Source of the DNA: an uncultured Planctomycetia bacterium
Lineage (GTDB): Bacteria > Omnitrophota > Gorgyraeia > Duberdicusellales > 4484-171
Reading direction: 5' to 3'
DNA length: 64,000 nt
NCBI GenBank assembly: GCA_964455875.1
Contig: CAYVYZ010000002.1
Coordinates: 655 to 64,654, forward strand
In this document: piece after piece, positions 1 through 64,000 of the stretch
How the letters are laid out: each line of letters begins with the position of its first letter
How positions within the stretch are numbered: position 1 is the stretch's first letter
Program-made: the position numbers and the translations under genes
The notes under the pieces: generated by a model
The model's input: the letters and a program-made list of their open reading frames with translations, nothing else
Told to the model about the DNA's origin: nothing
The model's database searches: none

Positions 1-917
1 AATTCTTTAGAGCAGTCCCACCCAATGTAATTTCTTCCTTTTTTATAAGCCACTTCCATACGACTATTATGTCCACAATTATGAACCACAACACCATTTG
101 CTATAAAATTATTAAATTCTTCTACTTCCATATTATAAACATCTATTTTTTCCGTTAATTTTTCTATTTTAATAAGTTTGTGGTTATAATTAAACTTATT
201 CCTTGAAATGTTTCCTACCGTGTTTTTATGAACACCAACAATTTTTCCAGATTGTTTATGTTTTTTTCTATAAAAAGCCATTAAAGAATCGTTTTCTTTT
301 AAATCCTTTGCTTCTTTCCAAGTTCCATCTAATAACATTACCTTATGATTTGGTGTAATCACCAATTCTTTTTCATTGTCTAAAGTTATTTTAATAACTT
401 TCGCATTTTTTCTTGTTTTCCTTATATTCCAAGCCTTTCTTAATTTAAGTTCTTTACCATCACAACAATATACGTATGTTTCTTTACCAACCAATGTTTT
501 TATAGGAACGTCTCCCTCAGGAATAGAAATCAGCGTATCTCCGCTAACACAAAAAGGGTCAAAAAACACTTCTCCTCTCTCAGTATAGAAATCTAGCAAC
601 TGTTCCAGTATATCTCTTGGGAACATACTAATAGCTCCTTTCCAACGAACATTCTGGTTTCTGGTGCTATAATCATAAATCTGTAGTGTTGGATTCCTGT
701 GTTCTTGAGATACTTTGTGCTGGCTTCTATCTGTTAAATCAAGTTTCTCACTGTGTTTAACAGGCCACACGCTATCAGGTATTCTACCAAATATGTTCAG
801 CAACCTTATCTTCCCAGCATAAGCGTCTGATTTACCTTTAAGTATCTTCTTCTTTTGCTCAGGGTTTACCTGGATTGGCTTTAAAAAATGTTTCCAGTCT
901 TTCAAGCATTTCACCAC
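1..917 (-). CDS. DNA methyltransferase (N6A/N4C-type), 5'-partial gene running off the window, interrupted by a mini-intein in motif I
   Basis: The minus-strand frame reads ...WKGAISMFPRDILEQLLDFYTERGEVFFDPF|[intein]|CGHNSRMEVAYKKGRNYIGWDCSKE. The DPF-xGxxx / ...A..GR.yIG.. pattern matches the SAM-binding motif I region of amino-methyltransferases. There is no in-frame ATG, so the start is probably GTG/TTG near 905-917 overlapping the 3' end of the upstream cupin gene. Neither the C-terminus nor the DPPY motif is inside the window. Confidence 0.45.
   Translation of the reverse strand, partial: MVKCLKDWKHFLKPIQVNPEQKKKILKGKSDAYAGKIRLLNIFGRIPDSVWPVKHSEKLDLTDRSQHKVSQEHRNPTLQIYDYSTRNQNVRWKGAISMFPRDILEQLLDFYTERGEVFFDPFCVSGDTLISIPEGDVPIKTLVGKETYVYCCDGKELKLRKAWNIRKTRKNAKVIKITLDNEKELVITPNHKVMLLDGTWKEAKDLKENDSLMAFYRKKHKQSGKIVGVHKNTVGNISRNKFNYNHKLIKIEKLTEKIDVYNMEVEEFNNFIANGVVVHNCGHNSRMEVAYKKGRNYIGWDCSKE
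78..551 (-). mobile_element. mini-intein of 158 aa with no homing-endonuclease domain, inserted between DPF and CGHNS of the methyltransferase
   Basis: Block A is CVSGDTLISIPEG. Block B is ELVITPNHKVMLLDGTWKEAKDLKENDSL (the T-x-x-H element). Blocks F/G are VYNMEVEEFNNFIANGVVVHN followed by a +1 Cys. All of this is continuous in one reading frame. Confidence 0.8.
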
Positions 918-1242
918 TTTTAATTATTCTATATGAATCATCGTCTTCGTGATGCGTTGAGAACTCTATGATTTCTGCGTCTGTCACACCACCAAACGAA
1001 TGAACAAGGCCGGGAGGTATATGAATTATTGCTCCTTCATCTAATACTTCATATTTTATTTCTCCATCCTGGACTGTCATCATACCAACCTTACCCTTAT
1101 TAACATAAAACGTTTCGTCTTTCTTTAAATGAAAATGAAGACTGCACATCATTCCTTTCTTAACCACGAGTTTCTTACCACAATACTGTTTGTTAACAAT
1201 CCATTCTTCATATCCCCACGTCTTATCAACCTTTTTTACCAT
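859..1242 (-). CDS. cupin-domain protein resembling the C-terminal domain of mannose-6-phosphate isomerase / GMP
   Basis: WGYEEW...CSLHFHLKKDETFYVNKG...IHIPPGLVHSF...IIEFSTHHEDDDSYRI fits the type-II PMI cupin signature. Confidence 0.6.
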   Translation of the reverse strand: MVKKVDKTWGYEEWIVNKQYCGKKLVVKKGMMCSLHFHLKKDETFYVNKGKVGMMTVQDGEIKYEVLDEGAIIHIPPGLVHSFGGVTDAEIIEFSTHHEDDDSYRIIKSGEMLERLETFFKANPGKP

Positions 1243-1315
1243 TTTAAATCCTCTTCTGTTAAATTAAATTTTTTTCATAATAATAACACACCGCACCTGT
1301 TACAAATGATTTCGT

Positions 1316-3298
1316 TCATTGAAACGGTATTCTCACCTCACATTCTGAACCATCACAATACTTATCAACTAATTCATGGGTGTCTCCTTTCAACCTTACT
1401 TTCTTAATCTTATTAATCTCGTTTTCATATTGTTCCTTCGTTAATGGTATGTAAGGTGCTTGTTTATACCCATGTTCTTTACGTGGTAAAAAACTAACAC
1501 CTTTCAACCTTACTTCGTATAATTCTAATATGTTTTTAATATCCTTCGCTTCTTCTGGTGAAAAATAAGCGGTAACGCTTACTTGGTTGTCTGCCCAATA
1601 AGTCTGAAGTTGTGCAACATTTTCTAGTTGTTCCCAAACACTTACTTGGTCAACACTCCTATCGAAAAACTCTTCTTTAACTGGGAAAGACACCACCATC
1701 GTGTTCTCACTATACTTATCTTTCTCAACTTTATAACCTGCTTCTTTAAGTTGTTTAAGCATAGGACTACCAGACTGAAACCTTATGTTTCTAATATAAT
1801 ACTCTGCCACAGGATAATGAACTCCGGGCGTCACACCAGCTAACAAACTAACAGTTCCGCTTGGTTTAACACTGGTTGTTTTAATTGAGTGTGGTATTCC
1901 AAGCCATTCAGAATATACTCTGTCCCAATACTGAATTTTTTCATATCCTTCTTCACAAGCCTGGAAAAACTTTCTTCTACCAAACTTCTTAAATGCTTGT
2001 GTGATACCACTAATACTACATCCAATACGCCTATTACGATTCATAACCCTATTAGTTAGTGGTTGATGGGTGGGAATAAGGGTTACTGTTTTAGCATACA
2101 TATAAGCGTATTTAAGCGTCTCAATCCATTCTTCCAAAGTCTCGTGTTTTGTAGGATATGTCTCTACTAAACAACATAATTCATATGGTTCTAGTGTTTG
2201 TTCCAAACAGGGATTCCCACCACCAGCACGATAATCTTTGTTATCTGGACGACAATTAATACGCGAATATTTTCTAGCGTTCTCAAGCCACTCATAGCCA
2301 GGTTCTCCATTCTTCGCTGTTCTATTAGCAACATCTGAATAATCCATTCCTATCTCTGCAAAAACACTATTATTACTCGCCCACCTGTGATTATAAATCT
2401 CTTCTTTATGTTTTTCTGGATTTTTTAAATCTAAAAAGGTTGTGTCGTTTGGGTCACCAAACATTATCTCCGCTGAGCGTCTAACGTTTCCAGACACAAC
2501 ACACTTTCCAACCAAGTTAAATATGTCTACAATATCTGCGCTGGTTATCTTTTGGCCTACTCTTCCATAAAGCAACTTTACTATGGATTCATACATTTCT
2601 TTAAGTGGTTCTGGGCCGCTGGCAGTCCCACCAAAACCATTTATGGGACTACCAAGTGGTCTAATACTGCTATAATCAACTTCTGAGGGTAATGCGTTCT
2701 TACCAACAAAAGCATTTAATACTGTTCTTAGTAAACCCACCCAACCTTCTCTCGTATCTGGAACTTTAAAAACATAGGTTTCGTCCACCTTTGGTTGCTG
2801 AATCGTGATTTTACCTGCTCCTTTGGTATCACCACCAACACCAACACCAAGCATGCTCATATCCATTAAAAAACAAAAAGGTTCTGCGAAGTCTGTGGAA
2901 ATGTTTTCTGTGGAAACAAACGCACAATTATTAAGGGCCGCGCCTCCGCGTTCATACACATAGTCTGTACCCATCATCCACAAACCACGACCAGGCGGAG
3001 TGAACTTAAACTCCCACATCAACTCAAACATTCTCTGAGCAGAGTTATTGGCCTTCTTCTGACTCCAAGGCAGCTTATTTTTATAACAATGTCTCTTCTG
3101 AATAGTGAAAACTCCTTCTACTACTCTCCGTAAAGTCTGCCAATACTCTTCTGTCTTACCATTAGGTAAGGGCCTTGCGTAAGTCCTTTTAAAAACCACA
3201 TATCCAAGAGGACCCCATTTAGGTTGCTTCCCTTTAAACTTATTAACAAAATCATTGTTTAACGTAAAAAATATTTTCTTGTCATCCATGTTAACCAA
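1316..3298 (-). CDS. nrdJ: ribonucleotide reductase, class II (adenosylcobalamin-dependent, NrdJ-like)
   Basis: The N-terminus reads FKRTYARPL...EEYWQTLRRVVEG. Other matches are GRGLWMMG, NNCAF and the finger-loop NPCLEQT. The C-terminus has a Cys pair (CDGSEC). At 660 aa the protein carries no intein. Confidence 0.8.
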   Translation of the reverse strand: MVNMDDKKIFFTLNNDFVNKFKGKQPKWGPLGYVVFKRTYARPLPNGKTEEYWQTLRRVVEGVFTIQKRHCYKNKLPWSQKKANNSAQRMFELMWEFKFTPPGRGLWMMGTDYVYERGGAALNNCAFVSTENISTDFAEPFCFLMDMSMLGVGVGGDTKGAGKITIQQPKVDETYVFKVPDTREGWVGLLRTVLNAFVGKNALPSEVDYSSIRPLGSPINGFGGTASGPEPLKEMYESIVKLLYGRVGQKITSADIVDIFNLVGKCVVSGNVRRSAEIMFGDPNDTTFLDLKNPEKHKEEIYNHRWASNNSVFAEIGMDYSDVANRTAKNGEPGYEWLENARKYSRINCRPDNKDYRAGGGNPCLEQTLEPYELCCLVETYPTKHETLEEWIETLKYAYMYAKTVTLIPTHQPLTNRVMNRNRRIGCSISGITQAFKKFGRRKFFQACEEGYEKIQYWDRVYSEWLGIPHSIKTTSVKPSGTVSLLAGVTPGVHYPVAEYYIRNIRFQSGSPMLKQLKEAGYKVEKDKYSENTMVVSFPVKEEFFDRSVDQVSVWEQLENVAQLQTYWADNQVSVTAYFSPEEAKDIKNILELYEVRLKGVSFLPRKEHGYKQAPYIPLTKEQYENEINKIKKVRLKGDTHELVDKYCDGSECEVRIPFQ

Positions 3299-3314
3299 CC
3301 TCGTTTAAAAAATT

Positions 3315-3566
3315 TTATTTCTTCTTACCATACTTTTCTAATAGTAAGACTAGAGCTTTTAGACACTTAACTATTCTATCGATACCAATATTTTTAGCAG
3401 TACCAAGCTTAGTAGATAGTATGATTGATTTAGCATTATACTTTTTTTCATTCAAAAAATCTTGAATGAGTTTCTCAGCGGTCTTCTTCAAGTATTCTCT
3501 TTCATACTTCTGACTAAGAGCAATCCTCTTACTATCTAACTTCTTTTTCTTCTTATTGTCTGGCAT
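3315..3566 (-). CDS. hypothetical small basic protein, possibly helix-turn-helix, that might be a clamp-loader accessory subunit
   Basis: An 83-aa ORF lying directly downstream of the clamp-loader gene. It is K-rich and contains a helix-turn-helix-like AKSIILSTKLGTAKNIGIDRIV segment. Confidence 0.35.
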   Translation of the reverse strand: MPDNKKKKKLDSKRIALSQKYEREYLKKTAEKLIQDFLNEKKYNAKSIILSTKLGTAKNIGIDRIVKCLKALVLLLEKYGKKK

Positions 3567-3576
3567 TTAACTCACC

Positions 3577-4488
3577 TCACAACACCTTCATAATACGACT
3601 AGCAATCGCCGCGAAACATATATTTGGGTCGAAAGATAAACTCATCTCCATCTGCCCGGTTGAAATAATCTCTGTTATCTCTGCTTTTGTTTTCACCGGC
3701 AAATCAGATTTGAAAAACATATCTTCTAAATCAACTAATAATTTATCATAATCTGGATGCCTGTTTGGTATTTCATATCTTATTTTACTCCACTCCTTAG
3801 CTCTTATGAGTTTATAGACTTCCTGAGATATTAGTTCTAACTCTTTCAGTTCCATCATGGTAATCTTCTTATCAGGATTAGAAGATAGTCGTTGTAATGT
3901 GTTAATACTTGTCCTAATATCTCCCTTGCTAATATCGGCAATCATGGTTAATATTAAATCTGTTGTCTTAATATCTTCTTTCTCAACGATAAATTTTAAC
4001 CTGTTTATTAACTCATTCTTATCAGGAGCAGTAAATTCAATTAGTGTAAACCTGCTTTGAATTGGTTCAGGAATTTTATGTAAATAATTACAAGTACATA
4101 GGAACCTTCCATTCCTAACGTATTGCTCCATCATGGCTCTTAAGGCAGCGAAAGCGTTAGCACTCATATAGTCAAACTCTTCAATCCAAATAAGTTTTGG
4201 CTTCCCCCCAACACTACTCTTAGAAGTGATAAAATTATAGACTGTTTCTCTAATAGTATCAACTCCTGTGGTGTCGCTACCATTAATCCTGAGCACATCA
4301 ATAGGTTTCAACATATCAATTATAATCTTAGCACATGTGGTTTTTCCTGTCCCAGGAGGCCCGAAAAACAATAAGTTGGGCATCTCCATAGGCTTCTCAA
4401 TAATGGTTTTCAGAGTAACTAAGTCTTTTACTCCAATCACTTCACTAAAATCTTTCGGCCTGTATTTTTCTATTAATGGTAAACTCAT
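3577..4488 (-). CDS. clamp-loader AAA+ ATPase, RFC small-subunit-like (gp44-like)
   Basis: EKYRPKDFSEVIG, the Walker A sequence FFGPPGTGKTT, a DExx Walker B (IWIEEFD) and the SRC-like sensor QSRFTLIEF. Confidence 0.8.
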   Translation of the reverse strand: MSLPLIEKYRPKDFSEVIGVKDLVTLKTIIEKPMEMPNLLFFGPPGTGKTTCAKIIIDMLKPIDVLRINGSDTTGVDTIRETVYNFITSKSSVGGKPKLIWIEEFDYMSANAFAALRAMMEQYVRNGRFLCTCNYLHKIPEPIQSRFTLIEFTAPDKNELINRLKFIVEKEDIKTTDLILTMIADISKGDIRTSINTLQRLSSNPDKKITMMELKELELISQEVYKLIRAKEWSKIRYEIPNRHPDYDKLLVDLEDMFFKSDLPVKTKAEITEIISTGQMEMSLSFDPNICFAAIASRIMKVL

Positions 4489-4546
4489 TTACACACCCTC
4501 ATATAAAATGTGTGGTAACACACTATTTTTTTTCTTCGGCAATTTT

Positions 4547-5269
4547 TTATTCTTTCATTACTATTGGCGCTATTATACAAATAAATTCCATGCTTCCTTC
4601 TTTCTCAATAGATATTAGTGGAACTCCTGCGCCAATCCTGAACTCAACCACCGTATCTAAAGCATTAAACAACGAAACAAACATAGGACCCACCGTTACT
4701 GAACCCGTTCCTTTACTTTTCAGGGGGTCAAAAGGAACTGTGTTAATAAAGAAATCTGATTCTCCTTTAACACCAACCTCGAAACTAAACACATCTTCTT
4801 CTTTCTTAATATCCACGTGGTTGATTTTGAGAACATCTAAATCACTAATGGTTCTCTGTATCTCCCTACTATCAAATATTATATTCGCACTCGTTTCAAT
4901 CTTTGGCATGTCACCACGATATATTATTTCTTTACAAACGGACTCTGACGCAAGAATAACATATATTTGCCTTCTATCATCAAATAATCTGATTATAAAG
5001 TCCTCTACTTTCTCTATTTCTATGATGTCGTTAAAGCTTTTCAAATACTTTATGAAAGAAGGCGTGTTCTTCACAAATATCTCGCCAATAGGTTCATACT
5101 CTACAAAAGCATCTTTTCCAAGGCTAGTCATAGTCATAGCTACGTTTCCTGGGTCTCTCACAGCAGATTTTAAACCTTCATCAGTAAAATTCAGGTTTAT
5201 AATCATTAATGCGCCATTCAAACTAGCTTTTCTCACAAAATCTTTCAATATGTTTGCTTTAACTTTCAT
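4547..5269 (-). CDS. sliding clamp, PCNA-like
   Basis: About 240 aa, immediately upstream of the clamp loader. The N-terminus MKVKANILKDFVRKASLNG...FVEYEPIGEIFVKN...IKYLKSF is PCNA-like. The start was trimmed to the second Met so that it abuts the upstream gene. Confidence 0.55.
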   Translation of the reverse strand: MKVKANILKDFVRKASLNGALMIINLNFTDEGLKSAVRDPGNVAMTMTSLGKDAFVEYEPIGEIFVKNTPSFIKYLKSFNDIIEIEKVEDFIIRLFDDRRQIYVILASESVCKEIIYRGDMPKIETSANIIFDSREIQRTISDLDVLKINHVDIKKEEDVFSFEVGVKGESDFFINTVPFDPLKSKGTGSVTVGPMFVSLFNALDTVVEFRIGAGVPLISIEKEGSMEFICIIAPIVMKE

Positions 5270-5273
5270 TTTA

Positions 5274-5714
5274 TCATAACTCCTTGGTTTTTTCAACTGC
5301 ACCTTTCATAATCTCAGAACTGCTTCTCACCTTCTTACCACCGGTTCCCCACACCATCTTAATACCCAACTCATTACATAAATTTATTTCTGGAACATCT
5401 TTCAATGTTCGTCTCTTATCTCCTCCAAGACAAAACACGTCTGGGTGGAAAACCTCTAGCTCTGTGCAAACAGACATATCTTTTGGGTTTTCATCGTGAA
5501 AACTAATTTTTACATCGTCAACATAACGCAACGCTTTCAAAATTTCTTTTCTGTCATTCTCTGACATAAAAACAAACCCCTTCTTCTTCTTAAGCCAGTT
5601 ATCATTATTTAATATGACTAGTAACGTGTCTCCATAATCTCTGGCTTCTTTTAAAAAATTGATATGTCCGACGTGCAAGGGGTCAAAACCTCCTGATACG
5701 GCTACTGTAACCAC
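5274..5714 (-). CDS. cytidylyl/adenylyltransferase-like nucleotidyltransferase (HldE domain II / TagD family)
   Basis: VAVSGGFDPLHVGHINFLKEA (an HxGH motif) followed by DTLLVILNND. Confidence 0.7.
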   Translation of the reverse strand: MVTVAVSGGFDPLHVGHINFLKEARDYGDTLLVILNNDNWLKKKKGFVFMSENDRKEILKALRYVDDVKISFHDENPKDMSVCTELEVFHPDVFCLGGDKRRTLKDVPEINLCNELGIKMVWGTGGKKVRSSSEIMKGAVEKTKEL

Positions 5715-5733
5715 TTTTAATCACCTTTTTTAC

Positions 5734-6024
5734 TTATTCTGCTTTCTTTTCTTCGGTTTTTACGTTAGGAGTCTGTTCTTCTTTTTTCTCTTCTACTTTC
5801 TTTTCTACCGCTTCCAATGTTCTTGGTTCTGCTGTCTTAATCTCAAGCTTAACCGTTTCGGCTTTTTTCTCGATTTCTTTAAGTTTGGTAGAAATAGGTT
5901 GAATGTTTTTTTCAATCATATTAACCCTTTCATCTATATATTTTGCGTAATTAATTAATTCGTTTATCTTATCTCTTACCTCTTTTTCCCTTAGTTGTGG
6001 CTCAATTTTTTCTTGTTCTACCAT
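5734..6024 (-). CDS. hypothetical coiled-coil protein
   Basis: A 96-aa ORF rich in K/E heptads. Confidence 0.4.
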   Translation of the reverse strand: MVEQEKIEPQLREKEVRDKINELINYAKYIDERVNMIEKNIQPISTKLKEIEKKAETVKLEIKTAEPRTLEAVEKKVEEKKEEQTPNVKTEEKKAE

Positions 6025-6056
6025 TTTCCCACCTTCCTTATTTTATAATCTTCTAA

Positions 6057-6260
6057 CTACCTTACCTTTTCTTTAAATATTATTCTTCCATTAGTTAAAT
6101 CTTTAATAACAAAATATTCGTCGTTTTCCCAATAAAAAGCTATTTTACCGCGTTTTTCCCTATCCAGAAATCTGGAAGACACCTCTCTAAATCCAGGTAA
6201 CCACACACCAACATAATTAATAAAATCTTCTCTACTAGCACACCTTCTTTCAGTTACCAT
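6057..6260 (-). CDS. hypothetical protein
   Basis: A 67-aa ORF in the co-oriented gene string. Confidence 0.35.
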   Translation of the reverse strand: MVTERRCASREDFINYVGVWLPGFREVSSRFLDREKRGKIAFYWENDEYFVIKDLTNGRIIFKEKVR

Positions 6261-6275
6261 TTTAAAAATATGTGG

Positions 6276-6419
6276 TTATTTTTCTAAATAACAAGTATAA
6301 CTACAGTAATCTAACACATACTCTTTGCCATTCTTAATCGCTGTTTTTCCCTTTGGTGGTTTGCTTTTATAAAAAAGTGTTCCACAAACCCTACACACAC
6401 AGTTTGGTTCTCGTTTCAT
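6276..6419 (-). CDS. small zinc-ribbon protein (47 aa)
   Basis: MKREPNCVCRVCG...DYCSYTC. The ATG overlaps the radA stop in an ATGA overlap. The ORF is below the track cutoff, so I translated it by hand. Confidence 0.35.
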   Translation of the reverse strand: MKREPNCVCRVCGTLFYKSKPPKGKTAIKNGKEYVLDYCSYTCYLEK

Positions 6420-7357
6420 TTTACATTCACGAATCCTTCTTTTTTAATAAAGAAATTACACTCATTGCTCGGTAAATTAGGACTATCCACTAGTTTAGCA
6501 TAAATACTTCCTCCTTTTCCAGGCCTCACGTATATTCTGAACGCGCTGTTATGACCAACTATATGACCTCCTACCGGTGTGGTGGGGTCTCCATAAAACT
6601 GAGCTGGATTGGCATGCACTTGATTAGTCACAAGCACAACCAAGTTATATAAATCAGCTATTTTAAGTAATTGGTGCATGTGCTTATTAAGTTTCTGCTG
6701 TCTCTCAGCCAGTGTGCCTCGCCCTACAAACTCTGACCTGAAATGAGAAGTAAGAGAGTCAATCACAAGAATCCTATAATTCTCACCATTCTTTTGCAAC
6801 ATCTTCTCAATCTCTTCCACTAACAGTATCTGGTGGTCAGAGTTATAAGCTCTGCTAACATAAATTCTGTTCATCGCATCATCAAAATCTAAGCCGTTTG
6901 CCTCAGCAAAATCTTTTATTCTGTCTGGTCTGAAGGTATTTTCGGTATCTAAGAAGATTGCCTTATTATCTTTGTTCTCAATTAATGCTCTTACAACAAG
7001 CAAGTGAGCTAACTGGGTTTTACCGGACCCGAACTGTCCATATACTTCGGTTATTACACCAGATTCAAAACCACCTTCCAACATACCGTCGAAATCGGAG
7101 CAGCCTGTTCCGATTTTCCGGATTTTGTCTCTGCGTTTTGCGAACTCTTTGGCTTTTTCAAAACCAAGCTTCAAGTTCTCCCTTGCTTGTTGTATGAGCT
7201 TTCTCGCGACGGATTCACTAATCCCTGCGATTGTGCTAACCTCAACAGGAGTTGTAACTGCTAATGACATCAATGTAGATATACCTGCGCTTTCCAGTTT
7301 TTCAATTGTGGTAGGACCCGCACCTTTTAATATTGATAATTCTGATTTTTTTGTCAT
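6416..7357 (-). CDS. radA: RadA/Rad51-family recombinase (archaeal/eukaryotic type)
   Basis: The N-terminal HhH domain reads GPTTIEKLESAGISTL...GISESVARKL. Walker A is GQFGSGKTQLAHLL, and LVIDSLTSHFR and VVLVTNQV are also present. Confidence 0.85.
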   Translation of the reverse strand: MTKKSELSILKGAGPTTIEKLESAGISTLMSLAVTTPVEVSTIAGISESVARKLIQQARENLKLGFEKAKEFAKRRDKIRKIGTGCSDFDGMLEGGFESGVITEVYGQFGSGKTQLAHLLVVRALIENKDNKAIFLDTENTFRPDRIKDFAEANGLDFDDAMNRIYVSRAYNSDHQILLVEEIEKMLQKNGENYRILVIDSLTSHFRSEFVGRGTLAERQQKLNKHMHQLLKIADLYNLVVLVTNQVHANPAQFYGDPTTPVGGHIVGHNSAFRIYVRPGKGGSIYAKLVDSPNLPSNECNFFIKKEGFVNVK

Positions 7358-7374
7358 TTTAAAAAAATGAATAC

Positions 7375-7420
7375 CCCACCAACAAAGACGTCCTTTGCTG
7401 GTTTTTTATGGGGTAGCGGC
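7375..7420. other. GC-rich extended hairpin, with further hairpins up to position 7500, in a 150-nt intergenic spacer
   Basis: ccccaccaacaaag-acgtc-ctttgctgg folds into a stem, followed by ttttttatgggg that closes an outer stem with the leading cccca. Further stems (gaatg...cattc) follow downstream. Confidence 0.35.
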
Positions 7421-7520
7421 AACATGGCCTTGCAATTTTTCTCCTTGCCATCATGTTGAATGACGCACATGGCATTCGTTCATCTTTCCAACATGATTAT
7501 CATTGATTATTCAATGAATA

Positions 7521-7865
7521 TTAATCTGTTCCTTTACTAATATCTTCAAGTATTTTAAGAGCTTCTTCAATAGTTTTTAATTTAGCGTCGAACATCCGTT
7601 CTTTATCAGACTGTCTTTCTTTAAGATTGGCTACTTTCTTCTCGGCTTTTTCCAACTCCCAGTCTAAATTCCTCTTCTCCCGGTCACATTCATCCTGATA
7701 TGCTTGTTTCTTGTCTTCAATAGAACTTCTTAAAGAGTCAACGGCTTGCTCGGCTTTCCTTATCTCATCAGCAAGTTGGAACTTAGCTGTCATTATATCC
7801 AGCTTCTTTGTAATTAATCTTTCTACAATACTATATCTACTTTGGCTTTCTCCCATAATAATCAC
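7521..7865 (-). CDS. hypothetical coiled-coil protein
   Basis: 114 aa, charged and heptad-rich. Confidence 0.4.
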   Translation of the reverse strand: MIIMGESQSRYSIVERLITKKLDIMTAKFQLADEIRKAEQAVDSLRSSIEDKKQAYQDECDREKRNLDWELEKAEKKVANLKERQSDKERMFDAKLKTIEEALKILEDISKGTD

Positions 7866-7866
7866 C

Positions 7867-8994
7867 TCATTGAATAGGGAAATCTTCTTCTAATAATTTA
7901 TCATACTTCTTATAACAACCATAAAGCTCTTTGCTAAGCCTATCGAATTCTTCTTGATTAAGTGAATATTCGGCAATGTATTTAAGTAAAACATTAAAGC
8001 TCCTATCATATCTCATCAAGGACTTTGGAAACTTAATAATATTTCTATCAACTTCATACTTAATACTTGTCAACGGGTTTTCCCTGAAATAATTAATCGT
8101 GGCTATTACATCCTTATAAGTATCTGCTTTTAAATTCACTATTCTTTCTACGTCAATCACTTTATCAAAACGAGTTGTTAATCTTCCTTCAAACACAAAA
8201 GGAATAAATCTGTTAGTGACTGCTTTTGTGAACATCTGGTCAAAATACTCTTGTGCTTTACCAGTATAATAACTTGGAAGATTATAAAACAACACCAAAC
8301 TTAACTTACTAATATCATATTGTTCTTGGGTTGTGTTCGTCTTTCTACTTCTTTTAGTATAAGTGTTAAAATAGGCGCCTGTTGCTAACAAGAACTCTTG
8401 CATCTGTATCTTCTCATCCTTCTTCAAATTACCAAGCTCGTTAAGAATAATAAGTTTATTCCTTAACACATATTCCAGTTTAGCCATAGTTGCCCCATAC
8501 AAGTTAGCCATAGAGTCAACTAAATGACCAATAATATTCATAACGGAGTCCTTGCCAAAACCAGCGTCTGTAGACACCCTGTAATTAACCCTATCTATAA
8601 ACGCCGCTAAAGCTATTATTTTATAAAGTAAGAAATGTAAAGGCTTGGTGTGTGAAAATTGTGGCATTATATCCACCAACTCTCTAAAACTCATCTTCTT
8701 TTCAGCGGGAATCTTGATAGAAGTGATGCCAATAATAAAATTAAATACGTCGTTCTTATAATCTTTTTCTATTGTTTCGGTAACTTTAAAAGGTAGTTGT
8801 TCAACATGTTCATCTAAAGCGAAGTATTGTTTAATTCCTTTCTCCATAAAGAAACCATAAAATTTTTCTCCATTAATAGTTATACACTTCTTCTTACTTA
8901 CAAGATTTTCATCTGTGAAGATGTCGCTATACAACTGATTATTAAAATAAGTTATACAATCGTTGTGAAACATAAACTCATCTTCTTCTTTCAT
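7867..8994 (-). CDS. hypothetical protein
   Basis: 375 aa. No motif was recognised and there is no Walker A. Confidence 0.45.
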   Translation of the reverse strand: MKEEDEFMFHNDCITYFNNQLYSDIFTDENLVSKKKCITINGEKFYGFFMEKGIKQYFALDEHVEQLPFKVTETIEKDYKNDVFNFIIGITSIKIPAEKKMSFRELVDIMPQFSHTKPLHFLLYKIIALAAFIDRVNYRVSTDAGFGKDSVMNIIGHLVDSMANLYGATMAKLEYVLRNKLIILNELGNLKKDEKIQMQEFLLATGAYFNTYTKRSRKTNTTQEQYDISKLSLVLFYNLPSYYTGKAQEYFDQMFTKAVTNRFIPFVFEGRLTTRFDKVIDVERIVNLKADTYKDVIATINYFRENPLTSIKYEVDRNIIKFPKSLMRYDRSFNVLLKYIAEYSLNQEEFDRLSKELYGCYKKYDKLLEEDFPIQ

Positions 8995-9003
8995 CGTCCC
9001 ACC

Positions 9004-9294
9004 TTAGAATAAATATTCTTCGTTTACACCTTTCTTAAAACTTATCTTGTCTTTTGGTTCTTTTGGTTTTAAAAGTTTTTTAATCTCAGAACCGCTTTTG
9101 TGTTTGGTGAAAGACTTTAAAATAGTGGCTTCCCCTTTCAAATCATATCTTATAAGCATGGTAACCCACAAATAACCATATTTGTCTGGTACAGGAATCT
9201 CTGTTTTTGTCTCTTCTGTTGGTTTCTCAATTGGTTTGTTGTTGAGTTTCTTTGGCTTCACTCCTTTTAACAGTTTTTCGTAAGGATTACTCAT
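9004..9294 (-). CDS. hypothetical protein
   Basis: 96 aa. Confidence 0.35.
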   Translation of the reverse strand: MSNPYEKLLKGVKPKKLNNKPIEKPTEETKTEIPVPDKYGYLWVTMLIRYDLKGEATILKSFTKHKSGSEIKKLLKPKEPKDKISFKKGVNEEYLF

Positions 9295-9295
9295 T

Positions 9296-9859
9296 TTAGC
9301 CTTTTAATAGTTTAAATAGTTCTTTAGCCCTTTCTTTAGTAATACTGTTTTCGTATACTGGTTGTTGAGATGCTTCTACAAATAAGTCTTCGTTTATATT
9401 ATATCCGCTTTTAAGCATCGCTTGTGTGTCTTTAACCAGCTTCATCTCTGTTGGTGTCATAGAAACACCATCACTCTCATAATCTGGTTTTCTTCCTTCA
9501 GATAACTTTTCGGCTTCATATCTCTTTATAAGCCTACCGCTTCTTCCTTCTTCAACGATTTTTCTAATAGCCACTTCAACATCAATATTTCCATTAGTTA
9601 ATTGAATAAGTTGTTTATTCAAGTTCTCTGTTGGAAAGAATATTACTTTCCCAGTGTATGGTGTTGGCATTGGTGTTCTTTCCTTTCCTTCTCTTACTTT
9701 AGCATTCTCCACGAAACCAAACCATAAATACCACTCACCAAATTTTCCTTGCCCAGTCTTCACTGGTGCGGCACAATCAAGTTTTATTTTGACCGGGTCT
9801 CCAAGTAAAGGAATATCTTTCAAATCAAGTATTGGATTAATCTCTTTTTCGTTTGGCAT
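9296..9859 (-). CDS. hypothetical protein, possibly an OB-fold or ssDNA-binding protein
   Basis: 187 aa. GQGKFGEWYLWFGFVEN is the only hint. Confidence 0.35.
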   Translation of the reverse strand: MPNEKEINPILDLKDIPLLGDPVKIKLDCAAPVKTGQGKFGEWYLWFGFVENAKVREGKERTPMPTPYTGKVIFFPTENLNKQLIQLTNGNIDVEVAIRKIVEEGRSGRLIKRYEAEKLSEGRKPDYESDGVSMTPTEMKLVKDTQAMLKSGYNINEDLFVEASQQPVYENSITKERAKELFKLLKG

Positions 9860-10157
9860 TTTCTTTTTCCTCCTTTATTTTATCCACACAATCTTGACAC
9901 AATCCTACGAATGCGATAACTCCCTTGTCTGTTTTAGATGCTTCTCTTAAATATAGTGGTTCTGATGTTATATCAACTTCTTTCTTACAACCAAAACAAA
10001 CACCATCTTCTTTCAGCTTTTTATTAACCGCATCCCATAGAAATCCCATCTCTCCTAAACTCTGTTCTACGGCTTTTTCATCGATTTTATCTATTTGAGT
10101 AACTTCCTTATTATCACTATCCTTTAAAAAATCATCCAGTTCTTTATCAGAAACCAT
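9837..10157 (-). CDS. hypothetical zinc-binding protein
   Basis: CFGC...CQDC pairs. Confidence 0.4.
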   Translation of the reverse strand: MVSDKELDDFLKDSDNKEVTQIDKIDEKAVEQSLGEMGFLWDAVNKKLKEDGVCFGCKKEVDITSEPLYLREASKTDKGVIAFVGLCQDCVDKIKEEKENAKRKRD

Positions 10158-10207
10158 TTTTTCTCACCTATTATAATGTCTTTTTATAACATCATTAAGG
10201 AATATTG

Positions 10208-10248
10208 GGGTCCCTCTTGAAAAAAACCCGGAGGTGGTAGAGGGACCC
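10208..10248. terminator. GC-rich hairpin (10-bp stem) abutting the glutaredoxin stop codon
   Basis: gggtccctct...agagggaccc, followed by ttttgg on the + strand and with a U-run inside the loop on the - strand. It is the strongest GC hairpin in this AT-rich block. Confidence 0.35.
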
Positions 10249-10499
10249 TAGGTTTTGGAGGGGCAATGAGTGTTATTAAACAAACTATCGTAAGTTTCTT
10301 GGTCGAAACCAATTATTTTCTTCTTACCTATAAAAAGAACAGGTATTTTCTTCTCACCTACTTTCTCTATAAAATCTTGTGGGTTATCCTGAATATTTAT
10401 AAAACTATAAAAAATTTTTTTCTCGTCTAAATATTTTTTTGCTAACAAACAAGCAGGACAATATTCTGCGCCATAAAGAGTAACTTTTTCAACATTCAT
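10248..10499 (-). CDS. glutaredoxin / NrdH-like redoxin
   Basis: VTLYGAEYCPACLLAKKYLDEKKI...IPVLFIGKKKIIGF. The start was trimmed to an internal Met that abuts the upstream gene. Confidence 0.7.
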   Translation of the reverse strand: MNVEKVTLYGAEYCPACLLAKKYLDEKKIFYSFINIQDNPQDFIEKVGEKKIPVLFIGKKKIIGFDQETYDSLFNNTHCPSKT

Positions 10500-10500
10500 T

Positions 10501-11277
10501 TTAATATTTTTTGAACTGGTTTTCAAACACATCGTAAGGAACAGCGTGTGAAATTCCTTGATTGTCATTATAAGAAATAACTATTCCAACAAACCTTAGT
10601 TCGTTTTTTCGCTTCACAAAAACAGGTCCTCCACTATAACCTCCTCTTACCACCTCGTCTAAACACACGCGAATTTCTCCGGTATCCTTATTATGTATTA
10701 TCGCGGTAATGTTGCTTTTTTTTATTACCCTGAATCTACCACCGGGGTAACCACCAATATAACACTCTTCGCCTATAATAAGGTTTTTATAAGATATTGG
10801 GGGTGTTCTGTATGCTTTGTACTTATCTTTTTTTGTGCTTATAATTGCGTAATCCTTTTCTAAGTCAAGTCTCTCAAGTTTTCCTTCAAGTGTTTCTCCA
10901 TACATATCCACAACAACCTTTTCATGTGATTGAACATCAGATAACAATGGGTGTTGTGGCTTAAGCAGGTGACCAGCAGTTATGTAATAACTTCTATTAC
11001 CCCCATCTTTAAAATTGTATAACGAACCAGATACCTTTCTATCGAAAAACACACCCCTGGCTTTTCCTGTTAAACGAACAGTAAATTTATATACATTCTC
11101 AAAAGCACTATTCCAACGTCTTAATCTATCGTTTTCGTCACGACTAACTTCTTGAAATTCTTGGTCTTGTTTTAAATAATTATCAAGAGTTTGTGTGTTA
11201 GCACCGTTTTCTGGCATATACGATGTTGACAAACCAATAATCGCGCAACCTATTAAAAACTTTTTTAACCTATTCAT
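10501..11277 (-). CDS. secreted trypsin-like (S1) serine protease, lipoprotein
   Basis: A signal peptide with a lipobox (MNRLKKFLIGCAIIG). TAGHLL is the His region and GGYSGGPVF is the GDSGGP-like Ser region. Confidence 0.65.
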   Translation of the reverse strand: MNRLKKFLIGCAIIGLSTSYMPENGANTQTLDNYLKQDQEFQEVSRDENDRLRRWNSAFENVYKFTVRLTGKARGVFFDRKVSGSLYNFKDGGNRSYYITAGHLLKPQHPLLSDVQSHEKVVVDMYGETLEGKLERLDLEKDYAIISTKKDKYKAYRTPPISYKNLIIGEECYIGGYPGGRFRVIKKSNITAIIHNKDTGEIRVCLDEVVRGGYSGGPVFVKRKNELRFVGIVISYNDNQGISHAVPYDVFENQFKKY

Positions 11278-11292
11278 TTGACCCTATAAATA

Positions 11293-11601
11293 TTATTTCT
11301 TCAATCTTTTGGCTTTACTCCCACTCTTCACTTTTTTTCTACCGCCAGAAGCCTGAAAGTTTTTACCTCTCTGATGCTTTTTTTCATGTATAGACCTTCC
11401 TTTTCCCTTAAGCTTATACTTTATTAAATTAGAAGGCGTATTATGAGTTCTGTCACCATCCTTATGATGAACTCCTTCACCAGGCTTGGCGTTTACTATT
11501 CTTCTGTAACTTCTTCTACCATCCTTGTACGCTGGGTTTTTCTTCCCTATCATAGCCCTAGAAATCTTTTTTCTTGTCGAAATTTTTTGAGGTCTTCCCA
11601 T
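11293..11601 (-). CDS. HNH endonuclease
   Basis: GRPQKISTRKKIS (NUMOD-like) together with VHHKDGDRTHNTPSNL (HNH). Confidence 0.6.
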   Translation of the reverse strand: MGRPQKISTRKKISRAMIGKKNPAYKDGRRSYRRIVNAKPGEGVHHKDGDRTHNTPSNLIKYKLKGKGRSIHEKKHQRGKNFQASGGRKKVKSGSKAKRLKK

Positions 11602-11752
11602 TTTAATCAACCAAAAATACACTAACAACAAACGTATAAACAAATTTTATACAAATAACATATTTTTATTGTTATTAACCATTCTGGGAATGATGCTAAA
11701 AAAATAAACAAATCACAATGATACCTAAAAGTTTTTTAATAAGACTCCTATC

Positions 11753-12043
11753 TCACATATTCCTAATTATTCGTTTTTGCCCACCACTAGCCATTAATCC
11801 CTTTGCTCGCTCCCTTTCATATATCTCTTCAGGAGACATATCGTCTTTCTTAGTTGTGGCTTGTTTATTAATATTGGCTTTATCGGGCAAAACACCAGTA
11901 GTCTTTACCGGACCTAAAAATTCTTTAAAATTAATATTGAGTGTCGCTTTAAGATTTTTAACGTTAAACTTAACTGCTTTAACACCGTTATAAGACCTTC
12001 TGATAAGGGCTTCAATATCGTCCTTATTTAACACGATTTCCAT
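11753..12043 (-). CDS. hypothetical protein
   Basis: The start is uncertain; the ORF was trimmed to an internal Met to avoid overlap. Confidence 0.3.
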   Translation of the reverse strand: MEIVLNKDDIEALIRRSYNGVKAVKFNVKNLKATLNINFKEFLGPVKTTGVLPDKANINKQATTKKDDMSPEEIYERERAKGLMASGGQKRIIRNM

Positions 12044-12086
12044 CTGTATCACCAATAGACATAATATACTATGATAGTTCTCATAT

Positions 12087-12440
12087 TTAAATCTTTCGGT
12101 TTGTATTAGGAGCACGCCTCAAATCCGTCTGTCCAGCTAATAACTCACAAACCCGTTCTTCACCTTCATTAGTGTAATTATCTGGGGTAAAACCACGTGT
12201 GCCAATCTCAAGATGAACTTCTTCATGAACCACTGTTTTTACTATCTCATCTATTAATTTATCTTCTTGTAAACAAACTCCTAATAATCTCCAGTAATCA
12301 TTACTAAGATTAATAATGGACTTATCTAATCTAACACAAGCTAATCCTTTAAACTCTTTTGGTTTAGAACCATTAACGGTTTTAAAATTATATTTCTTCA
12401 TATATTTGCTCATGTTGGTCGTGATGATGTGTTCTCTCAT
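12087..12440 (-). CDS. hypothetical protein with an HExxH motif, possibly a SprT-like metalloprotease
   Basis: VVHEEVHLEIG. Confidence 0.35.
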   Translation of the reverse strand: MREHIITTNMSKYMKKYNFKTVNGSKPKEFKGLACVRLDKSIINLSNDYWRLLGVCLQEDKLIDEIVKTVVHEEVHLEIGTRGFTPDNYTNEGEERVCELLAGQTDLRRAPNTNRKI

Positions 12441-12441
12441 T

Positions 12442-12765
12442 TTAAATTAAACCCACATCATTAATACTTTTATCGTCTATATAGACGTCGGCGGCTGGCT
12501 TGCCAAATATTAATTTATGATATTTCACACCCCATTCTTTTAACTGTTTCTTTGTTAGTTCGGTTAAATCCCTACCACTATCCATTCCTCTAGCAGTAAA
12601 ATAAATAATGGTGTGTCCCTCATCATAGAGTTTGTTCAGCTTTGCTATCTTATCTTTGAAAGGTTTTGCATCCGGGTAATCCCAATCTCCCTTCTTCTTA
12701 GTAGAGACTAACGAACAAATAGTGCCGTCAATATCTACACAATATCTAGTCAAGTTCTCACCCAC
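12442..12765 (-). CDS. HAD-superfamily phosphatase (5'-nucleotidase-like)
   Basis: YCVDIDGTIC (the DxDGT motif), IYFTARG and GKPAADVYIDDK. Confidence 0.6.
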   Translation of the reverse strand: MGENLTRYCVDIDGTICSLVSTKKKGDWDYPDAKPFKDKIAKLNKLYDEGHTIIYFTARGMDSGRDLTELTKKQLKEWGVKYHKLIFGKPAADVYIDDKSINDVGLI

Positions 12766-12770
12766 CGTTT

Positions 12771-13025
12771 CTATTCATCGTCTTCAGTATTGCTTACTTT
12801 AATATCAAGGTATTGGTTTGTGTGTTTATCATTAAAAACAGCAAAGTAATCTCTCAACTCATTAAATAAGTTTTTAAAAGCTATTTGCTCTGCCTTTGTT
12901 CCATTTTTATCATCTATAATTTCTGGAATTTCTATAACAAATTCTTTATGTCCTTCATCACTACTTGTTTCAACATAGTATCCGTTAATTGTCTTCTTAA
13001 TATGACATTCCCAATTATATTTCAT
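12771..13025 (-). CDS. hypothetical protein
   Basis: 84 aa. Confidence 0.35.
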   Translation of the reverse strand: MKYNWECHIKKTINGYYVETSSDEGHKEFVIEIPEIIDDKNGTKAEQIAFKNLFNELRDYFAVFNDKHTNQYLDIKVSNTEDDE

Positions 13026-13038
13026 TTTTTTCCCTCAC

Positions 13039-13392
13039 TCACAATTCATAATCTTCGTCTAATACCTCTAAAGCATCTAAATAAAATATTTCTAATTCTT
13101 CAGGATACTTCTTAGTTTTTTGTAGCGCCTCGGCTATCTCTTCTGTTTTTAATATTTCATAGATAGCGAAATTATCCAAGTCTAATATGTCCGCTCTCTT
13201 TCCGTTTTTAAAAATTGCTTCTGTAACGATTTTCCTACCGTCTTTTATCAACATATAGGCTACCTTACATTTCGCTAATTCGTGTTCTATGCTATTTGTA
13301 GTGTTTATACGCACAGAATTAATATCGACTCTAAAACTATTACTTAATAATCTCATACACCTATTTCTTCGTGCTTGTTTTTTAAAAACCAC
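13039..13392 (-). CDS. hypothetical protein, possibly a PD-(D/E)xK nuclease
   Basis: IEHE...RADILDLD...YEILK. Confidence 0.3.
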   Translation of the reverse strand: MVFKKQARRNRCMRLLSNSFRVDINSVRINTTNSIEHELAKCKVAYMLIKDGRKIVTEAIFKNGKRADILDLDNFAIYEILKTEEIAEALQKTKKYPEELEIFYLDALEVLDEDYEL

Positions 13393-13629
13393 TTTTAACC
13401 ATTTTAAAAAGAGTATTAGTCTTCAGTTATTCATTCATTCACCATCTCAAACCACAACTCATCTATTGCTTCCTTCTTTTCTTTCGTATTATCCATTTTT
13501 TCTTTTTTAGTCATTTTTATCTTCTTTTACTACATCTTTAAATACTTTTCAATATGTTGATATTCTATATCTCCAAACTAGGGTATATATTGTTTCTTCT
13601 TTTCACCCATGTTTTTCTTTTGGTTCTTT

Positions 13630-13824
13630 TTAGGCTCCTGCAACCATATGCGTCCCACATTTAGGACAAACCATTCCTGAACAGGGTACTCCTCTCTGGT
13701 GGGTTGCTTTTGTCCCGCAACTTGGGCAAACACAGTTTGTTGGTCCGCCAAAGCCTCGCCTTGGCAATCCTCTTCCTCCTCTTTGAGGACCTACCAACGG
13801 ACCTCTAGTGTTTCTTCCTGGCAT
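13630..13824 (-). CDS. CPxCG-type zinc-ribbon mini-protein with an RG-rich N-terminus
   Basis: A GC-rich island encodes MPGRNTRGPLVGPQRGGRGLPRRGFGG followed by CPSCG...CPKCG. Confidence 0.45.
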   Translation of the reverse strand: MPGRNTRGPLVGPQRGGRGLPRRGFGGPTNCVCPSCGTKATHQRGVPCSGMVCPKCGTHMVAGA

Positions 13825-13834
13825 TTTTTCACCT

Positions 13835-14632
13835 CTATATCTGTATTTGATTATTCTTTAATCTCCCACCAAACTTCCAATTACACAACCCCCACTCAGC
13901 CCCATAATTACTTCCAAGTAGCTTCATAGGTTTGCTGGGAAGTGTGTCAAGGGTAGACTCAAAAATATACCAGCCTTCACCCCAGTTAACTATTGGGTAT
14001 GAATGTCCAAATTTGGACCCGTCTTTCTTCCTCACATAACCACAAGCATTAAACACTTCATTAGCTTTGAACCCTGCTTCCTTTGCTAAGTCAAGAAAGA
14101 GGATTGTGCCGTCCTCACAATCGCCTTTGGTATAAGCGAGGCTAATCGTACTAAATCTCCAGTCCTCACCATCATCAAATTCATAAGTAAGAGCATTAAT
14201 AACATATTCCCAGATTTTCATAGCACACGCCTTCTTATCCTGTTGGTATAATGTTCTTAAATGATATTTGTCTGCTAACATCTTAATATGAGGAGTCACG
14301 CTATAGATATGTGTGGGTTGTAAAACTATTTGCTTCGACCCAGTCTTAGTGACTATCTTGCTTTTTGGTTGATAAGGCATCACATTATTTAAAAAATCAG
14401 GTTTTTCAATATTATTATCATTTAATTCTTGTTGTAAGTATTCTAAAGCATCGTTTAAGGCACCAATCTCGTTCTGGTTTTCCTCTATCTGAGCCTTTAA
14501 CGAATTAATCATATTATTTAAATCCTGAATAATATCTATATGCCTTTCCAGTTCATCAGAGGTATCGTATTTTACATCGCCTTTAAACAGAATTTTCCAA
14601 ATGAGGTCTTTTATGTTTAACATCATTAACAC
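13835..14632 (-). CDS. transglutaminase-like cysteine-protease domain protein with an N-terminal coiled coil
   Basis: GDCEDGTILFLDLAKEAGF...GHSYPIVNW...WYIFESTLD (Cys-His-Asp). Confidence 0.5.
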   Translation of the reverse strand: MLMMLNIKDLIWKILFKGDVKYDTSDELERHIDIIQDLNNMINSLKAQIEENQNEIGALNDALEYLQQELNDNNIEKPDFLNNVMPYQPKSKIVTKTGSKQIVLQPTHIYSVTPHIKMLADKYHLRTLYQQDKKACAMKIWEYVINALTYEFDDGEDWRFSTISLAYTKGDCEDGTILFLDLAKEAGFKANEVFNACGYVRKKDGSKFGHSYPIVNWGEGWYIFESTLDTLPSKPMKLLGSNYGAEWGLCNWKFGGRLKNNQIQI

Positions 14633-14846
14633 CGTTATACATTTTAACAGCTTCTATATGATAACAATGAGTATTCCTAATATTACCACAGCTACAAGTA
14701 TATTTGTCCTTCATAATATTATAAACAACATCATAAATTTCTCCAGAAAGTCCTTTCACAATATATCTTTTCCAAAATAACCCGTCATATAATAAGAAAA
14801 TGTTTTCACCCGTTACTAGCATCCTCGCTTTCTCTGTTTTCTTCAC
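14583..14846 (-). CDS. hypothetical Cys/His-rich protein
   Basis: CSCGNIRNTHCYH. Confidence 0.35.
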   Translation of the reverse strand: MKKTEKARMLVTGENIFLLYDGLFWKRYIVKGLSGEIYDVVYNIMKDKYTCSCGNIRNTHCYHIEAVKMYNGVNDVKHKRPHLENSV

Positions 14847-14914
14847 CTAAATCACCAGTTAAAATAAAGATGTGCTATAATATGTATGAAACTTCTTATT
14901 TATAAAGTTTTCGA

Positions 14915-14975
14915 AAAGAATTCGGATTATGCCTCAGGTTAATCCATAGCTTTCAATCATAATCCTTCTATAGGA
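14915..14975. other. inverted repeat inside a 220-nt intergenic spacer
   Basis: ggattatg ... cataatcc with a spacer of about 28 nt. The flanking DNA is A/T-rich. Confidence 0.25.
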
Positions 14976-15069
14976 TTTTTGCGCGGTTTTACAGTACCCA
15001 CTATAGTTTATAAACCTTTTTGTTTTTTTTTCACAGCCTACATTTAAGAAAATTTTTCTACACACCAGA

Positions 15070-15408
15070 CTAATAATAACAATATCTGGTCTTGGTTCTC
15101 CGCATATCTAAGATGTAATTGTATTTATCAAGCAAGGCGTCGATGTAATACCCCTTTCTCTCATAGAATTCTAATCTATCAAGGTATAACCTAGCATAAT
15201 CACTAACATCCTTAAAATAGGAATCTATGATTTTTAGAAGGAGCCAATCCATATACCATAAATCGTATTTATCAAGTATAACTTTTCTTTTCTTTAAATC
15301 ATTGAAGGTAAGCTTCTTTTCTTTTGGCTCTTTTTCCTTCATAGCCTCTTTTACAATTTCCATTAATGTTTTATTCTCCGGATTTCCCCCCACCTTAATC
15401 TTTCCCAT
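15070..15408 (-). CDS. hypothetical protein
   Basis: 112 aa. Confidence 0.35.
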   Translation of the reverse strand: MGKIKVGGNPENKTLMEIVKEAMKEKEPKEKKLTFNDLKKRKVILDKYDLWYMDWLLLKIIDSYFKDVSDYARLYLDRLEFYERKGYYIDALLDKYNYILDMRRTKTRYCYY

Positions 15409-15688
15409 AGTCCTTTAAACGGGAAAAATGAAGTTTATATAAAGGTTCGCCTACCTTACTTATTTTTTTGGTGAAAAAATAGAGGTTGCCCTTCTTGTCT
15501 TTATAAAAATAAATTCCGGCTACCTTGTTATAAAAGTGTAGCCCAACATCTACAAGCTCCTTTTTACTGAGCAATCCTTTTTCCTTAATCCTTTCTTCAA
15601 GGCTTTTACCACTAATTAAACCTGTCATTTCCCCTATAATATCTTTTAATATAACTTCTCCTATATAAAGCTTTTGATTCGGCGTCAT
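15395..15688 (-). CDS. hypothetical protein
   Basis: 97 aa. Confidence 0.35.
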   Translation of the reverse strand: MTPNQKLYIGEVILKDIIGEMTGLISGKSLEERIKEKGLLSKKELVDVGLHFYNKVAGIYFYKDKKGNLYFFTKKISKVGEPLYKLHFSRLKDYGKD

Positions 15689-15785
15689 TCTGACCTTTCT
15701 TCGCCTTCTTTCAGTTTAAAGAATCCGCTATCTCCTATTTCTTCCTTTATTTTTCTCTTTATTTGTTTTAGAAGGTAGTCAAAAC

Positions 15786-16124
15786 TCATTTTTTAAACCC
15801 ATCAAAGGTAACTCTGAGAGTTCCTTCATAGAAGGAGATGAAACTTGGAACAACATAATCAAAATCCTTCACAAATTTTTTGTTATCCTCAAGTATCTTA
15901 AATATTAGCTTGTCAAGGGCGTTGTTCAACATCATATATGGGATAGTAAATAGATTTCCTTCACTCATTTTACTAAAAGATAATATGTTTTTAAAAACAT
16001 CCTTTTTTATTTTTATTTCTAAATCAAAGGTGGAAACAAGCTTCATCTTCGGTTTAGAAAGAAAGTCCCTTACATTAATCCAATTGTGGGCGGTCGCAAA
16101 AATTTGAAATTTATCTTTAACCAT
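15786..16124 (-). CDS. hypothetical protein
   Basis: 112 aa. Confidence 0.35.
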   Translation of the reverse strand: MVKDKFQIFATAHNWINVRDFLSKPKMKLVSTFDLEIKIKKDVFKNILSFSKMSEGNLFTIPYMMLNNALDKLIFKILEDNKKFVKDFDYVVPSFISFYEGTLRVTFDGFKK

Positions 16125-16279
16125 TCTTTCACCTTTTTAATATCGTCTTTACTTATAGAAGAAAAAATTATTCCTAATGCAATAGGGAGTAATCCTATTC
16201 CGAATAAGAAATGTATTTTAAATAGGATGAGTATTCCTGCTATTGCCCCAAACACATTCCAATAATCCGTTTTATTCAT
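16070..16279 (-). CDS. hypothetical small membrane protein
   Basis: Two hydrophobic helices. Confidence 0.35.
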   Translation of the reverse strand: MNKTDYWNVFGAIAGILILFKIHFLFGIGLLPIALGIIFSSISKDDIKKVKEWLKINFKFLRPPTIGLM

Positions 16280-16349
16280 ATCCCCATATATGTTATTTCT
16301 ACTATATAAACTTTACGATTTTAGGATATGAAAAAGAAAAGAAGGAGAG

Positions 16350-16598
16350 TTAACCCCTCCTTCTTTTATATTGACTTCTTTTCTTTTCCTCTTCCATTTT
16401 CTCTAATACGGCGTCGAGAAATGCCTCTGTGTCGTCATCCTCATAATAGAAGGGGTCTCTCACCGTTCCAAGCTTATCTCTTGTTCCCAGTTGAGTATAA
16501 TTATATAATAGTTGGAAGAACCTCATATCTGGGTGTAATGTCCAGAGTTTCCCTATCTTATAAAGTATTCTTTCAATTCTTTTTGGGTCCTGTGCCAT
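16350..16598 (-). CDS. hypothetical protein
   Basis: 82 aa. Confidence 0.35.
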   Translation of the reverse strand: MAQDPKRIERILYKIGKLWTLHPDMRFFQLLYNYTQLGTRDKLGTVRDPFYYEDDDTEAFLDAVLEKMEEEKKRSQYKRRRG

Positions 16599-16611
16599 AA
16601 AAACACCCTAT

Positions 16612-16884
16612 TTACTTCTTTATTATTTCCTTCCAATTAGTTATTTTATCAGGAATATGGAGGAAGTGTTTCTTTAAAAATTTTTTATTCATAAACCAAT
16701 GCCCCGCCCCATTTTTATCATCATCTAAAACAACATCGTATAGTTCTTCCCCATATCGTATAAGAAAAAATGTTTTTTTCAGGTATTCCTCTATATCTTT
16801 CTCTGGGAACTCCCAATTACTTTTGTCCGTGCTTTTATTTAGTTTGAAACGCATACCTACTTTTAGTTTTTTTGGGAAAGACAT
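16612..16884 (-). CDS. NWK-tail family small protein (member 1)
   Basis: Ends in ...KITNWKEIIKK. Confidence 0.5.
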   Translation of the reverse strand: MSFPKKLKVGMRFKLNKSTDKSNWEFPEKDIEEYLKKTFFLIRYGEELYDVVLDDDKNGAGHWFMNKKFLKKHFLHIPDKITNWKEIIKK

Positions 16885-16952
16885 AAGACCACCTTTTCTG
16901 ATGAAAATAGTAGCAAGGAGCTACACCCCAGTGGGAGTGTATATCCTTGCTT

Positions 16953-17165
16953 TTACTGGTTTTGTCCTCTTTTGGATAAATCATAACGGAGTTCATACTC
17001 CCATTGGCAGAGTTTCCTATCAATAATATCTTCTATCTCATTAATAGCGTCCCCAACACTATCATATTTATCCTCATACCCATAATCACTTGCCTTTTTA
17101 TTAATCTCTATCATCCTCTTAACAAAATTGGTTATGTTAAGGGAGATATTTTTAATTTCTTCCAT
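16953..17165 (-). CDS. hypothetical protein
   Basis: 70 aa. Confidence 0.3.
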   Translation of the reverse strand: MEEIKNISLNITNFVKRMIEINKKASDYGYEDKYDSVGDAINEIEDIIDRKLCQWEYELRYDLSKRGQNQ

Positions 17166-17457
17166 TTTTTAACACCTGCTTCCAATTAGTAATAATGTTT
17201 TTTAGTTTAAGCCTACCACTTCTAACATAATACTTTCCTCCTTTAAATTCGTATTTTGGAACAGGTTCAAGTGGTTTGTTTTTATTACTCCTCCACATGA
17301 TAAATTCCACAAAATACCATTTCTCACCGGGGTTAATTTTAGGTAAATTACGACCGCCTATTCCTATAATTTTACCATAAGACCCTGTTTGAATACCACA
17401 AAGTTTTTCATCCTTACATACTTCAACCATATCACCTATTTTGAATTCTCCACACAT
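17152..17457 (-). CDS. NWK-tail family small protein (member 2)
   Basis: Has the FKIGDMVEV element and ends in ...ITNWKQVLKNGRN. Confidence 0.5.
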   Translation of the reverse strand: MCGEFKIGDMVEVCKDEKLCGIQTGSYGKIIGIGGRNLPKINPGEKWYFVEFIMWRSNKNKPLEPVPKYEFKGGKYYVRSGRLKLKNIITNWKQVLKNGRN

Positions 17458-17564
17458 AATATCACCTTTTAAAGAAGCTATGGTAGGCGAAGAAGTCTTC
17501 TTCGCCTACCAAAAAGCTCCAGAGGGGTTTTACAGGTTTAAGTTTTTAATTCCTCGCTATTTAA

Positions 17565-17909
17565 TCATCTACCTAATATGTTTTTCCAATTATCAATCCT
17601 TTCTATTAACTGATAAATATGTTTAACCCCATCATACCAAACATTTTTTCTTGGATCCCAACCTATATGCCAGGTGTTTCCATATCCAGGAACAGAAAGA
17701 CCTGCTCCATTTTCACCATCATCTCTTAAAACATTAGCAACATTCCCAGAAACACTATGAATTTTACCTGTAAAGCCTATTTTTAGTATTGTGCCATCCG
17801 AACTCACACTACAACCGCACACTCTCATCCCAGGACAAAGTTCTGTTATTTTTTTAATCGGTAATAACTCTCTTCCCTTAAATATTATTTTCTTTCTTTT
17901 TTGTAACAT
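17565..17909 (-). CDS. NWK-tail family small protein (member 3)
   Basis: Ends in ...IDNWKNILGR. The start was trimmed. Confidence 0.45.
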   Translation of the reverse strand: MLQKRKKIIFKGRELLPIKKITELCPGMRVCGCSVSSDGTILKIGFTGKIHSVSGNVANVLRDDGENGAGLSVPGYGNTWHIGWDPRKNVWYDGVKHIYQLIERIDNWKNILGR

Positions 17910-18780
17910 TTTCCTCCTCTCTTTTCTTAATAAAAACTTCAAGGCGTTGCTTACGCAAACTTTCTTCCCATTTTTCCTTCCCACTACAAATATCGGTATA
18001 AGAACACCACCGGCAACGACTACCCTCGTGCTTTGGGTAGTCGTTTAAAACCGTAGAACGAGTTTTATTATATACACCCAGAATGGTATTTCGGGCATAC
18101 ATAAGGAGCGATGGTGTTACCTCCACCAAATATTCCTCACCATACCTAAGGAAAATAACCCCCGCAAAATCAGGGGTTCTTTGGTTTTGGCTTTGGTATA
18201 GAAGGGAGTAGATAGCTAATTGCCTCTTATACTCCTCTGGTAAACCTATACCATACTTGGAACTTGTTTTGTAATCGCCTATAGTGAGTATACCGTTAAA
18301 ATCCTCTGAAACCCTATCAATAAAACCACAACATTTAAGTTTCTCGTCCTTTACATATAATTCTCTGAATTTAGGACGCAACAAGAACCAAGCGTGGGCA
18401 GAATTCTCTGCTTTTTCTGCCTGAATAAGAGCATCAACTTTACGCCTAAAACTAATAAGATATTCATTTAACATAAAAAGTATGTCGGAACGAAAAATGG
18501 ATAATTTGTCCTCTGCCAGCTCTAAATCCTTTATGTTTTGCTCATTATTATTCCACGCCTTCTCAAAACATTCCTTCATATGTTCTGCCATATCCTTCTT
18601 ATGATACTTAAAAAAGTATTCAAGCGCCTCATGAACAACACCCCCTTTTATTAAATGAATGTTTGGCTTAACCTTGATTTTAGCAATATAGGAATAAAAA
18701 TAGTTTCGTGGGCAACTAAGATAGGTGTTTATACTACTTGGGCTCAGAATTTTTTGCGGTTCAAGAATATTTGAACTCAT
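17878..18780 (-). CDS. Cas4/RecB-like PD-(D/E)xK exonuclease with a 4Fe-4S cysteine cluster
   Basis: SCPRNYFY at the N-terminus, then GFIDRV...IGDYKTS and QLAIYSLLY, with CRWCSYTDIC at the C-terminus. Confidence 0.65.
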   Translation of the reverse strand: MSSNILEPQKILSPSSINTYLSCPRNYFYSYIAKIKVKPNIHLIKGGVVHEALEYFFKYHKKDMAEHMKECFEKAWNNNEQNIKDLELAEDKLSIFRSDILFMLNEYLISFRRKVDALIQAEKAENSAHAWFLLRPKFRELYVKDEKLKCCGFIDRVSEDFNGILTIGDYKTSSKYGIGLPEEYKRQLAIYSLLYQSQNQRTPDFAGVIFLRYGEEYLVEVTPSLLMYARNTILGVYNKTRSTVLNDYPKHEGSRCRWCSYTDICSGKEKWEESLRKQRLEVFIKKREEENVTKKKENNI

Positions 18781-18815
18781 GGTTTCCCTTATTTCTTTTA
18801 ATTCAGATATTTTAA

Positions 18816-19127
18816 TCAGTCCCCCTTAATAACCTTTTTCCAATTACGGACAGGTTTTTTATTTTCTAACATCAGCCTTCTTTCGGTATTAGCCACTATA
18901 TTTTCATATTCCTCCTCAGAATAATTAATAACATTCTCCCCACAGTTGCCGCAATAAACATCATCTCCAAATTCGCCACTCTCACCGTCGTGATAATCTA
19001 TTTCACCGTAATCCACAACCTCACCTTCTTTATCAATATAAACTTCTTGTGTTCCGTAAGAAGTAACATCCTGTGTGGTTGTAAAGTTTTCTGCTTCTCC
19101 ACACTCCTCACAATAATACGGCATCAT
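18816..19127 (-). CDS. NWK-tail family protein (member 4) with an N-terminal zinc ribbon and an acidic middle
   Basis: CEECG...CGNCG, ending in ...VRNWKKVIKGD. Confidence 0.45.
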   Translation of the reverse strand: MMPYYCEECGEAENFTTTQDVTSYGTQEVYIDKEGEVVDYGEIDYHDGESGEFGDDVYCGNCGENVINYSEEEYENIVANTERRLMLENKKPVRNWKKVIKGD

Positions 19128-19920
19128 TACCACCTCCAAAAATAGAGCCTTCCACAACAGGTTCTTTTTCTAAATCGTATGATGTTTTCCTAATTTTAAC
19201 ATTTATAATATCATTAGCAGGAGCTTCTGTATTGCCTATATAAGTCTTAACATAATCTTTTCCTTTAATATAATTAACTATATTACTGACTATTTTCCCA
19301 GCGAGTTCATTATTTACTGGGGCACAAGCTTTCTCTCCACAGGCTAATTCAGTTACCTTTCCGTGTGTAAGTGATTTCTCATATTCTTCAACTTCCTTTT
19401 TTTCTCGGCAATCAATAAGATAGTGTCGCATATTGAACATTCCAATCCTACCATCAACCCAGATAATGGGATAATCTTTTAACTTATCAAACAACATTTT
19501 CCTTGCTTCAAAGGAATCAAAGAAACAACAATATATCGTGTCCGGTAAAGGAATGACTTCTGTTTCTTCATTTATTTCCTCGTTAATAGTTATAATGTTT
19601 GTTAATCCTGCTTCATTTTTTAAAATCTCAGCCATCGCCTCAACTTTAGGCATACCAATTTGTTGAAAATTGTATGCCTGTGGCGAAATGTTCTCACTAC
19701 TGACTTTATCCCTATCTATTAATTCAATATTTTTGAACCCTGTCTTTGCTAATATCCTTGCGACGTGGGAACCAACACTTCCAACACCGAAAACTTTAAT
19801 AGTGTATTGATTAATCTTATCAGGTATTAGTTTTGCCTGCCTGCTTAAATCAAGCTCATTTACCTCTTCTTCTTTTTCTTCTTCTTGCTTTTCTCCTTCT
19901 TTTTCGTTTTTTTCCTCCAT
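19108..19920 (-). CDS. E1-like adenylyltransferase (ThiF/MoeB/UbaA family)
   Basis: IKVFGVGSVGSHVARILAKTGFKNIELIDRDKVSSENISPQ is a Rossmann fold with the DxDxV..SNL.RQ-like element. A Cys pair, ACGEKAC, lies downstream. The poly-Glu N-terminus overlaps the upstream gene. Confidence 0.65.
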   Translation of the reverse strand: MEEKNEKEGEKQEEEKEEEVNELDLSRQAKLIPDKINQYTIKVFGVGSVGSHVARILAKTGFKNIELIDRDKVSSENISPQAYNFQQIGMPKVEAMAEILKNEAGLTNIITINEEINEETEVIPLPDTIYCCFFDSFEARKMLFDKLKDYPIIWVDGRIGMFNMRHYLIDCREKKEVEEYEKSLTHGKVTELACGEKACAPVNNELAGKIVSNIVNYIKGKDYVKTYIGNTEAPANDIINVKIRKTSYDLEKEPVVEGSIFGGGNDAVLL

Positions 19921-21458
19921 TTTTTCCCCTCCTTTTTAGTTTTACTCGTATCTGTCCTTGCTATAGATTTTGCGGAAAAATTATTTTTTTCTTCTGGTAA
20001 CCCATTATCATTAACTCCTGTTAAATCCATTAAGGTTTGTTCTTGGTATTCATCAATAATCCTATCCACTATTTTAGCAATATGAACTCCGAATACTTCA
20101 AGGCTATGCCAAGTTGGGTCAAGCATAAGACTTCCTAAAATGTGGTTTTCATTATCATAAACCGAAGCAACCTCACAATCTGGCGCCGCCTCGCTCCAAA
20201 CAACTTTTAAGTCCCTGTTAATTTCTAATTGATTAATAATGGTATCAACTAATTCGGGCTCATCATACACCACTATTTTATCCCCCTCCTTGTTTTGTTC
20301 AATAAATCCTCTTTTTGGTTGTTCCGTATTAACTTCCTGAATTAATTGTTGTAAGTTTTTATCACCGTAATCCCCGTTTTCTTCTTCTATTTTCTCTAAA
20401 TCACACCACTCCTTTAATAGGAGTTTATTATAATTAATGAATAATTGGAGGAGTTTCTTTCTAAATTTATTAAAACTTTTCGGCGCAGGCTGTAATTTAA
20501 ACACGGTTCTCGCACCATCCTTAAAAGTTAATTCTGTTGGGTTTGGCCTAACAACATCTCCAAGGAAATTATTAGGACGAATAGCGTTCTTTAATATTTG
20601 TTTGAAATCTTGCCCTGTTTTAACCACACAACCGCCGTGTTTAAACTCCATACTTACCTGCTCGTTCTCAGCAGGAGAGAATTCAAAACCGTAGCTGGTT
20701 TTTATAAGGTTATTATCTACATAGAGCCGTTGGTCTTTTCTTTCCTCTTCAACATTCCCAAAAAGTTTTTTAAGGGCCTCAACATCGCTTTCCAAAATCA
20801 CTTTCTCACTCCTATTATAATTATAGTTATAATTATAGTTATTGCCTCCGTGATAATAGGTGTGAGTATAAGGGAGAGCTTTACCGTAGTCAAACACCCC
20901 CCGAGAAACCGGTCTCTCAACAACACATTTTTTCTTTATTGCCTCACATATCCTTGCTAACTCTTTATCTTCTGGGGAACACTCATAAAATATGTTTATT
21001 CTTTCGTTTAGGATTGTAACTCTTATTGGGTTACGAATATCAATTCTTACCTCTTTCTTCATCTCTCCATTATCCCAAGCAGTTTGTAAGAAGATAAAGT
21101 AAGGACGCTTTGCGTCGGCATCCATAAAAGTATCAAAGGTTTCATCTTCATCGGTAGAAGAACAACTTGGGCTACCCCCTGGGTGACGGTGCCAATAAAA
21201 GTTTATTTTACCCAATTCTTTCGTTGGAACTTCCTGTATAATATTCTTCCACATCTCTCCTGTGAAATGAACCGTTGCTCCGGTAACATATTGTTTGGGA
21301 TAATAAAGCTTATCAACATAAAAATATTTATTTCCGTCAACGGTTCTAATTCTGACGGTGCCAACAGCCCCTATCTCTGTGTCTAAATGTTCGGTAAACC
21401 ACTTTATTTGCCTATGGACATTATAGGCTAACATTACATTTGCCTTAAACTCTGACAT
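19860..21458 (-). CDS. JAMM/MPN+ metalloprotease domain fused to a ~360-aa domain of unknown function
   Basis: TEIGAVGTV...YWHRHPGGSPSCSSTDED matches E...HxHx7Sx2D. An NYNYNYNYN linker follows, and the C-terminus is a poly-Lys tail. Confidence 0.65.
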   Translation of the reverse strand: MSEFKANVMLAYNVHRQIKWFTEHLDTEIGAVGTVRIRTVDGNKYFYVDKLYYPKQYVTGATVHFTGEMWKNIIQEVPTKELGKINFYWHRHPGGSPSCSSTDEDETFDTFMDADAKRPYFIFLQTAWDNGEMKKEVRIDIRNPIRVTILNERINIFYECSPEDKELARICEAIKKKCVVERPVSRGVFDYGKALPYTHTYYHGGNNYNYNYNYNRSEKVILESDVEALKKLFGNVEEERKDQRLYVDNNLIKTSYGFEFSPAENEQVSMEFKHGGCVVKTGQDFKQILKNAIRPNNFLGDVVRPNPTELTFKDGARTVFKLQPAPKSFNKFRKKLLQLFINYNKLLLKEWCDLEKIEEENGDYGDKNLQQLIQEVNTEQPKRGFIEQNKEGDKIVVYDEPELVDTIINQLEINRDLKVVWSEAAPDCEVASVYDNENHILGSLMLDPTWHSLEVFGVHIAKIVDRIIDEYQEQTLMDLTGVNDNGLPEEKNNFSAKSIARTDTSKTKKEGKKWRKKTKKKEKSKKKKKKKR

Positions 21459-21477
21459 TTTTTTCCCTCCGAGTGTT

Positions 21478-23049
21478 TTAAAACACTTTCATTCCTTTAA
21501 ATTTCTTAATATTAATGTTATAATCATCCGCTTTCATAAGCTTTCTTTGTTCGCCTGTTTTAATCCTATCTTTATCATTAATCATTATTCTGTTTCCTTT
21601 CTCATCCCAAATCGGATAACCGTGTTGTAACCTGTTATCATAAAAATCCCATATCTTAACATAAGCGCCTTCATTTCTATATGTTTTAATCCAAAACCAT
21701 AATAAGGTGGCTAAATCAACAAACTTATTAAAGGATAAACATTCATAAATCTTATTCCTCCCATCACCACTACCAAAGCAAGGAGTGCCACCATGGGAGT
21801 CAGCATGTGGGTGGGGATGTCCATCAATATCGGTTTCTCCCTTAACTTTGAAACCATCGGGGGTTATGACAATTTCTATCCAACCCAAGTAACAAATTCT
21901 CTTACCAAGCTTCTTCCCCATATCGCTCCTTTTGAAATTTGGTATTGTTATGGTAGCAGGCTTAAATTTAATACATATACCGTCGTATTGTAAATCAATT
22001 TCATCAACAAACGGTAATTTTTTCACCTTATTAACCTCATTAAATATGGTTTTGCCAGAGGTATTAATAGTATTGGATATAAATATTTTCTCCTGCTCTA
22101 AACGATTTAACCTATCAAATAACAGCCTAATATTATTTTCGTTACTTGAAATATCTCTTGTTATCCTTTTTTTATCCTGTTTTATTTCTTCTAACTTCTC
22201 CCTTGCTCTCTTTAAGAACCCAGAAATAAAAATCTTTTTTTGTAAGGTAGTAATATTGGTTTTGACAGGTTTAAGAGATTTTAAGACGGCAAACAAATCT
22301 TTTAATGGTTTTGATATTTCTGTTTGAAGGGGAAGAATTTTTCTTATTAAGAAAGGATTATAATATAGTCTTATCAGGTTTCTTTCTTTAAAATATCTTC
22401 CTATGAGAATATTGTTTCCTATCTTAATATCAATTATTTTTTCTCCTTCAAAAGGACTAATGAAGGGAGCTTCATAAACAACTTTAAATTCTTCTTTGTT
22501 AGGTATATCAGTTACATCCCCATATTTATTATACAACAAATCGTTCATCCTTGTATAGAATCCTGGTGGAACTTCCTTTTTAATTCTACCATCAACCCCG
22601 GTATCAAAGACAAGGGTAATCTTTTTATTAATAGTAGCATTTCTTTTAAGGTTAAAAATAGAAGTTACTACCTCAATACCAAGCTCCTTGAACTTTTTAT
22701 CTAAAAGCTTTAATATGAGGGGGTTTCCATCAAGTCCATTAAATTTCTCTTTATAATCAAACATATTTTTAAAGACGGTTTTAGAAACATCTTCGGGCCT
22801 CAGGCTCTTCATAGTTTTTACCTTTTTAATCAACCTATCAATTAATTTAATGGCTTCTCTTCCCTCATAATTAATTTCTTTATCATTCATCCTAATTTTT
22901 CCAAGTAATTCTTTGCCTTTTGTAAACTGAAAGGTTTCATTATCAAGCCATTTTTCCTTGCCTTTTTTTCCTAACTTATTCACCACAATCCTTAAAATAT
23001 TTTCTATTAAATAAGGGTTATCATCCTTAAATTTTTTCACTTTACTCAT
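21478..23049 (-). CDS. hypothetical large protein
   Basis: 523 aa. The only notable element is DGHPHPHADSHGGTPCFGSGDG. Confidence 0.45.
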   Translation of the reverse strand: MSKVKKFKDDNPYLIENILRIVVNKLGKKGKEKWLDNETFQFTKGKELLGKIRMNDKEINYEGREAIKLIDRLIKKVKTMKSLRPEDVSKTVFKNMFDYKEKFNGLDGNPLILKLLDKKFKELGIEVVTSIFNLKRNATINKKITLVFDTGVDGRIKKEVPPGFYTRMNDLLYNKYGDVTDIPNKEEFKVVYEAPFISPFEGEKIIDIKIGNNILIGRYFKERNLIRLYYNPFLIRKILPLQTEISKPLKDLFAVLKSLKPVKTNITTLQKKIFISGFLKRAREKLEEIKQDKKRITRDISSNENNIRLLFDRLNRLEQEKIFISNTINTSGKTIFNEVNKVKKLPFVDEIDLQYDGICIKFKPATITIPNFKRSDMGKKLGKRICYLGWIEIVITPDGFKVKGETDIDGHPHPHADSHGGTPCFGSGDGRNKIYECLSFNKFVDLATLLWFWIKTYRNEGAYVKIWDFYDNRLQHGYPIWDEKGNRIMINDKDRIKTGEQRKLMKADDYNINIKKFKGMKVF

Positions 23050-23117
23050 AATATCCCCTCCTTCTTTTTTTATAGGAGTATTTGAACATAAAAAAAAAAT
23101 AAAAAAGAGTTTTCGGC

Positions 23118-23495
23118 TTAAGCTGACTTAATCTCGGGTGAGATTATGTAAGTTTCGCCGTTAACAACCTCCGAAGAAAGTCTTACCGTTTCTCCTGTTG
23201 ATTTTGCGGTCACTGATTCCTTGCTGTCGTCAAATGTGTAACCTGATTGCTCAATAAGTTCCTCAACAGTAGCTCCTTCTGGCAACAAACAGGTTTCAAC
23301 GCCATTTACACCGATTCTTCCTATAGACGCTTCAATAGCGCCTTCTATTGGCCTACTCCTTCTCCTGCTGGTTGTTGTTCCAGAACCTTGTGCGTTATAG
23401 GCTCTGGTTATTGCTGCCTTTTGTCCGGGCAACAAGTCGTCAAAATCCTCGCCATACATTCTGTTGGCAAGGGCGTTCTTTGACATCCTTGGCAT
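23118..23495 (-). CDS. hypothetical protein with a possible C-terminal beta-grasp (ThiS/MoaD-like) segment
   Basis: ...EGATVEELIEQSGYTFDD...GETVRLSSEVVNGETYIISPEIKSA. There is no terminal Gly-Gly. The gene is locally GC-rich. Confidence 0.3.
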   Translation of the reverse strand: MPRMSKNALANRMYGEDFDDLLPGQKAAITRAYNAQGSGTTTSRRRSRPIEGAIEASIGRIGVNGVETCLLPEGATVEELIEQSGYTFDDSKESVTAKSTGETVRLSSEVVNGETYIISPEIKSA

Positions 23496-23555
23496 ATTAC
23501 CACCTCCAAGTTTTTTATGCCGTTGTTAAATCCCTACAACTCTTAGGGATAAACA

Positions 23556-24233
23556 TTATTTACGAATTTTAAGGACATCATATATTCCAAAAAACATACC
23601 ATTATACATCCTTCCGTAAGGAATTCTAACTAAAGCATAACCATTATTCCAAGCAACCTGCTGAATGTAAGACTCAATTTCGTAAAGGTCTTGATGAGTA
23701 TAAGCTACTTTCGTGCCTTTTCTATAACAGAATGTAAAGGCTAAAACACTATCATTAGCAGGAAGCTTATAATCAAAATATTTTTTAATATCCGACTTTG
23801 GATTAACCTCGCTATTCCCCTTAATAGAACAACAATAATCAAACCAAATACCGCCACACTTATTTTTCCCCTCTTTTTTAATCATATCAAAATAATCGCC
23901 TAACCACATATCGTATGTAGCATTATGATATTTTTTAATCTTATCAAAGGCGTTGGTAGGGTTTGGAACCTCCACTCTCTTAATACCATACTTTTTTAAT
24001 GTTTTAAGGGTTAATAGGGCTTCGCTTTCAAGCACTACAAAGAATTCTTTTCCCTTGTTTCTTAATTTAAAGGCTTCGGCAACTCTTTTATTGTTCTCTT
24101 TTTTTATTGGGTTTTTTGAAAGCTTCCTATCATATTTTTCTCTTTTTCTTTTCATCTTCGCCCCCTTATTTATCCAAAACCATTTTTTACCCATAATATC
24201 CCTCTTAATATGGTTTAATCTGTTTTTATTCAC
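23556..24233 (-). CDS. hypothetical protein
   Basis: 225 aa with a basic N-terminus. Confidence 0.4.
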   Translation of the reverse strand: MNKNRLNHIKRDIMGKKWFWINKGAKMKRKREKYDRKLSKNPIKKENNKRVAEAFKLRNKGKEFFVVLESEALLTLKTLKKYGIKRVEVPNPTNAFDKIKKYHNATYDMWLGDYFDMIKKEGKNKCGGIWFDYCCSIKGNSEVNPKSDIKKYFDYKLPANDSVLAFTFCYRKGTKVAYTHQDLYEIESYIQQVAWNNGYALVRIPYGRMYNGMFFGIYDVLKIRK

Positions 24234-24276
24234 TCTTGAATAGTAGTATTTATAAAGATTATGTTTTTAAATGGGA

Positions 24277-24510
24277 CTACACCTTAATCCTCTTTTTCCA
24301 ATTCTTTATTGGTGGCTCGTGCCTTCTTGCTATCATTTCGCCTGTAATAACATAACCGGCGTCAATATTATAGTAACGGTTAGTGGTAGTTGGTATTATA
24401 CCTGTAATAATAACTTTCTTTCCCGCAAGATTTTCGGAAATGTTTTTCTCTCTTAACTTTTTTTTGTTCTTTATTAATATCACTTCATCATATATTCTTA
24501 TATTACTCAT
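24277..24510 (-). CDS. NWK-tail family small protein (member 5)
   Basis: Ends in ...PPIKNWKKRIKV. Confidence 0.45.
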   Translation of the reverse strand: MSNIRIYDEVILIKNKKKLREKNISENLAGKKVIITGIIPTTTNRYYNIDAGYVITGEMIARRHEPPIKNWKKRIKV

Positions 24511-24538
24511 CTTCCTAAACTCCTCCTATTTTTTTTCA

Positions 24539-25162
24539 TTATAAGCCTTCCATTTTAAGTATTCTGCTTTTTTGACCTGAATGTTTATGAAATCCTTGTG
24601 GTATCTTAACAAGGTTACCATACTTTCTTCCCTCGTTCAACTCTGTTTGTTTTGGGAAAACCTCGTGATAACCAAGCCCAACCCTATTTAACCGTGATTT
24701 AACAAGCTTCTGCCCAAACGAAGCTTGAACAGGATTTTTAAAGAATATCCATATATGATAGCCACGCCTACCACTAAATTCAAGTATTCTGGGAAAATCT
24801 TCAAAAAGGTCAAAGATGATGTTGGCTTCTGCCTTGACCCGGCGTAATTCTGCCTCTTCTTCTTTGAACCCACATTTTGGACAAACCCATTTCCAATCCT
24901 TTTCATCAATATAAACTCCTTTATCACGGCACTTCTTACATTTCTTCTTAATATCAATATCAATACAAGCCCACTTAATAGTGTTGTCGTGATTAAGGCA
25001 GTATAGTCCATAAGTTTCTTTTCCTGACATATGATTTTCAATATCCTCAAGAGTTATTGGCCTTCTTTCTGGATAATAATAGCCACCGGGCTGTTGTTTA
25101 GCAAAAACATCTTTCCTATGAACAAAAATGTTAAATATTTCTTCTGCGGATAGCTTTATCAT
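24539..25162 (-). CDS. archaeo-eukaryotic primase-type primase-polymerase (PrimPol-like) with an inserted zinc ribbon
   Basis: CIDIDIKK (DxD), CKKCRD...CPKCG, GRRGYHIWIFF (sGxGyH) and LVKIP. Confidence 0.6.
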   Translation of the reverse strand: MIKLSAEEIFNIFVHRKDVFAKQQPGGYYYPERRPITLEDIENHMSGKETYGLYCLNHDNTIKWACIDIDIKKKCKKCRDKGVYIDEKDWKWVCPKCGFKEEEAELRRVKAEANIIFDLFEDFPRILEFSGRRGYHIWIFFKNPVQASFGQKLVKSRLNRVGLGYHEVFPKQTELNEGRKYGNLVKIPQGFHKHSGQKSRILKMEGL

Positions 25163-25401
25163 CTGTTTAACACCTCTCTCCAATTAATTTTGGCAGGAAT
25201 AAAATGCTTTGGGTCTTCAACAAAATCCCGTATCCAACCACCTTTTAAATCTCCTTCTATTTCTGGAAAATAATATAAAAAACCGTCGTGTTGAACCGTA
25301 TAAATTTTATCCTTAATAAAAAATTTGGAGGCTATACTATTTCCTGGATTAACACATTTCAGTTTTGTGCCTTCTTTATACTTGTGTTTTGGTTTCCACA
25401 T
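25159..25401 (-). CDS. NWK-tail family small protein (member 6)
   Basis: Ends in ...AKINWREVLNR. Confidence 0.45.
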   Translation of the reverse strand: MWKPKHKYKEGTKLKCVNPGNSIASKFFIKDKIYTVQHDGFLYYFPEIEGDLKGGWIRDFVEDPKHFIPAKINWREVLNR

Positions 25402-25469
25402 CTTTTAAACCCCATCAATTTTTTATAATATTTCTCTCCTATGTTTTTTTTGATTATATTCCTTTTTTA

Positions 25470-26234
25470 TCAATTCTTAAAAATGTTTGTTGCCCCCTCT
25501 TTTAGTAAATCTTCATAAGGGATAATTCTTCTTAACCGTGGTTGAAATGGTTTTTTATCAGGTGTTAAAAAACAATATTCTATTTCCGCATACGGTTTTT
25601 TATTAAGGAATTTTAAATAATTAAAAAATTCAACCAATTTTATTGAATTAGCCGAACACTTTACTTTAATACCGTTTCTACTTAACAAAAAAGCTCCTTT
25701 ACTCTTCCCTTTAATATGGGTTATTATGGGGAGTTTTTCTTCAATAAGCCTTTTACACTTATACATTACTTTACTATTCATATCTTTTAATACTAATCCT
25801 TCAGTATTGTTTTTAAGGACAAAATTCCACCCCTCCTCAAAAGTCTTAAATCTTTTAGGATAAGATAAGTGTTTAAACCCCTTTATTATTTCCTCTATTT
25901 TCATTCTTTTAGTCATAACATCTGCTTCCCTAAAATTTTTTCCTTCAAATTCTAAAATATCAAAGATATAATATTTTGTCCTCCCCCAATTAATTTTTTT
26001 ATTTAATAATAAAACATTCCCCCAAGGGATAGCGATTTCTCCTATAAAAAACCCATTAAGATTTTTTAATTCTTTTAATATGTGAGGAAACTTATGATTT
26101 TGATTAATCCACCTCTTATCAGATAACAACACTCCTTTATTGTAATAAACACACCCGCCATCAACTTTTTCCTCAATAAGGAAATTTTTTAATTTCTTTG
26201 CTTCCTCAACACCAATTTGTAATATTCCTGACAT
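25470..26234 (-). CDS. ATP-dependent DNA ligase, minimal type
   Basis: EEKVDGG (the KxDG motif), FIGEIA, YIFDIL, EGLVLKD and a lysine-rich motif V. Confidence 0.7.
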   Translation of the reverse strand: MSGILQIGVEEAKKLKNFLIEEKVDGGCVYYNKGVLLSDKRWINQNHKFPHILKELKNLNGFFIGEIAIPWGNVLLLNKKINWGRTKYYIFDILEFEGKNFREADVMTKRMKIEEIIKGFKHLSYPKRFKTFEEGWNFVLKNNTEGLVLKDMNSKVMYKCKRLIEEKLPIITHIKGKSKGAFLLSRNGIKVKCSANSIKLVEFFNYLKFLNKKPYAEIEYCFLTPDKKPFQPRLRRIIPYEDLLKEGATNIFKN

Positions 26235-26238
26235 CTTT

Positions 26239-26649
26239 TCATCTCATAAACTCAATAAACTTTTTACCTGAAATCTTTGCTCCCCATACAGGAGGGATTT
26301 CAAGCCTTTCTTTTATCAAATCATAAGATAGTCCTTCATCAACCATAGCCCTAATCCCAGGTAAAAAATAATTATTATAAAAATCTTCTCCTAATTTTTC
26401 AATAATTTTATTATAACTCCTATAACTAATAGTTTTTTTCTTTTTTCTTTCGGCACATCTTTTAAGATTAGAATAGGAAAAACCACCACCTCCACCTTTC
26501 CTCTTATGTTTCTTTGCTATTGCTCCCATAACAGCTATTAAATATCCGTATTCTTTGGCTTGGTTTTCATCTATTCCTTTTTTAATTGCCTGACAATAAT
26601 TATAGACGGCAAAAATGTCAAATTTTCCTATTAAAACATCCTCAAACAT
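26239..26649 (-). CDS. hypothetical protein
   Basis: 136 aa. Confidence 0.35.
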   Translation of the reverse strand: MFEDVLIGKFDIFAVYNYCQAIKKGIDENQAKEYGYLIAVMGAIAKKHKRKGGGGGFSYSNLKRCAERKKKKTISYRSYNKIIEKLGEDFYNNYFLPGIRAMVDEGLSYDLIKERLEIPPVWGAKISGKKFIEFMR

Positions 26650-26941
26650 TTTTTATCCTCCTCATTTTTTTATTTAATTTTTTTCCGATATCTCCCAACC
26701 CCTTGTCAATTTTGAGTATTTCTCTACCAAAACGGGTAACGGTCACCTTATCATCATAAAAATTTATTTCGGTGTTTTCAGCCTCAATATTTCTTTCGCA
26801 CTCTTCCCTATCAATACAATAATATTCCCCCAGTATTAATTGAAGGTTTGTTCGTGTAGAACCGTCCTCTTCCATAATAATTACTTCCCTACCATTACAA
26901 TTCTTACACCTCTTATTTGGGTTAGTAAAAATTTTAACCAT
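26642..26941 (-). CDS. hypothetical zinc-binding protein
   Basis: CKNCNG...C..REEC. Confidence 0.35.
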   Translation of the reverse strand: MVKIFTNPNKRCKNCNGREVIIMEEDGSTRTNLQLILGEYYCIDREECERNIEAENTEINFYDDKVTVTRFGREILKIDKGLGDIGKKLNKKMRRIKNV

Positions 26942-27080
26942 TTATATCACCTCGTTGCCAAGCCTTAAGTTCTTTTATTATTTCCTCAAAGCTAACAGGA
27001 CGAAAATCCCAAACATCAACCCCAACATTTTATAATATTCTCGTGCCCAAAATGATAATCCGAGGTAAACCAATACCTTT

Positions 27081-27698
27081 TTAGTCCTCAAAACTGAATT
27101 CTTTTTCCTTATCAAAACTGAATTCTTCTTCGCCTCCAATAATGAATAAGTCGTTGAAGGCAACATCTTTCCCATAACAAACATCAGCAAGGGATTTAAG
27201 AGTTTCCTCTTTCTGTTTCAGCTTTTTCTCATACTCTATCCCTTTATGAGTAACAAAATTGATTAACCTCATAACATCGTCCTCGTAAATATGTCCTTTA
27301 TAACTAATTCTACCAAGGCGACATACTAAACAACTAACAACCGTGTATTTCCCCTCTGCTGTTTTAAAAGGTTTTGACTCAACCCATATATGTCCCGGAC
27401 ATTCTTTCAGTTCTCTCATCAACTGCCTTTTAAAGTCAAGTTCGTCGGCATCCATTTTCTTTTCCACCTCCAACAAATCCTTTTTAATCTGTTCGTATAA
27501 TGGATTAGTATAGGGCTTTCTCTTAATAATGTATTTGGAAAGACAAACATTACAAATATAGTCCTTGTCTTTTGGAGAATAGGGGTCTTCCATCACAGGT
27601 TTCTCATCTTTCCAAATATCGCCGTTCTTACAACTATCACAATATTCCTCTTGTTCGTGTTTTGGTTTAACTAATCCGTTAATATGGTGTTTTATCAT
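27081..27698 (-). CDS. hypothetical Cys-rich protein with a C-terminal EFSF repeat
   Basis: CDSC...CNVC...CLVC, with the tail ...EEEFSFDKEKEFSFED. Confidence 0.45.
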   Translation of the reverse strand: MIKHHINGLVKPKHEQEEYCDSCKNGDIWKDEKPVMEDPYSPKDKDYICNVCLSKYIIKRKPYTNPLYEQIKKDLLEVEKKMDADELDFKRQLMRELKECPGHIWVESKPFKTAEGKYTVVSCLVCRLGRISYKGHIYEDDVMRLINFVTHKGIEYEKKLKQKEETLKSLADVCYGKDVAFNDLFIIGGEEEFSFDKEKEFSFED

Positions 27699-27901
27699 TT
27701 TGATATCCCTTTTATTATTGTTGTGTCTAAATACCTAAGGTTATAACCTTGTTTTACTAACCTCTTTTCTTCTTTCTTTATTTCTTTTACCAAGGCATTA
27801 ATCTTTTTCTTCCTTTCTTCTATACCCGCAGAAAGATAATAGGCATCCCTTATCATTCTACCGAGTTCTTCAAACGAACTATCATCCACTAAATTTTTCA
27901 T
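27695..27901 (-). CDS. hypothetical protein
   Basis: 68 aa. Confidence 0.3.
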   Translation of the reverse strand: MKNLVDDSSFEELGRMIRDAYYLSAGIEERKKKINALVKEIKKEEKRLVKQGYNLRYLDTTIIKGISK

Positions 27902-28259
27902 TTTTTAACACCTCCTATTACAAATTATAGCCCTTTCACATAACGGGCGAACATAACAAATATGTTTACCGTCTATTCTCTTTGATAAATCCTGTTTTTT
28001 AAACCATTTATTATAGGGTTATCAAAATATTTTTTTTATTCCTTCTTTTTCTTGTTCTTCTTCAGTTAAACTATTTATTAATTTTTCTGGGTTCCATAAC
28101 CACTCGTCCATTTTTACACCTCTCATTAAAGCTTTTTGCGGTGGTAAACTCACCATAAAAAGACTTTTTATTACCTATAAGTATAATTCTTTCTTCCTCA
28201 TCACATCTTTTAGCAATACTGCCTAATCTTTTCCTATCTTCATCTACCATTCTTTTCCC

Positions 28260-28553
28260 TCATAACAACTTATAGGTTTTCATAATCTTCCTTCTTAACT
28301 CATCGGTTAGTTTCCCTTTTATTTGTAAAGGTAACATAGCTAAAAAGGCAGCATAAATATTGGGAGCGTCAGGATTATACTTCATTTTTTCGGCAAGCTC
28401 AGGAAAAGCTTCTTGGTGTTTCTTAATAATGTAATGCCTCATCTTAACATCACAATAAAAAACTCCTTTAGCACTTGTCCTTGCCTTCTGATGCTCAAGC
28501 CCAAGCGGAGCTTGGTGTGGAAGCCCGGTATCTGGGTCTATTTGTTCATTCAT
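28260..28553 (-). CDS. hypothetical protein
   Basis: 97 aa. Confidence 0.35.
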   Translation of the reverse strand: MNEQIDPDTGLPHQAPLGLEHQKARTSAKGVFYCDVKMRHYIIKKHQEAFPELAEKMKYNPDAPNIYAAFLAMLPLQIKGKLTDELRRKIMKTYKLL

Positions 28554-28592
28554 TTTTTCTTATCCTCCATTTTCAGATTTCTATACGGGATA

Positions 28593-28874
28593 TTATTTTT
28601 TTAACACCTCTCTCCAATTAATTTTAATGTTATGTAATTTTAAGCATCCTTCCCAAAAAGTTTCTCTTTTAAAAACACCTCCAATTTGGAGCTCCTCCAT
28701 ATATTCAAAGTTATCTCTATGACGGAATTTTGATTTTGAGTTTTCCAAGGTTTTTAAAAAATATCCTGACTCTCCGGCACTGATTACTTCTAATATTAAT
28801 CCTTCTACATCACCACTAACTCCTCTTACTATATCACCTACTTTAAAGGTCATTTTCCAAGCACCTTCTTCCAA
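28593..28874 (-). CDS. NWK-tail family small protein (member 7)
   Basis: Has the FKVGDIVRG element and ends in ...IKINWREVLKK. Its 3' DNA is identical over 26 nt to that of member 6. Confidence 0.5.
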   Translation of the reverse strand: MEEGAWKMTFKVGDIVRGVSGDVEGLILEVISAGESGYFLKTLENSKSKFRHRDNFEYMEELQIGGVFKRETFWEGCLKLHNIKINWREVLKK

Positions 28875-29215
28875 TTAATTTGTTCCCTCTCAACCAATTC
28901 CACATCATCAGGATTAACAATACACCAACCTACCATATCCTTACCTTGAGAATATCCGACAGGCAAACTTCTCTTTTCCCTTCTTTCTTTTTCACCAAGA
29001 ATCCCATGTTTAGGAATTGTTAAATTATGAAATCTTTGTCCCCAAGCCAGAACGGTTAATACGCCATTACCTATACAATCCTTACACTTCATTCCATTCG
29101 CGGCGTCACAACCGCTCTTATCGCCTGTAATAATTACCTTGTCTCCGGGTTTAAACTTCATCAACTTCCACCTCGTGTTTGAAATGATATACAGGATAAA
29201 CCGTATCGTCCTCAA
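28850..29215 (-). CDS. NWK-tail family small protein (member 8)
   Basis: Has the FKPGDKVIITGD element and ends in ...QINWKKVLGK. Confidence 0.45.
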   Translation of the reverse strand: MRTIRFILYIISNTRWKLMKFKPGDKVIITGDKSGCDAANGMKCKDCIGNGVLTVLAWGQRFHNLTIPKHGILGEKERREKRSLPVGYSQGKDMVGWCIVNPDDVELVEREQINWKKVLGK

Positions 29216-29396
29216 ATAAGATTTCTTCTGGCACCCAGTTCTCAGCCTCCATCTTGGACTTTTCTAACGCCTCTATCAACCTTTCTTCTTCTCTTACACC
29301 GTAGCAATAAAGTTGGCGTAATACCTCGTCTGGGCTAACATTTTTCTCATATAATTCCCTAAGTTTATCCACCCAGGGCAGAGTTAATTTACTCAT
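29151..29396 (-). CDS. hypothetical acidic protein
   Basis: 81 aa. Confidence 0.35.
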   Translation of the reverse strand: MSKLTLPWVDKLRELYEKNVSPDEVLRQLYCYGVREEERLIEALEKSKMEAENWVPEEILFEDDTVYPVYHFKHEVEVDEV

Positions 29397-29414
29397 TTTA
29401 ACACCTCCATTTTT

Positions 29415-29711
29415 TCAGGGTTTTTTCAAAATAACCTTCCAATTAGTTATTCTAATTCCAACACCTTTCTTAATTATTTTAACAATTACATTGGCATCAT
29501 CGGTAGTAACATAAGAGCTGCCTAATGTATTTCGGCTTTCTTTGTGTTTTTTTATTGCTCCTTCCGGTGTAGGAGCCCATTCTCCCCATAACTCATTCTC
29601 TCCCCTTATACTTTTTATAATACAATAAGCTCTGAAATCCTTATCATTAACATATTTATCATTAACAAATTTCCATCCTATTAAATCTCCAACCGCAAAC
29701 ACCACTTTCAT
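29415..29711 (-). CDS. NWK-tail family small protein (member 9)
   Basis: Ends in ...RITNWKVILKKP. Its 3' DNA (ttccaattagttatt) is identical to that of member 1. Confidence 0.5.
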   Translation of the reverse strand: MKVVFAVGDLIGWKFVNDKYVNDKDFRAYCIIKSIRGENELWGEWAPTPEGAIKKHKESRNTLGSSYVTTDDANVIVKIIKKGVGIRITNWKVILKKP

Positions 29712-30076
29712 AACCTCAAAACTTCTGATAATTCTTGAAACACCTTCTTGGATATTTCGCCTTTCACAAATAATTTCTGAAGGTGTATAAATTTTTGTTT
29801 ATCCGTTTTAAGCTTTCTTGGATATATGCTGTGAAACAAACTACTCCTTAGAAGTCTTCTACCTTCTCTAAAAACTCTCTTATTCCCTTCCCGAACCGGC
29901 GTCATTCTGCCCCTCACAAATGGGCTCATTCTCTTATTTAGTTCTTTACGGACACAGAAATCGTATTTAGCTTCTGGGTGTTTATGATTAACGCCTTGTT
30001 CTTCACAAACTTGCCTGAATTTACGAAGAAACGCCGTTCTTTCGCTTTCACCGGGCATAGTGAGAATTCTAACCAT
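29708..30076 (-). CDS. hypothetical basic protein
   Basis: 122 aa, rich in R/K. Confidence 0.35.
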   Translation of the reverse strand: MVRILTMPGESERTAFLRKFRQVCEEQGVNHKHPEAKYDFCVRKELNKRMSPFVRGRMTPVREGNKRVFREGRRLLRSSLFHSIYPRKLKTDKQKFIHLQKLFVKGEISKKVFQELSEVLRL

Positions 30077-30167
30077 TTTTATCTCCTCCGTTTTTTTTAA
30101 ATGGTTTGGGTGTTACCCATTAAATAAGAGGGTTATCAGTAGTTCAAAAAAACCCATATGATAGGGA

Positions 30168-30335
30168 TTAATATAACCATTCCTCTTCTTCGTCATCATC
30201 ACCTTCTGGATATTTAATTTCTTTGGGAGGTTCCCCCCCAGAATTCTCTCTTTCTATATCTTCAACTAATTTATCAATCCTTCTCTCTATTTCCTCTTCG
30301 TTTTCTTCCTCATCAAAGATAAATTCCTCTGACAT
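30168..30335 (-). CDS. small acidic protein (55 aa) with an N-terminal EEFIFDEEE motif
   Basis: I translated it by hand: MSEEFIFDEEENEEEIERRIDKLVEDIERENSGGEPPKEIKYPEGDDDEEEEWLY. It is not in the ORF track because it is under 60 aa. Confidence 0.35.
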   Translation of the reverse strand: MSEEFIFDEEENEEEIERRIDKLVEDIERENSGGEPPKEIKYPEGDDDEEEEWLY

Positions 30336-30550
30336 ATGGGCACCTCCGAATAATATTTTAATTTTCTTTGAACCTCTGATTTTAGAGTTCCGTTTTTTTT
30401 ATAAACGAGGTAATCGTGATTAAGTATTGGGTGAAACATTTTAAACTACTCTTTTTTTTCTTTATAGGTTTTTATTGATTTATATCTTTATAAATGTTTC
30501 GTTTTTTAGAAACCGATAAAAAAGAATAGGAAAAAAAATAAAAAAAGTTT

Positions 30551-31240
30551 TTAACTAAATGAAAACTCACTCGGTCCTCTGGCTTTCTCTACTTGTTTAG
30601 CAAGGATTTCCTTTGCTTCACTAATTAGCTTCTCTGCTTTTTCGGCGCCAAACTTCTCGTTTGCTACTTTCCTAATGGTTTCTTCTTTTGTGCCGCCACT
30701 AAGCCCTTCCACTATCATATTGACATATTTTTCGTCGCCTGTTTCTCTTGGGGTTGTTGTATCTGTTGCTATTGGAACCGGAGCTACTTTCTGTGTTGCC
30801 TTTTTCACTATCTTTATTGGTTGTCCCAAGTATGGTTTTCCGTTAATAGTAACGGTCCATTTTGCTCTCTCGGCATCTGTTTTCCAATTACCCAAGCTCC
30901 CAATTCCTTCTTTGGGCATTCCTGTCATATCACACCAATAGTCTTCAAGGTCTTTTGTGTTTCTCAGGTCTATTTTGTTTGCCTGTAACCACTCCATTCC
31001 TTTTTGGTTTATCTTCAAATAAAGATAAACCCCAGGCTCTACTTTTCTTGGTGTTTGGGTGGCTTGACAAGTGCTTGTCTCGCCTGTTTCGTTGTTCTTA
31101 ACAACAACGGTTGCGTTAGGCATTTTAGCCATAGTTATCCCCTCCGTTTTTGTTTTTAGGTTTTGTTCGGAAACCAAACCTGCTTTTGGTTTCCAAAACT
31201 GGGATTGATTTCTGGCTTTATAAATGTTTTGGTTTTTCAT
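30551..31240 (-). CDS. hypothetical protein with a C-terminal EFSF motif
   Basis: Ends in ...ARGPSEFSFS. An alternative start exists at Met37 (31132). Confidence 0.4.
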   Translation of the reverse strand: MKNQNIYKARNQSQFWKPKAGLVSEQNLKTKTEGITMAKMPNATVVVKNNETGETSTCQATQTPRKVEPGVYLYLKINQKGMEWLQANKIDLRNTKDLEDYWCDMTGMPKEGIGSLGNWKTDAERAKWTVTINGKPYLGQPIKIVKKATQKVAPVPIATDTTTPRETGDEKYVNMIVEGLSGGTKEETIRKVANEKFGAEKAEKLISEAKEILAKQVEKARGPSEFSFS

Positions 31241-31671
31241 CGCCTGCTTTCCCAGTTTTTATATGCGAAATCATTAGCATAATCCTCTGACAGCATATAT
31301 ACCTCATACCATTTTTCTTTTCCCATAAGTTCGTGTAAGTGCCCTAATTCGTGTAGTAAAACAAATTTAAACCTGTCCCGGGACATATTATCAAACATTC
31401 CTATTGTTATTCTTGTTTTTCCACAATCCCAAAACTCAAAAACTCCTTCTCCACTACCTTGACCTCTAAACCTTACTTGGGCTGTGGTAAAATATATGTT
31501 AGTAAGCCCATTAAAATATTCTTCTGGCACCTCAGATAACACCTCGTTTATTAATGTCTTATTTAACCCATACTCATAACCGATATAATAACCTGATACC
31601 GGGTTTAACAAAAACAATATTGGTATTACCGATAAAATTATTTTCATCATTTTTTCTTCCCTCATAACCAT
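31237..31671 (-). CDS. secreted zinc metallopeptidase (HExxH)
   Basis: An N-terminal signal peptide (MMKIILSVIPILFLLNPVSG) and the motif LLHELGHLHE. Confidence 0.5.
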   Translation of the reverse strand: MVMREEKMMKIILSVIPILFLLNPVSGYYIGYEYGLNKTLINEVLSEVPEEYFNGLTNIYFTTAQVRFRGQGSGEGVFEFWDCGKTRITIGMFDNMSRDRFKFVLLHELGHLHELMGKEKWYEVYMLSEDYANDFAYKNWESRR

Positions 31672-31994
31672 ATAAGGTGGTTGTGTTCTTCTACTACTTC
31701 ACCCATAGCTTTTAAGGAGTCCAGAGTTTTTTCGCCGTATATCTTCACGAATTCGTGAGCCTGGGATAACTTCATATAATTAATTGCCTGTAATTCTTCT
31801 GCTTTTAACATATTATAAGCTATTAGGTGCTTACAAGTAACCCCTCGTATATTAAAATCCATACATTCGCAGGAAGTCCCTGTTACTAAATATCCTCTAA
31901 TAGTCATACTGCCGTCATCATTATAACTGAACTCACCCCTGGCTATTATTTGTTTTGCCTTTTCCTCTCTTGAAACAGAGTTATTCTGCCTCAT
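31662..31994 (-). CDS. SWIM zinc-finger protein
   Basis: CECMDFNIRGVTCKH (CxCxnCxH). Confidence 0.5.
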   Translation of the reverse strand: MRQNNSVSREEKAKQIIARGEFSYNDDGSMTIRGYLVTGTSCECMDFNIRGVTCKHLIAYNMLKAEELQAINYMKLSQAHEFVKIYGEKTLDSLKAMGEVVEEHNHLIWL

Positions 31995-32000
31995 TTTTTA

Positions 32001-32108
32001 TTCGTCCTCCTCTTCCATTCTTTCTTTGTCTCCGGGGCATCCTTTCTTATGGAATTGGTGCCTGAAATAAAAACTATATTCCATTCCGCAATATGGACAT
32101 CCCATTTT
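32001..32108 (-). CDS. CPxCG zinc-ribbon mini-protein (35 aa)
   Basis: I translated it by hand: MGCPYCGMEYSFYFRHQFHKKGCPGDKERMEEEDE. Confidence 0.3.
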
Positions 32109-32126
32109 TATCTCCTCTGTTTTTTT

Positions 32127-32504
32127 TTACTTTCCTTGTATTGGTTTTTTCTCGGTTTCACCATAATTACAAACATTACAACCCCAGAAAAATCCTTCAA
32201 CTTTCTTTAGTGGTCTTATGGCTCCTAAGATAAGTCGTTGGTAAGGCGTATTTACCGGGATTTTTTGTAAATACCCATCTTGACACATAGGGCATTTAAT
32301 CCATTCATTCACGAAGCCTGTTTCTTCTGCTATCCTTTCTTCTGGTGTTTTGGGTTTGTCAAATGAGAATTCTGGGTTTGACCCGGCGTCTTTCTGCCCC
32401 TCTATTTCTTCAAAGCTGAACTCGGGTTCAACTTCAAAGCTGAATTCGTGTTTCCTCTTCATTTTTTTTTCACCCCTCAAAGCTGAATTCGGGTTCGGTT
32501 TCAA
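32127..32504 (-). CDS. zinc-binding protein with an N-terminal triple EFSF motif
   Basis: HEFSFEVEPEFSFEE...NPEFSFDKPK, followed by CPMC...CNVC. Confidence 0.45.
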   Translation of the reverse strand: MKPNPNSALRGEKKMKRKHEFSFEVEPEFSFEEIEGQKDAGSNPEFSFDKPKTPEERIAEETGFVNEWIKCPMCQDGYLQKIPVNTPYQRLILGAIRPLKKVEGFFWGCNVCNYGETEKKPIQGK

Positions 32505-32727
32505 AGCTGAATTCGGGTTCTTTCGTTGTTTCAGGCTTCGTTTCTGCTTCTGCTTCTACGAGGGGGCTAATATCTAAATTGAGTATCCCCTCTATTTTTT
32601 GACACACTTTAAGGCCGTGCCCACAAGCTTTATCGCAGGCCTGAGCTAATTCTGGTTTTAGCTCGGTGCCGATATTAATCAAACCGTCTATCGGTGTGCC
32701 ACAGAACAAACAATTCATTCCTGACAT
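32470..32727 (-). CDS. Cys-rich protein with a C-terminal double EFSF motif
   Basis: CLFCG...C..AC, with the tail ...KEPEFSFETEPEFSFEG. Confidence 0.45.
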   Translation of the reverse strand: MSGMNCLFCGTPIDGLINIGTELKPELAQACDKACGHGLKVCQKIEGILNLDISPLVEAEAETKPETTKEPEFSFETEPEFSFEG

Positions 32728-32795
32728 TTTTTCGCCTCCACATTTTATTTTTTTTCTATTAAGAAGGTAGAAAAACTACTATTTAAATCTTTCGC

Positions 32796-32826
32796 AAAAC
32801 CAGCCGCTACTACTAAATAGTGATAC
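32796..32826. repeat. isolated copy of the CTACTACTAAATAGTGATA iteron motif
   Basis: gccgctactactaaatagtgatac matches the unit of the array at 35060-35295. Confidence 0.4.
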
Positions 32827-33085
32827 TTCACTACTCTATAATGATGACATAATAAAGGTGTATTAATTTATTAGTGGTTATAGCTTTTTACTACCATTAA
32901 GTATTAAAAATTTATATGGGTAAGCTATATCAGGAGTATATCAAATTCGCATTTCCGAGCTGTTCCTGGGGTGTTCCCACTATACCCTGACTCAAACTAC
33001 CTATTTACAGGAAAACCCTTTAAAACCCACGGAAACAAGCAAACCGAAAACAATAACTATCACTAATACCGTATATTGTCTTTAT

Positions 33086-33245
33086 TAAGAAAGGTGGGAA
33101 ATAAGTTGGATAAGCGGAATAAGGTGGAAAAAAGGTGAAAAAAGGCGGAAATAAGTGAAATAACGGATAGCGGGATAGCGGAATAGCGGGGGATGGCGGA
33201 ATGGTGGGGTAGCGGAATAATGGATAGCGGATAGCGGAATAAGGT
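33086..33245. repeat. polypurine tract of about 160 nt built from degenerate 8-10-nt tandem repeats (GGATAGCGG / GGAATAAGGTG)
   Basis: The + strand is almost exclusively A/G: ...cggatagcgggatagcggaatagcgggggatggcggaatggtggggtagcggaataatggatagcggatagcggaataaggtg. It is followed directly by a pyrimidine run, tccctcctcgcctcactccc. Confidence 0.6.
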
Positions 33246-33320
33246 GTCCCTCCTCGCCTCACTCCCAACCCTAAACAATAAAAACAGGTGTTACCACTAC
33301 TACATAATAAAGTTAGTGTT

Positions 33321-33410
33321 TGGGAAAGGCGCGGCGCGTTGGGAGGCGCCGCAGAAAAATTATAGCCGCGCCGCAAAGTTTTTTTATAGGCGCGCCGCAG
33401 AAAACTGTTA
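33321..33410. repeat. GC-rich palindromic box GGCGCGCCGCAGAAAA in three or four copies
   Basis: The copies are aggcgccgcagaaaaa, agccgcgccgcaaagttttt and aggcgcgccgcagaaaac, plus an inverted ggcgcggcgcg. Confidence 0.55.
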
Positions 33411-33500
33411 GCCGGAGAGATTTTCATATTTATGCCTATGATTATGATTGTGCCCACGGTTTTTCATATGGTTTTCCGATTTTTTTCCAAACGCCGTTCA
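33411..33500. promoter_or_regulatory. AT-rich stretch between two GC-repeat clusters, a candidate DNA-unwinding element
   Basis: ttttcatatttatgcctatgattatgattgtg...ggttttccgatttttttcc lies between the GC boxes on both sides. Confidence 0.3.
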
Positions 33501-33504
33501 TAGT

Positions 33505-33685
33505 GCTGGGCGCGGCAGAGAAAGATTGGGACAGGCGCGGCGCTGAAAGGCGCCAGTTCGTCAGGACCGAACCATCTAATCCATCCATCTATAGGCCAGA
33601 ATGACATCAGTTCAGGGAAAAGGCTCGGTCCACCTCGGCGCTGAAAGACGCCGGTTCACACGCAGCCTGTGTGAACCCGCCAAAC
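33505..33685. repeat. second GC-rich cluster of hairpin-forming repeats
   Basis: ggcgcTGAAAGgcgcc and cggcgCTGAAAGAcgccg (both with GAAA loops), the 10-bp near-complementary pair ggaccgaacc/ggctcggtcc, and the perfect palindrome ttcacac-gcagcct-gtgtgaa. Confidence 0.55.
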
Positions 33686-33790
33686 TCTGTCCTTAACCCA
33701 GATTTCACTAAATCTGAGTCCCTTTATTCTCTTCTTACATATCTTACATTTCTTGTTCTTCTCCCTTATTAATATTTGTTCTTCTTTCAT
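33659..33790 (-). CDS. small Cys2-His-Cys mini-protein (43 aa) ending inside the GC palindrome
   Basis: I translated it by hand: MKEEQILIREKNKKCKICKKRIKGLRFSEIWVKDRVWRVHTGCV. Confidence 0.25.
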
Positions 33791-33913
33791 CTTGTATCTC
33801 CCCCCAAACATTTTTTTGAGTATAGAGCGAAACCCCTGATTAATCCATCTGAGTTCATCTGGCGTTAATCAGATTAAAAAAATTCAAAAAAAACAGAGAG
33901 AAAGAGTTTTTAA

Positions 33914-34078
33914 TCATTTGTTTTTATAATGTTTTTGTGTTTGCTCTTTTATAGTCTTAAAAGTTAATTCTGTGATTTCTTTACTTGGCTTTATCATTTC
34001 TGGCGTTTTATAAAAGCACTCTTTACAATATCCACCAATAGTATTTTTGTATTCTTTACATTCTTTACATATTCTCAT
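33914..34078 (-). CDS. zinc-ribbon mini-protein (54 aa)
   Basis: I translated it by hand: MRICKECKEYKNTIGGYCKECFYKTPEMIKPSKEI... Confidence 0.35.
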   Translation of the reverse strand: MRICKECKEYKNTIGGYCKECFYKTPEMIKPSKEITELTFKTIKEQTQKHYKNK

Positions 34079-34147
34079 TCTTATCACGCTCCAGACTTTT
34101 ATTTTTTCGTTGTTATAAAAATAAAATAAAAAAATAAAAAAGTTTTT

Positions 34148-34717
34148 TTATTCAAAGTTAAAAGTTGTTTCTGGCTTGACTTTATAATAATTATAAAGTC
34201 TTTCTCTACTTGATTTATTGTTGAAGTTGTTGTTTATTACTTTTATAGTCTTTTCTGCGTCTGGTAATGGCTTACCAGATTTTTTAAGTTTCTCATAATA
34301 CTCGTTGTATTCGTTGATAAATCGCTGTTCTTTCTCTGTTAAGTCTTTTGTTGTGTCTGTTCTCGCTGGATTGGTTTCTGTTTCTGGTTTTCTTGGTTTT
34401 CGCTGGTATCCAACAGATTTTAGTATTCCACATTCAAAATCGTATTTGTTCGTTGCTTTAAAGTTTAGTGCTTTCATTAGATACTTAGCTTCTACTGGTG
34501 TAAATTGTGCGTTTATTGTTATCTCTCCAACGATACCAGAACGTTCTCGTGGTTTAAGTTGTTTATTCCATAATATACTTTCGTTTGTTTTTGCGTCTTT
34601 TAACTCGTATAGTTTTTGCTCAGCCATTTTATTTTTGCTCCAATATTCTTTTTTTAAGTCTATTATTAACCAATAAGCTTTTAAGCCATAAGAAAGTTTA
34701 AAACTTATGGCTCTCAT
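34148..34717 (-). CDS. hypothetical protein flanked by repeat arrays; its C-terminus is FNFE
   Basis: 189 aa (the start may be at the internal MAEQKLYEL). It ends in ...KPETTFNFE, and non-coding iterons lie on both sides. Confidence 0.4.
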   Translation of the reverse strand: MRAISFKLSYGLKAYWLIIDLKKEYWSKNKMAEQKLYELKDAKTNESILWNKQLKPRERSGIVGEITINAQFTPVEAKYLMKALNFKATNKYDFECGILKSVGYQRKPRKPETETNPARTDTTKDLTEKEQRFINEYNEYYEKLKKSGKPLPDAEKTIKVINNNFNNKSSRERLYNYYKVKPETTFNFE

Positions 34718-35059
34718 TAAGCTTATTAATTATTAAATAAGTATAATGCTACAACATATAAAGCTTATTTTTTCTGTTTTAAACCATATAAGTTTTATAC
34801 TCTTATATGATTAAGCTTTATGGTGTATTATGATAACAATTTTTAAGTTGTTATCGTTTGGTGTTGTTTTTCGCTGTTAATAAGTGAATTCTGTAAATAA
34901 AACTTTTTGTTGTTTGTTTTCGCTGGTGTTTTTGTTTCATACAACGAATTAATGAAAGCACATATTTAAATGTTTCGTTTTGGGCTGTATATAGATATAC
35001 ATAAAGCTATACTAAAAACTTTGGAGTAGTGACAAAAATCAGTTTATAAATATTTCGTT

Positions 35060-35295
35060 ATTTGTCACTACTAAAAAGTAATAACAAAGGCGCTACTACT
35101 ATATAGTGACAACAATATTGATACTATTAAAGAGTGATAACAAAGGCGCTACTACTAAAGAGTGATAACAATAAAGTAATTACTAAAGAGTAATAACAAG
35201 GCGTTATTACTAAATAGTGATAACAGAATGTCGCCATTTCAAAATAGTAACACACAACAATACTATAACCACTACTATATAGTGATAACACACAT
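35060..35295. repeat. iteron array of about nine degenerate direct repeats with a ~28-bp period
   Basis: The unit is (AGGCG)CTACTACTAAAGAGTGATAACAA. Copies start near 35064, 35093, 35128, 35150, 35178, 35205, 35241 and 35270. They abut one another with no unique spacers. Confidence 0.6.
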
Positions 35296-35433
35296 AACAA
35301 TATGAGAATAAGACATTATTCGTATAAACGGCGTTTAGAATAGTTTAATTACTATCTGGTAGTGATAAAATATACCTTCCCGAAATCTCGGGCTAAAATT
35401 TAAGAAATAACTGTGTTATGCACTTATTATTTT

Positions 35434-36480
35434 TTATTCAGAACTAGTTATTATCTTTCTTATTCTCTTAGCAGTGTTCTTTATGTGTTCCTCGGCTTCT
35501 TCGTCTGTTTTATTAGATACTTGGCTTACATACCTTTTTAGGTTAGCATAATGTAGTGGTAGTAGGTGTTTTGTTGTTTCTTCCGGGGTGTAATCATTGT
35601 TTTGTGCCGCCGCGATTAGTGTTAGAGGCCAGGTTCTTCTTCTTAGCGGGTTGTAGTTGTTTTTTTCTTCTAGGTTTTTTGTGTTCGGGATTAGTGTTTG
35701 TTCTTCTTTTTTCTGTGGTTCGCCTATAATGGTTGGTGTGATTACAGGGCCTAACCGCGGAGAGTGTTTGCGCATAACACGAAGGAGTGTGTTGTTCACT
35801 TCGTGGAACATCTGGGAGAGGTCTGTCGCTGGGTCTTTAACATTATGAATTTTGCTTCCGAGATGAGCCTGGGCTAACTCGAAGTTGTTAAGCAATGCGT
35901 TAAGAGTCATAAAAACATCTATTCCGAAGCCACGAACATCTCTGTCCCAGGGTAAAGACATCAAGTATTCGATGAATTTAACACTAAGTCCGAACTCTCC
36001 TCCGATGGGCTGACGGACGTTTATCCCGTAAAAACCGTAGATAAGAGGATAAACAATATGGTTGGTGATAGTCGCGTCAAACTTGTGCCTGGAATAAAGA
36101 GGGAGAACAAAATCGGCTCCGGCTAACACCGGCTCACAAAGATTCCTCACCCAAAAAGGCTTAATGCTGGTTAAATCAGCATCGACAACAATCACTGCCC
36201 TTGGGTGTAACTCCAAAACCAGGCTGAACAAATTAAAGAAGTTATTGCCTTTCCCCTTAACACCAGGCTCAGAAGATAAGTACTTCTTAGGAATACCTAA
36301 GGTGTTAGCCTTCAAAAACTCTTTACGAGTATTATCAGGACTACAATTATCAACGTTAACAATAAGAGAATTAAGATTAGAAAAATATTTGTTAAGCCCA
36401 ACAGCAACTACTTCTACCACACGCCTAATAGAGCTTTCTTCACAATAACTGGGAATACCGACGATAATATCAACACCCAT
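35434..36480 (-). CDS. glycosyltransferase, GT-A fold (GT2/GT81-like)
   Basis: DIIVGIPSYCEE...LIVNVDNCSPDNT...AVIVVDADL (the DxD motif). Confidence 0.6.
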   Translation of the reverse strand: MGVDIIVGIPSYCEESSIRRVVEVVAVGLNKYFSNLNSLIVNVDNCSPDNTRKEFLKANTLGIPKKYLSSEPGVKGKGNNFFNLFSLVLELHPRAVIVVDADLTSIKPFWVRNLCEPVLAGADFVLPLYSRHKFDATITNHIVYPLIYGFYGINVRQPIGGEFGLSVKFIEYLMSLPWDRDVRGFGIDVFMTLNALLNNFELAQAHLGSKIHNVKDPATDLSQMFHEVNNTLLRVMRKHSPRLGPVITPTIIGEPQKKEEQTLIPNTKNLEEKNNYNPLRRRTWPLTLIAAAQNNDYTPEETTKHLLPLHYANLKRYVSQVSNKTDEEAEEHIKNTAKRIRKIITSSE

Positions 36481-36544
36481 AAAAGAAATAATGTATCTTC
36501 ACCTATTTAAATGTTTCGATTAAAAAACAAGAAATCTTCTCGCC

Positions 36545-37168
36545 TTAAATGATTTTATCAGCTAAACCAAGTTTAACTGCTTCTTCGGCGCTCATATAAT
36601 AATCGTATTTCATTAACTCCCTAAGCTTTTTTCTAGTGAACTTAGGATGCTTTTTACGTATCTGAGCTAGATAAATGTTTTCCATGAGCTCGTTTATACG
36701 ATTAGTTTCTTCTGCGGCCCTAACAAAATCTTTAGTATGAACCTGGTCAGTAGCTTCTGTTCCGTAATGAATCATAACCCTGCAATTCTTAGATAAAACT
36801 CTCTCTTTACAAGCCTGTAAGATTATGCTTCCCATACTCCTACAACGACTATAAGCAATCATTTTAACAGGGCTCTTAAGAGTTCTGATGAACTCATAAA
36901 TAGCCATACCTGCGTCCCATTCACCACCATGACTATTCCAAATAAGAGTAATCGTCTTATGGTTTATTTGGTCTAACAAGTATAATCCTTTAATAAGCTG
37001 TTCTGCACTCCAATCATTCACTTCCATGCTTTCACCAGTACCAAGACCTAAATTAATACTGCTGTTAGCACCATAATAAATCGTTCTGGTCTTATAATCG
37101 ATGTTATATTCAAAAAAATACGCGATGTCCGTTTCAACCAATTTTCTTTTTACCATTTTAACACTCAC
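36545..37168 (-). CDS. ClpP-like serine protease (S14 family)
   Basis: ITLIWNSHGGEWDAGMAIYEFI...SRCRSMGSIILQAC...VMIHYG...MSAEEAVKLGLADKII. Confidence 0.65.
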   Translation of the reverse strand: MSVKMVKRKLVETDIAYFFEYNIDYKTRTIYYGANSSINLGLGTGESMEVNDWSAEQLIKGLYLLDQINHKTITLIWNSHGGEWDAGMAIYEFIRTLKSPVKMIAYSRCRSMGSIILQACKERVLSKNCRVMIHYGTEATDQVHTKDFVRAAEETNRINELMENIYLAQIRKKHPKFTRKKLRELMKYDYYMSAEEAVKLGLADKII

Positions 37169-38820
37169 CTTATTAATCCCATCTGAATCTTCCTAACCAA
37201 ATCAGATTCGTGTTTACTTTCACCAAATCCTTTATAAGGGTCAAAAACACCTCTACCGCCTCCCTCCGTAATAGCGAAAGGAACACTAGCGTTTTGGGTG
37301 GCTCTGTTAGCAAGAGCTAAAGCCATAACACAATCATCGTAAGCACCAACGCTTTCATACTTGTAATTACCTGCGGGAGTTTTCAACTCACAAAACTTAC
37401 CAAGTTCTTCCTCAATTACTCGCATCACATTAATACTTGTTTCGTCTCCTTGGGGAAAAATAATTTGTTCGTGCTCAAAACTAATAATAAGAAACTTGAT
37501 AAGATGTTCTTTTTTCTGACCCTTACCACCAGTAACAAAACTATCAATGTTAAGATTGTGTTTATCAACTAGTTCATCAATTAAGTCTTGACCAAAATTG
37601 TTTTGTTCAACCAAGATGTAAGGATGATTAAATCTTCTGCTAATCTCAGCGATTTTTTTTGCTTGTTCACTGATTTTTAAGCCTTTCTCGCGCCAAACAT
37701 GAACTATTTGTTTTTCGTTAGTAATAGTATTAAACGCCATGATTATCATAACAGAATAATCTGCGCTGGCACTACCACTACGAGCAACGTCAACACCACC
37801 AACAAACACCCAGTTTTTATCTCTCTTATCACTTTTTGGAAGCAAACAAATGTCTTTTCCCTTGCTCTTAGCAGGTTTTATAAGCCAGTCTGGGAAAAGA
37901 CTAGCGTCTCTACTAAAGAATTCTAATTGATACTCCCTAGAAAACTTAAGAGGGCCCATAGATAAACGTTTCTGCATTAAATCATTCCAAGTGAACCTAT
38001 CAGGACACTGAATAATTCTTTTCTCATAATCAAGAATAGCTGGGTATCTACGTATCACCCAGACACTTCCCTGTTTAACACGATTAGCTATAGTAGTAAA
38101 AATGTCTGTGTCTGTCTTAGGAGTACCAACAAGAATCATTTGTCCTTTACGATTTAAAAGCATTGGGTCTAATACCATATCAATATAATCTTCTATTTCT
38201 CTATCACTAAGCCTATTATCTGTTCTAAGAATATCATCGATGACTATTCTGTCAACATGCTGACCAAGAATCTCACTACCAATCCCTTTCACAAGGATAT
38301 AACCACCATTATAACCAATTGTTTCAACAGCCCATTTATTAGGATTCTTCTTACTGATTAACCACTCATTATTCTCGATAATAGACTTTAATTCTTCTAA
38401 TATACGGTTTGCTTGTTCTTGACTAGCACTAACAATTATAATCCTCCTATATTTAAATAAGAACATATCATAAATACTAAGAATTTCCGAGAAGAAAACA
38501 GATTTTCCATGTCCCCTAGCACAAAGAATAGCTAAATATCTGTTTTTCTTTACAAGTTTATCCCAAGAACGAAGAAGTTTGTTAAACCTAAAAGGTGCAG
38601 GAAAACCAATATCTGTTAGGGGGCCTATAATGAACTTACAGAAAAAATATAGACCTTTATCCTTATCATAACATAATTCTAATATTGACTTAAAAAGAAA
38701 AGCGTGTAATGTGTTCTTATCATACCTACTAAGTAAATTCTTGTAAGAGAGTTCTAGGTTTCCAGTTTTTTCAACTACCCAATCACAATAATCTTTGTAA
38801 ATATCCTCATACGTTCTCAT
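37165..38820 (-). CDS. terL: terminase large subunit
   Basis: Walker A ILCARGHGKSVFFS and Walker B RIVIDDIL. The nuclease domain has VGGVDVARSGSASADYSVMII and YDDCVMALALA. Confidence 0.85.
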   Translation of the reverse strand: MRTYEDIYKDYCDWVVEKTGNLELSYKNLLSRYDKNTLHAFLFKSILELCYDKDKGLYFFCKFIIGPLTDIGFPAPFRFNKLLRSWDKLVKKNRYLAILCARGHGKSVFFSEILSIYDMFLFKYRRIIIVSASQEQANRILEELKSIIENNEWLISKKNPNKWAVETIGYNGGYILVKGIGSEILGQHVDRIVIDDILRTDNRLSDREIEDYIDMVLDPMLLNRKGQMILVGTPKTDTDIFTTIANRVKQGSVWVIRRYPAILDYEKRIIQCPDRFTWNDLMQKRLSMGPLKFSREYQLEFFSRDASLFPDWLIKPAKSKGKDICLLPKSDKRDKNWVFVGGVDVARSGSASADYSVMIIMAFNTITNEKQIVHVWREKGLKISEQAKKIAEISRRFNHPYILVEQNNFGQDLIDELVDKHNLNIDSFVTGGKGQKKEHLIKFLIISFEHEQIIFPQGDETSINVMRVIEEELGKFCELKTPAGNYKYESVGAYDDCVMALALANRATQNASVPFAITEGGGRGVFDPYKGFGESKHESDLVRKIQMGLIR

Positions 38821-39029
38821 TGTTCTGTCTTTTTCTTTTTTGAAGTTTCCTTCTTTTTCTTTTCCTCTTCCTTTGTTTTTATATTAATAAATGGGTTGTC
38901 ATAATCTTCGATATTATCCAAACCAATTTTTTCAATAAGACATCCTAAACAATATGTGAATCTTTTACCTCCTCCCATTAATCTCATCACCCATGTATTA
39001 AAGTGTCCACATTTATTTTTTATTGCCAT
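38817..39029 (-). CDS. small zinc-ribbon protein upstream of terL
   Basis: CGHF...CLGC with a K/E-rich tail. It may be a terminase-associated protein. Confidence 0.3.
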   Translation of the reverse strand: MAIKNKCGHFNTWVMRLMGGGKRFTYCLGCLIEKIGLDNIEDYDNPFINIKTKEEEKKKKETSKKKKTEQ

Positions 39030-40095
39030 TTTTTATTACCTCTTTCATTTCCATTATTCTATGAATGAATGTGTGTTTGGTTAAAACCGTTCTCTGTCCA
39101 TTCCTACCAATTTTCTTACATAATTCTTCGTTTTTCAAAAGAAAGTCTATCATATCTATTAAACCATCTTCATCGTAATAAACTAATAGGTCTTCTTCTC
39201 CAGTAATTTTTTCTCCTTTCTTATTAATCTTAAACATATTTTCCATTCCTTTACAATAGGTGGTTAAATATAGACCTCCTGCGCACAAAACTCTATAGAG
39301 TCTTGCGCTGAAACCAAGCTCTATGTCTGGGTCTTGGTCTATACCAAGATTAATAATGGAAGCTTCTACAACCATACTATGAATAAGATTTATAGCTTGT
39401 TTGTTTGTATGAACTGTTTTTAATATTGGTGGTAGTAACTTCCATTCACACACAACAGGTCCCCAGATTTTCAGGTCAAACCCCTCTTCAGCCAGTCTTG
39501 TAAGTATTTTTACTCTATTAGAGTGTTGTTTTAAGAAACCAATACTACCAATAAACGTTACGTCAGAACCATACTTCTTCCTTTGATAAGCGTTTAAATA
39601 AACACCTTTATTCAGATTAGGATAACACCCCTCGTCTAAATACCTTACGTTTTCAAAACCAGCCTCTTTGAGTTTATCAGCCACTCCTTTTAAACTACAA
39701 AAAAAGTAATCATAAAATTTAATAGCTTCAAAAAACTCTGTTTGTTCCCAAATTGGTTTATCAACAAGATACTTATCAAAGAACCAATTAACTATTTTTG
39801 CTTTTGGAAATTTTTCTCTTAATTTTTTTAGTGTGTCCATATGAAGCTCTAATCCTTTAAAAACAATGATTAAATCATAATCTGTTTCAAAAACATCGAT
39901 TTCTTTTAAAATACGTGGTTGAGCATTAAATATTCCTTCTTTATTAACAATAACTCGGATATCTATACCATCAACTCTATAACCGCTTTCTTGAAAAGAT
40001 AGTGCTATATACCACGCAGTCTGCCTATCTTTGAAGCTACCAAGCAACAAAACATTCTCTTTTTCTTCTTTTTTCTTGTTCATGACCACCACCAA
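39013..40095 (-). CDS. glycosyltransferase, CgeB-like GT-B family
   Basis: SARLYRVLCAGGLYLTT...HTFIHRI. Confidence 0.5.
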   Translation of the reverse strand: MVVVMNKKKEEKENVLLLGSFKDRQTAWYIALSFQESGYRVDGIDIRVIVNKEGIFNAQPRILKEIDVFETDYDLIIVFKGLELHMDTLKKLREKFPKAKIVNWFFDKYLVDKPIWEQTEFFEAIKFYDYFFCSLKGVADKLKEAGFENVRYLDEGCYPNLNKGVYLNAYQRKKYGSDVTFIGSIGFLKQHSNRVKILTRLAEEGFDLKIWGPVVCEWKLLPPILKTVHTNKQAINLIHSMVVEASIINLGIDQDPDIELGFSARLYRVLCAGGLYLTTYCKGMENMFKINKKGEKITGEEDLLVYYDEDGLIDMIDFLLKNEELCKKIGRNGQRTVLTKHTFIHRIMEMKEVIKNGNKK

Positions 40096-41020
40096 TATCT
40101 TTTTTTAATTCTTCTGCTGTAACAGTTGCAGTTCCAAGCTTCCCAACAACGATGCCTGCGGCATGATTAGCAAGTATAGCACTTTCTTCAAGAGACAAAC
40201 CAGATACTAGTGCAAGAACTAATCCTGCTACAAAAGTGTCTCCGGCACCAGAAACATCATAAACTTTCTTTGCTTTAGTAGGAATATGTGTGTGTTTTTT
40301 TGTGTGTTTATCAAATATGGAAAGGCCTTCCGGTCCTCGTGTAACTATGACATTCGAATTTAATTTTCTTAATAGTTTCTTACCAATTTGTTTGATATTA
40401 TCTGCTCCACACATTTCTTTTGCTTCCTTCAAATTTGGTGTTACAACAAAAACTTTTTTAAACCAATTAGTATGTGCTGGTGTTGGGTCAACCACCACTT
40501 TCATCTGATTATTCTTCAACTCTTTCATAAGTCTTTGTGTTATCATGCCTTTGTTATAATCAGAAACTATTATCATATCAAAGTTGTTTTGCTTAGAGAA
40601 CTTTATAATCCCATTAATTAATTTTCCTGGTAAAGGATTACATACTTCCCAATCAATTCTTAATAATTGTTGTCCGTTAGCCATAGCTCTTGTTTTCTTA
40701 ATGGTAAGATAATCTTCTCTCTCTATCAGGTTTGGTATAATGTTGTGTGTTGCCAATAATTTTAGTAACATATCTTTTTCATTATCATTTCCTACTTGTC
40801 CTATAAGAGTGCACTTTCCTCCAAGGGAAGTGATGTTGCTAGCTAAATTTGCGGCGCCACCAGCACGATAATCTACTTTCTTAACATTTATAACCGGAAC
40901 AGGAGCTTCTGGGCTGATACGATTAACATCTCCAAAAAGATATTCGTCCACCATTAAATCTCCAATAACCAAAATATTGGCTTTATTGAACTTATTAATT
41001 GCTCCTATTAATTTTTTCAT
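40037..41020 (-). CDS. sugar kinase of the pfkB family, resembling D-beta-D-heptose 7-phosphate kinase (HldE/RfaE domain I)
   Basis: ILVIGDLMVDEYLFGDVNRISPEAPVPV and DVSGAGDTFVAGL. Confidence 0.7.
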   Translation of the reverse strand: MKKLIGAINKFNKANILVIGDLMVDEYLFGDVNRISPEAPVPVINVKKVDYRAGGAANLASNITSLGGKCTLIGQVGNDNEKDMLLKLLATHNIIPNLIEREDYLTIKKTRAMANGQQLLRIDWEVCNPLPGKLINGIIKFSKQNNFDMIIVSDYNKGMITQRLMKELKNNQMKVVVDPTPAHTNWFKKVFVVTPNLKEAKEMCGADNIKQIGKKLLRKLNSNVIVTRGPEGLSIFDKHTKKHTHIPTKAKKVYDVSGAGDTFVAGLVLALVSGLSLEESAILANHAAGIVVGKLGTATVTAEELKKDIGGGHEQEKRRKRECFVAW

Positions 41021-42096
41021 TTTCTCACTATAGACTCCATTATTTTAAGCATAGCTCTGGCAATATTGTCAAAACTACCGGTTTCTCTACCATGCACAAC
41101 ACCTTGTTTAAGTCTGTTTTTTATCACATCTCTCTTGAGAGACCTTACATAAGCTATTGTTTCTGCCAGACTAAACGGATTAGTGACATCACAGTAAAAA
41201 GGAAAATCACCATATAAATCATGAAGTATTTTAAAATCTCCACAAATAACGGGTTTTCCAACAAACATCCCTTCCAGGGGACTAAGACCAGCAATATATT
41301 CGGTGTTCTGTGGATATAAAAGCATCGCGCTGTTTTTAATAAGTTCGAACTTCTCTTTCTGGGTTATAAGGCTTTTGTGTTCAAATGGAATGTTGTTCTC
41401 TTCACACACTTTCTTTATAAGTTCTAACTCCCCCCTATCTCGTCCAATACAAAAATATTTTAAATCTGGTTTTAATAAAGCTAGGGCTTTGGCTACCATT
41501 AAACAATTCTTTTTTGGTGTGAGCCTGGAAATAGTAATAACGTAATCTCCTTCTATATCTAACCCAGCTCCTTCATACTCCGGAAACAAATCTGTTCCAG
41601 CAGGAATCACATGAGTATCAGGGAACCAGTGTTTAGTATACTTATAATATTCGTCCCTAGCTACATAAGTATTAAAAATTAGTGTGTCTGCTTGTTTTAA
41701 AACATCAAACCAAAAAGACCATTGTCGCATTCTCCACCTTTCTTCTTTCATAGCATCTGTTGGGACATCAAGTATCATTATTCCCCATGGTAATTTATAA
41801 ACTCTTGCTAGATAAGCTACTACCGGTGATATCGGTGTGTGTGAACCAAATATTAAATCAAACTTTTCTCTAGCAAACAAATCAAGAGTCTTACTATGCA
41901 TTTTCGCAGGCACAAAAAACTTCTCGTAATCTATGTTAATCCTTGTAAGATTTTCATGTGGCTCTATAGGATTATCTTTATCATATTCGTCTAGTTGTTG
42001 AACAACAGCGGTAACTTTATGACCCGCTCTACAAAAAGCGTTACAAAGCCCAATCACAAAATTCGCGCTTTCAGCACCAAAATATAATATGTTCAT
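41017..42096 (-). CDS. glycosyltransferase family 4-like (GT-B)
   Basis: GLSPLEGMFVGKPVICGD. Confidence 0.6.
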   Translation of the reverse strand: MNILYFGAESANFVIGLCNAFCRAGHKVTAVVQQLDEYDKDNPIEPHENLTRINIDYEKFFVPAKMHSKTLDLFAREKFDLIFGSHTPISPVVAYLARVYKLPWGIMILDVPTDAMKEERWRMRQWSFWFDVLKQADTLIFNTYVARDEYYKYTKHWFPDTHVIPAGTDLFPEYEGAGLDIEGDYVITISRLTPKKNCLMVAKALALLKPDLKYFCIGRDRGELELIKKVCEENNIPFEHKSLITQKEKFELIKNSAMLLYPQNTEYIAGLSPLEGMFVGKPVICGDFKILHDLYGDFPFYCDVTNPFSLAETIAYVRSLKRDVIKNRLKQGVVHGRETGSFDNIARAMLKIMESIVRK

Positions 42097-43970
42097 TCTA
42101 ATACCTCTTCAAACGATTTAACAATATAATCTAGGTCTTCCTGATTCAAGAATTGGTGGCAACCGATATAAAAAGTTTGTCTACCAATAAATTCTGCTAC
42201 TGGCAACTTATTTTCATATTCTTTTTTTAAATGAGCTAAGGATGGCATATCGAGTGGTAAACAACCATACATAGGCCTTGTTTCAATTCCTTTTTCTTCA
42301 AGAGCTTCCCTAAACTCCGCCCTGCTAATCACGTTCTTATCTTTAATCACTATTGGATAACCAAGGTAAGCAATATCCTTATCATATTTTGGTAATTGTA
42401 TAATACCCCTATCTTCATATTTTTTCAGTCGTTCATTAAGGTATTTTACATTATCGTTTCGTTTCTTAATAATATCGTTTATGGTTTTGAATTGTTCAAA
42501 AGCTAATCCTGCGGCGAACTCTGTAGACCTATAATTACCACTAATCATATCGTGATAATATCTTGGGTGTAAATCCCTTTCATCTCTAAACATTTTATCC
42601 TTAAAATATTGTTCGTCCTCTTTGAAATAACAGGACACCCTACCATTAGATTTAAGCTTGTCATAAATCCTGTATAAATCCGCATTATTAGTGTTGATTG
42701 TTCCCATCTCACCACATTGTATTGTGTGAGCTATGAAAAAAGAGCAAGCTGACCATAACCCCCAACTACCAAGCTTTTTGCCTTTATAAGTAGTCCCGTA
42801 ACCCTGACAATTATCCTCTATTACAGGAATACCGTGTTTATCAGCTATCTCTCTAATTTTATCAATTTCGCATGGTATTCCCATAATATGAACCGGCATA
42901 ACTGCTTTTATATCTGGGTGCTCTTTAAGAGTTTTTTCAAGAGCTTCCGGGGACATACCAAGAGTGTTTTGGTCTATATCTACAAACACTGGTTCGTTGC
43001 CTGTTAAATAAATGGCGTTAATAGTAGCCATATAAGTGAAGGGAGTAGTGGCTATTTTCCCTTTATTCTTAAAAAATTCGTTCATGGCTCTCAAACCAAC
43101 TATTAACGCTGATGTGCCAGAATTAGTAGTAGTACAATAATTTGTGCCGATATACTCTGCCCACAAAGCAGAGAACATCTCAGAGTATTTTCCTTCAGAT
43201 ATTCTTCCAGAATCAAGTATTTCGTTAATCCTATCCTTTTCTTCTTGAGTAATTTTTAAATCACCGGTTGGGATTCTATAAGACATTTTCTTCTTCCTCC
43301 ATAAATAAATTGTTTCTTTTTGAGTAGTATAATAATAAATTTTATCAAAGTTTTTTTCCATATAATCTTCGAATTCTTCTTTTACAAGTAAGTTCTTAGC
43401 TAAGTGTTGTGGTGTGTGCGCACCAACACTAAACATCATACCAGTTGTTAACATATATCCTCTTGGTTTCAATAACGATGATAAGTGTTTCATAGTTTCA
43501 AGTGGATTATCTAAATGCTCTAAAACATCTATGGTCATTATCACATCGTATTTTAACTTATTCATCATTTCTTCATCAATAAACGAAACCTGTTTTTTCA
43601 TATGTTTACAACAAAACTTAGCGAAATCTTGTGTTATTCCCGGAACATCATAATAGTAAACATTATGATTATCTGATAAAGCTATGCTTATGGCTCCTAT
43701 CCCACCACCAAAGTCTAATATATCAAGCCCTTTACACAAACCATTTATCGGGTGAATAACATTGTTTACTCGTTTATCATCACTAAAACCTAACAAACCA
43801 AATATTGTCGTGTCTGACTTCTCATAATATTTTTCTTTACCAAGCTTCCACCAATCTTCAACAGCTTTTTTTGGGTTTCTCCTAATCTTTTCATTTACTT
43901 CAAAACTATCTAAGTTGAAGAACACTTCTGCAAGTTTTTTCATAGTTCGAATCATATTTTCTCCCTCCAA
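42093..43970 (-). CDS. bifunctional SAM-dependent methyltransferase (N-terminal) and DegT/ArnB-type PLP sugar aminotransferase (C-terminal)
   Basis: LDFGGGIGAISIAL...YYDV is the class I MTase motif. RISEGKYSEMFSALWAEYIGTNYCTTTNSGTSAL is the aminotransferase part. Confidence 0.65.
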   Translation of the reverse strand: MEGENMIRTMKKLAEVFFNLDSFEVNEKIRRNPKKAVEDWWKLGKEKYYEKSDTTIFGLLGFSDDKRVNNVIHPINGLCKGLDILDFGGGIGAISIALSDNHNVYYYDVPGITQDFAKFCCKHMKKQVSFIDEEMMNKLKYDVIMTIDVLEHLDNPLETMKHLSSLLKPRGYMLTTGMMFSVGAHTPQHLAKNLLVKEEFEDYMEKNFDKIYYYTTQKETIYLWRKKKMSYRIPTGDLKITQEEKDRINEILDSGRISEGKYSEMFSALWAEYIGTNYCTTTNSGTSALIVGLRAMNEFFKNKGKIATTPFTYMATINAIYLTGNEPVFVDIDQNTLGMSPEALEKTLKEHPDIKAVMPVHIMGIPCEIDKIREIADKHGIPVIEDNCQGYGTTYKGKKLGSWGLWSACSFFIAHTIQCGEMGTINTNNADLYRIYDKLKSNGRVSCYFKEDEQYFKDKMFRDERDLHPRYYHDMISGNYRSTEFAAGLAFEQFKTINDIIKKRNDNVKYLNERLKKYEDRGIIQLPKYDKDIAYLGYPIVIKDKNVISRAEFREALEEKGIETRPMYGCLPLDMPSLAHLKKEYENKLPVAEFIGRQTFYIGCHQFLNQEDLDYIVKSFEEVLE

Positions 43971-44920
43971 AAATCAAGCACCTCTTTTATTGTGTCGGCA
44001 ACAGAAATTTCTGGTTTCCAATCTGGGCACACCGATTTAAACTTAGTGGTGTCTGGCACTTGCATATTAACATCTTTTGGTCTTAATAGTTTTTCATCAA
44101 CAATTACTTCTATTTCTCCCTTTTTAGGACTAAGAGAAATCATGTGTGCTAATACATGACCAACCATCCAGGTTTCTTCACCCCCAATATTATAAGCTTC
44201 ACCCCACTTACCATTATCTGTGAGCATCCAATAAGCTCTGACACAGTCTTTCACATTCATAATGGTTCTATGACTCTTAAGATTGCCAACATAAATTTTT
44301 GGTTCTTGCAATCCTTTCTCTATTTTAGCTATTTGTTTAGCAAAAGCAGAAACGAAAAAGACATCACCACGCCTCTTACCAGTATGAGTGAATGCCCGTG
44401 TAATAACGGTTTTTAAGCCATAACATTTATGATACATTCTTCCGGCTAGGTCTTGCCCTACTTTACTAAGAGCATATGGTGATAATGGGTCAAAAGGCTC
44501 TGACTCAGATGTTGGTGTGTTAACTTGATGACCGTAAACCTCTGAAGACGAACAAATCAATATGACAGCGTCTTTATTATATTTATTCACCGCCTCAAGT
44601 AAATTGATTGTCCCGATAATATTTGCTTCTATAGTAGCACTAGGAGCACTGAAAGAAGCAGGAACATAAGACTGTGCGGCTAAATGAAATATTTTGTTAA
44701 ACGAATACTCTTTGAACAATCTCTCAACATTATGGGAGTCTGTTAAATCACACTCAACCCAAATTATCCTATCAGATTTGATATGTTCCACGTTTTTCAT
44801 ACTACTAGTATGTGCTCGTTGCATACAACAAACCATATAATCAGGATGGTTCTCAAGAATGTATTCTATTAAATGTGAACCAACAAAACCATTAGCTCCT
44901 GTTATTAAAACTTTTTTCAT
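43952..44920 (-). CDS. NAD-dependent sugar epimerase/dehydratase (extended SDR)
   Basis: MKKVLITGANGFVGSHL and the YxxxK region. The start was trimmed to MKKVL. Confidence 0.7.
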   Translation of the reverse strand: MKKVLITGANGFVGSHLIEYILENHPDYMVCCMQRAHTSSMKNVEHIKSDRIIWVECDLTDSHNVERLFKEYSFNKIFHLAAQSYVPASFSAPSATIEANIIGTINLLEAVNKYNKDAVILICSSSEVYGHQVNTPTSESEPFDPLSPYALSKVGQDLAGRMYHKCYGLKTVITRAFTHTGKRRGDVFFVSAFAKQIAKIEKGLQEPKIYVGNLKSHRTIMNVKDCVRAYWMLTDNGKWGEAYNIGGEETWMVGHVLAHMISLSPKKGEIEVIVDEKLLRPKDVNMQVPDTTKFKSVCPDWKPEISVADTIKEVLDFWREKI

Positions 44921-45062
44921 TATAAATCCACCCATTCTTTTTCTACAAATATTTGTGCTTTTGGGCATCTAGAACAACCTCTTGAGTTGCCCATCTTATC
45001 ATACACCCAGTGATGAAAATTAAAAAAACAATCATACCTATGTAGCTTCATAGTTTTTCTTT

Positions 45063-45353
45063 TCATTCTATAATATCGTATGTTTTTTCAAAAATTTCTT
45101 TATCACAAGGATATTTTTCTCCATTTACTCCAAACATTAAATAGTCTCCTGGCTTCCCAAAAACAACACCTTCCATAGTAGTTACTTTAAAACCTCCTGG
45201 AAAATTTATTTGTACCGCTTTAACTACAATAGGTTTTTTTCTACACTTAATAATATCTTTTTCTTCCAACTTATCTAATGTTATTTCATCTGCATTAAAT
45301 AGCTCCATCTTAATCTCTTCCTTTAGCTTTAAAAATTTTTGGGTCTTGGTCAC
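45063..45353 (-). CDS. hypothetical protein
   Basis: 96 aa. Confidence 0.35.
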   Translation of the reverse strand: MTKTQKFLKLKEEIKMELFNADEITLDKLEEKDIIKCRKKPIVVKAVQINFPGGFKVTTMEGVVFGKPGDYLMFGVNGEKYPCDKEIFEKTYDIIE

Positions 45354-45810
45354 CCGCTGACTCAGTACCGTTTATTAATCCAACAATTTTATCTTCTAGT
45401 TTCTTTCTCAGCTTAATCCTATTGTTATTAGCACTTCTAGAGGCGTCCACCAAAAACTTAACCCTGTCAGGACTTGGTTTTGGTAATTTATTTAATTCTC
45501 TGAGCTCATATTCTGAAAACCAAATCTTTAAATGAGATATTATAAAAGCATCAATTAAAAAACTAAAAGACTCAACTATGTTTCCGCCTTCCTCAGGAAT
45601 ATTTATTCCTTCTTTTTTTAATAACTCTAATAATGTAACTTCTATCTCGTTCTTCAACTTAGCTCTTCTATCATTAGATTCTCTAGCATGTTTTACAATC
45701 TCGGTGAAATCTGTCCCAGTATTATACTGACCTAATTTTAACTCATAAAAGAAATTTTCTGTGTCGGCATCAATTAATAACTCTATTAAATCTAATAATT
45801 TTTTAATCAT
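45310..45810 (-). CDS. hypothetical protein
   Basis: 166 aa. Confidence 0.35.
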   Translation of the reverse strand: MIKKLLDLIELLIDADTENFFYELKLGQYNTGTDFTEIVKHARESNDRRAKLKNEIEVTLLELLKKEGINIPEEGGNIVESFSFLIDAFIISHLKIWFSEYELRELNKLPKPSPDRVKFLVDASRSANNNRIKLRKKLEDKIVGLINGTESAGDQDPKIFKAKGRD

Positions 45811-46495
45811 TTTTTCTCACCTTAAATTCTCTATCAAGATTAGTAGAAAACAAATATGTCGGAGTGGAATTAAACACTTTCTCATATTGTTTATACCCCA
45901 ACGGCTCTAATATTTTTGTAACATCTTTAAGCATTTTTTCAGTAGAACACTCTATAAATATATCGGGTTTCCATTTTTTTAACGATTTTATAGAGCCTTT
46001 TAATACTTCTAATTCGTATCCTTCTACATCTATCTTTATTAAAGTAATTTTTTCAAAATTGAAATCGTCAAGTTTAACTATTGGAACAATATATTCTCCT
46101 CTTTCATCATCTGTGAAACCACCCCCACTAGACCTCTTATCAAAATGGAACTTTTTTGTGCCACAAGTATTACCAAGAGATACGGAGTGTGGTTCTACAT
46201 TTTTAATATTATTCGCGTGTAAATTCAGTAATTGATGAAAAAACGTTCCAAAATAGGGTTCGAAAGAATGAACTTTATCAGCTACTTTTGAAAACGCTGT
46301 TGTGTGATTACCAATAGAAGAACCAACATCTATAAATATTCCTCCTTTATAATTATCCAGAATGAAGTTAATCATCTCTTCTTCATAATATCTATGGTTT
46401 GCCCACCATGATTGCTGAATATCTTCTGGATAGAATACTAAAAACTTAAAACCATCGACCTCACCATAAGGGATTTCAAATCTTAATTTTCTCAT
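45803..46495 (-). CDS. FkbM-family SAM methyltransferase
   Basis: IFIDVGSSIGNHTT and LIKIDVEGYELEVLKG. Confidence 0.6.
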   Translation of the reverse strand: MRKLRFEIPYGEVDGFKFLVFYPEDIQQSWWANHRYYEEEMINFILDNYKGGIFIDVGSSIGNHTTAFSKVADKVHSFEPYFGTFFHQLLNLHANNIKNVEPHSVSLGNTCGTKKFHFDKRSSGGGFTDDERGEYIVPIVKLDDFNFEKITLIKIDVEGYELEVLKGSIKSLKKWKPDIFIECSTEKMLKDVTKILEPLGYKQYEKVFNSTPTYLFSTNLDREFKVRKND

Positions 46496-46496
46496 T

Positions 46497-47564
46497 TTAA
46501 ACTCCTATATCTTTTTTAACTATATCTAATAAATATTTTTTGTTTTTCTCAATATCATATTTTTCTTCTGCTATAAATCTAGAATTATTTTTTAATAATG
46601 GTAATAATGATTTATTCATAATATTTACCATTTTGTTTTTTAAATCAATAGAATCTACTTCTGCCACTAACACGGAAATATCTGTATACTCTACTAAATT
46701 TGGTGTACAAAGATATCCGTTGATGCCTGTTTGAATAAACTCATTCATTGGTGGCATATCTACTGTAATAACAGGTATACCAAGAGCAAGTGATTCAAGT
46801 ATTGGTAAACCAACTGTTTCCCATTTGCTCGGTACAACAGTGCAATCTGCTTGCCTAAAAATTTCTAGGAACTCTTTTCTTGTAAGATTCTTATTTATCA
46901 ATTCAACGTTTTTTGGTATTTTTTTTAATATGATTGGGCGTTGTGATGTGATTATTAATTTAACATCATCTCTTTTAAGTTTGGTAAACGCCTTGAGAAC
47001 TTTATCAGTGTTTTTTCTATGATGAACACCACCCCACCCACCAGGGTGAAAAAACGTGAATTTTTCGTTTTTAGGTGGTTCATATTTCTGGAATTCGTTT
47101 TTAAAATCCACAGAATGCGGCACATAAGCATGATTTCTTACTTTATGCATTCTAAGAAACCTTTGATGTGTTTTAGTTGGGCAGATTAACCTATCATAGT
47201 CTTTTGTTAATGATTTTTTAAATCGTTCCATAACCAAATAACCATAAACAACACAACCAAGTTCTTTTGCTTCTCGCACAAGGTTTTGACCATCATCACC
47301 CCATTGATTATACTCATTAAAAATAACTAAATCAATTTTATTTTTTTTAATCCATTTTTTAAATACTTCTTTATCTATATGGTATCCTGGAACTTCTTCT
47401 ATATGTACATCAACTACTTTGAAATTTTCGTCAATCTCGTTTTTGCCTTGTTTAAGAATGTAGACATCGTATTCTGGTATGAGCATCTTACTCCATATTA
47501 GTGCCGCGTAAGCAAGTCCTCTACCCCATCCCCAAAATGTTGGCATACCAATTCTTTTCTTCAT
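46497..47564 (-). CDS. glycosyltransferase, GT-B (GT1/GT4-like)
   Basis: ETVGLPILESLALGIPVITVD. Confidence 0.6.
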   Translation of the reverse strand: MKKRIGMPTFWGWGRGLAYAALIWSKMLIPEYDVYILKQGKNEIDENFKVVDVHIEEVPGYHIDKEVFKKWIKKNKIDLVIFNEYNQWGDDGQNLVREAKELGCVVYGYLVMERFKKSLTKDYDRLICPTKTHQRFLRMHKVRNHAYVPHSVDFKNEFQKYEPPKNEKFTFFHPGGWGGVHHRKNTDKVLKAFTKLKRDDVKLIITSQRPIILKKIPKNVELINKNLTRKEFLEIFRQADCTVVPSKWETVGLPILESLALGIPVITVDMPPMNEFIQTGINGYLCTPNLVEYTDISVLVAEVDSIDLKNKMVNIMNKSLLPLLKNNSRFIAEEKYDIEKNKKYLLDIVKKDIGV

Positions 47565-47770
47565 TTTTTACTCTCCTTATAAATCTTATAGAGTTCGTAG
47601 AGCTCATCGATTAGTTTTCTAACATCCCTTAATTCTACCCTATCATTAGTAATCAAGAATTCTACTGGAAAATCAAGCTTGTCTTTAAGGTTGTTAAGTG
47701 CAACACTCAAACCACGTATTTGTTCTGGTGTGCCATCCACTACTGCAACATGAACAATTTTCACACTCAT
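47561..47770 (-). CDS. hypothetical protein
   Basis: 69 aa. Confidence 0.3.
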   Translation of the reverse strand: MSVKIVHVAVVDGTPEQIRGLSVALNNLKDKLDFPVEFLITNDRVELRDVRKLIDELYELYKIYKESKK

Positions 47771-47778
47771 AGTCTCAC

Positions 47779-48066
47779 CTATTCAATATCGGCGAATATT
47801 AAAGGTTTTTCAACTTCTTTTTTTATTTTCTTTCTTTTCTCTTTAACTTTCTCAAAATAACCAATCTCTTTCTTTATCCTATTTAATAATCTGTTTAATT
47901 GATGCTTGGTTGCGCGATAAGGAAGTTTTTTATATAATAATTTTTTGTTCTTATCATCGTCTTCATAATACCAGAAAAGCACAGCCCCCTTATTTAATGT
48001 CACTTTTCTAATATATGAAAGTGTTTCAATCTCTTTTCTTACCCAGTTATACAGAGTCATCTTCAA
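47779..48066 (-). CDS. hypothetical basic protein
   Basis: 95 aa. Confidence 0.3.
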   Translation of the reverse strand: MKMTLYNWVRKEIETLSYIRKVTLNKGAVLFWYYEDDDKNKKLLYKKLPYRATKHQLNRLLNRIKKEIGYFEKVKEKRKKIKKEVEKPLIFADIE

Positions 48067-48847
48067 ATTCGTTATCTAGTTTAAGAGATATTGATGCTGG
48101 GAAGAATCTGTTTTTAATAATATCGAAGTTTTCTCTGATACAATGGCCTCCAATCTTACCCGGTATATACTTTAAAATTGGGCGTATAAATTGTGATTCA
48201 CCGAGTTCTGTGTAACCATCGTTATAAATTTTGTTTGTTTTTGTATATACGCTTTCGAAGTCTAAACCATGTTCTTCACATAATTTATAAACATATTTCA
48301 TAAATAAAATATTCCAACCAAAATAAGATGTGCTTAACAGTTTTGCAGCCTCGCTTTCTTCTGGTTTTTTATAAACTTCTGTTTTTACCCCTAATTCTTT
48401 GAAATGAGCTACAGCTTTATCAACGGATGTTTTATTAGGGCCCGCGACTATCTTCTTAAATGTTCGTATGCTTTCGGTTAAGTTTGGGTGTCTACCCATA
48501 ATAGGCGAATGAACTACATCTGTATCAGTATACCTAAACACATCCATTGTTATACCAATATCTACTGTACTATTAATTATTGTTAGTTCTGGTGTATACT
48601 CCTTTATATAGGATACAATAGTAGATAAGAAGTTTGGTGTATAAGGTATACAAACGTGTAAGACTGTTATGGCAGGTATATCCTTTATTCCTTTAGCGTT
48701 TATTACCGCTCCGAAAGGTTCTTCGATATACCGATCCTCCTTATACGCGGTATCGCGTATATAGACTGTGTACTCGGTATTGTCCTTGTATAAACCCGCA
48801 ACTCCTTTACCGAGTTCTCCGAATCCGAGTATAAGTATGTTTTTCAT
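48047..48847 (-). CDS. nucleotide-sugar dehydrogenase-like protein (UDP-glucose/GDP-mannose dehydrogenase family, short form)
   Basis: An N-terminal Rossmann fold, MKNILILGFGELGKG, then KLLSTSYFGWNI and GGHCI (the catalytic-Cys context). Confidence 0.45.
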   Translation of the reverse strand: MKNILILGFGELGKGVAGLYKDNTEYTVYIRDTAYKEDRYIEEPFGAVINAKGIKDIPAITVLHVCIPYTPNFLSTIVSYIKEYTPELTIINSTVDIGITMDVFRYTDTDVVHSPIMGRHPNLTESIRTFKKIVAGPNKTSVDKAVAHFKELGVKTEVYKKPEESEAAKLLSTSYFGWNILFMKYVYKLCEEHGLDFESVYTKTNKIYNDGYTELGESQFIRPILKYIPGKIGGHCIRENFDIIKNRFFPASISLKLDNEFEDDSV

Positions 48848-49422
48848 TACGTATCACCTATGTTAAGCTTATCCGCTATTTTAGAATCTGCTTCTAATAT
48901 CTCACCGTCTACATCTATAACCGCGGCCTTGAACATTTCTTTCCTAATATCTTTCATCTGGGTATCCATATCGGTGGTTATCTCGTTATAGATAAAATTA
49001 ATATCCACACTTCCTTTTGGTTTCATATCGCCTGTTAACTTAGCGATGAGTTCTATGCCTTGCATTAGACGACCTACTAATTGATTATATGTAGCAAAAT
49101 CTTTTTCATCTTTAGCAGTATTCTTTACTTCTTCTACTTCTTTTAGTATAGCCTTTAAGGCGTTACCATAATCCATTGTAAGTTTCTTTATCTCAGAGGC
49201 TGTTCTTAAATCTCTCTGTATAAGAGCTTGTTGAGCTTGTTTTGTTTTCCTTATGAATTTCCTTATTGATTGAGCGGTAATATTAATTCCTTCTGAATTA
49301 AGACGTCTGGTAAGCGCTTCGACAGAAAATCTTGGTTTTTTCATTTCTTCATAAATCCTGTTCTGAAGTCCTAACTGTATTACTTTCAGCACATTGCCTT
49401 TCAGTTTAGCTTCTTGCTCCAT
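48847..49422 (-). CDS. hypothetical protein with a possible HTH, first gene of the leftward operon
   Basis: SVEALTRRLNSEGINITAQSIRKFIRK. It could be a regulator or a small terminase. Confidence 0.3.
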   Translation of the reverse strand: MEQEAKLKGNVLKVIQLGLQNRIYEEMKKPRFSVEALTRRLNSEGINITAQSIRKFIRKTKQAQQALIQRDLRTASEIKKLTMDYGNALKAILKEVEEVKNTAKDEKDFATYNQLVGRLMQGIELIAKLTGDMKPKGSVDINFIYNEITTDMDTQMKDIRKEMFKAAVIDVDGEILEADSKIADKLNIGDT

Positions 49423-49431
49423 TTTATCCTC

Positions 49432-49845
49432 CTATTTTTTTACTTTACGTTTTTTTCGTTCTTTCACCAAAAGCCCTCTTTCCTGGGCTCTGAAATACCA
49501 GAATTCTCGTCCTGTAAGCAAGTTCAAGAGTTTTTCATCTCTTTCACACGGCTCAATATTGATTTCTCCGAAAACATTAAGTAAATCAATATCTAATGTA
49601 TCTAAGTGTTCTACAAATATTTTAGAATTCATTAATCTTGCAAATTTAACATTATCGAGCATTCCAGGCACATAATAAGCGTATTTTCTACCCCTATAAT
49701 TCCTGTATAACATTCTTCCAAAGAGTGTATGATGAAAAAGCGTTCTTGCTAATTTATCTTTCGGTTTATACTCGATTATATAACCATACATAAACTCACC
49801 ACCCATATAAATAATATTTTCATACACTATAATATAACTTCTCAT
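49432..49845 (-). CDS. hypothetical protein
   Basis: 137 aa. Confidence 0.35.
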   Translation of the reverse strand: MRSYIIVYENIIYMGGEFMYGYIIEYKPKDKLARTLFHHTLFGRMLYRNYRGRKYAYYVPGMLDNVKFARLMNSKIFVEHLDTLDIDLLNVFGEINIEPCERDEKLLNLLTGREFWYFRAQERGLLVKERKKRKVKK

Positions 49846-49949
49846 ATATAAATTTTTCGTTTTAGTGTGTTATGGAGGCATGAGTCGTAAAAATTAAAAT
49901 ATTTTTAAACCAAAAACCGAAAACTTTAAATAGGAGAAGTTTCATATAT
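49846..49949. promoter_or_regulatory. divergent intergenic region marking the strand switch
   Basis: This is the only point where minus-strand and plus-strand gene blocks diverge. It is A/T-rich and has TATA-like runs (ttaaaatattttta). Confidence 0.4.
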
Positions 49950-51431
49950 ATGAATATACTATTTCATATACTAAGATTATTGTGGTCATATGTGAAAAAT
50001 ATGGGTGGGACGAGTAAAATGGATAAAGAATCATTAGTTAAATTAGAAAAAGCTGTGGGGGAAGGAGATATTTCTAAGGAACAGTTAAGTAAGGAGTTAA
50101 CAGAACAAGTAGAGGTTGCTAACGAGATTTTACAAAGGCAAGAAGAAGAACGACTTAAATCATCTATAACTAACCCAAGTGCAATAGCACTTTCAACTAC
50201 CCCAAAAGAAGCAGGAGAAGGACTGAACAGAGTTAGAAAAACAGTAAAACAACTTTTCACCTTATATTTAACAAATCAATTTATTGCCAGAGCTGTAAAT
50301 GTGCGGGCAGACACACTTATTTCCAGAGGATATGAGATTATCGGTGAAGATGCTAAAGGAGTTGAAGTCTGTAAGAAGCTCATAGAAAATAGTGGTGGAA
50401 TAAATTTATTCTGGCAACTCTCGGTAAATGTCGATATTGCAGGAGATGGTTTTTTAGAGAAAATTTATAATCTTAATAAAACAACCATCACACGATTAAA
50501 ACATGTTCACCCATTAACATTGTCATTTAGACGAGATAGGTTTGATAGAATTATTGTTGGTAGTGATAAAGAGCCAATAGGTTATGTTCAGTATTATGTT
50601 GATGAAGAGGGTGTAACCAGAGAAAAGAATGTTCCTAAAGACATAATTTCTCATTTAAAGTTTAACACCCTAGGGGACGAGTTTACCGGAGTAAGTATTT
50701 TACAACCTGTGTATGACACAGCAGTAAGATTAATGAATATGGAATACGCTGCCGCAGAAGCCGCTGTAAAGGCAGCAAATCCTTTACTCATAGCTAAGTG
50801 CAATACTAAATCTCCAATGCAAATAGCGCAGTGGGGGACAATACTTGGTAGGATTAGTGGAAAAGACCAAATATTTATTCCAGAGGGAATGGAAATAACA
50901 ATGTTGGCTCCTGAGCGACAAATATTTAGCGAGTATGCAGATTACTTTTTAAATGCGGTGGTTTCAGCTACAGGAGTGCCAAAAGCAGTATTACTTGGTG
51001 CTAGTGGTAGTGGTGGAAGTAATAGGGCAGAAGGAATTGTTTTAACAAGGCATTTTTACTCTTTGATTAGGAGTAACCAAAAATATATGGAAGGATTTTT
51101 CAATAAAATCTTCGAAGAATGTGCGGAACTTGGAAATTTTAAAGCTCCGAAATTAGTTTTTAATGATGTTGCAGAAGACGCTGGAACACTTGCCGCACAA
51201 TCTGCTGTGAACCTTTATAAAGCAGGTATCATTAATTTATCTGAAGCGCGGGCTATGATTGGTTTAGAGAAAAGCAACATATCTGGTTCAGACTTAAAAT
51301 CAGAGATTAAGAAATCAGATATGGAGACCTGGCACCCAGCAAGTCCTGGAAAACCAGCAGGAAGTCAAGCAGGTATAAAGAAAACACAAAAAATAAGCCC
51401 GATGTCAGAGGTGAGTCCTATTACAAAATGA
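49950..51431 (+). CDS. portal protein
   Basis: A 470-493-aa protein as the first gene of the structural block, two genes upstream of the protease, scaffold and MCP. The start may instead be at MDKES (50019). Confidence 0.55.
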   Translation: MNILFHILRLLWSYVKNMGGTSKMDKESLVKLEKAVGEGDISKEQLSKELTEQVEVANEILQRQEEERLKSSITNPSAIALSTTPKEAGEGLNRVRKTVKQLFTLYLTNQFIARAVNVRADTLISRGYEIIGEDAKGVEVCKKLIENSGGINLFWQLSVNVDIAGDGFLEKIYNLNKTTITRLKHVHPLTLSFRRDRFDRIIVGSDKEPIGYVQYYVDEEGVTREKNVPKDIISHLKFNTLGDEFTGVSILQPVYDTAVRLMNMEYAAAEAAVKAANPLLIAKCNTKSPMQIAQWGTILGRISGKDQIFIPEGMEITMLAPERQIFSEYADYFLNAVVSATGVPKAVLLGASGSGGSNRAEGIVLTRHFYSLIRSNQKYMEGFFNKIFEECAELGNFKAPKLVFNDVAEDAGTLAAQSAVNLYKAGIINLSEARAMIGLEKSNISGSDLKSEIKKSDMETWHPASPGKPAGSQAGIKKTQKISPMSEVSPITK

Positions 51432-51778
51432 GTAAAAAAAACAAGACCGAACAACTTATTAAAAAACTGGATAAGATGCTCACAGTTGGCGGTGCCGGAC
51501 CGTCTGTCTCACCTGACTCGTCCGGTAGTGGAAGGCTTCCACTATCGGACATTTTAATTACAAAAGATATTGATTTAAGTTCCTTGGACGAAAACCAACT
51601 TTATTTCGTTCATGTGATGCTTCATAAGTTTTATGCCACTGGGCGAAACAAACACTTATCCAAAGAAGATATTAAGTCTTTACATAACGAGATACGAAAA
51701 AAAATTAAACATGAAAACTTTGATACATTAGATATGGAAAATGGACACCACACAGGAAGTGATAGAAAGAGTGAATAA
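51428..51778 (+). CDS. hypothetical protein
   Basis: 116 aa. Confidence 0.35.
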   Translation: MSKKNKTEQLIKKLDKMLTVGGAGPSVSPDSSGSGRLPLSDILITKDIDLSSLDENQLYFVHVMLHKFYATGRNKHLSKEDIKSLHNEIRKKIKHENFDTLDMENGHHTGSDRKSE

Positions 51779-52343
51779 GTATTTAGCGCTGATTAGATAC
51801 AAATATTTAGGTCTAGAACGATTAAGAAGGGAAAATATGCTTAACGACTATTATGAGTCGCTTAACTCTTCGGCTTCAGAGGAAGTGTTTGTTAGTAGAC
51901 TAGAGGTAGCAGAACAATTATCAGAGAAATTGGTGTTACCACTAAAAGTTCGTGGGATTTTTTTAACAGAGGGCAAACCAAAAGCTAGGTATTACAAAGC
52001 AGAGGACCTTGAATTATCCACTAAAAATCCTCTTAATGCGAGTTTTCCTATAATGTTAGACCACGAAGATGATAAAGCTGGAAAAATAATTGGTAAAGTT
52101 GATAGAATTAAATATGACCCAAAAATTAAAGGTATTAGGTGGTGGGGACATATTAATGACCAAACATTTGCTTTAAATATTATAGATGGTGTGATAACTC
52201 AGGTTAGCGCAACCATTTACTCTGTACCACATTATGATAAAAAACTTGGTTTTACAACCTGGAAAGATTTAATTTTTAAAGAACTTTCACTTGTTATAAA
52301 TGGTTCCGAACCATTAAATATCATAGAAGTAGATAAGGGATAA
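51741..52343 (+). CDS. prohead protease, HK97-family (S78)-like
   Basis: FPIMLDHEDDKAGKIIGKVDRIKYDPKIKGIRWWGHIND...QVSATIYSV...KELSLVINGSEP. Confidence 0.5.
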   Translation: MDTTQEVIERVNKYLALIRYKYLGLERLRRENMLNDYYESLNSSASEEVFVSRLEVAEQLSEKLVLPLKVRGIFLTEGKPKARYYKAEDLELSTKNPLNASFPIMLDHEDDKAGKIIGKVDRIKYDPKIKGIRWWGHINDQTFALNIIDGVITQVSATIYSVPHYDKKLGFTTWKDLIFKELSLVINGSEPLNIIEVDKG

Positions 52344-52344
52344 A

Positions 52345-52587
52345 ATGCCATATAGCTCGGTTAAAGATGTACCAGAATATGTGAAGAAGTATAGTCCTGT
52401 TATTCAAAGGCAATGGATGCATGTATTCAATTCAGTTTATAAAAGAACTAGTAGTGAAAGACGAGCTTTTATGGCCGCCAATAGTGTATTAAAAAAGAGG
52501 TTTAAGCGTGCACGAAAACACAACGAATCTCATTCAGATTATTTCAATTATTTAATTGATTCGTATCTTGGAAACCTGGAAGGGTAA
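52345..52587 (+). CDS. hypothetical protein
   Basis: 80 aa. Confidence 0.35.
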   Translation: MPYSSVKDVPEYVKKYSPVIQRQWMHVFNSVYKRTSSERRAFMAANSVLKKRFKRARKHNESHSDYFNYLIDSYLGNLEG

Positions 52588-52604
52588 TAAAGAGGTAATA
52601 GAAA

Positions 52605-53750
52605 ATGAGCAACGATAATAATAAAATAGAAGAATTAAAAGAGAAGAAGTGGATTAATAAGGCTGATGTTGAAAAAGGCAAGTTTGAAAAGTGGTGTAAA
52701 GCTCATGGCTTTAAAGGAGTTAATCAAGCATGTGTTAATTTGGCCGCTAAGACTGGTGGACATGCCGCTAAAATGGCTTTGTTTGCTTGTAACATGCCTA
52801 ACAGCCCCTATACTTATCCTAAGAAGACAAAATATTCTAAGGAGGAAAACATAATGGCAAAAGAAAAGGAAGAACAATTATATAGGGATGTTAATCCTAA
52901 AAAACAACTTGCTTTAGCTAAAGAAAGAGAAGAAAAAGAGAAAGAAGTTAAAGAGGAGTCTGTTGAGGAAGCTAAGGAAGAAGTTGTTGAAGAAGTTTCT
53001 AATGCTGTTGTTGAAGAAAACCCCGAGGAAGAAGTTAAAGAGGAAGTTAAGGAAGAGGAAGAAAACGAAGAGCCAGAAGAGGAAAAAGATGGAGAACCAA
53101 AAGAGGAAAAAAAAGAAAAAGAAGAAGCAGAAGAAGAGCCTATCAATGAGTCTTCAGAGGAGAGGCCTGATGAAACTCTTTCAAAAGAAATAAAAGAAAC
53201 CAAAGAAGAGTTAGCAGTGATAAAAGAAGTTCGTGATGAACTTGTCAACCTATATTCAAAATATGGGAAACTAGAAAAACAAAAAGAAGCTCTTTTAAAG
53301 AAGATAGAGAAGCTGGAAAAAGAAAAATTAGAATTAAACGAGCAACTCAATATTTATAAAGAAAGAGAAGAAAAACTTAATGCTCAAAGACGTTTAGAAA
53401 GGTTGGAAAGGCTTTCTGCTAAGTTTAAATTACTCGGTCAAGAGAAGTCCGTAGAACAGCTAGCAGAGAAGGATGAAAAAACCATAGAGGAGTTTGAAGC
53501 TATTGTTGATTCAGCACTTGAAAAGGCTGGAGAAACTAAAGAGATGCCAGAAGTTACTACGCCTTCACAAGCTACGGGAGCAAAAGAAGAAGCAACCGAG
53601 GAAAGTAAGGAAGAACCAAAAGAAGAGAAGAGAGAAGAAGTTGCACAACCACCTGAACAGATGACTAATGAAGCGTTCTTTACAAACATATTAAAGAAGC
53701 TTACTAAAGAACAAATGAAAAGCAATAGGGGGAGAACCCTAATATTGTAA
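52605..53750 (+). CDS. scaffolding protein
   Basis: Extremely rich in E/K with coiled coils, and lying immediately upstream of the MCP. Confidence 0.55.
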   Translation: MSNDNNKIEELKEKKWINKADVEKGKFEKWCKAHGFKGVNQACVNLAAKTGGHAAKMALFACNMPNSPYTYPKKTKYSKEENIMAKEKEEQLYRDVNPKKQLALAKEREEKEKEVKEESVEEAKEEVVEEVSNAVVEENPEEEVKEEVKEEEENEEPEEEKDGEPKEEKKEKEEAEEEPINESSEERPDETLSKEIKETKEELAVIKEVRDELVNLYSKYGKLEKQKEALLKKIEKLEKEKLELNEQLNIYKEREEKLNAQRRLERLERLSAKFKLLGQEKSVEQLAEKDEKTIEEFEAIVDSALEKAGETKEMPEVTTPSQATGAKEEATEESKEEPKEEKREEVAQPPEQMTNEAFFTNILKKLTKEQMKSNRGRTLIL

Positions 53751-53783
53751 AAATCGAAAAATAATCATAACGAGGTTTAAAAA

Positions 53784-54779
53784 ATGGAAACAATGAAAAC
53801 ACCAGAACAATTAGCTACAGGAGTCACTATGATTGGAAGCTCTGGATGGGGCGGTCAAACTGGCGGAATAGGCAGTATAATGGGCAGCACATGGAGTGAG
53901 AGAATCATATTTGACGCACAACCTGATAGGGTATTATCCAAATACTTTATTGAATTCAACGACCTCATAGGTAACAACGATGTTACAATTGTTATCCCAA
54001 AGATTGGCGATGTTAATCTTATGGGTGGAAGGACTGGTTCTGAAGAAGGAATTGCTAGAGTTATGACCAAGTTCGATACTGCTGACAACATAACTGTTAG
54101 CTTAACATCAGCAGATGTAAAGCTAGGCGGATGCTCAGTTTCATTCGAAACTGCTTCTGCAACCAGAGTTAGCATAATCGAAATGGCTCACAAACAACTA
54201 GTAAGACAATATCTAAACACACTAGAAACAGATGCTAATGCAACTCTAGAAGGAGCAACAATAGGAGCCAGTAATGCAGGTTCAGTGTTTGGCGGAACTA
54301 CAGTGGCTAACAACTCAGCTATTACTAGTAATTTATCAGCAGGTGATGTTATTGATGTTGATAAAATAGTTGAGATGAAGATAATGCTACAAGAAAAAGA
54401 TTTCGCTAAGAAACCTGGAGAAGCCGTCCTAATATTACACCCAACCCAATTTAAGCAACTGTTGAAGAGTTCACAGTTTACAAACGCCGCTGAATTTGGA
54501 GGACCGACAGTTGTAAGAAAGGGGACAGTTGAAGAGTATATTGGAGTAATTATAGAAATATCAACCCTATGTACTTCTGCAACCCAAGGAGTGGCAGTAC
54601 ATTACTGTTATATGATTGACCCATCAGCAGCCGCTGGTATAGTGTGGAAAGAAAAAGCTAGAGTTAAAGTTGTTACAGAAGACGATGAAAGAAAACATAA
54701 GGTGCTCTTGGATGCTTGGTATAAAATGACCAGGATTAATGAGCAGGCTATTGTTATTGGCGTCTTCGCAGATAACTAA
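53784..54779 (+). CDS. major capsid protein (HK97-fold)
   Basis: 331 aa, lying after the protease and scaffold. It is rich in G/T/A/S, and a strong terminator follows it. Confidence 0.6.
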   Translation: METMKTPEQLATGVTMIGSSGWGGQTGGIGSIMGSTWSERIIFDAQPDRVLSKYFIEFNDLIGNNDVTIVIPKIGDVNLMGGRTGSEEGIARVMTKFDTADNITVSLTSADVKLGGCSVSFETASATRVSIIEMAHKQLVRQYLNTLETDANATLEGATIGASNAGSVFGGTTVANNSAITSNLSAGDVIDVDKIVEMKIMLQEKDFAKKPGEAVLILHPTQFKQLLKSSQFTNAAEFGGPTVVRKGTVEEYIGVIIEISTLCTSATQGVAVHYCYMIDPSAAAGIVWKEKARVKVVTEDDERKHKVLLDAWYKMTRINEQAIVIGVFADN

Positions 54780-54817
54780 ATTTAGTTGAGCAACGATAGA
54801 GATTTTAAAAACCTTTT

Positions 54818-54850
54818 AACAGGGTTAACACCCTGTTACTAGTTTTTTAT
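54818..54850 (+). terminator. intrinsic terminator after the MCP gene
   Basis: A 7-bp stem (aacaggg-ttaaca-ccctgtt) followed by actagTTTTTTat. Downstream lies the Shine-Dalgarno AAGGAGG and the ATG at 54877. Confidence 0.6.
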
Positions 54851-54876
54851 ACTAACGTTAAAAGGAGGAAGTTAAA

Positions 54877-55488
54877 ATGACAAAAATAGGAAGCAGAGAT
54901 GGTCACTATACAGTAAAAAAACTCACGGTTGATGACAAGGTACCAGTTAGTTATACGATTGCTCATTGTGCAGAAACTTCAACCACTGCTATACTTGCTG
55001 GTTGGGATGTAAGTGCAGGTACAGCCGCAAAGACTAATATAGACTTTTCAGCACAACCACCCTATCCGATGGTTCTTAGTGTTAACGCAGTAGCTGCCGG
55101 AACAGCAGATGATAGCGATACATTGTTATTCAAAGGATATGACGCAACAGGAAAGTACATTGAAGAAAACGTGGTGGTTTCTAGCACAGCAGGAACAAGC
55201 ACGGCAGCTCATACCTATACTAACAACGCTTTTTCATATTTGATAAGTGTTGAACCAGACGACGCACTACATAAATCAACCGATGTTAATATTGGTTGGA
55301 GAGCATATGATTTTGGACTGCCATATCCAATAGCAACAAGCGATGATGTGATAGCTTATACTACTGGTAGCACACACGCAACAACAGCCCCATATACAGT
55401 TAATGTGGCTTATAACAGAATATCCGATAGCAATTTAGGAGCAGGAAGTTCTGTTAGAGTGCTATACTTGTCTAGATTCCAAGAATAA
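54877..55488 (+). CDS. virion structural protein of unknown role (a decoration or fibre candidate)
   Basis: 203 aa, rich in T/S/A/G, with a strong SD, lying just after the MCP terminator. Confidence 0.4.
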   Translation: MTKIGSRDGHYTVKKLTVDDKVPVSYTIAHCAETSTTAILAGWDVSAGTAAKTNIDFSAQPPYPMVLSVNAVAAGTADDSDTLLFKGYDATGKYIEENVVVSSTAGTSTAAHTYTNNAFSYLISVEPDDALHKSTDVNIGWRAYDFGLPYPIATSDDVIAYTTGSTHATTAPYTVNVAYNRISDSNLGAGSSVRVLYLSRFQE

Positions 55489-55501
55489 GGGGGGTGTAAA
55501 A

Positions 55502-55687
55502 GTGGCTGATTATCCAAGTAAAAAACTAGTAGAACAACACATCCCAAAAACTAGGGGACATGTTGGCGTGGTCATCGATAGTAATATTGAAGGACGTGGT
55601 CCTGAAGCTAAGACCGTTCGAGCAGAAGGAAGAGGAAATAAGAAAGGAGCTGGTCATATTGGAGCTAGCAATGTGAATCACGCATAA
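55502..55687 (+). CDS. hypothetical small basic protein
   Basis: 61 aa; a T-rich tract follows at 55686-55720. Confidence 0.3.
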   Translation: MADYPSKKLVEQHIPKTRGHVGVVIDSNIEGRGPEAKTVRAEGRGNKKGAGHIGASNVNHA

Positions 55688-55755
55688 TTTTTTTATTTCC
55701 TTTTTATTTTTTTTTAATGATAGAAATAGTTAGATTAAAAAATGGGTGAGACAAA

Positions 55756-56922
55756 ATGTATGAATTAAGTGGAGTAGATAAAAAAAATAAGAGTGGTGGA
55801 GACCAGCAAGAACGAATTGAAGCACTAAGCCAGAAATTATTTGGTAAACCTGTAAAAGAAATAAAATACCTTTATGTAACGAATTACATTCACAAACAAT
55901 TATTAGATGAAGATTTAACAAGAACAGGACTTTATCAATGGATTAATGTTTTCAATGGTGAAGTAAAGTATCCTAGGGATGTCATAAACTATAATGATTA
56001 TGACATCGTCCATATTAATATGGCACCACAAGACGTCCATTTAATATATAAAGTAAGACAAGAAATAGGGGATAACTCAAAGACTAAGCTCGTGGTTAAC
56101 AACGATTTTACATCAGAGATGTGGGCTAGCTCGTATGATTTTCCACACACACTAGAAGCAATATTGAAGTATCCAGACATGATTTTTGGAACAGAATATT
56201 TTCAAGTAAGTGCTTTATCAGAGTTAGCGCATAGAAAAGTATACATTATACCGCATCCTGCAGATGTTAGAAGATTAAAAGCATTAACACCGTTACCAAA
56301 GAAACCAATAATTTCAACGATTTGGAGGCGATACGACAGGTTCGCTTATGTGCCAAGCCTTGTTGTTAGAAATCATGGTTTAACAACACAATTAATTGGT
56401 TATGACAAAGAGAAAGATAACAGATTTTTTATGACATCAACACTTTATGATTATGTGTTAGCAGGAACCAACTTTTTCGAGTTTTGTGACCAATTACGTG
56501 AAAGCAAAATAGTTTATGACCCATTTACTTTTCATAGTTATAGTAGAACAACAGTAGATACTGCGGCTATGGGAGTAGCTGTTGTTGGAAGCGACAGGAC
56601 ACAAAGTATGAAAATTTGTTATCCATACACTTGTGTCGACCCTTATGACGTATCCAGGGCAAGACAATTAATAAGAAGGTTGTTAGAAGACGAAGATTTT
56701 TATGAGTTGGTAGTCAAAACAGCTAAAGAAAAAGTGGAGTTTTACAATCACCAGAACTCAAGAGAAAGATTTTTAGTAGCGCTTCATGATTCAATTTATG
56801 GTAAAGAAGAAAAAAAAGAAGATATAAAAAAGAAGACCACTATCTCCAGAGGAAGAGGAGATGATGTGCTTGATTTACACGCAAATAGTATAACAAGAGG
56901 CAAGTCAAAGAATGAGCAATAA
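55756..56922 (+). CDS. glycosyltransferase-like protein (GT-B?) inside the structural block
   Basis: TVDTAAMGVAVVGSD looks like a GT-B C-terminal motif, but the call is weak. Confidence 0.35.
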   Translation: MYELSGVDKKNKSGGDQQERIEALSQKLFGKPVKEIKYLYVTNYIHKQLLDEDLTRTGLYQWINVFNGEVKYPRDVINYNDYDIVHINMAPQDVHLIYKVRQEIGDNSKTKLVVNNDFTSEMWASSYDFPHTLEAILKYPDMIFGTEYFQVSALSELAHRKVYIIPHPADVRRLKALTPLPKKPIISTIWRRYDRFAYVPSLVVRNHGLTTQLIGYDKEKDNRFFMTSTLYDYVLAGTNFFEFCDQLRESKIVYDPFTFHSYSRTTVDTAAMGVAVVGSDRTQSMKICYPYTCVDPYDVSRARQLIRRLLEDEDFYELVVKTAKEKVEFYNHQNSRERFLVALHDSIYGKEEKKEDIKKKTTISRGRGDDVLDLHANSITRGKSKNEQ

Positions 56923-57023
56923 AAAAACCAAAGAAAAAATAAGGACTAAATTAGAAATTAATAAGTTTTCACTAGGTTACATTTGGTTAAGACTTAAAAA
57001 GATTTTTAGTTAGGATTTTAAAA

Positions 57024-57377
57024 ATGGGACACATATTAGGAGTTCACTTCAAAGATTTTCAAAAATTATGTAAGAATCACAGAATTTATTATTATAAAGG
57101 AGAGGGTTTTTATGACTTGCATTTCATATCGGATGGGTTGATTGTTAAAACAACAATATTAGAGTCTCAAATAACAAACCCTGCTCAATTTTTTGCTGAC
57201 AAGATGTTTTATGGGGCAATACAATTAACGTTTCAACTCCCAGACCCAGATTATGATGCGGTTGTTAAAGTTGAAGGCGTAAAAATGCCTTTGGAGTCAC
57301 CGATTAAAATTAAGGAAAACTTACCAGAGGAAGTTAAAAGAACAAATATTCAACGGGAAGGTGTTGAAGAAGAATAA
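57024..57377 (+). CDS. hypothetical protein
   Basis: 117 aa. Confidence 0.35.
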   Translation: MGHILGVHFKDFQKLCKNHRIYYYKGEGFYDLHFISDGLIVKTTILESQITNPAQFFADKMFYGAIQLTFQLPDPDYDAVVKVEGVKMPLESPIKIKENLPEEVKRTNIQREGVEEE

Positions 57378-57379
57378 AT

Positions 57380-57700
57380 ATGGCGACTATCCAAGATAGA
57401 CATAATCCATCACGGAAAGTAACTGTAACTGCCAACGGTGAATTAAAGATTATTGGCAACCAGCCTGATGGTAGTATACGGGTTACTGAAACAGGTGATG
57501 AATCTAAGATTATAGATGATGTGTCATCTACAAACATTACATTTTTTTGTTATGCGCCTCCAGGAACCGATGTTGGAAGCGCGGCTTGGAAGATTAAAAT
57601 CATTGATGAAACCGGAGGATATCCGGTGGTTAAATACGCAGATGGCGACGATGAGTATGACAACATCGCCGCTGATAGAAACAATTTATCATATTCATAA
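57380..57700 (+). CDS. hypothetical structural protein
   Basis: 106 aa. Confidence 0.35.
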   Translation: MATIQDRHNPSRKVTVTANGELKIIGNQPDGSIRVTETGDESKIIDDVSSTNITFFCYAPPGTDVGSAAWKIKIIDETGGYPVVKYADGDDEYDNIAADRNNLSYS

Positions 57701-57840
57701 ATAGGTAACACGCCATAGATTTGGCATATTGCCAAATAGTGCAAATTAAGATGTTACATAATAGATTTGATTAGAAAACAAACTATTTCATGCTACTTCT
57801 TAATTTGCAAAAGGCTATAATTAAAATAGGTGAATAACAT

Positions 57841-58071
57841 ATGAAAATACTAGATGTTAATAAGAACGAAAGAAACATAATAGATGGTAGTTTAAAAGTA
57901 ATTTCTCATGAGGTACCTGCTACAGGGCCTCATGCTAAAGAAGGAGAAACTATAAGTAAAAAATTTGTGCAGGTTATGATTAAACCTCATTTTGATACAA
58001 GAAGCCCGTACCCACAATTCATTCCATTAGACAAATTCAAGGAATTAAACCCAGATATTAAGTTGGAGTAA
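57841..58071 (+). CDS. hypothetical protein
   Basis: 76 aa. Confidence 0.3.
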   Translation: MKILDVNKNERNIIDGSLKVISHEVPATGPHAKEGETISKKFVQVMIKPHFDTRSPYPQFIPLDKFKELNPDIKLE

Positions 58072-58077
58072 TAATGT

Positions 58078-58353
58078 ATGAAAAAACCAGTATTGTCACA
58101 CCCAAGATATGTAAGGAAAGGTAAATGCCTTAGATGTGGATTTTGTTGTTTAAATGAAAATTGTGAACATTTTGAATGGATAGAAAAAGACGGTAAGAAA
58201 ATCGCTAACTGTAAGATATTCGGAAAACCCGAAAGACCTGAAAAGTGTGTTAATTTTCCGCAAGCACCTCCGTTGCTTAATCCCAAATGCGGTTATTATT
58301 TTTTAGATACATGGGAAAACAACAGGAAAGTTAAGATGGGAGGAGATTTGTAA
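58078..58353 (+). CDS. CxxCxxCC metal-binding domain protein (YkgJ/UPF0153-like)
   Basis: CLRCGFCC...C...C. Confidence 0.45.
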   Translation: MKKPVLSHPRYVRKGKCLRCGFCCLNENCEHFEWIEKDGKKIANCKIFGKPERPEKCVNFPQAPPLLNPKCGYYFLDTWENNRKVKMGGDL

Positions 58354-60383
58354 TGGCAGTAACGGTCGGAGTAACAGGAAACGTATTAACTATAAATACT
58401 TGCGAGGATGCAAGTCAATGGTTAGGAGAAACCCCGGTTGATGTAACAGATTTTTATAAAGAAGGAAGTCAGTGTGTTGGATTTACGGTCAGAGGTGTAG
58501 GAAATAACGATGTTACAATTAGTGGTAACTGGAATCTTTCGGGCAAACACCTTAGGTTCTGGTTAATGACTGTTGCTCTTAAAGAACTCGATACGGAAGC
58601 GAATGGTGGGGTTCAGGTAATTTTAGGAGATGGCTCGAATACAGGGTACTACACCGTTTTGGGAGGAGACACATACCCCGGTGGTTGGTATAATATTGTT
58701 CTTGATTGCGATAGAACACCTGACGCGGGTTCTCAACCCACATTAACATCTATTACAACCATCGGAGTTAGGTTTAAACATACCGCTAGCGCAAAAAACG
58801 CTCAAAACACATGGATAGATATGGTTCATTGTTGTGATGGTCTTTATGCCTACGGAGATGATGGAGGAAGCAGTTTTGATTTTGATGATATACTATCAGC
58901 AGACGAAGACATTACAAATGGTGGTTGGGGTGTTATAAGAAAAATAGGAGGCATTTATTACCTAACAGGTAAACTCGTTTTCGGTGATAGTTCAGGCACA
59001 AATTCATGTGATTTTACAGACACTAATAAAATAATTGTTTTCGAGAATAGACGAGTAGATTCAGGACTTTATGGAATAGAATTAGTAGATAATGGCACAG
59101 GCACCACTCAATTTCAATTAGGAACGAAATCAGGAGATAGGGGCGTGTCGGGTTGTGTCATATCTACAGAAAGTACTACACAAACTCCTAAATGGTATTT
59201 CGATGCTAAAACAGATACAGATGTTGATAATTGTAAATTATACGGCTGTACATTCCTTGATTCATCAACATTTGATTTACCTTTAAATGCCTCTAATGTT
59301 GAATCATTGAGTTGTACTTTTGAAGGATGTGGGGTAATTACACCTCAGACATCAAAAATGGAATATTGTAATTTCATTTCAGCAAAATCAGATGCTATGA
59401 CCATTAGTAGCACAACACTCAACGTCAAGTATTGCAATTTTATTAATCCTACTGATAACGCTATACAGATAACTTCGACAGGCGCCTATCAATTCTATGA
59501 TATGGTCTTTTCGGGTACAGGTGTGTCGGGTCCTTATGATATAGAGAATACCACAGCAGGATTAGTTACAATTCAGAATAATGGGGTTTCTAATGCTCAA
59601 TATTCAAATGAGACAGGAGGAGGAACAACTGAATTTCAGTCAACTAAAACTGTTTCGGTTCATGTAGAAGACCAAAGTGGTAATGCTATACAAGGTGCTC
59701 AAGTTTATATTCAGAAAGCCACTCCAGACGTATATACTGGTTCTGCTGCCGCAGATACTACTGGTAGCACAGCTTTCATTGTTAGAGAATCACTTGCGGC
59801 AGACATACCGGCTACTGGATGGATAAAAGTTAGAGACAATAGTGAAAACACAGAACAATTATACAGATATTCTAGTAAGGACAGCACCGCTAAAAAATTC
59901 ATTTTTAATACTAAGATTGGTCCTACTCCTTGTACGGGCACCGGTACAGGAACTAATATGGAAGATACTAATAATGACTTAACCGCATTAAATATTGTTG
60001 AAGGAGATACTATTAGGAATGAGACTGATAAGAGTTGGGCGACGGTGATAAAAGTTGCTAGCGCGGATAACATTTATACTACTCAACTAGTTGGTGGGGA
60101 AGATAATACTTGGACTAGTGGAGATAATTATTCTCTTCATAACCTAGCAACAACTTATAGTTCTGCAGACACCGTTTATGTGCCAATAATGAATGAAGAG
60201 ACAGATGTTGCTGGAAGCACATCGATGTCATATAATTACAGCACTGATGTTCCAATAACGGTTAGAATAAGGTTATCACCTTCTGGTAGCACCAGATATT
60301 TACCTTATAAAACCAGCGGAACAATAACAAACAGGGGTTATGAGGTAACAGCAGTATTAATAGAAGATGATATTGCTACATAA
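58353..60383 (+). CDS. beta-helix tail fibre or tailspike-like protein
   Basis: Repetitive C..F/N-ladder segments (CTFEGCGVITP...YCNFISAK...YCNFINPT). Its C-terminal module is shared with the 60694 gene. Confidence 0.5.
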   Translation: MAVTVGVTGNVLTINTCEDASQWLGETPVDVTDFYKEGSQCVGFTVRGVGNNDVTISGNWNLSGKHLRFWLMTVALKELDTEANGGVQVILGDGSNTGYYTVLGGDTYPGGWYNIVLDCDRTPDAGSQPTLTSITTIGVRFKHTASAKNAQNTWIDMVHCCDGLYAYGDDGGSSFDFDDILSADEDITNGGWGVIRKIGGIYYLTGKLVFGDSSGTNSCDFTDTNKIIVFENRRVDSGLYGIELVDNGTGTTQFQLGTKSGDRGVSGCVISTESTTQTPKWYFDAKTDTDVDNCKLYGCTFLDSSTFDLPLNASNVESLSCTFEGCGVITPQTSKMEYCNFISAKSDAMTISSTTLNVKYCNFINPTDNAIQITSTGAYQFYDMVFSGTGVSGPYDIENTTAGLVTIQNNGVSNAQYSNETGGGTTEFQSTKTVSVHVEDQSGNAIQGAQVYIQKATPDVYTGSAAADTTGSTAFIVRESLAADIPATGWIKVRDNSENTEQLYRYSSKDSTAKKFIFNTKIGPTPCTGTGTGTNMEDTNNDLTALNIVEGDTIRNETDKSWATVIKVASADNIYTTQLVGGEDNTWTSGDNYSLHNLATTYSSADTVYVPIMNEETDVAGSTSMSYNYSTDVPITVRIRLSPSGSTRYLPYKTSGTITNRGYEVTAVLIEDDIAT

Positions 60384-60388
60384 GTTAG

Positions 60389-60661
60389 ATGGAGGAATTA
60401 AAAATGCGTACGGACGATATTAAAAGACAATATTTTATAAATAATGATTATAAGGGGTTAAAAAGAGGTAAAAGAATTATGTTAACAAGAAAGGAGGCTA
60501 AACCACTTATTAATAACAGGGTGTTATTACCTTTTCGTGTTGCTGTAAGGCAAGGATTGGTAAAACCCACAAATGATGTTAGTTTCGTTGAGGAGGAACT
60601 AGAAGCAACAGTGAAAAAAATAAAGGGGGCTAAAAAGTCTTCAAGACGAAAAAAAGAATAA
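60389..60661 (+). CDS. hypothetical basic protein
   Basis: 90 aa. Confidence 0.3.
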   Translation: MEELKMRTDDIKRQYFINNDYKGLKRGKRIMLTRKEAKPLINNRVLLPFRVAVRQGLVKPTNDVSFVEEELEATVKKIKGAKKSSRRKKE

Positions 60662-60693
60662 ATTAAAAATATGAAAAATAAAAGGAGGAAAAA

Positions 60694-63345
60694 ATGGCTA
60701 TTGGCGACGATTTTACGATAGACTACACGAACAAAAGAATATATCATTCAAGCGGTTCTACTGTTTATACGGTTAACGAACTTTATTCGTATTTACAGGA
60801 TACCTTTGATGAGTTAGTTCAAATGGATGACGAGGTGCCGATGAGCGCACAGACACCAACAGCTTATCGTATGATAAATGGTTGGTGGTTAGATATTAGT
60901 GAGCTTAGTCAAGCACATAAGTATTTAAAAGAAGGAGCAATAGAAACCAGTGGTTACGCTCACCCAACAAATCCGAACGGGATAAGGCTGCTTAAATTAG
61001 ATGGAACTTCTGGTTTAACAGCTAATGATATAGGGAAAACCGTGGAAGGAGTTACAACTGGAGACACAGGAACCTTACTAGGGTACGACACAACTCTGAA
61101 CTACCTTTGGGTAAGATGTGATGCCGCAGATGATTTGTTTGACAATACCTCTGAGGATATAAATGTAGACTCTGTTCTATGTGGAGCAATGAATGGAGTA
61201 GCTTCAACTAGTGGAGAAGAGTTATACGCAAACGTTTATACTCTGGGTACCATAGAATCAACGCCTGCCCCACAGATATATATTTTTCAGGCTGGGTCTG
61301 CTATTGCTGAGTGGAGTACATTATCTAATTGGGATAGGGGACATATTGATGTCCTTATTCAAGTTAAAGAGATGGGAACAGAAATAGATGGGGCACAAAT
61401 AACTGTTTTCGCCAGACAGCAAGGAGACCTGTTTGACCACTTCGAGATTGACTTATCAAACGGTGGTCGTAACGCAGTTCCATTGTCTACTCAAGCAGAT
61501 ATTAACAACACAACCCCAGACTACTATATTTTCTATGATAATGGTAACGGAACAAATTTCCAACCTTATGAAATCATACAAGATAGCTCTTCGTATGATT
61601 GGCAAGCAGAGGTTGTGACACAAGATGAGTGGACATCAGGAGTTGGTGTTCTTGGTATCAGAGGAGTTAAAGGTACTCCCGCAGATGGAGACTCGTTTAT
61701 TGGTTCAACAAGCGGAGCAACAGGAGATATTAATGCTAGTGGAACAGGAGTTCTTGGAACAGGTTACATAGCTTATAAAAACTGGTCTTCAGATTTTGCA
61801 ACAGGAGAACATATAGTTGGAAGCACGAGTTCAGCTAAGAGAAGACTTATTGGTATTTATGAAGATGTGTCAGACACTTCCGGTTATTTGCTTTATGATA
61901 CCAGTAGTGGTTTTACAGGAGCTAACCGTAGTGCTTTCTATAAACTATTTGAAGCAGATGAAAGACTTATTTCAACTAGTGGAGACGCCTATGCAAGCAC
62001 AGCACCAACAGAAGCCGTTGCAGGATTTGACGATATAACAGTAGCATTCGTTAATGGAACATGCGCTTATGGTACAAGCTCAGGAACATTTATCTATGGA
62101 GAAAGAGTAACATGGGGTAGTGATGAAGGAATCATCTTATATGATGATGGTTCTGGTGTGATGACTCTTGGAAATTGCTCTACAACCGCTTTTACTGGTA
62201 GTGTTGTTGGTGATATTTCTGGTGCAGAAAGAGCTGTTAATGGAAGAACATTAACGTCTGAACACACCATGAATAAAGCGTTTACACAGCAAACAGCTTA
62301 TCCATATGACATCATTATTGAGTGCGGTTCCATCTATGAAGCAGGCAGAACACTTGACCAAGTATATGAGTATCTGAAGTTTATAACCCAAGAAGACTCA
62401 ACGTTTTCAATGCATACTGTCGTATCAGGTGTTATTACCCCACTTGATGGAGAAGAATACATTCAAGCTTATACCGGCTACACACCAAAGAAGCAGGCAC
62501 CTTTCGGAACATTCGCAGGAGGAGTATTTTTTGGTGCTCAAGGAGTATGGCTGGAAGGAATGGACTCTAGTGATAATGAAAACTTCTCTTTGATAGATAG
62601 TAATGGTACGGTTAGAAACCCACCCACACAAGCAACCATGACAGTTACTTCATTGGTTTCTGGTGATAGGGTCGCAGTATTCCTTACATCAGGAGGAGAA
62701 ATAAATAAGACGCAGTATAACAGCATGGATTCTGGTAATAATGCAGGAAATACAACGTTTGTTATTGAAGAAGCTATAGCACAAGACACACCTAATAGTG
62801 GTAAAATAAGAGTTGTTGACGACGACTATTCAGCTTTTAAAGAACACAGGTATAGATATGCTAGTTGGAGTGGAAGCACGTTTAACCTTGTAACTGGGGC
62901 ATCTGGTAGTGCTAGCGCACAATCTAGTGGAGACGATTTATGGGATGACAGTGCAGATTTTGGCGGAACAGACGACGTCGAAGTTGGAGATGTGATTAGG
63001 AATACCACTGATGGTAGTTTTGGATACATTTATGATATTGCAAGCGCAACCAAACTAAGTGCTAAGTTATTTAATGGAACAAACAACGACTTTGGAGCTA
63101 ACGACAGTTATTACACCAACGTGTTAGGAACCACATATGATGATGGTGATACTGCTTATGTACCACTAATTGATGAAGAAGCGACTGGCACAAGCGTAGA
63201 AGAAACAGTTCTTTACTCTACAGACAGAACAGTGTTGATTAGGGTAAGAAAGAAAGGAATACTTCCATTTGAGACTACTGGTAACTTTACAAGCGCCGGA
63301 CTAACAGTATCTGCAATTAGAACAACAGACTCTATAGTATCATAA
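60694..63345 (+). CDS. large fibre or receptor-binding protein, paralogous at its C-terminus to the 58353 gene
   Basis: 883 aa. The tail ...DTAYVPLIDEEATGTS...TDRTVLIRVRKKG... parallels ...DTVYVPIMNEETDVAGS...VPITVRIRLSPSG. Confidence 0.5.
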   Translation: MAIGDDFTIDYTNKRIYHSSGSTVYTVNELYSYLQDTFDELVQMDDEVPMSAQTPTAYRMINGWWLDISELSQAHKYLKEGAIETSGYAHPTNPNGIRLLKLDGTSGLTANDIGKTVEGVTTGDTGTLLGYDTTLNYLWVRCDAADDLFDNTSEDINVDSVLCGAMNGVASTSGEELYANVYTLGTIESTPAPQIYIFQAGSAIAEWSTLSNWDRGHIDVLIQVKEMGTEIDGAQITVFARQQGDLFDHFEIDLSNGGRNAVPLSTQADINNTTPDYYIFYDNGNGTNFQPYEIIQDSSSYDWQAEVVTQDEWTSGVGVLGIRGVKGTPADGDSFIGSTSGATGDINASGTGVLGTGYIAYKNWSSDFATGEHIVGSTSSAKRRLIGIYEDVSDTSGYLLYDTSSGFTGANRSAFYKLFEADERLISTSGDAYASTAPTEAVAGFDDITVAFVNGTCAYGTSSGTFIYGERVTWGSDEGIILYDDGSGVMTLGNCSTTAFTGSVVGDISGAERAVNGRTLTSEHTMNKAFTQQTAYPYDIIIECGSIYEAGRTLDQVYEYLKFITQEDSTFSMHTVVSGVITPLDGEEYIQAYTGYTPKKQAPFGTFAGGVFFGAQGVWLEGMDSSDNENFSLIDSNGTVRNPPTQATMTVTSLVSGDRVAVFLTSGGEINKTQYNSMDSGNNAGNTTFVIEEAIAQDTPNSGKIRVVDDDYSAFKEHRYRYASWSGSTFNLVTGASGSASAQSSGDDLWDDSADFGGTDDVEVGDVIRNTTDGSFGYIYDIASATKLSAKLFNGTNNDFGANDSYYTNVLGTTYDDGDTAYVPLIDEEATGTSVEETVLYSTDRTVLIRVRKKGILPFETTGNFTSAGLTVSAIRTTDSIVS

Positions 63346-63394
63346 AACTAATTTTTTATTTTTTATTTTATTTTTTTAGAACAGGGGCTAGTAA

Positions 63395-64000
63395 ATGGTT
63401 AATTTTGAATATGATAAAGTATCCAAAATTATAACGATACCTGATACGCAAGATTCTGTAACTATACAGGCTTTAATAGATGATATTAGGGATTTTGAGG
63501 ATGAGTTACATAACATGGAAACCTATAAGATAGCCGATGCAAGCGGTAAACAAGACCTTGGTGGAGGCACAGCGGTAGGTATAACACTTACACTTATAGA
63601 CTGGAAATTAAAGTTTGCAGATAGGCCGGGCCCAGATTATGTTCTTTGTAGTGTTTCGGGTGGTAATCTTGTTAGATACGATACTACCACACAGACATAT
63701 GGGAATCCTATTGAGCCTTCTGAATACGTGACAGTAAGTTTAACAGCATCTTCATCGGCCACTATATCCACCGTGGAACTTGAAGAATTGAATTATAATG
63801 GGAGTGTTTTTATTGATAGTGTTGGGGGGACAAGCGGAACTACTTATCCCATTGGAACAATGGCTAGCCCAGTAGACAACATATCTGATGCAAGAACGAT
63901 TGCGGATAGTTATGGAATCGAAGTTTTCCATATTCACGGAAGCGTCACGCTTGACACTAATTATGATAGTTTTATATTCGTGTCTGATAGTCCTGCTAAG
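63395..64000 (+). CDS. structural protein, 3'-partial, probably fibre or baseplate related
   Basis: The ATG is at 63395 (MVNFEYDKVSKIITIPDTQDS...) and the ORF stays open to the window end. Confidence 0.4.
   Translation, partial: MVNFEYDKVSKIITIPDTQDSVTIQALIDDIRDFEDELHNMETYKIADASGKQDLGGGTAVGITLTLIDWKLKFADRPGPDYVLCSVSGGNLVRYDTTTQTYGNPIEPSEYVTVSLTASSSATISTVELEELNYNGSVFIDSVGGTSGTTYPIGTMASPVDNISDARTIADSYGIEVFHIHGSVTLDTNYDSFIFVSDSPAK

Follow-up and report, generated by a model that had tools for sequence, protein, structure and literature searches.

The island at positions 33086-33685 of the window, the whole stretch of 64,000 nucleotides analysed here, is a real, conserved cis-acting control region built of repeated short DNA sites. 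It is protein-free and non-coding, and its repeats, together with a dispersed family of 17-nt sites of which it carries three tandem copies, are real, conserved and evolving lineage by lineage. We tentatively take the island for a set of clustered DNA sites that bind protein and serve, most likely, as an origin of replication or a locus controlling it, and give this reading somewhat less than an even chance; a control function in transcription, of the kind served by phage stoperators, comes close behind. We infer both the binding of protein at the DNA level and replication as the function.

To judge from its sequence, the window is part of the genome of an uncultivated archaeal head-tailed virus. 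The genes recognised include RFC, a PCNA-like clamp, an AEP primase, a ligase and RadA, with which the virus brings replisome parts of its own, as well as TerL, a portal and a Cas4/Dna2-like nuclease. The island lies between the first early gene cassette (the 34148 gene and two zinc-finger genes) and the next early operon, and is the sole non-coding region of at least 50% GC within 64 kb of DNA whose overall GC content is 34.9%. The relatives compared were strains L203 and L087, the 86%-identical L282, and the further L001, L002, L283, L284, L287, L288 and L289. Gene order is kept among them (TerL, operator array, p189-like gene, gap, p229-like gene), and every relative examined across the island interval has an equivalent non-coding gap; the syntenic position of the island is conserved across this archaeal tailed-virus family. 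The small ORF products flanking the island have no match in Pfam, PHROGs or NCBIfam, a homologue search with the 122-aa ORF returned only itself, and AF2 modelling of the product of the 34148 gene, run without an alignment, reached a pLDDT of 49. Searched by BLAST against 50,697 phage records, the segment 30.5-38 kb had no match.

The first-pass annotation had described a 600-bp GC-rich non-coding island, and its non-coding status is borne out by frameshifting indels. The island can accommodate ORFs of 55-145 aa, and the second island copy of the 17-nt site resembles the RMTPVREG-coding stretch of ORF 29708-30076 over ~26 nt, as might be seen in decayed coding sequence or a chance low-complexity stretch. 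However, indels of 1, 13, 19 and 24 nt separate the strains and L282, shifting the frame among close relatives, yet the GC boxes and the right half of the island are 97-100% conserved in nucleotides while the copy number of the purine repeats varies freely. The repeat statistics are also far above chance, and a check for a protein-coding homologous region found the syntenic equivalents in relatives to be non-coding too. A decayed-coding or chance origin is already contradicted by these data, and we consider it highly improbable. The ORFs called at 33020-33604, earlier regarded as translations of the repeats, are moreover not conserved, because of the 1-, 13-, 19- and 24-nt indels between strains and relatives. 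Small 'MTPV' peptide ORFs were considered and rejected, the island ORF being frameshifted in L282.

All four parts of the layout first proposed for the island (purine repeats, GC boxes, spacer and hairpins) are present. A weak archaeal promoter-like element, GGAAAACCCTTTAAAA (33010..33025, plus strand), points into the purine repeats and is conserved in L282. A promoter role is suggested by its match to a family promoter pattern derived here, [CGA]GAAA-N(1-4)-TTTA(A/T)A(A/T), with CGAAAnnTTTAAAT as the family promoter; this consensus was derived instead of running a sigma-70 scan because the virus is archaeal. The purine-rich tandem repeats (33090..33246, plus strand) are built of the units GGATAGCG / AAGGTGGAAAA, for which TRF reports a period of 8/16 at 33165-33241 with 9.6 copies and a period of 10-11 at 33121-33160. 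The tract measures 78% purine, short of the 'nearly pure A/G' of the earlier description, and is labile in copy number, with changes of +19 and -13 nt in L203/L087 and a length of only ~75 nt in L282. A pyrimidine run abuts the repeats, as had been noted, and maps to 33247..33272 (plus strand), where it is partly conserved in L282. It is followed by a 43-nt block (33280..33322, plus strand) that aligns identically in the window, L203 and L282. Inside this block is an operator-like half site, GTTACCACTACTACATAATAAAGTTAGTG, which resembles the operator-like palindrome family of the window.

Three direct GC boxes of the GCGCCGCAGAAA type, each followed by a TATA-like A/T run, occupy 33343..33403 on the plus strand, with starts at 33343, 33365 and 33389 and thus a spacing of 22-24 nt, and a pattern scan places two further boxes at 33509-33523 and 33534-33548 on the same strand. 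With up to 3 mismatches allowed, GGCGCGCCGCAGAAA has four copies in the island (33343, 33389, 33509 and 33534), matching the three or four originally counted, to which a degenerate fifth at 33365 can be added. Outside the island there is one weak match with 3 mismatches (35710-35724, minus strand), and the whole-window total at this threshold is 5 against 0.26 expected. One 24-nt box unit is deleted in L203/L087, and the box block is near-identical in L282. The spacer between the two groups of boxes (33415..33505) is ~25% diverged in L282 while the flanking boxes stay conserved. At 36.3% GC, against 34.9% for the genome, it is AT-rich only relative to its flanks, and the 90-nt AT-rich stretch of the first-pass annotation has to be qualified in this sense.

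The structures predicted for the right half were all located, namely the GAAA-loop hairpins (33539-33554 and 33636-33653), the 10-bp near-complementary pair (33565-33574/33622-33631) and the perfect palindrome ttcacac-N7-gtgtgaa (33655..33675). The palindrome lies inside the last codons and the stop codon of an ORF, forming the 3' end of the 51-aa zinc-finger ORF 33656-33811 on the minus strand. Sequence comparison shows the 'GAAA hairpins' to belong to a 17-nt asymmetric site, C(A/T)GAA(A/T)GACGCCGGTTC, which is present here in three tandem copies. That the hairpins are copies of a dispersed site had been overlooked. Copy 1 (CTGAAAGGCGCCAGTTC, 33543..33559, plus strand) forms the first hairpin, which is broken by G33550A in L203, L087 and L282, a change that brings the site nearer to consensus. 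Copy 2 (CAGAATGACATCAGTTC, 33597..33613, plus strand) has no hairpin and is identical in L282. Copy 3 (CTGAAAGACGCCGGTTC, 33641..33657, plus strand) forms the second hairpin and overlaps the stop codon of ORF 33656-33811(-); A33646T in L203 brings it nearer to consensus, and position 33645 within it is the end point of two independent contigs.

Five further copies of the site lie elsewhere in the window. One (35224..35240, plus strand) falls within the operator array upstream of the promoters of the 34148 gene and is conserved in L282; L287 has an equivalent in the corresponding array, and L002, L283 and L289 have weaker ones there. The other four are on the minus strand. The copy at 32380..32396 lies inside ORF 32127-32504(-), in sense and in reading frame 2, and its AAT variant in L282 is a non-synonymous change towards consensus. 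At 29893..29909, inside ORF 29708-30076(-), the site matches the consensus exactly and is 17/17 identical in the L002 homologue, the proteins being only 30% identical. The copy at 24836..24852 is embedded in sense, in frame 3, in the AEP primase gene (24539-25183, minus strand), and that at 15676..15692 covers the start codon of ORF 15395-15688(-). Seven window matches have at most 3 mismatches, against 0.04 expected, and the degenerate pattern has 23 matches in 9 related genomes, against ~0.06 expected, with none in L001 or L283.

The identity of 17/17 nucleotides despite 30% protein identity, together with the use of three different reading frames by the ORF-embedded copies, points to selection on the site at the nucleotide level. 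Strain SNPs fall in or next to sites and move two copies towards consensus. Lineage-specific variants occur in 7 of the 9 sampled genomes, each genome having its own, which is the outcome that would be expected of co-evolution with a cognate binding factor. Copies embedded in ORFs are in sense orientation in about 10 of 10 cases across genomes, and those in operator arrays take either orientation. In the equivalent gap, two to three direct tandem copies 44-58 nt apart are found in the window and L282, as they are, though less well supported by the model, in L283, L288 and L289; relative to the genes, the gap sites are antisense in the window, L282, L002, L284, L287 and L289 and sense in L283 and L288. 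In L002 the sites are distributed among several small GC-rich islands, their polarities interleaved.

The hairpins and the GC-rich character of the island in a 35% GC genome could also signify one or more plus-strand non-coding RNAs, in which the 17-nt sequence would be an RNA hairpin motif with a conserved loop, C(A/U)GAA(U/A)GA, shared with mRNAs, and might for example recruit an RNA-binding protein or act as a sponge or decoy. On inspection of the sequences, island copies of both the window and L002 form stems of the type CUCGGC(G)/(C)GCCGG, whose U-G wobble works on the motif-sense strand only, and both the sense polarity of the ORF copies and the weak promoter at 33010 suit such a reading. 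RNAalifold on the window, L282 and L203 gives z = -2.6 for the plus strand against -0.8 for the minus strand, and for the spacer hairpin alone -2.6 against +0.1. This U-rich/purine-rich hairpin (~33475-33536, plus strand) is kept through G-U-compatible changes; across three sequences, its pairing survives 10 one-sided changes and 1 two-sided change and is broken by 4 others, again favouring the plus strand, and it is the only fold with support, if weakly. Much else speaks against a structured RNA, which we regard as unlikely. The whole window yields 0 Rfam matches at gathering thresholds (the best hits by E-value, 0.32-0.81, are chance-level and score 16-18 bits where the gathering scores are 55-66), ARAGORN finds no tRNA or tmRNA in the window, and single-sequence fold z-scores reach only -1.7 and -1.3. 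The covariance-model search that had been proposed as a check, run here with a custom model of 33505-33681, matches the window and L282 only and finds nothing in more distant relatives. Substitutions in L282 break 4 predicted right-half pairs and compensate 0, the hairpin 33539-33554 and the helix 33328-33352 are broken in relatives, site copy 2 and the L288 copies lack a stem, and operator-array copies occur in either orientation. The structured-RNA alternative raised by the first-pass annotation is thus mostly unsupported.

The lambda/P22 nut boxB RNA hairpins, which work with the bacterial Nus machinery, offer a likeness in their 5-bp GC stem and GAAA-type purine loop (GGCGC-UGAAAG-GCGCC here, GCGCUGACAAAGCGC in P22), but the island stem is broken in close relatives, the host is archaeal and boxA is absent. 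Several other patterns were rejected on inspection of the sequence. For a C/D-box sRNA, a K-turn/K-loop and a tRNA T-arm mimic, the boxes, spacing or pairing are absent. CRISPR-type arrays have 24-37-nt repeats and unique spacers of similar length; a CRISPR array, a mini-CRISPR array or a solitary repeat unit (SRU) was rejected here with repeats of 15-17 nt at irregular spacings of 22, 24, 120, 25 and 98 nt. An HUH nick-site hairpin was set aside as well, with a partial loop resemblance to NAGTATTAC, no Rep gene and a stem that is not conserved.

For the replication origin that we favour, we propose that a sequence-specific, probably virus-encoded factor binds the direct repeats of the island. 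It would load on the elements that flank the spacer, namely five GC boxes and three tandem 17-nt sites, after which the spacer would open. More speculatively, the labile purine tract downstream of the weak plus-strand promoter may favour an R-loop, and the single 17-nt sites of one polarity in early and replication genes could be secondary sites for the same factor. An origin is plausible in that the direct repeats are helically spaced, the locus is unique and its syntenic position is conserved. Iteron-type origins are found in plasmids P1 and pPS10, at lambda ori and at phage P4 ori plus crr, with P1 incA and P4 crr being extra iteron copies outside the main cluster. The island resembles such origins in its 15-22-nt direct repeats at about two-turn spacing with a flanking spacer, in its strain-variable copy number, in the extra site copies outside the main cluster and in its lineage-specific site variants, which imply a cognate binding protein. 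Both the GC boxes and the 17-nt sites provide at least three direct repeats of ~17-22 bp in helical phase. The iteron layout suggested by the first-pass annotation therefore holds for the direct repeats, which are conserved in relatives, and fails for the spacer, which is of average composition and provides no adjacent AT-rich unwinding element. No recognisable Orc1/Cdc6 or Rep initiator adjoins the island, and no orc1/cdc6 was found among the ~50 ORFs scanned. The island further differs from iteron origins in the wider spacing of its second site class (44-54 nt), in the single copies inside ORFs in one polarity and in its archaeal host.

Cumulative GC skew, put forward earlier as a check on an origin, has its minimum within the window at ~49.9 kb, where gene orientation flips, and not at the island. 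On the right-hand side of the island, GC and AT skew of the plus strand are a little less negative than on the left-hand side (p ~0.01), a small difference confounded by gene content. Counted against an origin are the differing orientation of the gap sites between relatives and the scattered L002 sites with their interleaved polarity. Archaeal Orc1/Cdc6 origins provide a second point of comparison through their origin recognition box (ORB), with the consensus CTTCCAGTGGAAACGAAAGGGGT (PMC4153887, Table 2). The equivalent gap of L284 carries a canonical ORB, GTTCCAGTGGAAATGA-GGG, and a mini-ORB, TTCCAGTGGAGAT, 66 nt apart, together with one weak 17-nt site, and these 2 matches to the published consensus (PMC4153887) compare with 0.07 expected. 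L284 is the sole relative with ORB boxes, which are absent from seven others. The island resembles archaeal origins as an intergenic, repeat-bearing locus in an archaeal replicon, but its repeats are unrelated to the ORB in sequence: the ORB/mini-ORB search (TTCCAGTGGAAA core) gave no match in the island, and window matches are below chance.

That all ORF copies are in sense speaks for a transcription-coupled or RNA-level role no less than for replication. A possible though doubtful alternative to the origin is a stoperator- or insulator-type control of transcription, in which a virus regulator would target the site to impose a polar block or modulation of elongation. The three island copies share the direction of plus-strand transcription and would keep antisense transcription out of the convergent early cassette, and single intragenic sites would weaken the expression of early and replication genes. 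The stoperators known from cluster A mycobacteriophages (the L5 gp71 sites) are asymmetric, 13-17 bp long, intergenic as well as coding, oriented with transcription and clustered at the early control region, with tens of copies at genome scale. The window site recalls them in being asymmetric, multi-copy and clustered, in lying in both coding and non-coding DNA, and in having its orientation tied to transcription, all ORF-embedded copies being in sense. Its setting also fits. The palindromic operator-like site GTTATCACTnTTTAGTAGTAGC recurs in eight 28-nt units (35059..35290) directly upstream of the minus-strand promoters 35044-35057 and 34964-34977, and two copies of the same palindrome (32801..32849) lie upstream of the minus-strand promoter 32781-32794 of ORF 32470-32727, so that the island stands between two promoters, each preceded by a palindromic operator array. 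In several relatives the operator array that precedes the early promoters contains a copy of the 17-nt site, the islands of L287, L288 and L002 hold small ribbon-helix-helix-like genes on the opposite strand, and two antisense copies in L002 are just downstream of minus-strand genes and co-oriented with them. The weak promoter-like element at 33010 could supply the plus-strand transcription of the island that this reading presupposes. Against it, no repressor, integrase or lysogeny module is recognised in the window, host and RNA polymerase are archaeal, and the three tandem copies stand at an operon end, not at a promoter; nor does it explain the GC-box array at 22-24 nt, the purine repeats or the ORB boxes of L284. 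We know of no such polar mechanism for archaeal RNA polymerase.

Seen across both functions, the polar 17-nt site and its variants may constitute an undescribed cis/trans system, a suggestion that we make with some doubt. It would be either a virus-specific initiator/iteron pair, interchangeable with the host ORB as L284 suggests, or the first stoperator-like polar silencing in an archaeal virus, with a virus-encoded factor reading a site that is clustered in the island and embedded in sense in early and replication genes. To our knowledge, next to nothing is known of cis-acting elements (origins, operators, polar sites) in archaeal tailed viruses, and these viruses are uncultivated. The island at its fixed genomic position, the 17-nt site with its variants and the ORB-bearing relative are directly testable leads, and the start and control of replication in these viruses can now be approached from sequence data and recombinant proteins alone.

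The breakpoints of assemblies and strains bring in a further alternative, in which the island would be a hotspot of recombination and module exchange, or a packaging or terminus region, its conserved sites acting as linkers for cassette swaps among co-infecting viruses (compare T4 PeSL and the lambdoid boundary sequences) or as marks of DNA ends. Of 25 contig ends in independent assemblies, nine lie no more than 10 nt from a copy of the site (binomial p ~7e-10), strain L075 replaces the 57-aa zinc-finger gene beyond 34070, and the region varies in copy number and gene content. Sites lie at gene starts and domain junctions, the window and L002, from the same sampling project, share an exact 17-mer, and the virus encodes RadA and a Cas4/Dna2-like nuclease. 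A passive scar, however, would not persist across ~60% TerL identity or evolve lineage variants in concert, and contigs L076, L079 and L203 read through the island. No terminal repeat or overlapping ends were found between the window head and tail, and breaks near 35236-35248 may merely reflect the 28-nt tandem array. We judge this alternative quite improbable, more so than a structured RNA. T4-type PeSL (promoter-early stem-loop) cassettes are alike in that short, repeated motifs with a regulatory role flank small variable early ORFs within a hyperplastic region and that assembly or strain breakpoints fall at the motifs, but the window motif is not the family promoter and its stem-loop is not conserved.

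The exact 17-mer occurs in 72 places in 185,579 reference genomes, at chance level and in unrelated taxa, so no host copy, provirus or CRISPR link emerges. Among the matches listed for the degenerate 17-mer in metagenome contigs, almost all are chance matches in GC-rich genomes and L087 is the sole relative, and the exact 16-mer hairpin has 70 matches in IMG/VR, all in unrelated GC-rich contigs. The exact 17-mer occurs in IMG/VR in the L002 contig only. The 17-nt site can serve as a practical marker for recognising members of the virus family, and it accounts for the assembly breaks in the region.

The 600-bp island (33086-33685) is the sole non-coding stretch of at least 50% GC within 64 kb, and each of its elements listed in the first-pass annotation was found in place. 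TRF calls its purine-rich tandem arrays, and the GC box GGCGCGCCGCAGAAA is present in four good copies and a fifth, degenerate copy, with five matches in the window against 0.26 expected, including one weak match beyond the island. The layout is iteron-like, with three boxes at 22-24 nt, the spacer (33415-33505), and then two boxes and three copies of a dispersed 17-nt site. Several descriptions required revision: the tract called nearly pure A/G measures 78% purine, the spacer called AT-rich has 36% GC, the genome average, and the perfect palindrome at 33655-33675 exists but forms the last few codons and stop of a 51-aa ORF (33656-33811). The first GAAA hairpin is present in the window, but G33550A abolishes it in a close relative and two further strains. 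The only other spot of at least 50% GC in the window, at 13.6-13.8 kb, is a small ORF (13637-13831, minus strand, 53-55% GC) encoding a 64-aa Gly/Arg-rich protein with a double CxxC zinc ribbon.

The earlier call that the island is non-coding is borne out by comparison with related contigs and strains (L-numbers). Near-identical strains (L074-L080, L087, L203, and L205) were found via contigs with identical flanking proteins, and the relative L282 by a terminase search (TerL 97% identity, DNA 86-88% identity over the region). In alignment, the purine repeats differ by +19 nt and -13 nt in L203/L087 and are reduced to ~75 nt in L282, L203/L087 lack one 24-nt GC-box unit, and L282 has four 1-nt indels; therefore, no reading frame is intact across the island. 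Identity between the window and L282 stays at 97-100% over the GC boxes (33340-33420), over 33280-33322 (a 43-nt block), and across the right half (33505-33715), and the spacer between the conserved blocks is ~25% diverged. These alignments show that the island is non-coding and under selection, a real and conserved cluster of putative cis sites. That it is decayed coding sequence or arose by chance is very improbable.

The most useful result of the analysis is the 17-nt site family, which we believe to be previously undescribed; the general kind (iterons, operators, and dispersed polar sites) is well known in bacterial phages and plasmids. The site, C(A/T)GAA(A/T)GACGCCGGTTC, has plus-strand island copies at 33543, 33597, and 33641, which comprise both GAAA hairpins and a third sequence between them. 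A further plus-strand copy lies inside the operator array (35224), and minus-strand copies occur within ORFs or at an ORF start (32396, 29909, 24852, and 15692), where the orientation is sense every time, in three different reading frames. With up to three mismatches, the window holds seven matches against 0.04 expected. At least nine copies are found in L002, a distant relative from the same sampling project (TerL 60% identical), one of them 17/17 identical and within the homologue of ORF 29708-30076, although the proteins are only 30% identical; the codons there, ACG and CCG, have a GC-rich third position, which we take to be unusual for a 35% GC genome. L282, L284, and L287-L289 each carry a variant of their own (e.g., CAGAGTAACGCCAGTTC and CTGAGCAACGCCGGACC), with weaker copies in L283, and a degenerate pattern gives 23 matches over nine genomes, where ~0.06 would be expected; L001 and L283 contribute none. 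Because the site is conserved family-wide, homogeneous within each genome, and different from genome to genome, it shows the pattern expected of a cis site that evolves together with its own trans-acting factor. Strain SNPs cluster in or beside the sites (33550, 33616, 33646, 35237, and 32400), and two strain SNPs bring a copy closer to consensus. L002 also has five separate GC-rich non-coding islets (14960-15090, 15700-15850, 16190-16270, 17230-17700, and 20220-20640), each with one site copy and a recurrent GCCGAGG motif, which alternate with small genes of both orientations.

The window, drawn from a contig of ~65.2 kb, has 34.9% GC; its genes are encoded by the minus strand over positions 1 to ~49.4 kb and by the plus strand thereafter. 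Its virion and packaging genes encode TerL (37165-38820), a Clp-type protease, a Mu-like portal (49950-51431), and a glycosyltransferase and sugar-modifying block; its replication genes encode a class II RNR, an RFC small subunit, a PCNA-like clamp (weak match), a RadA/Rad51 with an HhH domain (E = 7e-76), a Cas4/Dna2-like nuclease, an AEP primase, and an ATP-dependent ligase. The closest named cellular RadA proteins are from Woesearchaeota and Nanoarchaeota (~57% identity). Archaeal-type promoters with the clear family consensus CGAAAnnTTTA(A/T)A(A/T), a BRE plus TATA, sit upstream of genes at operon starts (minus strand: 35044-35057, 34964-34977, 32781-32794, 30488-30501, 36505-36518, 49846-49859, 14900-14913, and 12085-12098; plus strand: 49918-49931) and support an archaeal host. 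Because of the gene set, RadA affinity, and promoters, we read the window as that of an uncultivated archaeal head-tailed virus; a phage collection gave no match to the island region. The terminase and Clp protease genes lie inside a ~12 kb glycosyltransferase/aminotransferase/methyltransferase/epimerase/sugar-kinase block (35434-49422). The block is conserved, with variation, among all relatives and suggests glycosylation of the virion or the DNA. In L002, TerL has 1353 aa (8021-12082) with intein/homing-endonuclease insertions, and Pfam intein or LAGLIDADG domains are also present in several further homologues of 850-960 aa.

All relatives share one gene order: TerL and a few small genes, a gap with palindromic operator-like repeats of the GTTAYCACT-N4-AGTAGTAAC type, an orphan gene specific to the family (in the window, the 34148 gene), a non-coding gap of 0.8-1.7 kb, and a homologue of ORF 30551-31240. 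The operator-like palindrome GTTATCACTnTTTAGTAGTAGC forms eight tandem 28-nt units at 35059-35290, with two more copies at 32801-32849; it occurs only directly upstream of two early promoters (seven matches against 0.01 expected), and its family also lies upstream of the equivalent gene in L002, L283, L284, and L289. The upstream array holds one further 17-nt copy, in either orientation. Five genomes (the window, L282, L283, L288, and L289) have two or three tandem 17-nt sites in the equivalent non-coding gap, 44-58 nt apart, some of those in L283, L288, and L289 being weakly model-supported. By inspection, the gaps of L002, L283, and L284 share short, recurring CTATCC/GGATAG repeats. Small ribbon-helix-helix-like proteins are encoded on the opposite (minus) strand in the gaps of L287 (17227-17445), L288 (14377-14556), and L002 (15854-16141); the window island has no such gene. 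Three neighboring early proteins (minus-strand ORFs 32470-32727, 32127-32504, and 30551-31240) repeat an acidic peptide motif, (P)EFSF(E/D/S), C-terminally and internally, which may serve as a short linear motif for docking; beneath it lies a 43-nt DNA repeat (32410-32452 and 32477-32519).

That the island is a replication origin or replication-control locus is a plausible reading, if somewhat short of probable. The published archaeal ORB consensus is CTTCCAGTGGAAACGAAAGGGGT and that of Methanomassiliicoccales GTTCCAGTGGAAATGG-AGGGGTA (PMC4153887, Table 2), and both are matched in the syntenic non-coding gap of L284, which has a single weak 17-nt site and carries GTTCCAGTGGAAATGA-GGG and TTCCAGTGGAGAT, 66 nt apart, as a canonical ORB and mini-ORB (19210-19222 and 19276-19291). 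These boxes are the most concrete functional hint toward an origin, and the difference between L284 and the window looks as though a single locus had exchanged its initiator-binding modules. Contig L285 stops 5 nt ahead of the first L284 box. Against an origin, ORB boxes are absent from the window and from the relatives other than L284, no initiator gene is recognizable near the island, the spacer lacks AT-richness, and cumulative GC skew, a suggested check, has its minimum near 49.9 kb at the divergent promoter region, not at the island. On the right side of the island, both GC skew and AT skew run slightly less negative than on its left side (p ~0.01), a difference that fits an origin at the island and is confounded by gene content. 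A polar transcription-control region bound by a stoperator-like regulator is possible but rather doubtful; the sense polarity of the ORF-embedded 17-nt copies (~10/10), the single copy in each operator array, and the L002 antisense copies just 3′ of minus-strand genes suit it equally well as an origin.

A plus-strand ncRNA from the island, the other earlier suggestion, is unlikely. The Rfam search was negative, single-sequence fold z-scores are -1.7 (plus) and -1.3 (minus), a covariance model built on 33505-33681 has no matches beyond the window and L282, and L282 substitutions break four predicted pairs with none compensated, the helix at 33328-33352 likewise being lost. Yet a plus-strand hairpin (~33475-33536) closes the right end of the spacer, its U-rich arm pairing with GAGAAAGAUUGGGA and the pairing maintained via G-U-compatible changes, and the consensus fold beats column shuffles on the plus strand only (z = -2.6 vs +0.1). 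In addition, in both the window and L002, island copies base-pair with CUCGGC lying upstream of them, with a U-G wobble possible solely on the motif-sense strand, and a weak promoter-like element at 33010 is directed into the island. Given this evidence for and against, plus-strand transcription is possible, but there is no support for a large conserved RNA structure.

Independent assemblies have 25 contig ends in 27711-38870, of which nine lie no more than 10 nt from a 17-nt copy (33645 twice, 33594, 32392, 32394, 32370, 35236, 35248, and 29887; binomial p ~7e-10), and other contigs run uninterrupted through the island. This preference could be due to strain SNPs, recombination, nicks, or modification, and a recombination or terminus hotspot is a distinctly unlikely account of the island. 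In the co-occurring strain L075 (6651-6746, against the window from 34070 down), the 57-aa zinc-finger gene that adjoins the island (33914-34087) is replaced by an unrelated Cys-rich small gene, an instance of gene-cassette mosaicism; with the contig breaks at the sites, this replacement marks the region as a hotspot of strain heterogeneity.

Follow-up and report, generated by a model that had tools for sequence, protein, structure and literature searches.

In sopC/SopB, parC/ParR, incA/incC-RepA and the lambda origin, direct repeats abut one another without unique spacers. Each sopC repeat (12 x 43 bp) and each lambda iteron contains an inverted repeat bound by a dimer, the lambda origin having four such dyad-symmetric iterons, which bind O-protein dimers. 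In both parC and P1 incC, the promoter of the neighbouring operon overlaps or adjoins the repeats. In EBV, the family of repeats (FR) of oriP consists of about 20 tandem repeats of about 30 bp, each with one palindromic dimer site; it is bound by EBNA1 and is both a transcriptional enhancer and an episome-maintenance element. In archaea, Lrp-type regulators (Ss-LrpB, Ptr2) bind several palindromes ~30 bp apart, with wrapping of the DNA, and the small viral proteins SSV1 F55, SIRV1 SvtR and AFV6 AvtR control virus promoters by binding repeated sites and oligomerising along DNA. Finally, in Pyrococcus furiosus, TrmBL1 activates transcription when its palindromic site is located upstream of the BRE/TATA and represses it when the site is located downstream (PMC4706686).

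Next to nothing is known of the way in which tailed viruses infecting uncultivated archaea set off their infection programme; the archaea concerned here are probably DPANN Woesearchaeota. The window, that is, the whole 64-kb (64,000-nt) stretch of DNA analysed here, is from an uncultivated archaeal tailed virus. It encodes Rad51/RadA (a 255-bit match), an RFC-like clamp loader, an AEP primase and an ATP-dependent ligase, all of which support an archaeal host. As the closest relatives of its RadA (52-59% identity) are found in Woesearchaeota/Nanoarchaeota metagenome-assembled genomes, this host is probably a DPANN archaeon of the Woesearchaeota. The large terminase (TerL) is at most 27% identical to those of cultured phages and had no match in a scan of GTDB genomes, and comparison of the window DNA with 50,697 phage records retrieved no similar sequence. 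No tRNA was detected in the window, which also yielded zero Rfam matches at gathering thresholds; at E<=1, the 32.6-35.5 kb region gave two sub-threshold chance matches only. From 1 to 49.8 kb, all genes lie on one strand, and a ~35-kb unidirectional block starts with small, putatively early genes and continues with genes for replication and recombination.

The array studied here lies in the non-coding gap upstream of this block. The original prediction had described about nine degenerate direct repeats with a ~28-bp period, abutting without unique spacers, plus an isolated copy about 2.3 kb away. This count is a fair one, as we find six core units and three to four looser copies extending to 35369, and reading the sequence confirms that the units abut. 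The isolated copy is also present, but it is really double and located at 32806-32848. The copies are as follows (sequences read on the gene strand):

35064-35226, no strand: core array of six abutting 28-bp units (Tandem Repeats Finder, motif search, position weight matrix (PWM) and dyad scores).
35064-35085, 35092-35113, 35120-35141, 35148-35169, 35176-35197 and 35203-35224: the 22-bp dyads of the core units, with arms matching at 16-18 of 18 positions.
35230-35251, no strand: degenerate unit, GTTACTATTTTGAAATGGCGAC, with 14 of 18 arm positions matching, kept in relatives L004 and L007.
35268-35289, no strand: well-kept outlying dyad, GTTATCACTATATAGTAGTGGT, 65 bp from the core array (motif search, PWM).
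35348-35369, no strand: looser outlying dyad-like site, TTATCACTACCAGATAGTAATT (repeat-family search, PWM).
35018-35036, no strand: partial inverted copy, kept in L004.
32806-32827 (strong) and 32827-32848 (weaker), no strand: the two adjacent dyads of the 'isolated copy', kept in L004.

Each 28-bp unit consists of a 22-bp dyad, GTTAYYACT-N4-AGTRRTAAC, and a 5-6-bp linker; this internal symmetry adds to the original description. The repetition is real and non-random. With Tandem Repeats Finder, an array is detected at 35067-35225 for a period of 28 (5.7 copies, 72% matches), and it scores better for a period of 56 (2.9 copies, 83% matches, score 220). Linkers in the core array alternate between a GCGCCTT type and an AT-rich type, and the units are therefore paired into a 56-bp super-repeat. 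Searching for the 20-mer ACTACTAAAGAGTGATAACA with up to three mismatches retrieved seven matches, all on the plus strand, between 35067 and 35290, while 0.03 are expected from shuffled sequences and none of 100 shuffles reached seven. A PWM built from the repeat copies and run over the whole 64 kb gave 29-37 bits at 35064, 35092, 35120, 35148, 35176, 35203, 35268 and 32806. Nothing exceeds 15 bits in the rest of the 64 kb, so that the unit does not recur elsewhere in the window with a comparable match. At the other end of the array, the partial copy at 35018-35036 and the first unit form a 19-nt inverted repeat (89% complementary) around a 24-nt AT-rich spacer.

Two other interpretations of the array were rejected. 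It is not a CRISPR, as its units abut and its 5-6-bp linkers are themselves repeated. A 57-aa ORF running through it (35127-35300, minus strand) was discarded because it has no homologues and because, with a period of 28 bp, each successive unit is read in a different frame.

The repeats could have been absent or unconserved in related genomes. We found instead that dyads are kept in position across viruses: the same dyad occurs in at least eight divergent relatives, each time in the gap following the terminase block, where clusters comprise from 2 to at least 13 sites spaced by 27-32 bp. In these relatives, TerL is only 57-64% identical, and identities of the first-gene proteins are as low as 34%. 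For example, there are five sites in L136, four in L002 and in L262, three in L115, and at least 12, with a 57-bp super-period, in L266. Dyads are absent altogether from L001, L122 and L265. In a logo of 45 sites from eight non-redundant lineages, information is confined to the two inverted 9-bp arms (mostly 0.6-2.0 bits per position, dropping to 0.4-0.6 bits at the right arm's three outermost positions), against ~0 bits in the linkers and the 4-bp centre. This pattern marks the unit as a dimer-binding site and speaks against TATA duplication or simple slippage. That the repeats might be promoter duplications can similarly be dismissed, as the central 4 nt, AT-rich and TATA-like in the window, contain GC in relatives and the unit cannot be read as a TATA box. 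Beyond these viruses, IMG/VR scans with the unit TACTAWWNAGTRATAACA and with an ideal dyad produced single chance-level matches and zero clusters, and the dyad is not enriched near radA in 80 DPANN loci (two weak matches in 225 kb).

Alternatively, an ancestral operator pair may have been amplified by unequal recombination, the extra copies being functionless. The 56-bp super-repeat does point to growth by doubling of a two-site unit, and L004 differs from the window in exactly one 27-bp unit. However, a long array with this two-site organisation and a closely similar super-period exists independently in the distant L266, and arms have been conserved while centres and linkers diverged, which makes neutral duplication extremely unlikely.

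The location of the clusters raises another possibility, namely a packaging or terminus signal, in which the gap would be the late/early junction of a T7-like linear genome and the dyads would be recognised by a small terminase, perhaps the 70-aa zinc-ribbon protein encoded upstream of TerL. The cluster is indeed always downstream of TerL (1.2-3.7 kb), where the late operon ends and ahead of the early promoter, and 31 loci have a conserved zinc-ribbon gene of 70 aa before TerL. We nevertheless consider this very unlikely. The distance to TerL is variable, with unrelated genes inserted in between; L001, L122 and L265 have equally conserved TerL and zinc-ribbon genes without any dyad; a second pair of sites lies at another promoter 2.2 kb away; and assemblies run through the gap, the one large contig tested (L001) having no terminal repeat.

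The position of the dyads is better described relative to promoter-like boxes, two of which are concerned:

34963-34976, minus strand: GAAACATTTAAATA, a BRE/TATA-like box fitting the archaeal consensus; in gene direction, it comes 88 bp after the last core unit.
32780-32793, minus strand: second BRE/TATA-like box GAAAGATTTAAATA, 13 bp downstream of the isolated dyads, kept in L004.

The window contains six such boxes, all on the gene strand. In three of the six, including the one at the start of the GT2 gene, an ATG is found 21-23 nt after the box, as expected for leaderless archaeal mRNAs; for the GAAAGATTTAAATA box, the ATG of an 85-aa ORF (32470-32727) comes 52 nt later. Judging from its consensus sequence and from this 21-23-nt spacing to ATG, the 34963-34976 box is presumably the promoter of the early block, and the transcription start and early timing of this block are likewise predictions from sequence. 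Only two of the six boxes have dyads beside them, and these are the first two putative promoters of the early block. The position of the dyads relative to the box is fixed: clusters end 39-140 bp upstream of a GAAACATTTAWATA box in most relatives checked (~190 bp in L262), and a box is found downstream of the dyad clusters in L002, L004, L115, L125, L136 and L266. No GAAACATTTAWATA-type box was found in L119.

The part of the original prediction that viewed the repeats as protein-binding sites is sustained, arm-only information and kept position pointing to putative sequence-specific sites. Among the classes of protein it had proposed (initiator, partition protein or regulator), the association of dyads with promoters favours a regulator. 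We tentatively regard the array as an upstream operator or enhancer for a dimeric, oligomerising DNA-binding protein acting on early transcription, a reading to which we would give slightly less than an even chance. One sequence-specific dimeric protein would bind the cis-acting cluster. Dimers at 28-bp intervals (~2.7 helical turns) would probably contact each other and wrap or stiffen the DNA, with a pair of sites as the functional sub-unit that would account for the 56-bp super-repeat. Next to the 34963-34976 promoter, the array would act as an enhancer or activating array, or as a switch, the multi-dimer nucleoprotein complex recruiting or occluding TBP/TFB. A two-site version would serve the next promoter of the early block, 13 bp upstream of it. 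The direction of regulation, like the identity of the binder, is something that we infer.

A palindromic site placed relative to a BRE/TATA box is what characterises archaeal operators and upstream activating sites, and this arrangement is found here. The TrmBL1 site (TGM) is likewise a palindrome with an uninformative centre located upstream of the BRE/TATA. However, the TGM consensus is TATCAC-N5-GTGATA (PMC4706686), whereas the array has 9-bp arms and TATCAC-N6-GTGATA, and is thus not a TGM; about half of its arms read TATCAC/GTGATA as in the TGM, the most frequent reading being TACTAC. In addition, TrmBL1 and Lrp arrays have 1-3 sites, against 9-13 here, the window has no TrmB or Lrp homologue, and the host is probably DPANN, not a member of the Thermococcales.

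Several observations count against a regulatory role. Having 9-13 sites goes far beyond the usual promoter operator, and is more typical of centromeres, iteron copy-control arrays and the EBV oriP family of repeats. Tandem repeats and the AT-rich gaps of relatives are also typical of replication origins. Lastly, three relatives lack the dyads and no recognisable binder gene is found in the window. Conversely, the lack of any initiator, partition or integrase gene in the 64 kb counts in favour of regulation. Whatever its role, the locus offers a 22-bp dyad consensus for a conserved cis-element, together with a consensus promoter box and, at the head of the early block, a structured leader. The dyad can be used as a bait and could in this way reveal a transcription or maintenance factor, the first for these viruses; it can also mark the late/early junction in fragmented metagenomic contigs.

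The nearest candidate binder is encoded by the first gene of the early block, which the promoter reaches through a leader:

34628-34940, minus strand: AT-rich non-coding leader of ~310 nt, from the putative transcription start to the 159-aa gene.
34832-34855, minus strand: conserved hairpin gataacaa-N8-ttgttatc, with an 8-bp stem and the loop CUUAAAAA (covariation).
34861-34878 and 34910-34927, minus strand: two CAGCGAAAA(A)CAA(A)CA boxes (repeat-family search).
34148-34627, minus strand: first gene of the early block, 159 aa in public gene calls; a 189-aa reading reaches 34717.

The original prediction had proposed the 189-aa product and two zinc-ribbon mini-proteins as binders. The long ORF does exist, but the gene is called at 159 aa (start at 34627) and the N-terminal extension contains a stop in L004. 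Its product is a member of a rapidly evolving family of first-gene proteins, in which an N-terminal LKPRxxSGxxGEITxNxQFT domain is joined through an A-D-T/K-T linker to a C-terminal domain of three helices. Searches of Pfam, PHROGs and PDB sequences with the 159-aa protein returned nothing, AlphaFold at first gave a low-quality model (mean pLDDT 58.6) without any Foldseek match, and no Rep-like, winged-helix or Orc similarity was seen by sequence or by fold. The family profile misses the first genes of five dyad-carrying relatives, while L265 has a family member without dyads upstream. The 159-aa product is probably not the binder, since it shows no co-variation with the motif and the fold predicted for it has no DNA-binding match. 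The zinc-ribbon mini-proteins are no better candidates, being found in the closest relatives only. More generally, Pfam searches of 51 small and ~55 larger ORFs of the window detected no HTH, RHH, Lrp, TrmB, ParA/B, Rep, Orc or integrase, and PHROGs gave nothing for ten ORFs without assigned function. The binder may come from the host, or be a viral protein that escaped recognition. SSV1, SIRV1 and AFV6 provide a contrasting situation: their sites (two to four) overlap the TATA or transcription start and their binders are viral RHH proteins, whereas no RHH was found here.

These searches also bear on a centromere-like or episome-maintenance function, in which a ParB-, ParR- or EBNA1-like dimer would coat the array and segregate or tether the genome, the neighbouring promoter being repressed or enhanced as a side effect, on the models of F sopC, R1 parC and EBV oriP. 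Tandem repeats each with one palindromic dimer site, in high and variable copy number and directly upstream of a promoter as in R1 parC, fit this description, and the lack of an integrase among the window ORFs would allow an episomal lifestyle. However, such systems have a linked NTPase and binder, whereas no ParA/Walker, ParB, ParM or ParR/RHH protein was found among the ~100 ORFs of the 64 kb, in a genome that extends beyond the window, and nothing indicates that the virus is temperate or episomal. Plasmid and phage centromeres and iterons have the binder gene beside the array, while the adjacent gene here does not co-vary with the motif and no Par/Rep family was found; moreover, their periods are 11, 19-22 or 43 bp, against 28 bp here. 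A centromere role is thus decidedly unlikely.

Also unlikely, if a shade less so, is that the array plays in an archaeal virus the part that the FR plays in EBV oriP, or sopC in F. It would then be a high-copy landing pad coated by an oligomerising dimer, which would either maintain or tether the episome in its DPANN host while driving the early promoter, or serve as a decoy by which a host global regulator is sequestered. The likeness to the FR would be architectural only, since the latter is from a eukaryotic virus and neither an EBNA1-like protein nor a separate dyad-symmetry replicator was seen here. Positioning of host chromatin on the incoming genome is also conceivable, as the 28-bp (56-bp) period is close to the ~30-bp (60-bp) footprint of the archaeal histone dimer (tetramer).

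The array could also belong to a replication origin, either with dyads acting as iterons for a viral or host initiator, as in lambda, or with initiation primed by transcription from the promoter into the AT-rich 310-nt leader, on the pattern of T4 oriF/oriG and the T7 primary origin. Iterons are typically tandem direct repeats of ~17-30 bp that lack unique spacers, and here six 28-bp units plus outliers, each containing a dyad, adjoin the kilobase with the lowest GC of the window (0.281), the inverted copy flanking its AT-rich spacer. The gap is located at a gene-module border upstream of the replication-gene block, and an apparently strong promoter would fire into a long AT-rich non-coding leader. 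In addition, the gaps of relatives contain AT-rich stretches and, as is often the case in origins, several other lineage-specific tandem repeats (14 nt x6 in L125, 16 nt x4 in L120 and 11 nt x4 in L119). GC skew is no guide in this respect, as all genes from 1 to 49.8 kb are on one strand. Yet there is no Orc1/Cdc6, Rep or adjoining primase-helicase gene, the nearest replication gene (the AEP primase) being 10 kb away; an iteron origin would have its initiator adjacent, and the first gene is neither Rep-like nor co-varying with the motif; and copy number ranges from 2 to 13 or more, some relatives having no dyads. An origin of either kind therefore appears rather unlikely to us. If the array turned out to be a replicator or centromere instead of an enhancer, no earlier element of this type would have been defined in a DPANN-associated virus.

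Returning to the regulatory array, the region downstream of its promoter box behaves like a transcribed leader, as far as sequence comparison can tell. Its folding is more stable than that of shuffled sequences (z = -5.4), and it ends with a GGAG Shine-Dalgarno-like site. The palindrome noticed in the original prediction is present there and turns out to be the covarying hairpin listed above. Its stems vary in L004, L262 and L264 while the loop yTTAAAAr is kept, with compensatory changes in six of the eight pairs and 100% of cells paired, and one G.U pair is valid on the gene strand only. For this comparison, hairpins were picked by eye and their alignment registered by hand; RNAalifold, applied to a MAFFT alignment of four leaders, left the hairpin unaligned. 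For the GC island of the original prediction, folding as a structured RNA reaches only z = -1.7 and -2.2.

The leader opens with a leaderless 29-codon ORF (34851-34940), the frame of which is lost in L004, a 1-nt indel shifting it in the alignment with L004 and L007. The duplicated GTTGTTTTTCGCTG boxes of the original prediction are those at 34861-34878 and 34910-34927, and a third copy lies inside the first-gene ORF at 34390-34407. The same box follows a leaderless ATG in L002 (within a 193-aa ORF), L004, L136 and L264.

At the other edge of the gap, the following could be read directly:

35379-35421, minus strand: upstream gap edge, with a CATAACACAG box (35411-35421) followed by a small hairpin, cccgagatttcggg (35379-35392).

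This CATAACACAG box directly follows the GT2 stop codon and occupies the same place in L004, L119 and L125; the segment probably corresponds to the end of the preceding transcription unit.

One array stands out in the window (35067-35225; period 28, 5.7 copies according to Tandem Repeats Finder), and a period of 56 describes it better (2.9 copies, 83% matches, score 220). A 20-mer consensus allowing up to three mismatches matches seven times against 0.03 expected, always on the plus strand between 35067 and 35290, and a weight matrix derived from the copies scores 29-37 bits at 35064, 35092, 35120, 35148, 35176, 35203, 35268, and 32806; no score above about 15 bits is found in the rest of the 64 kb. 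By these searches, the original prediction of about nine abutting, degenerate units with one distant copy is correct. Further copies of the unit are the following:

35230-35251 and 35348-35369, looser copies
35018-35036, partial inverted copy
32827-32848, second dyad copy, abutting the copy at 32806 previously regarded as isolated

Missing from that description is a dyad symmetry inside every unit: on the gene (minus) strand, units read GTTAYYACT-N4-AGTRRTAAC, followed by a 5-6-bp linker. As linkers switch in turn between a GCGCCTT type and an AT-rich type, the array forms a 56-bp super-repeat.

Relatives were found through two genes. Querying with the 159-aa product of the gene at 34148-34627 (hereafter the first gene) retrieved near-identical contigs (L006-L008) and a close relative, L004, whose 159-aa protein and terminase large subunit (TerL) are 89% and 97% identical to those of the window, and whose array-bearing gap is kept whole (~90% nucleotide identity, one unit fewer). 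Scanning metagenome contigs with a TerL profile yielded 42 more loci (TerL 57-77% identical) from anoxic lakes, soda-lake sediments, and marine or hydrothermal sediments, among which the same dyad was found in the gap following the TerL block. Finally, an HMM search with the first-gene protein gave a wider family (P0004-P0013), the contigs of which added L262 and L266. Dyad sites in these metagenome loci are distributed as follows:

L136/L140, five sites at 27-32-bp intervals plus one extra
L002, four sites
L115, three sites
L125/L126, two to three sites
L119, two to three sites
L262, four sites as two pairs
L266, at least 12 sites from 85 to 467, with 27-30-bp spacing and a 57-bp super-period, the array end adjoining a TATA-like box

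The arrangements in L266 and L262 indicate that a long array with a two-site sub-unit is not private to the lineage of the window. The dyad matches 64 times in real loci versus seven times in shuffled sequence; motif scans of IMG/VR gave no further clusters, and L001/L127, L122, and L265 lack dyads despite equally conserved TerL and zinc-ribbon genes. When 45 sites from eight non-redundant lineages are pooled, information is confined to positions 1-9 and 14-22 (mostly 0.6-2.0 bits, with 0.4-0.6 bits at the three outermost positions, 20-22), and is zero in the four central positions and the linkers. Sites are paired, about 2.7 helical turns apart, and number from 2 to at least 13 per cluster. 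Judged from sequence, the array units are putative binding sites of dimer type, and the earlier proposal of a binding-site array stands, given that only the dyad arms carry information and that clusters recur in relatives. Protein-binding repeat arrays beside promoters, origins, or centromeres are a well-known kind of element; the array is a further one, with a new motif, in a virus group without cultured relative, and is not categorically new. Its practical value is a well-defined 22-bp bait.

All ORFs between 1 and 49.8 kb lie on the minus strand; from 49950 onward, a module that includes portal and capsid genes occupies the plus strand. Going leftward from ~49.8 kb, the minus-strand order is:

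sugar-modification and glycosyltransferase cluster, minus strand
conserved 70-aa zinc-ribbon gene, minus strand, between this cluster and TerL
37165-38820, minus strand, TerL
ClpP-type prohead protease, minus strand
35434-36480, minus strand, GT2 glycosyltransferase
array-bearing gap, 0.8 kb
numerous small ORFs of unassigned function, minus strand
leftmost group, minus strand: ATP-dependent ligase, AEP primase, Dna2/Cas4-type nuclease, RadA, RFC-like ATPase, and ribonucleotide reductase

The 14-mer GAAACATTTAWATA (at most one mismatch) occurs six times in the window, each time on the gene strand and never on the plus strand, and an ATG follows 21-23 nt past the box in three of the six cases, including the GT2 gene start. 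Archaeal promoters typically show a BRE-like GAAAC immediately followed by a TTTAWATA TATA box and have start codons at leaderless-mRNA distance, and the GAAACATTTAWATA boxes look like putative promoters of this kind. Two of them adjoin dyads, and the other four have none nearby:

34963-34976, minus strand, box 88 bp downstream (in gene direction) of the last core unit
32780-32793, minus strand, box 13 bp downstream of the distant dyad pair

The distance from the TerL end to the first dyad varies (1.2 kb in L125, 1.6 kb in L002, 1.8 kb in the window and L136, 3.1 kb in L004, and 3.7 kb in L115), with different intervening genes among genomes, whereas the last dyad ends 39-140 bp before the box in all six genomes (window, L002, L004, L115, L125, and L136). 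Together with the dyad-less relatives that possess TerL, this speaks against a terminase recognition site and argues for a dyad cluster tied to the putative promoter box. A packaging signal would leave unexplained both the variable TerL distance and the missing dyads where TerL and zinc-ribbon genes are conserved, and we regard it as very improbable.

Dyads always sit upstream of the BRE/TATA boxes that head the early block, with no overlap between the two. In Pyrococcus furiosus, a palindromic site of TrmBL1 activates from upstream of BRE/TATA and represses when located over or downstream of the TATA box (PMC4706686), a rule typical for archaeal palindromic sites. Given this precedent and the paired dimer-type sites upstream of the boxes, we favour, tentatively and at slightly less than an even chance, an upstream regulatory element on which a multi-dimer complex would drive or switch early promoters. 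The TrmBL1 TGM motif itself (TATCAC-N5-GTGATA) resembles half of the array arms, but the array spacing corresponds to N6, which rules out a TGM.

Downstream of the box, an ATG located 22 nt past the TATA box starts a 29-codon ORF in the window and in L004, its frame being shifted by a 1-nt indel between the two, and in L002 an ATG at the same distance starts a real 193-aa gene. In all three, this ATG is followed by CAGCGAAAACAAACA, which corresponds to the 'GTTGTTTTTCGCTG boxes' noted originally and recurs in L136 and L264. From this ATG to the first gene, the intervening 313 nt fold far more stably than shuffles (z = -5.4). The palindrome at 34832-34855 differs in stem sequence in L004, L262, and L264, with an unchanged loop (yTTAAAAr) and position; across the four hairpins, registered by eye, six of the eight pairs have changed on both sides and every cell is paired, the sole one-sided change being a G.U pair valid only in gene-strand RNA. 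We therefore read the palindrome preferentially as a putative hairpin of a transcribed leader and set aside the reading as a protein-binding palindrome; the hairpin in turn favours transcription starting at the box.

In relatives, the corresponding gaps contain lineage-specific tandem repeats (L125 4440-4530, L120 14105-14170, L119 13795-13840, L262 285-330, and L265 2680-2790). Repeats of relatives include AAYATATAGTYT (six copies), ATATTGGYTAATCTAT (four), and CCTTTATAAAC (four), with units of 14 nt in L125 (six copies), 16 nt in L120 (four), and 11 nt in L119 (four); TAAGCGT-containing 11-mers, in four copies, are common to L119 and L262. The control region appears to combine several repeat families as a mosaic. 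These repeats in the gaps of relatives and the high copy number of the dyad keep packaging and two other readings alive: a replication origin, possibly transcription-primed and using the long AT-rich leader, which we consider rather unlikely, and a centromere or maintenance element comparable to sopC or to the EBV family of repeats, which seems improbable. Promoter, origin, centromere, and packaging roles can coexist in known systems.

Other motifs surround the array. A GC-rich island (33290-33690), conserved in L004, has counterparts in L002 (14965-15110), L136 (4556-4690), L125 (5229-5350), and L119 (15850-16200). It opens with GTGAACCGRCGTC, common to L002 and L136 and fused to the dyad right arm in L002, L136, and L125, and contains repeated GGCGCC-TTTCAG-CGCC hairpins and GCGGCGCG boxes. 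With no Rfam match, no credible ORF, and an overall folding z of -1.7 to -2.2, its possible roles are those of a non-coding RNA, origin, or processing site. About 170 nt at 33090-33260 show strong strand asymmetry, with a purine-rich plus strand and 8-11-nt repeats (GGATAGCG about nine times, AAGGTGGAAAA about three times); its L004 counterpart is different and much shorter, and the L115 gap has a short GGAATAGCAGAGGATAGCG version in opposite orientation. Directly past the last late-block gene, at the upstream edge of the gap, lies a CATAACAC(AG) box, present one to three times per genome (window 35411-35421, L004 ~9221-9231, L119 13685-13730, and L125 4143-4215), which may serve in termination or processing, or as a second binding site.

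Which protein binds the dyads was also considered. The first gene, originally read as a 189-aa ORF, starts at Met31 in public gene calls, giving 159 aa, and a stop codon breaks the N-terminal extension in L004. The protein has no match in Pfam, PHROG, or PDB sequences; its AlphaFold model (13-sequence alignment) is confident (mean pLDDT 80), comprising a small N-terminal domain (beta-hairpin and two helices), a linker predicted to be disordered, and a C-terminal bundle of three helices. Among first genes, those of L004, L262, L264, L265, and L266 match the family profile; those of the dyad-bearing L136, L125, L002, L115, and L119 do not, and L265 has a family member and no dyad. As the conserved dyad does not track the neighbouring gene, it is unlikely to be a private operator of that gene, and this product loses its standing as candidate binder. 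So do the two zinc-ribbon mini-proteins proposed alongside it, which are present in the closest relatives only. Pfam searches of ~100 window ORFs found no classical transcription factor, Par, Rep, Orc, or integrase family, so that the binder would be either a host factor or a viral protein that escaped recognition and may be encoded outside the window.

Two ORFs of 85 and 125 aa (32127-32727, minus strand) have repeated PEFSFE motifs, and C-termini in the P0004-P0013 family are mostly FSF, FxF, or LF; these may represent a common short linear motif that mediates docking to a viral or host protein. The otherwise near-identical contig L007 (1192-1449, versus window 34088-34147) contains an additional gene of 85 aa, located between the 159-aa and zinc-ribbon genes, where L004 has a different small-gene set again. 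Turnover of the early region thus proceeds by gene-sized insertions, all with the same GGAG-N7-9-ATG start context.

A Rad51/RadA match (255 bits), an RFC-like lid domain, and the AEP primase identify the window as part of an archaeal virus. The great majority of the nearest cellular RadA proteins (52-59% identity) belong to metagenome-assembled genomes with a Woesearchaeota or Nanoarchaeota label, so a DPANN host is likely. This suggests a tailed DPANN-archaeal virus carrying RadA, RFC, AEP primase, ligase, and ribonucleotide reductase, and a search of 50,697 deposited phage genomes found nothing similar to the window. For this probable DPANN virus, a control region comprising array, putative promoter box, and structured leader is now mapped. 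The viral RadA evidence lies at 6416-7357 and 3577-4488 and in loci L155-L234; numerous 'uncultured Methanosarcinales' TPA bins at 52-59% RadA identity may be mislabelled.

The 10-kb sugar-modification cluster (39013-49422, minus strand), between structural module and terminase, is unusually large for a virus and contains several GT1 and GT4 glycosyltransferases, a PfkB kinase, an FkbM methyltransferase, a DegT aminotransferase-methyltransferase fusion, and a GDP-mannose-dehydratase-like epimerase. TerL ORFs are much longer in L002 (8021-12082, 1353 aa), L113 (1506-4346), and L114 (4054-6873), and their matches to the window TerL are split, which is consistent with putative intein insertions. 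Finally, at least eight small minus-strand proteins (77-121 aa) between 16612 and 29711 have a common C-terminal motif, (I/V)xNW(K/R)x(V/I)(L/I)K(K), and look like a paralogous family dispersed over the early and middle block (16612-16884, 17152-17457, 18816-19157, 24277-24510, 25159-25401, 28593-28874, 28850-29215, and 29415-29711).

Follow-up and report, generated by a model that had tools for sequence, protein, structure and literature searches.

A virus-encoded sugar-nucleotide and glycan locus between the terminase and portal genes of a probable archaeal tailed virus

Gene content of the island

The window, i.e. the whole stretch of 64,000 nucleotides that was analysed, contains a sugar-nucleotide and glycan locus between the genes for the large terminase (TerL) and the portal protein (Table 1). 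A sequence-only reading had described it as an island of ten minus-strand genes. Its coordinates (39013-48847), strand and flanking genes were correct, but the region holds 11 tightly packed ORFs of at least 95 aa. Profile searches gave sugar-pathway family matches for eight of these. Stop/start codon overlaps are continuous from 48847 through TerL, and an eight-gene sugar-pathway run with such overlaps far exceeds what chance would produce. The portal-divergent junction always adjoins the gene for a 191-aa protein in the eight related contigs; this protein matched none of the TerS families of Pfam and PHROGs and may be a candidate small terminase.

Table 1. Features of the island, its boundaries and outlying genes of the window.
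Position	Strand	Feature	Evidence
859..1242	-	Metal-binding cupin	Cupin_1/2; PMI C-terminal domain 22.9 bits (cut-off 23.6)
5274..5714	-	Cytidylyltransferase-like nucleotidyltransferase	Best family rfaE_dom_II 71 bits (cut-off 181.5); TagD 60 bits
35434..36480	-	GT-A glycosyltransferase (GT2 / MGS / GpgS-like), downstream of TerL and ClpP-like protease	PF21969 31 bits; PF00535 28.5 bits; NF010496 59 bits
37165..38820	-	TerL, large terminase; downstream boundary, same strand as island	PHROG 38 E 3e-57; Terminase_6C
39013..40095	-	Glyco_trans_1_2 (CgeB-like GT-B) glycosyltransferase, immediately upstream of TerL	PF13524 54.7 bits
40037..41020	-	HldA/HldE-domain-I-type D-glycero-beta-D-manno-heptose-7-phosphate kinase	PfkB 162 bits; TIGR02198 rfaE_dom_I 329 bits (cut-off 345)
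41017..42096	-	GT4 (GT-B) glycosyltransferase, conserved, TerL side of island	Glycos_transf_1 45 bits; Glyco_transf_4 37 bits
42093..43970	-	Fusion of class-I SAM methyltransferase (about aa 80-200) and ColD-type PMP-dependent sugar 3-dehydratase (aa 230-625)	DegT_DnrJ_EryC1 277 bits; Methyltransf_23 53 bits
43952..44968	-	Extended SDR, predicted NDP-heptose 4,6-dehydratase	GDP_Man_Dehyd 258 bits
45063..45353	-	96-aa PGDYG-like phage protein	PF14083 23 bits (below cut-off); PHROG 419 (no assigned function) E 1e-15
45310..45810	-	166-aa ORF	No Pfam, NCBIfam or PHROG match
45803..46495	-	FkbM-family SAM methyltransferase	PF05050 67 bits; TIGR01444 86.5 bits
46497..47564	-	GT4 (GT-B) glycosyltransferase, clade-wide	Glycos_transf_1 74 bits
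47779..48066	-	95-aa ORF	No family match; weak homologue in L097
48047..48847	-	Short NDP-sugar dehydrogenase-like protein, 266 aa	Weak: TIGR03026 45 bits; PF00984 24 bits; PHROG 9148 UDP-glucose dehydrogenase
48847..49422	-	Conserved 191-aa protein, upstream edge of island	34-66% identity homologues, 8/8 related contigs
49950..51431	+	Portal; upstream boundary, divergent transcription	Portal_Mu 36.7 bits; PHROG 9232 E 3e-19
55756..56922	+	Divergent GT-B-fold protein in head module, after major capsid protein and 203-aa protein	AlphaFold model and Foldseek

The four glycosyltransferases proposed earlier (39013, 41017, 46497 and 35434) all gave family matches. Homologues of 46497, whose E-x7-E motif reads WETVGLPILE, occur in all eight relatives (32-53% identity); those of 41017 occur in three (49-54%), and those of 39013 adjoin TerL in four (35-54%). 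Public gene calls start 39013 at 40083, giving 356 aa. The glycosyltransferase-like character of 55756 holds at the level of fold. It has no sequence match in Pfam, PHROG or PDB; its AlphaFold model (pLDDT 87, pTM 0.84) shows a GT-B fold with the GT4 enzymes BshA, PimA, MshA and TreT as top Foldseek matches (E 3e-11 to 1e-9), and hhalign against the 46497 family gave E 2e-4 at 48% probability. The product thus models as a GT-B glycosyltransferase; the gene is present in all eight relatives, duplicated in one, and has 137 metagenomic homologues.

The RfaE-I-like heptose kinase (40037) was confirmed by its best PDB match, 4E84 HldA (196 bits; next kinase 52 bits), besides the profile score. The SDR 43952, earlier called an epimerase/dehydratase, is closest to 7US5, the Campylobacter jejuni GDP-D-glycero-D-manno-heptose 4,6-dehydratase (245 bits), followed by the Rmd reductases 2PK3 (167 bits) and 6X3B (132 bits) and then GMD (127 bits); its homologues are named either way, as 4,6-dehydratase or Rmd-type C4-reductase. 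The fusion protein 42093 does combine a class-I methyltransferase, matched over residues 80-175, with a DegT domain, but the aminotransferase label was rejected as His occupies the position of the Schiff-base Lys. This His lies in SFFIAHTIQCGEMG and aligns to the Lys of perosamine synthase and to the His/Lys position that differs between two E1 entries. The best PDB relatives of the domain are the E1 3-dehydrases 3BCX and 3BB8, with ColD and WbdK lower in the list, and the Cys-rich stretch of E1 is absent. The substitution points to a ColD/E1-type sugar 3-dehydratase, so the sugar is expected to be 3-deoxygenated and not, as formerly proposed, aminated. Two relatives (L101 and L096) carry the methyltransferase domain as a gene of its own.

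The FkbM assignment of 45803 was upheld; it is a probable sugar O-methyltransferase, with homologues in two relatives (47-49%). The likeness of 48047 to nucleotide-sugar dehydrogenases also stands, with weak scores. The protein keeps the Rossmann and central domains and lacks the C-terminal nucleotide-sugar-binding domain; homologues occur in seven of the eight relatives with GxGxxG, K169, N209 and GGHC236 invariant, and where relatives have a long form, it is an HNH/HTH fusion. The product of 45063 is probably outside the sugar pathway, and 45310 had no tblastn match in related loci.

Two outlying genes had been linked to the island. For the HldE-II-like nucleotidyltransferase 5274, rfaE_dom_II is indeed the best family, but the score is far under its cut-off. 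The gene product shares 32-35% identity with the adenylyltransferase domain found in HldE of DPANN archaea, its homologues sit within the island in L088 (42%) and L096 (32%), and it is possibly a heptose-1-phosphate adenylyltransferase (HldC-like). The PMI-type cupin 859 is a metal cupin, but its PMI match is sub-threshold. It weakly matches cupin-type phosphoglucose isomerases and shares 46% identity with gp216 of Synechococcus phage Bellamy, encoded between the kinase and nucleotidyltransferase of the Bellamy heptose cluster; it is possibly a heptose-pathway sugar(-phosphate) isomerase or epimerase.

Viral ownership and presumed host

The locus was compared with eight related viral contigs, whose major capsid proteins are 61-84% identical. 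The slot is occupied in all eight, with conserved glycosyltransferases and a variable middle cassette. Sugar genes lie in this same slot in seven contigs; in the eighth (L093/L098), conserved glycosyltransferases, the dehydrogenase-like gene and a His-type DegT homologue were found by similarity. Swapped cassettes include GMD with a ColD-like gene; UDP-GlcNAc 2-epimerase with a CmcI O-methyltransferase and a sulfotransferase-like gene; and a pyruvyltransferase with a radical-SAM gene and GT9. The modification repertoire of the relatives covers pyruvylation, sulfation and acetylation. With its constant slot and exchanged sugar-making genes the island looks rather like a bacterial serotype locus. 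In contig 3300014204_000192 a GDP-mannose 4,6-dehydratase-like SDR (313 bits; equivalog cut-off 415) is paired with a His-type enzyme. In 3300021471_000006 a 69%-identical dehydratase and a 57-63%-identical 3-dehydratase adjoin a full GDP-heptose module with GmhA (204 bits), HddA (268 bits), GmhB (156 bits) and an NTP-transferase, which confirms the heptose link of the window dehydratases.

Codon usage of the island matches that of the rest of the window (r=0.967), as does GC (0.33 versus 0.36). Given this match and the sugar genes in the slot of relatives, the island is not a recent host insert. Every island ORF is intact, and catalytic motifs are present in the genes checked: DVSGAGDT in the kinase, TGxxGxxG/SSE/YxxxK in the SDR, E-x7-E in 46497 and GGHC in 48047. 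Motifs, composition and the occupied slot thus overturn both sequence-based objections that the sequence-only reading had raised, decay and a host insertion absent from related viruses. The virus carries in its morphogenesis region a sugar-nucleotide and glycan locus of its own, real and intact. A passenger cluster of leftover host glycan genes, partly decayed or without function and with no coherent pathway in this virus, could account for the lack of GmhA, GmhB and a reductase in the window and for the seemingly mismatched types of kinase and dehydratase. Given the intact ORFs and motifs, the fully viral codon usage, the homologues kept at 32-69% identity throughout the clade and an identical TerL with the same kinase, GT, ClpP-like protease and GT-A neighbours in at least four independent samples, this seems very improbable.

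The virus probably belongs to a clade of tailed archaeal viruses infecting Woesearchaeota or Nanoarchaeota (tiny DPANN archaea), an assignment based on two genes, RadA and the heptose kinase. The closest named homologues of the kinase (45-52%) are all from Nanoarchaeota or Woesearchaeota, and likewise the closest named relatives of RadA. Genomes of these archaea carry ADP-heptose clusters; on archaeal chromosomal contigs the kinase homologues lie within GmhA-HldE-GmhB-GT9-GT4-FkbM clusters.

Predicted pathway and possible acceptors

The HldA-type kinase, heptose-type SDR and His-type 3-dehydratase together predict a methylated 6-deoxy- or 3,6-dideoxy-heptose as product. Tentatively, and with slightly less than even confidence, we propose a virus-owned, serotype-like glycan locus whose deoxy-heptose pathway and glycosyltransferases act on newly made virion proteins as the likeliest acceptors. 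In this scheme, drawn from homology and with reaction order, nucleotide carrier, acceptor and timing inferred, the heptose pathway of the host would supply heptose phosphate and kinase 40037 would drive flux onward, with 5274 and 859 possibly helping. The NDP-heptose would be converted to 4-keto-6-deoxy-heptose by 43952, the 3-hydroxyl would then be removed by the dehydratase domain of 42093, and the methyltransferase domain of 42093, 45803 or both would methylate the sugar; 48047 may add a redox step. The soluble GT-Bs 46497, 41017 and 39013, perhaps with 35434 and 55756, would assemble a short glycan in the cytoplasm, and Ser/Thr-rich head or fibre proteins would receive it late in infection, alongside packaging and head assembly.

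No transmembrane segments were predicted in any island protein, which would fit a soluble, cytoplasmic system. The kinase homologues in archaeal heptose clusters are consistent with a host that supplies the missing steps, and the position between portal and TerL, with a conserved gene modelled as GT-B inside the head module, suggests a link to the virion. Several points weigh against the scheme. Firstly, the kinase is of the beta-heptose, ADP type, whereas the nearest dehydratase relative and the module of the closest viral relative are of the GDP/alpha type, so the drawn steps may not connect. Secondly, the kinship of 43952 to Rmd-type C4-reductases counts against a 4,6-dehydratase role. Thirdly, neither GmhA nor GmhB was found in the window, no C5-epimerase or C4-reductase was identified there, and the sole nucleotidyltransferase candidate, the distant 5274, lies 34 kb away and well under the family cut-off; the earlier claim that the genes suffice to build an activated sugar is therefore not supported. 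Lastly, the second Glu that is canonical for the nucleotide-sugar motif of GT-B enzymes is missing from 39013 and 55756.

The viral island and the host clusters are alike, and this resemblance fits remodelling of host glycans equally well. Viral transferases would then modify dolichol- or lipid-linked or S-layer glycan intermediates at the cytoplasmic face, and the host flippase and oligosaccharyltransferase would export the altered glycan, with superinfection exclusion, progeny that do not stick to infected cells or debris, or altered attachment between DPANN cell and partner as the gain. Clusters much like the island (GmhA-HldE-GT4-GT4-FkbM-MT-GT9) occur in the presumed host genomes, which gives the viral genes natural acceptors in the host, and 41017 weakly matches Agl16 and PglJ, enzymes of lipid-linked glycans. 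Archaeal lipid-linked glycans are built by soluble or peripheral glycosyltransferases, hence the absence of viral membrane proteins is no obstacle. Similar cyanophage clusters are usually interpreted as modifying LPS or the cell surface (PMC12801897). Still, we regard this alternative as possible but rather unlikely: genes for a priming transferase, flippase, polymerase or oligosaccharyltransferase are absent from the island, an integrase was not seen in the window, and the apparent co-transcription with packaging and head genes, with a GT-B gene inside the head module, is an odd setting for an early or lysogenic surface-conversion function.

As in T-even glucosyl-hmC or arabinosyl-hmC phages, the sugar or short glycan could also be placed on modified bases of viral DNA to evade host nucleases, with the donor made by the sugar-nucleotide genes. 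The T4 alpha- and beta-glucosyltransferases share the GT-B fold, T4 AGT ranks 37 among the Foldseek matches of 55756, and a site adjoining packaging genes is compatible. Hypermodification of DNA with a variety of glycans by viral glycosyltransferases has been reported (Pyle et al. 2024, cited in PMC12619734). This seems improbable, as a scan of about 60 ORFs revealed neither a thymidylate-synthase-like hydroxymethylase nor any other enzyme of base modification, on a contig (~65 kb) that is probably incomplete because the longest related contigs reach 94-111 kb. Moreover, four to six transferases with deoxygenation, methylation and, in relatives, pyruvylation, sulfation and acetylation form a surface-glycan repertoire and not one of known DNA sugars. 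Synthesis of a soluble product that would condition the infected cell, either a methylated oligosaccharide in the cytoplasm or a compatible solute, is highly improbable; 35434 would prime it on a small acceptor such as a glycerate derivative, and the GT4s and methyltransferases would extend it. This reading would be in line with the matches of 35434 to glucosyl-3-phosphoglycerate synthase and mannosylglycerate synthase, with methylmannose-polysaccharide mannosyltransferase as second-best fold match of 55756 and with the two methyltransferases of the island. These matches are weak and generic for GT-A and GT4 folds, 35434 was not found downstream of TerL in relatives, and serotype-like cassette exchange is unexpected for an intracellular metabolite. 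Overall, the earlier observation is confirmed and its interpretation, glycosylation of virion proteins or remodelling of the host envelope, partly supported.

Comparison with known systems

The heptose clusters of Nanoarchaeota and Woesearchaeota share a 52%-identical kinase, GT4, FkbM, class-I methyltransferase, SDR and PF13524-like GT genes with the island. The hosts differ in having bifunctional HldE, GmhA, GmhB and GT9 heptosyltransferases, the ColD-type dehydratase was not seen in two host contexts, and viral and host GTs are only 24-33% identical. The colitose pathway uses GMD and ColD, a GDP-4-keto-6-deoxymannose 3-dehydratase. The island enzyme is of the ColD subtype (His for the PLP lysine, no Fe-S motif) and 3300014204_000192 has the same pairing, but a ColC-type epimerase/reductase is missing and the upstream dehydratase of the window is heptose-type. 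In the capsular 3,6-dideoxy-heptose route of C. jejuni, GDP-heptose 4,6-dehydratase and a PLP-dependent C3-dehydratase precede a C5-epimerase and a C4-reductase (Ghosh, Xiang & Raushel 2023, PMC10440746). The first two steps correspond exactly to the adjoining 4,6-dehydratase and ColD-family enzyme of the island, and 3300021471_000006 has the feeder module. This route is bacterial, however, and the window kinase is HldA/PfkB-type (ADP-beta route) instead of HddA/GHMP-type, the later two enzymes were not identified in the window, the 3-dehydratase is fused to a methyltransferase and capsule export machinery is absent.

T4-like cyanophages (Synechococcus phage Bellamy gp211-228; rfaE/GmhA genes of P-SSM2 and S-SSM7) encode comparable gene sets for activating and modifying heptose, accompanied by GTs, a methyltransferase and a UDP-sugar dehydrogenase, and Bellamy gp219 is 46.6% identical to 43952. 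Their hosts are bacterial, the clusters lie outside the packaging/head module and no ColD-type dehydratase is annotated. Mycobacteriophages reportedly glycosylate their virions with two to four genes, GT and methyltransferase genes near structural genes, drawing on host sugar nucleotides (Freeman et al. 2023, Cell Host Microbe). According to PMC12619734, capsid and tail-tube subunits carry these glycans at their C-termini. Soluble phage-encoded glycosyltransferases and methyltransferases are common to both systems, but the island spans ~10 kb and brings sugar-modifying enzymes of its own, and glycans on its virions are a prediction. Giant viruses encode their own glycosylation, with GMD/GMER and GTs in chlorovirus PBCV-1 and viosamine, rhamnose and bacillosamine genes in mimivirus, and glycosylation of capsid or fibrils has been demonstrated. 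Despite eukaryotic hosts, an unrelated virus realm and other sugars, these viruses likewise encode 4,6-dehydratases, PLP enzymes, methyltransferases and cytoplasmic GTs in clusters that vary between lineages. Finally, bacterial O-antigen and capsule serotype loci differ from this virus-borne island between packaging and head genes, which has no Wzx, Wzy, ABC transporter, priming transferase or ligase, but they share its constant slot, conserved flanks and swappable cassette for sugar synthesis, modification and transfer.

Genome setting of the sugar-gene island

The window is a fragment of a tailed-virus genome. According to profile searches, its left 35 kb carry archaeal-type replication and repair genes, which besides RadA and a small primase-domain protein include an RFC-like AAA+ protein, an ATP-dependent ligase domain and a PD-(D/E)XK/Dna2-like nuclease; a class II ribonucleotide reductase is encoded there as well. 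Across the whole window we recognised no DNA polymerase gene, and no tRNA genes were found in it. Two adjacent ORFs of ~525 aa in the middle of the replication module (19860-21458 and 21478-23049, minus strand) had no Pfam or PHROG match. The replication half also holds, all on the minus strand, genes for a trypsin-like peptidase (10501-11277), a transglutaminase-core-like protein (13835-14632) and a ThiF/E1-like protein (19108-19920), which may form a protein-modification module. Near-identical DNA was absent from 50,697 phage records, in which the best relatives of the large terminase (TerL) are only 27% identical. Identical proteins are present in several independent samples as well as on a ~65.2-kb public contig. 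The contig probably falls short of a whole genome, as the longest of its relatives measure 94-111 kb.

Between TerL and the portal lie 11 minus-strand ORFs of at least 95 aa, of which 8 match sugar-pathway families. Their stops and starts overlap, with sole gaps of 94, 192 and 214 nt, and the arrangement with terL is operon-like. The sequence-only reading had described a glycan island at this place; the gene set was confirmed, but the functional labels needed correcting. A ClpP-family protease gene (36545-37168, minus strand) overlaps the end of terL and was not found downstream of TerL in relatives. The prohead protease is more likely the conserved 200-aa gene at 51741-52343, between portal and scaffold. 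Pfam and PHROGs gave no small-terminase support for the product of 48847, the gene on the portal side of the island.

Coordinates of virion, replication and island genes in the window (single numbers are ORFs named by start position)
Feature	Position	Strand	Match
RadA/Rad51	6416-7357	-	255 bits
AEP-TOTE archaeo-eukaryotic primase domain with zinc ribbon, small protein	24539-25183	-	
Large terminase	37165-38820	-	PHROG 38, E 3e-57
Three GT-B transferases	39013, 41017, 46497	-	
PfkB kinase, predicted to be specific for heptose-7-phosphate	40037	-	
Methyltransferase::DegT fusion	42093	-	
Extended SDR	43952	-	
FkbM methyltransferase	45803	-	
Short NDP-sugar-dehydrogenase-like protein	48047	-	
Portal	49950-51431	+	
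Scaffold-like protein, very acidic	52605-53750	+	
HK97-type major capsid protein	53784-54779	+	

Predicted deoxy-heptose chemistry

The best solved relative of 43952 is, by a wide margin, the GDP-D-glycero-D-manno-heptose 4,6-dehydratase of C. jejuni (7US5, 245 bits), followed by Rmd (167 bits), GMD (127) and RmlB (120). The score against the GMD equivalog TIGR01472 is 168 bits, far under the cut-off of 415, and public homologues are named both GMD and Rmd. The SDR motifs TGxxGxxG, Ser-x-Glu and YxxxK are intact in the sequence and its alignment to 7US5 (ITGANGFVGS, SSSEVYG and SPYALSK). The gene most likely encodes an NDP-heptose 4,6-dehydratase, as predicted from these matches.

The DegT/DnrJ/EryC1 (fold-type I) domain of 42093 (PF01041, 277.5 bits, residues 240-620) is closest to the sugar 3-dehydrases E1 and ColD. 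It had first been read as an aminotransferase providing an aminated sugar, a claim that did not hold: in the stretch SFFIAHTIQCGEMG a His occupies the position of the Schiff-base (PLP-binding) Lys of aminotransferases, and on this ground we rejected the reading. In the alignment this His falls on the Lys of perosamine synthase 3DR7 and on the position at which the E1 entries 3BCX and 3BB8 differ (His/Lys). Five clade homologues share it. A His-type enzyme is present in six clade members, so that predicted 3-deoxygenation recurs throughout the clade as a theme. The Cys-rich [2Fe-2S] stretch of E1 (CYCAPGCDNTC) aligns with a stretch of 42093 that has a single Cys. Since this iron-sulfur stretch is absent, the domain appears to be of the glutamate-recycled ColD subtype and not of the E1 subtype, which requires an E3 reductase. 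It is predicted to remove the C3 hydroxyl from an NDP-4-keto-6-deoxy sugar.

The 3,6-dideoxy-heptose route of C. jejuni starts with a 4,6-dehydratase, followed by a PLP-dependent C3-dehydratase (PMC10440746), and the pairing of 43952 and 42093 corresponds exactly to these first steps. Rather than an amino sugar, the predicted island product is a 6-deoxy or 3,6-dideoxy-heptose that probably carries methylation. The locus gives a testable chemistry from heptose via the 6-deoxy-4-keto to the 3,6-dideoxy form, plus methylation. That the end product would be a soluble methylated glycoside seems very improbable to us.

Heptose would enter through 40037, which scored 196 bits against the solved HldA 4E84 (next kinase 52 bits), with DVSGAGDT, holding the GAGD catalytic motif, aligned between the two. 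Against the equivalog TIGR02198 it reached 329.1 bits, just below the cut-off of 345, and the best unrelated kinase family was ribokinase (TIGR02152, 102 bits). The protein is a predicted HldA-like heptose-7-phosphate kinase. The four-activity NDP-heptose supply (GmhA, kinase, GmhB and nucleotidyltransferase) is incomplete in the window and complete in the relative 3300021471_000006. Neither GmhA nor GmhB (SIS and HAD proteins) was detected in the window by tblastn with the GmhA and GmhB of relatives or by Pfam on the scanned ORFs. Likewise, no C4-reductase was recognisable in the window (tblastn with proteins of relatives; Pfam on the remaining ORFs), nor was a C5-epimerase.

Two genes elsewhere in the window bear on this supply. 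The gene at 5274, proposed earlier to be HldE-II-like, does encode a candidate nucleotidyltransferase and has homologues inside the island in two relatives; the subfamily label is less secure, since HldC likeness is weak (71 bits against a cut-off of 181.5) and TagD is nearly as good a match. Its product shares 32-35% identity with the adenylyltransferase domain of HldE from DPANN archaea. The gene at 859, labelled a PMI-type cupin in the same reading, is a generic metal cupin whose likeness to PMI and to cupin-type phosphoglucose isomerase is sub-threshold. Cyanophage Bellamy has a 46% identical protein, gp216, whose gene is flanked by those for the kinase and the nucleotidyltransferase in the heptose cluster of this phage. 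The cupin probably belongs to the heptose pathway, where it could be an epimerase or, from reaction analogy only, a PMI-like substitute for GmhA. The kinase is of a type that implies the ADP/beta route. This is in tension with the dehydratase, whose closest relatives, both characterised and viral, point to the GDP/alpha route. What we say on reaction order, nucleotide carrier and acceptor is inferred.

A fixed slot with conserved transferases and exchangeable cassettes

Sugar genes occupy the slot between the 48847-like gene and TerL in all eight relatives, which are IMG/VR contigs with a capsid protein 61-84% identical (the eighth, stretches L093/L098, was assigned by similarity). The constants of the slot are the 48847-like protein, the transferase 46497 (8/8) and the short 48047 family (7/8). 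Next to TerL, 41017 and 39013 stand together in the three relatives whose loci reach that side, and a fourth, 3300035698_009722, has solely a 39013 homologue there. Between these constants sits a cassette that is swapped from relative to relative. In 3300021471_000006 it holds a heptose dehydratase 69% identical to 43952, the same His-type 3-dehydratase and, exactly at the position of the window's single kinase, a full GDP-heptose module with GmhA (204 bits), HddA (268), GmhB (156) and an NTP-transferase. The cassette of 3300014204_000192 has a GMD-like SDR (TIGR01472, 313 bits, cut-off 415), a His-type DegT protein, an FkbM protein and an rfaE-II-like nucleotidyltransferase, and is by its gene content a putative colitose-like hexose version. 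Two GT2s, a CmcI O-methyltransferase, an SDR, a UDP-GlcNAc 2-epimerase and a sulfotransferase-like gene make up that of 3300033145_001087. Further contigs contribute a pyruvyltransferase, a HAD-GNAT protein, a B12-radical-SAM enzyme, class-I methyltransferases and a GT9 heptosyltransferase-like gene.

The 48047 family retains an invariant GxGxxG, Lys, Asn and GGHC. We rejected the possibility that it is a truncated remnant of a UDP-sugar dehydrogenase, as it is the short form that is conserved as a family, its catalytic-type residues being invariant, and the longer versions turned out to be fusions with HNH. Two homologues (L094:2924-4336 and L096:3794-5167) carry a C-terminal extension of ~200 aa that is HTH and HNH-endonuclease-like, with no nucleotide-sugar-binding domain, and a free-standing HNH gene is present in the L101 island.

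The TerL of 3300021471_000006 is a single 1353-aa ORF (L002:8021-12082, the same as L100:11833-15882) with two interruptions by in-frame intein and LAGLIDADG/Hint domains, i.e. two inteins. The sugar 3-dehydratase of the same virus has a LAGLIDADG intein within its DegT domain (L100:3160-5445, also L002:191-1633). Such a protein is an unusual host for an intein, suggesting a conserved gene that passes between co-infecting viruses. The portal of 3300025018_000136 is one 887-aa ORF (L093:4792-7455) with an insert of ~400 aa, probably another intein, between residues matching ~160 and ~157 of the window portal. A Cys-rich protein of 181 aa with an N-terminal signal-like hydrophobic segment (L100:6615-7160, the same as L002:2803-3348) is the sole secreted-looking product seen in any of the islands.

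All three island transferases exceed the cut-offs of GT family profiles (46497, 74.1 bits against 26.4; 41017, 44.7 against 26.4; 39013, 54.7 against 25). The E-x7-E nucleotide-sugar motif is present in 46497 and spaced as E-x8-E in 41017. In 39013 an Arg, invariant in three homologues, stands at the motif position, where the GT family consensus presumably has Glu. Profile matches also upheld the nearby transferase 35434, as a GT-A.

The product of 55756 in the head module had no Pfam, PHROG or PDB sequence match, and its earlier description as glycosyltransferase-like was borne out at fold level. An AlphaFold model built from 29 homologues (pLDDT 87, pTM 0.84) has a two-Rossmann-domain GT-B fold, and Foldseek returned the GT4 enzymes BshA, PimA, MshA and TreT as top matches (probability 1.00, E 2.7e-11, TM ~0.6). 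The family gave a weak profile-profile match to that of 46497 over the nucleotide-sugar-binding region (E 2e-4) and no relation to that of 39013 in hhalign. Since the canonical E-x7-E is replaced by His-Ser ... Asp, activity is not assured. The family occurs in all relatives, in tandem in 3300014204_000192 (L090:11803-12819 and 13206-14345), the one relative in which it is duplicated, and 137 metagenomic proteins match it. Judged from the model, it is a new GT-fold family fixed in the head module.

GC content is 0.330 in the island and 0.361 elsewhere, and codon usage correlates with r=0.967. The island thus resembles the rest of the window in composition, which argues against recent acquisition. 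On these grounds, and because the slot is present in all relatives, we rejected a recent insertion from the host. In these viruses the island is an old component that is both maintained and diversifying, and we give very little weight to a decaying passenger cluster. A pattern in which transferases stay and cassettes change suggests that selection acts on an exposed glycan.

Host, acceptor and comparison with known systems

The best 80 genomic matches of RadA are 52-59% identical and, where titled informatively, nearly all come from Woesearchaeota/Nanoarchaeota MAGs, many on long contigs; 23 are titled "uncultured Methanosarcinales archaeon" and two bear a bacterial label. Independently of RadA, those close homologues of the heptose kinase that have a name (45-52%) all belong to Nanoarchaeota or Woesearchaeota. 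From these two genes we infer a host in Woesearchaeota/Nanoarchaeota, and this would make the virus a tailed one, 65 kb or more in size, that infects DPANN archaea. We know of few described viruses of that kind. Two genomic contexts were examined for host heptose genes. An archaeal chromosomal contig with PolD and Cdc6 has the cluster GmhB-GT9-GmhA-HldE-SDR-GT9-GT4, and the second, whose kinase is labelled Nanoarchaeota by NCBI, has GmhA-HldE-GT4-GT4-FkbM-MT-GT9-GT9. Hosts therefore likely make ADP-heptose and heptose glycans, as judged from these clusters, and the host ADP-heptose pathway could supply the steps absent from the window. The locus is in turn indirect evidence of heptose glycans as a surface feature of these archaea.

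The resemblance of the viral island to the host clusters is in line with viral transferases that remodel lipid-linked or S-layer glycans of the host, as cyanophage clusters are usually read. However, a locus for a lipid-linked polysaccharide or N-glycan would be expected to encode membrane proteins, and no priming phosphoglycosyltransferase, flippase, polymerase or oligosaccharyltransferase was found among the island proteins. Hydrophobic windows were flagged in just two of them, 40037 and 46497, each inside a soluble-enzyme domain; the enzyme set is predicted to be all soluble and the island to have no membrane proteins. We regard host-glycan remodelling as rather unlikely. With the glycan on the host, the locus would serve for surface conversion of a symbiotic archaeon, which attaches to its partner through that surface.

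We tentatively favour newly made virion proteins, glycosylated in the cytoplasm, as acceptor, because of the position of the locus and the head-module transferase, and because it is easier for a lytic virus to alter proteins that it is just making than a cell surface already in place. Genes for transferases and methyltransferases lie beside structural genes, as in virion-glycosylation systems of the mycobacteriophage type, with the island between portal and TerL and the GT-B gene in the head module. The transferases would act in the cytoplasm on new virion proteins, and by analogy the glycans are predicted to be covalently attached to capsid or tail proteins. Ser/Thr-rich tails and sequon enrichment were uninformative as hints of glycosylation sites in the capsid protein and the family of 54877, the 203-aa protein encoded after it. 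Two large proteins at 58353-60383 and 60694-63345 (plus strand) have 20-22% Ser/Thr and resemble each other over ~220 aa at the C-terminus (31% identity, E 5e-22). They are probably paralogues that serve as fibres or receptor-binding proteins, and they are candidate glycan acceptors. Glycosylation of DNA is improbable, as the enzyme repertoire is typical of surface glycans and the scanned ORFs of this probably incomplete contig include no ThyA-like or other base-modifying family. A wider reading, which we consider unlikely, is that a widespread DPANN-virus clade with a serotype-like hypervariable glycan locus coats its own virions with host-like deoxy-heptose/deoxy-hexose glycans, as a viral "O-antigen" under diversifying selection.

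Were the glycan on the virion, archaeal viruses too would have virion glycosylation as an adaptive trait. Should the virion-coating reading be true, an autonomous system of virion glycosylation would be known from archaeal tailed viruses for the first time, and it would include the 55756 family as a head-module glycosyltransferase family not recognised before. We found no description of this clade or of glycan loci in DPANN viruses in the literature.

Virus-encoded sugar pathways are known from giant viruses, for which autonomous glycosylation is established, and from cyanophages and mycobacteriophages. To our knowledge they are hardly characterised in archaeal tailed viruses, and DPANN viruses are barely known. 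Cyanophages P-SSM2 and S-SSM7 encode rfaE-like kinases and Bellamy has a whole sugar cluster, with a dehydratase 46.6% identical to 43952. In mycobacteriophages, glycosylation of virions by glycosyltransferases and methyltransferases of the phage is established (cited in PMC12619734). Virus-encoded heptose and deoxy-sugar genes as such are already known. New are the archaeal, probably DPANN, virus context, the fixed packaging/head-gene slot with serotype-like cassette exchange, the ColD-type chemistry including the methyltransferase fusion, the short dehydrogenase family and the unrecognised head-module GT-B family.
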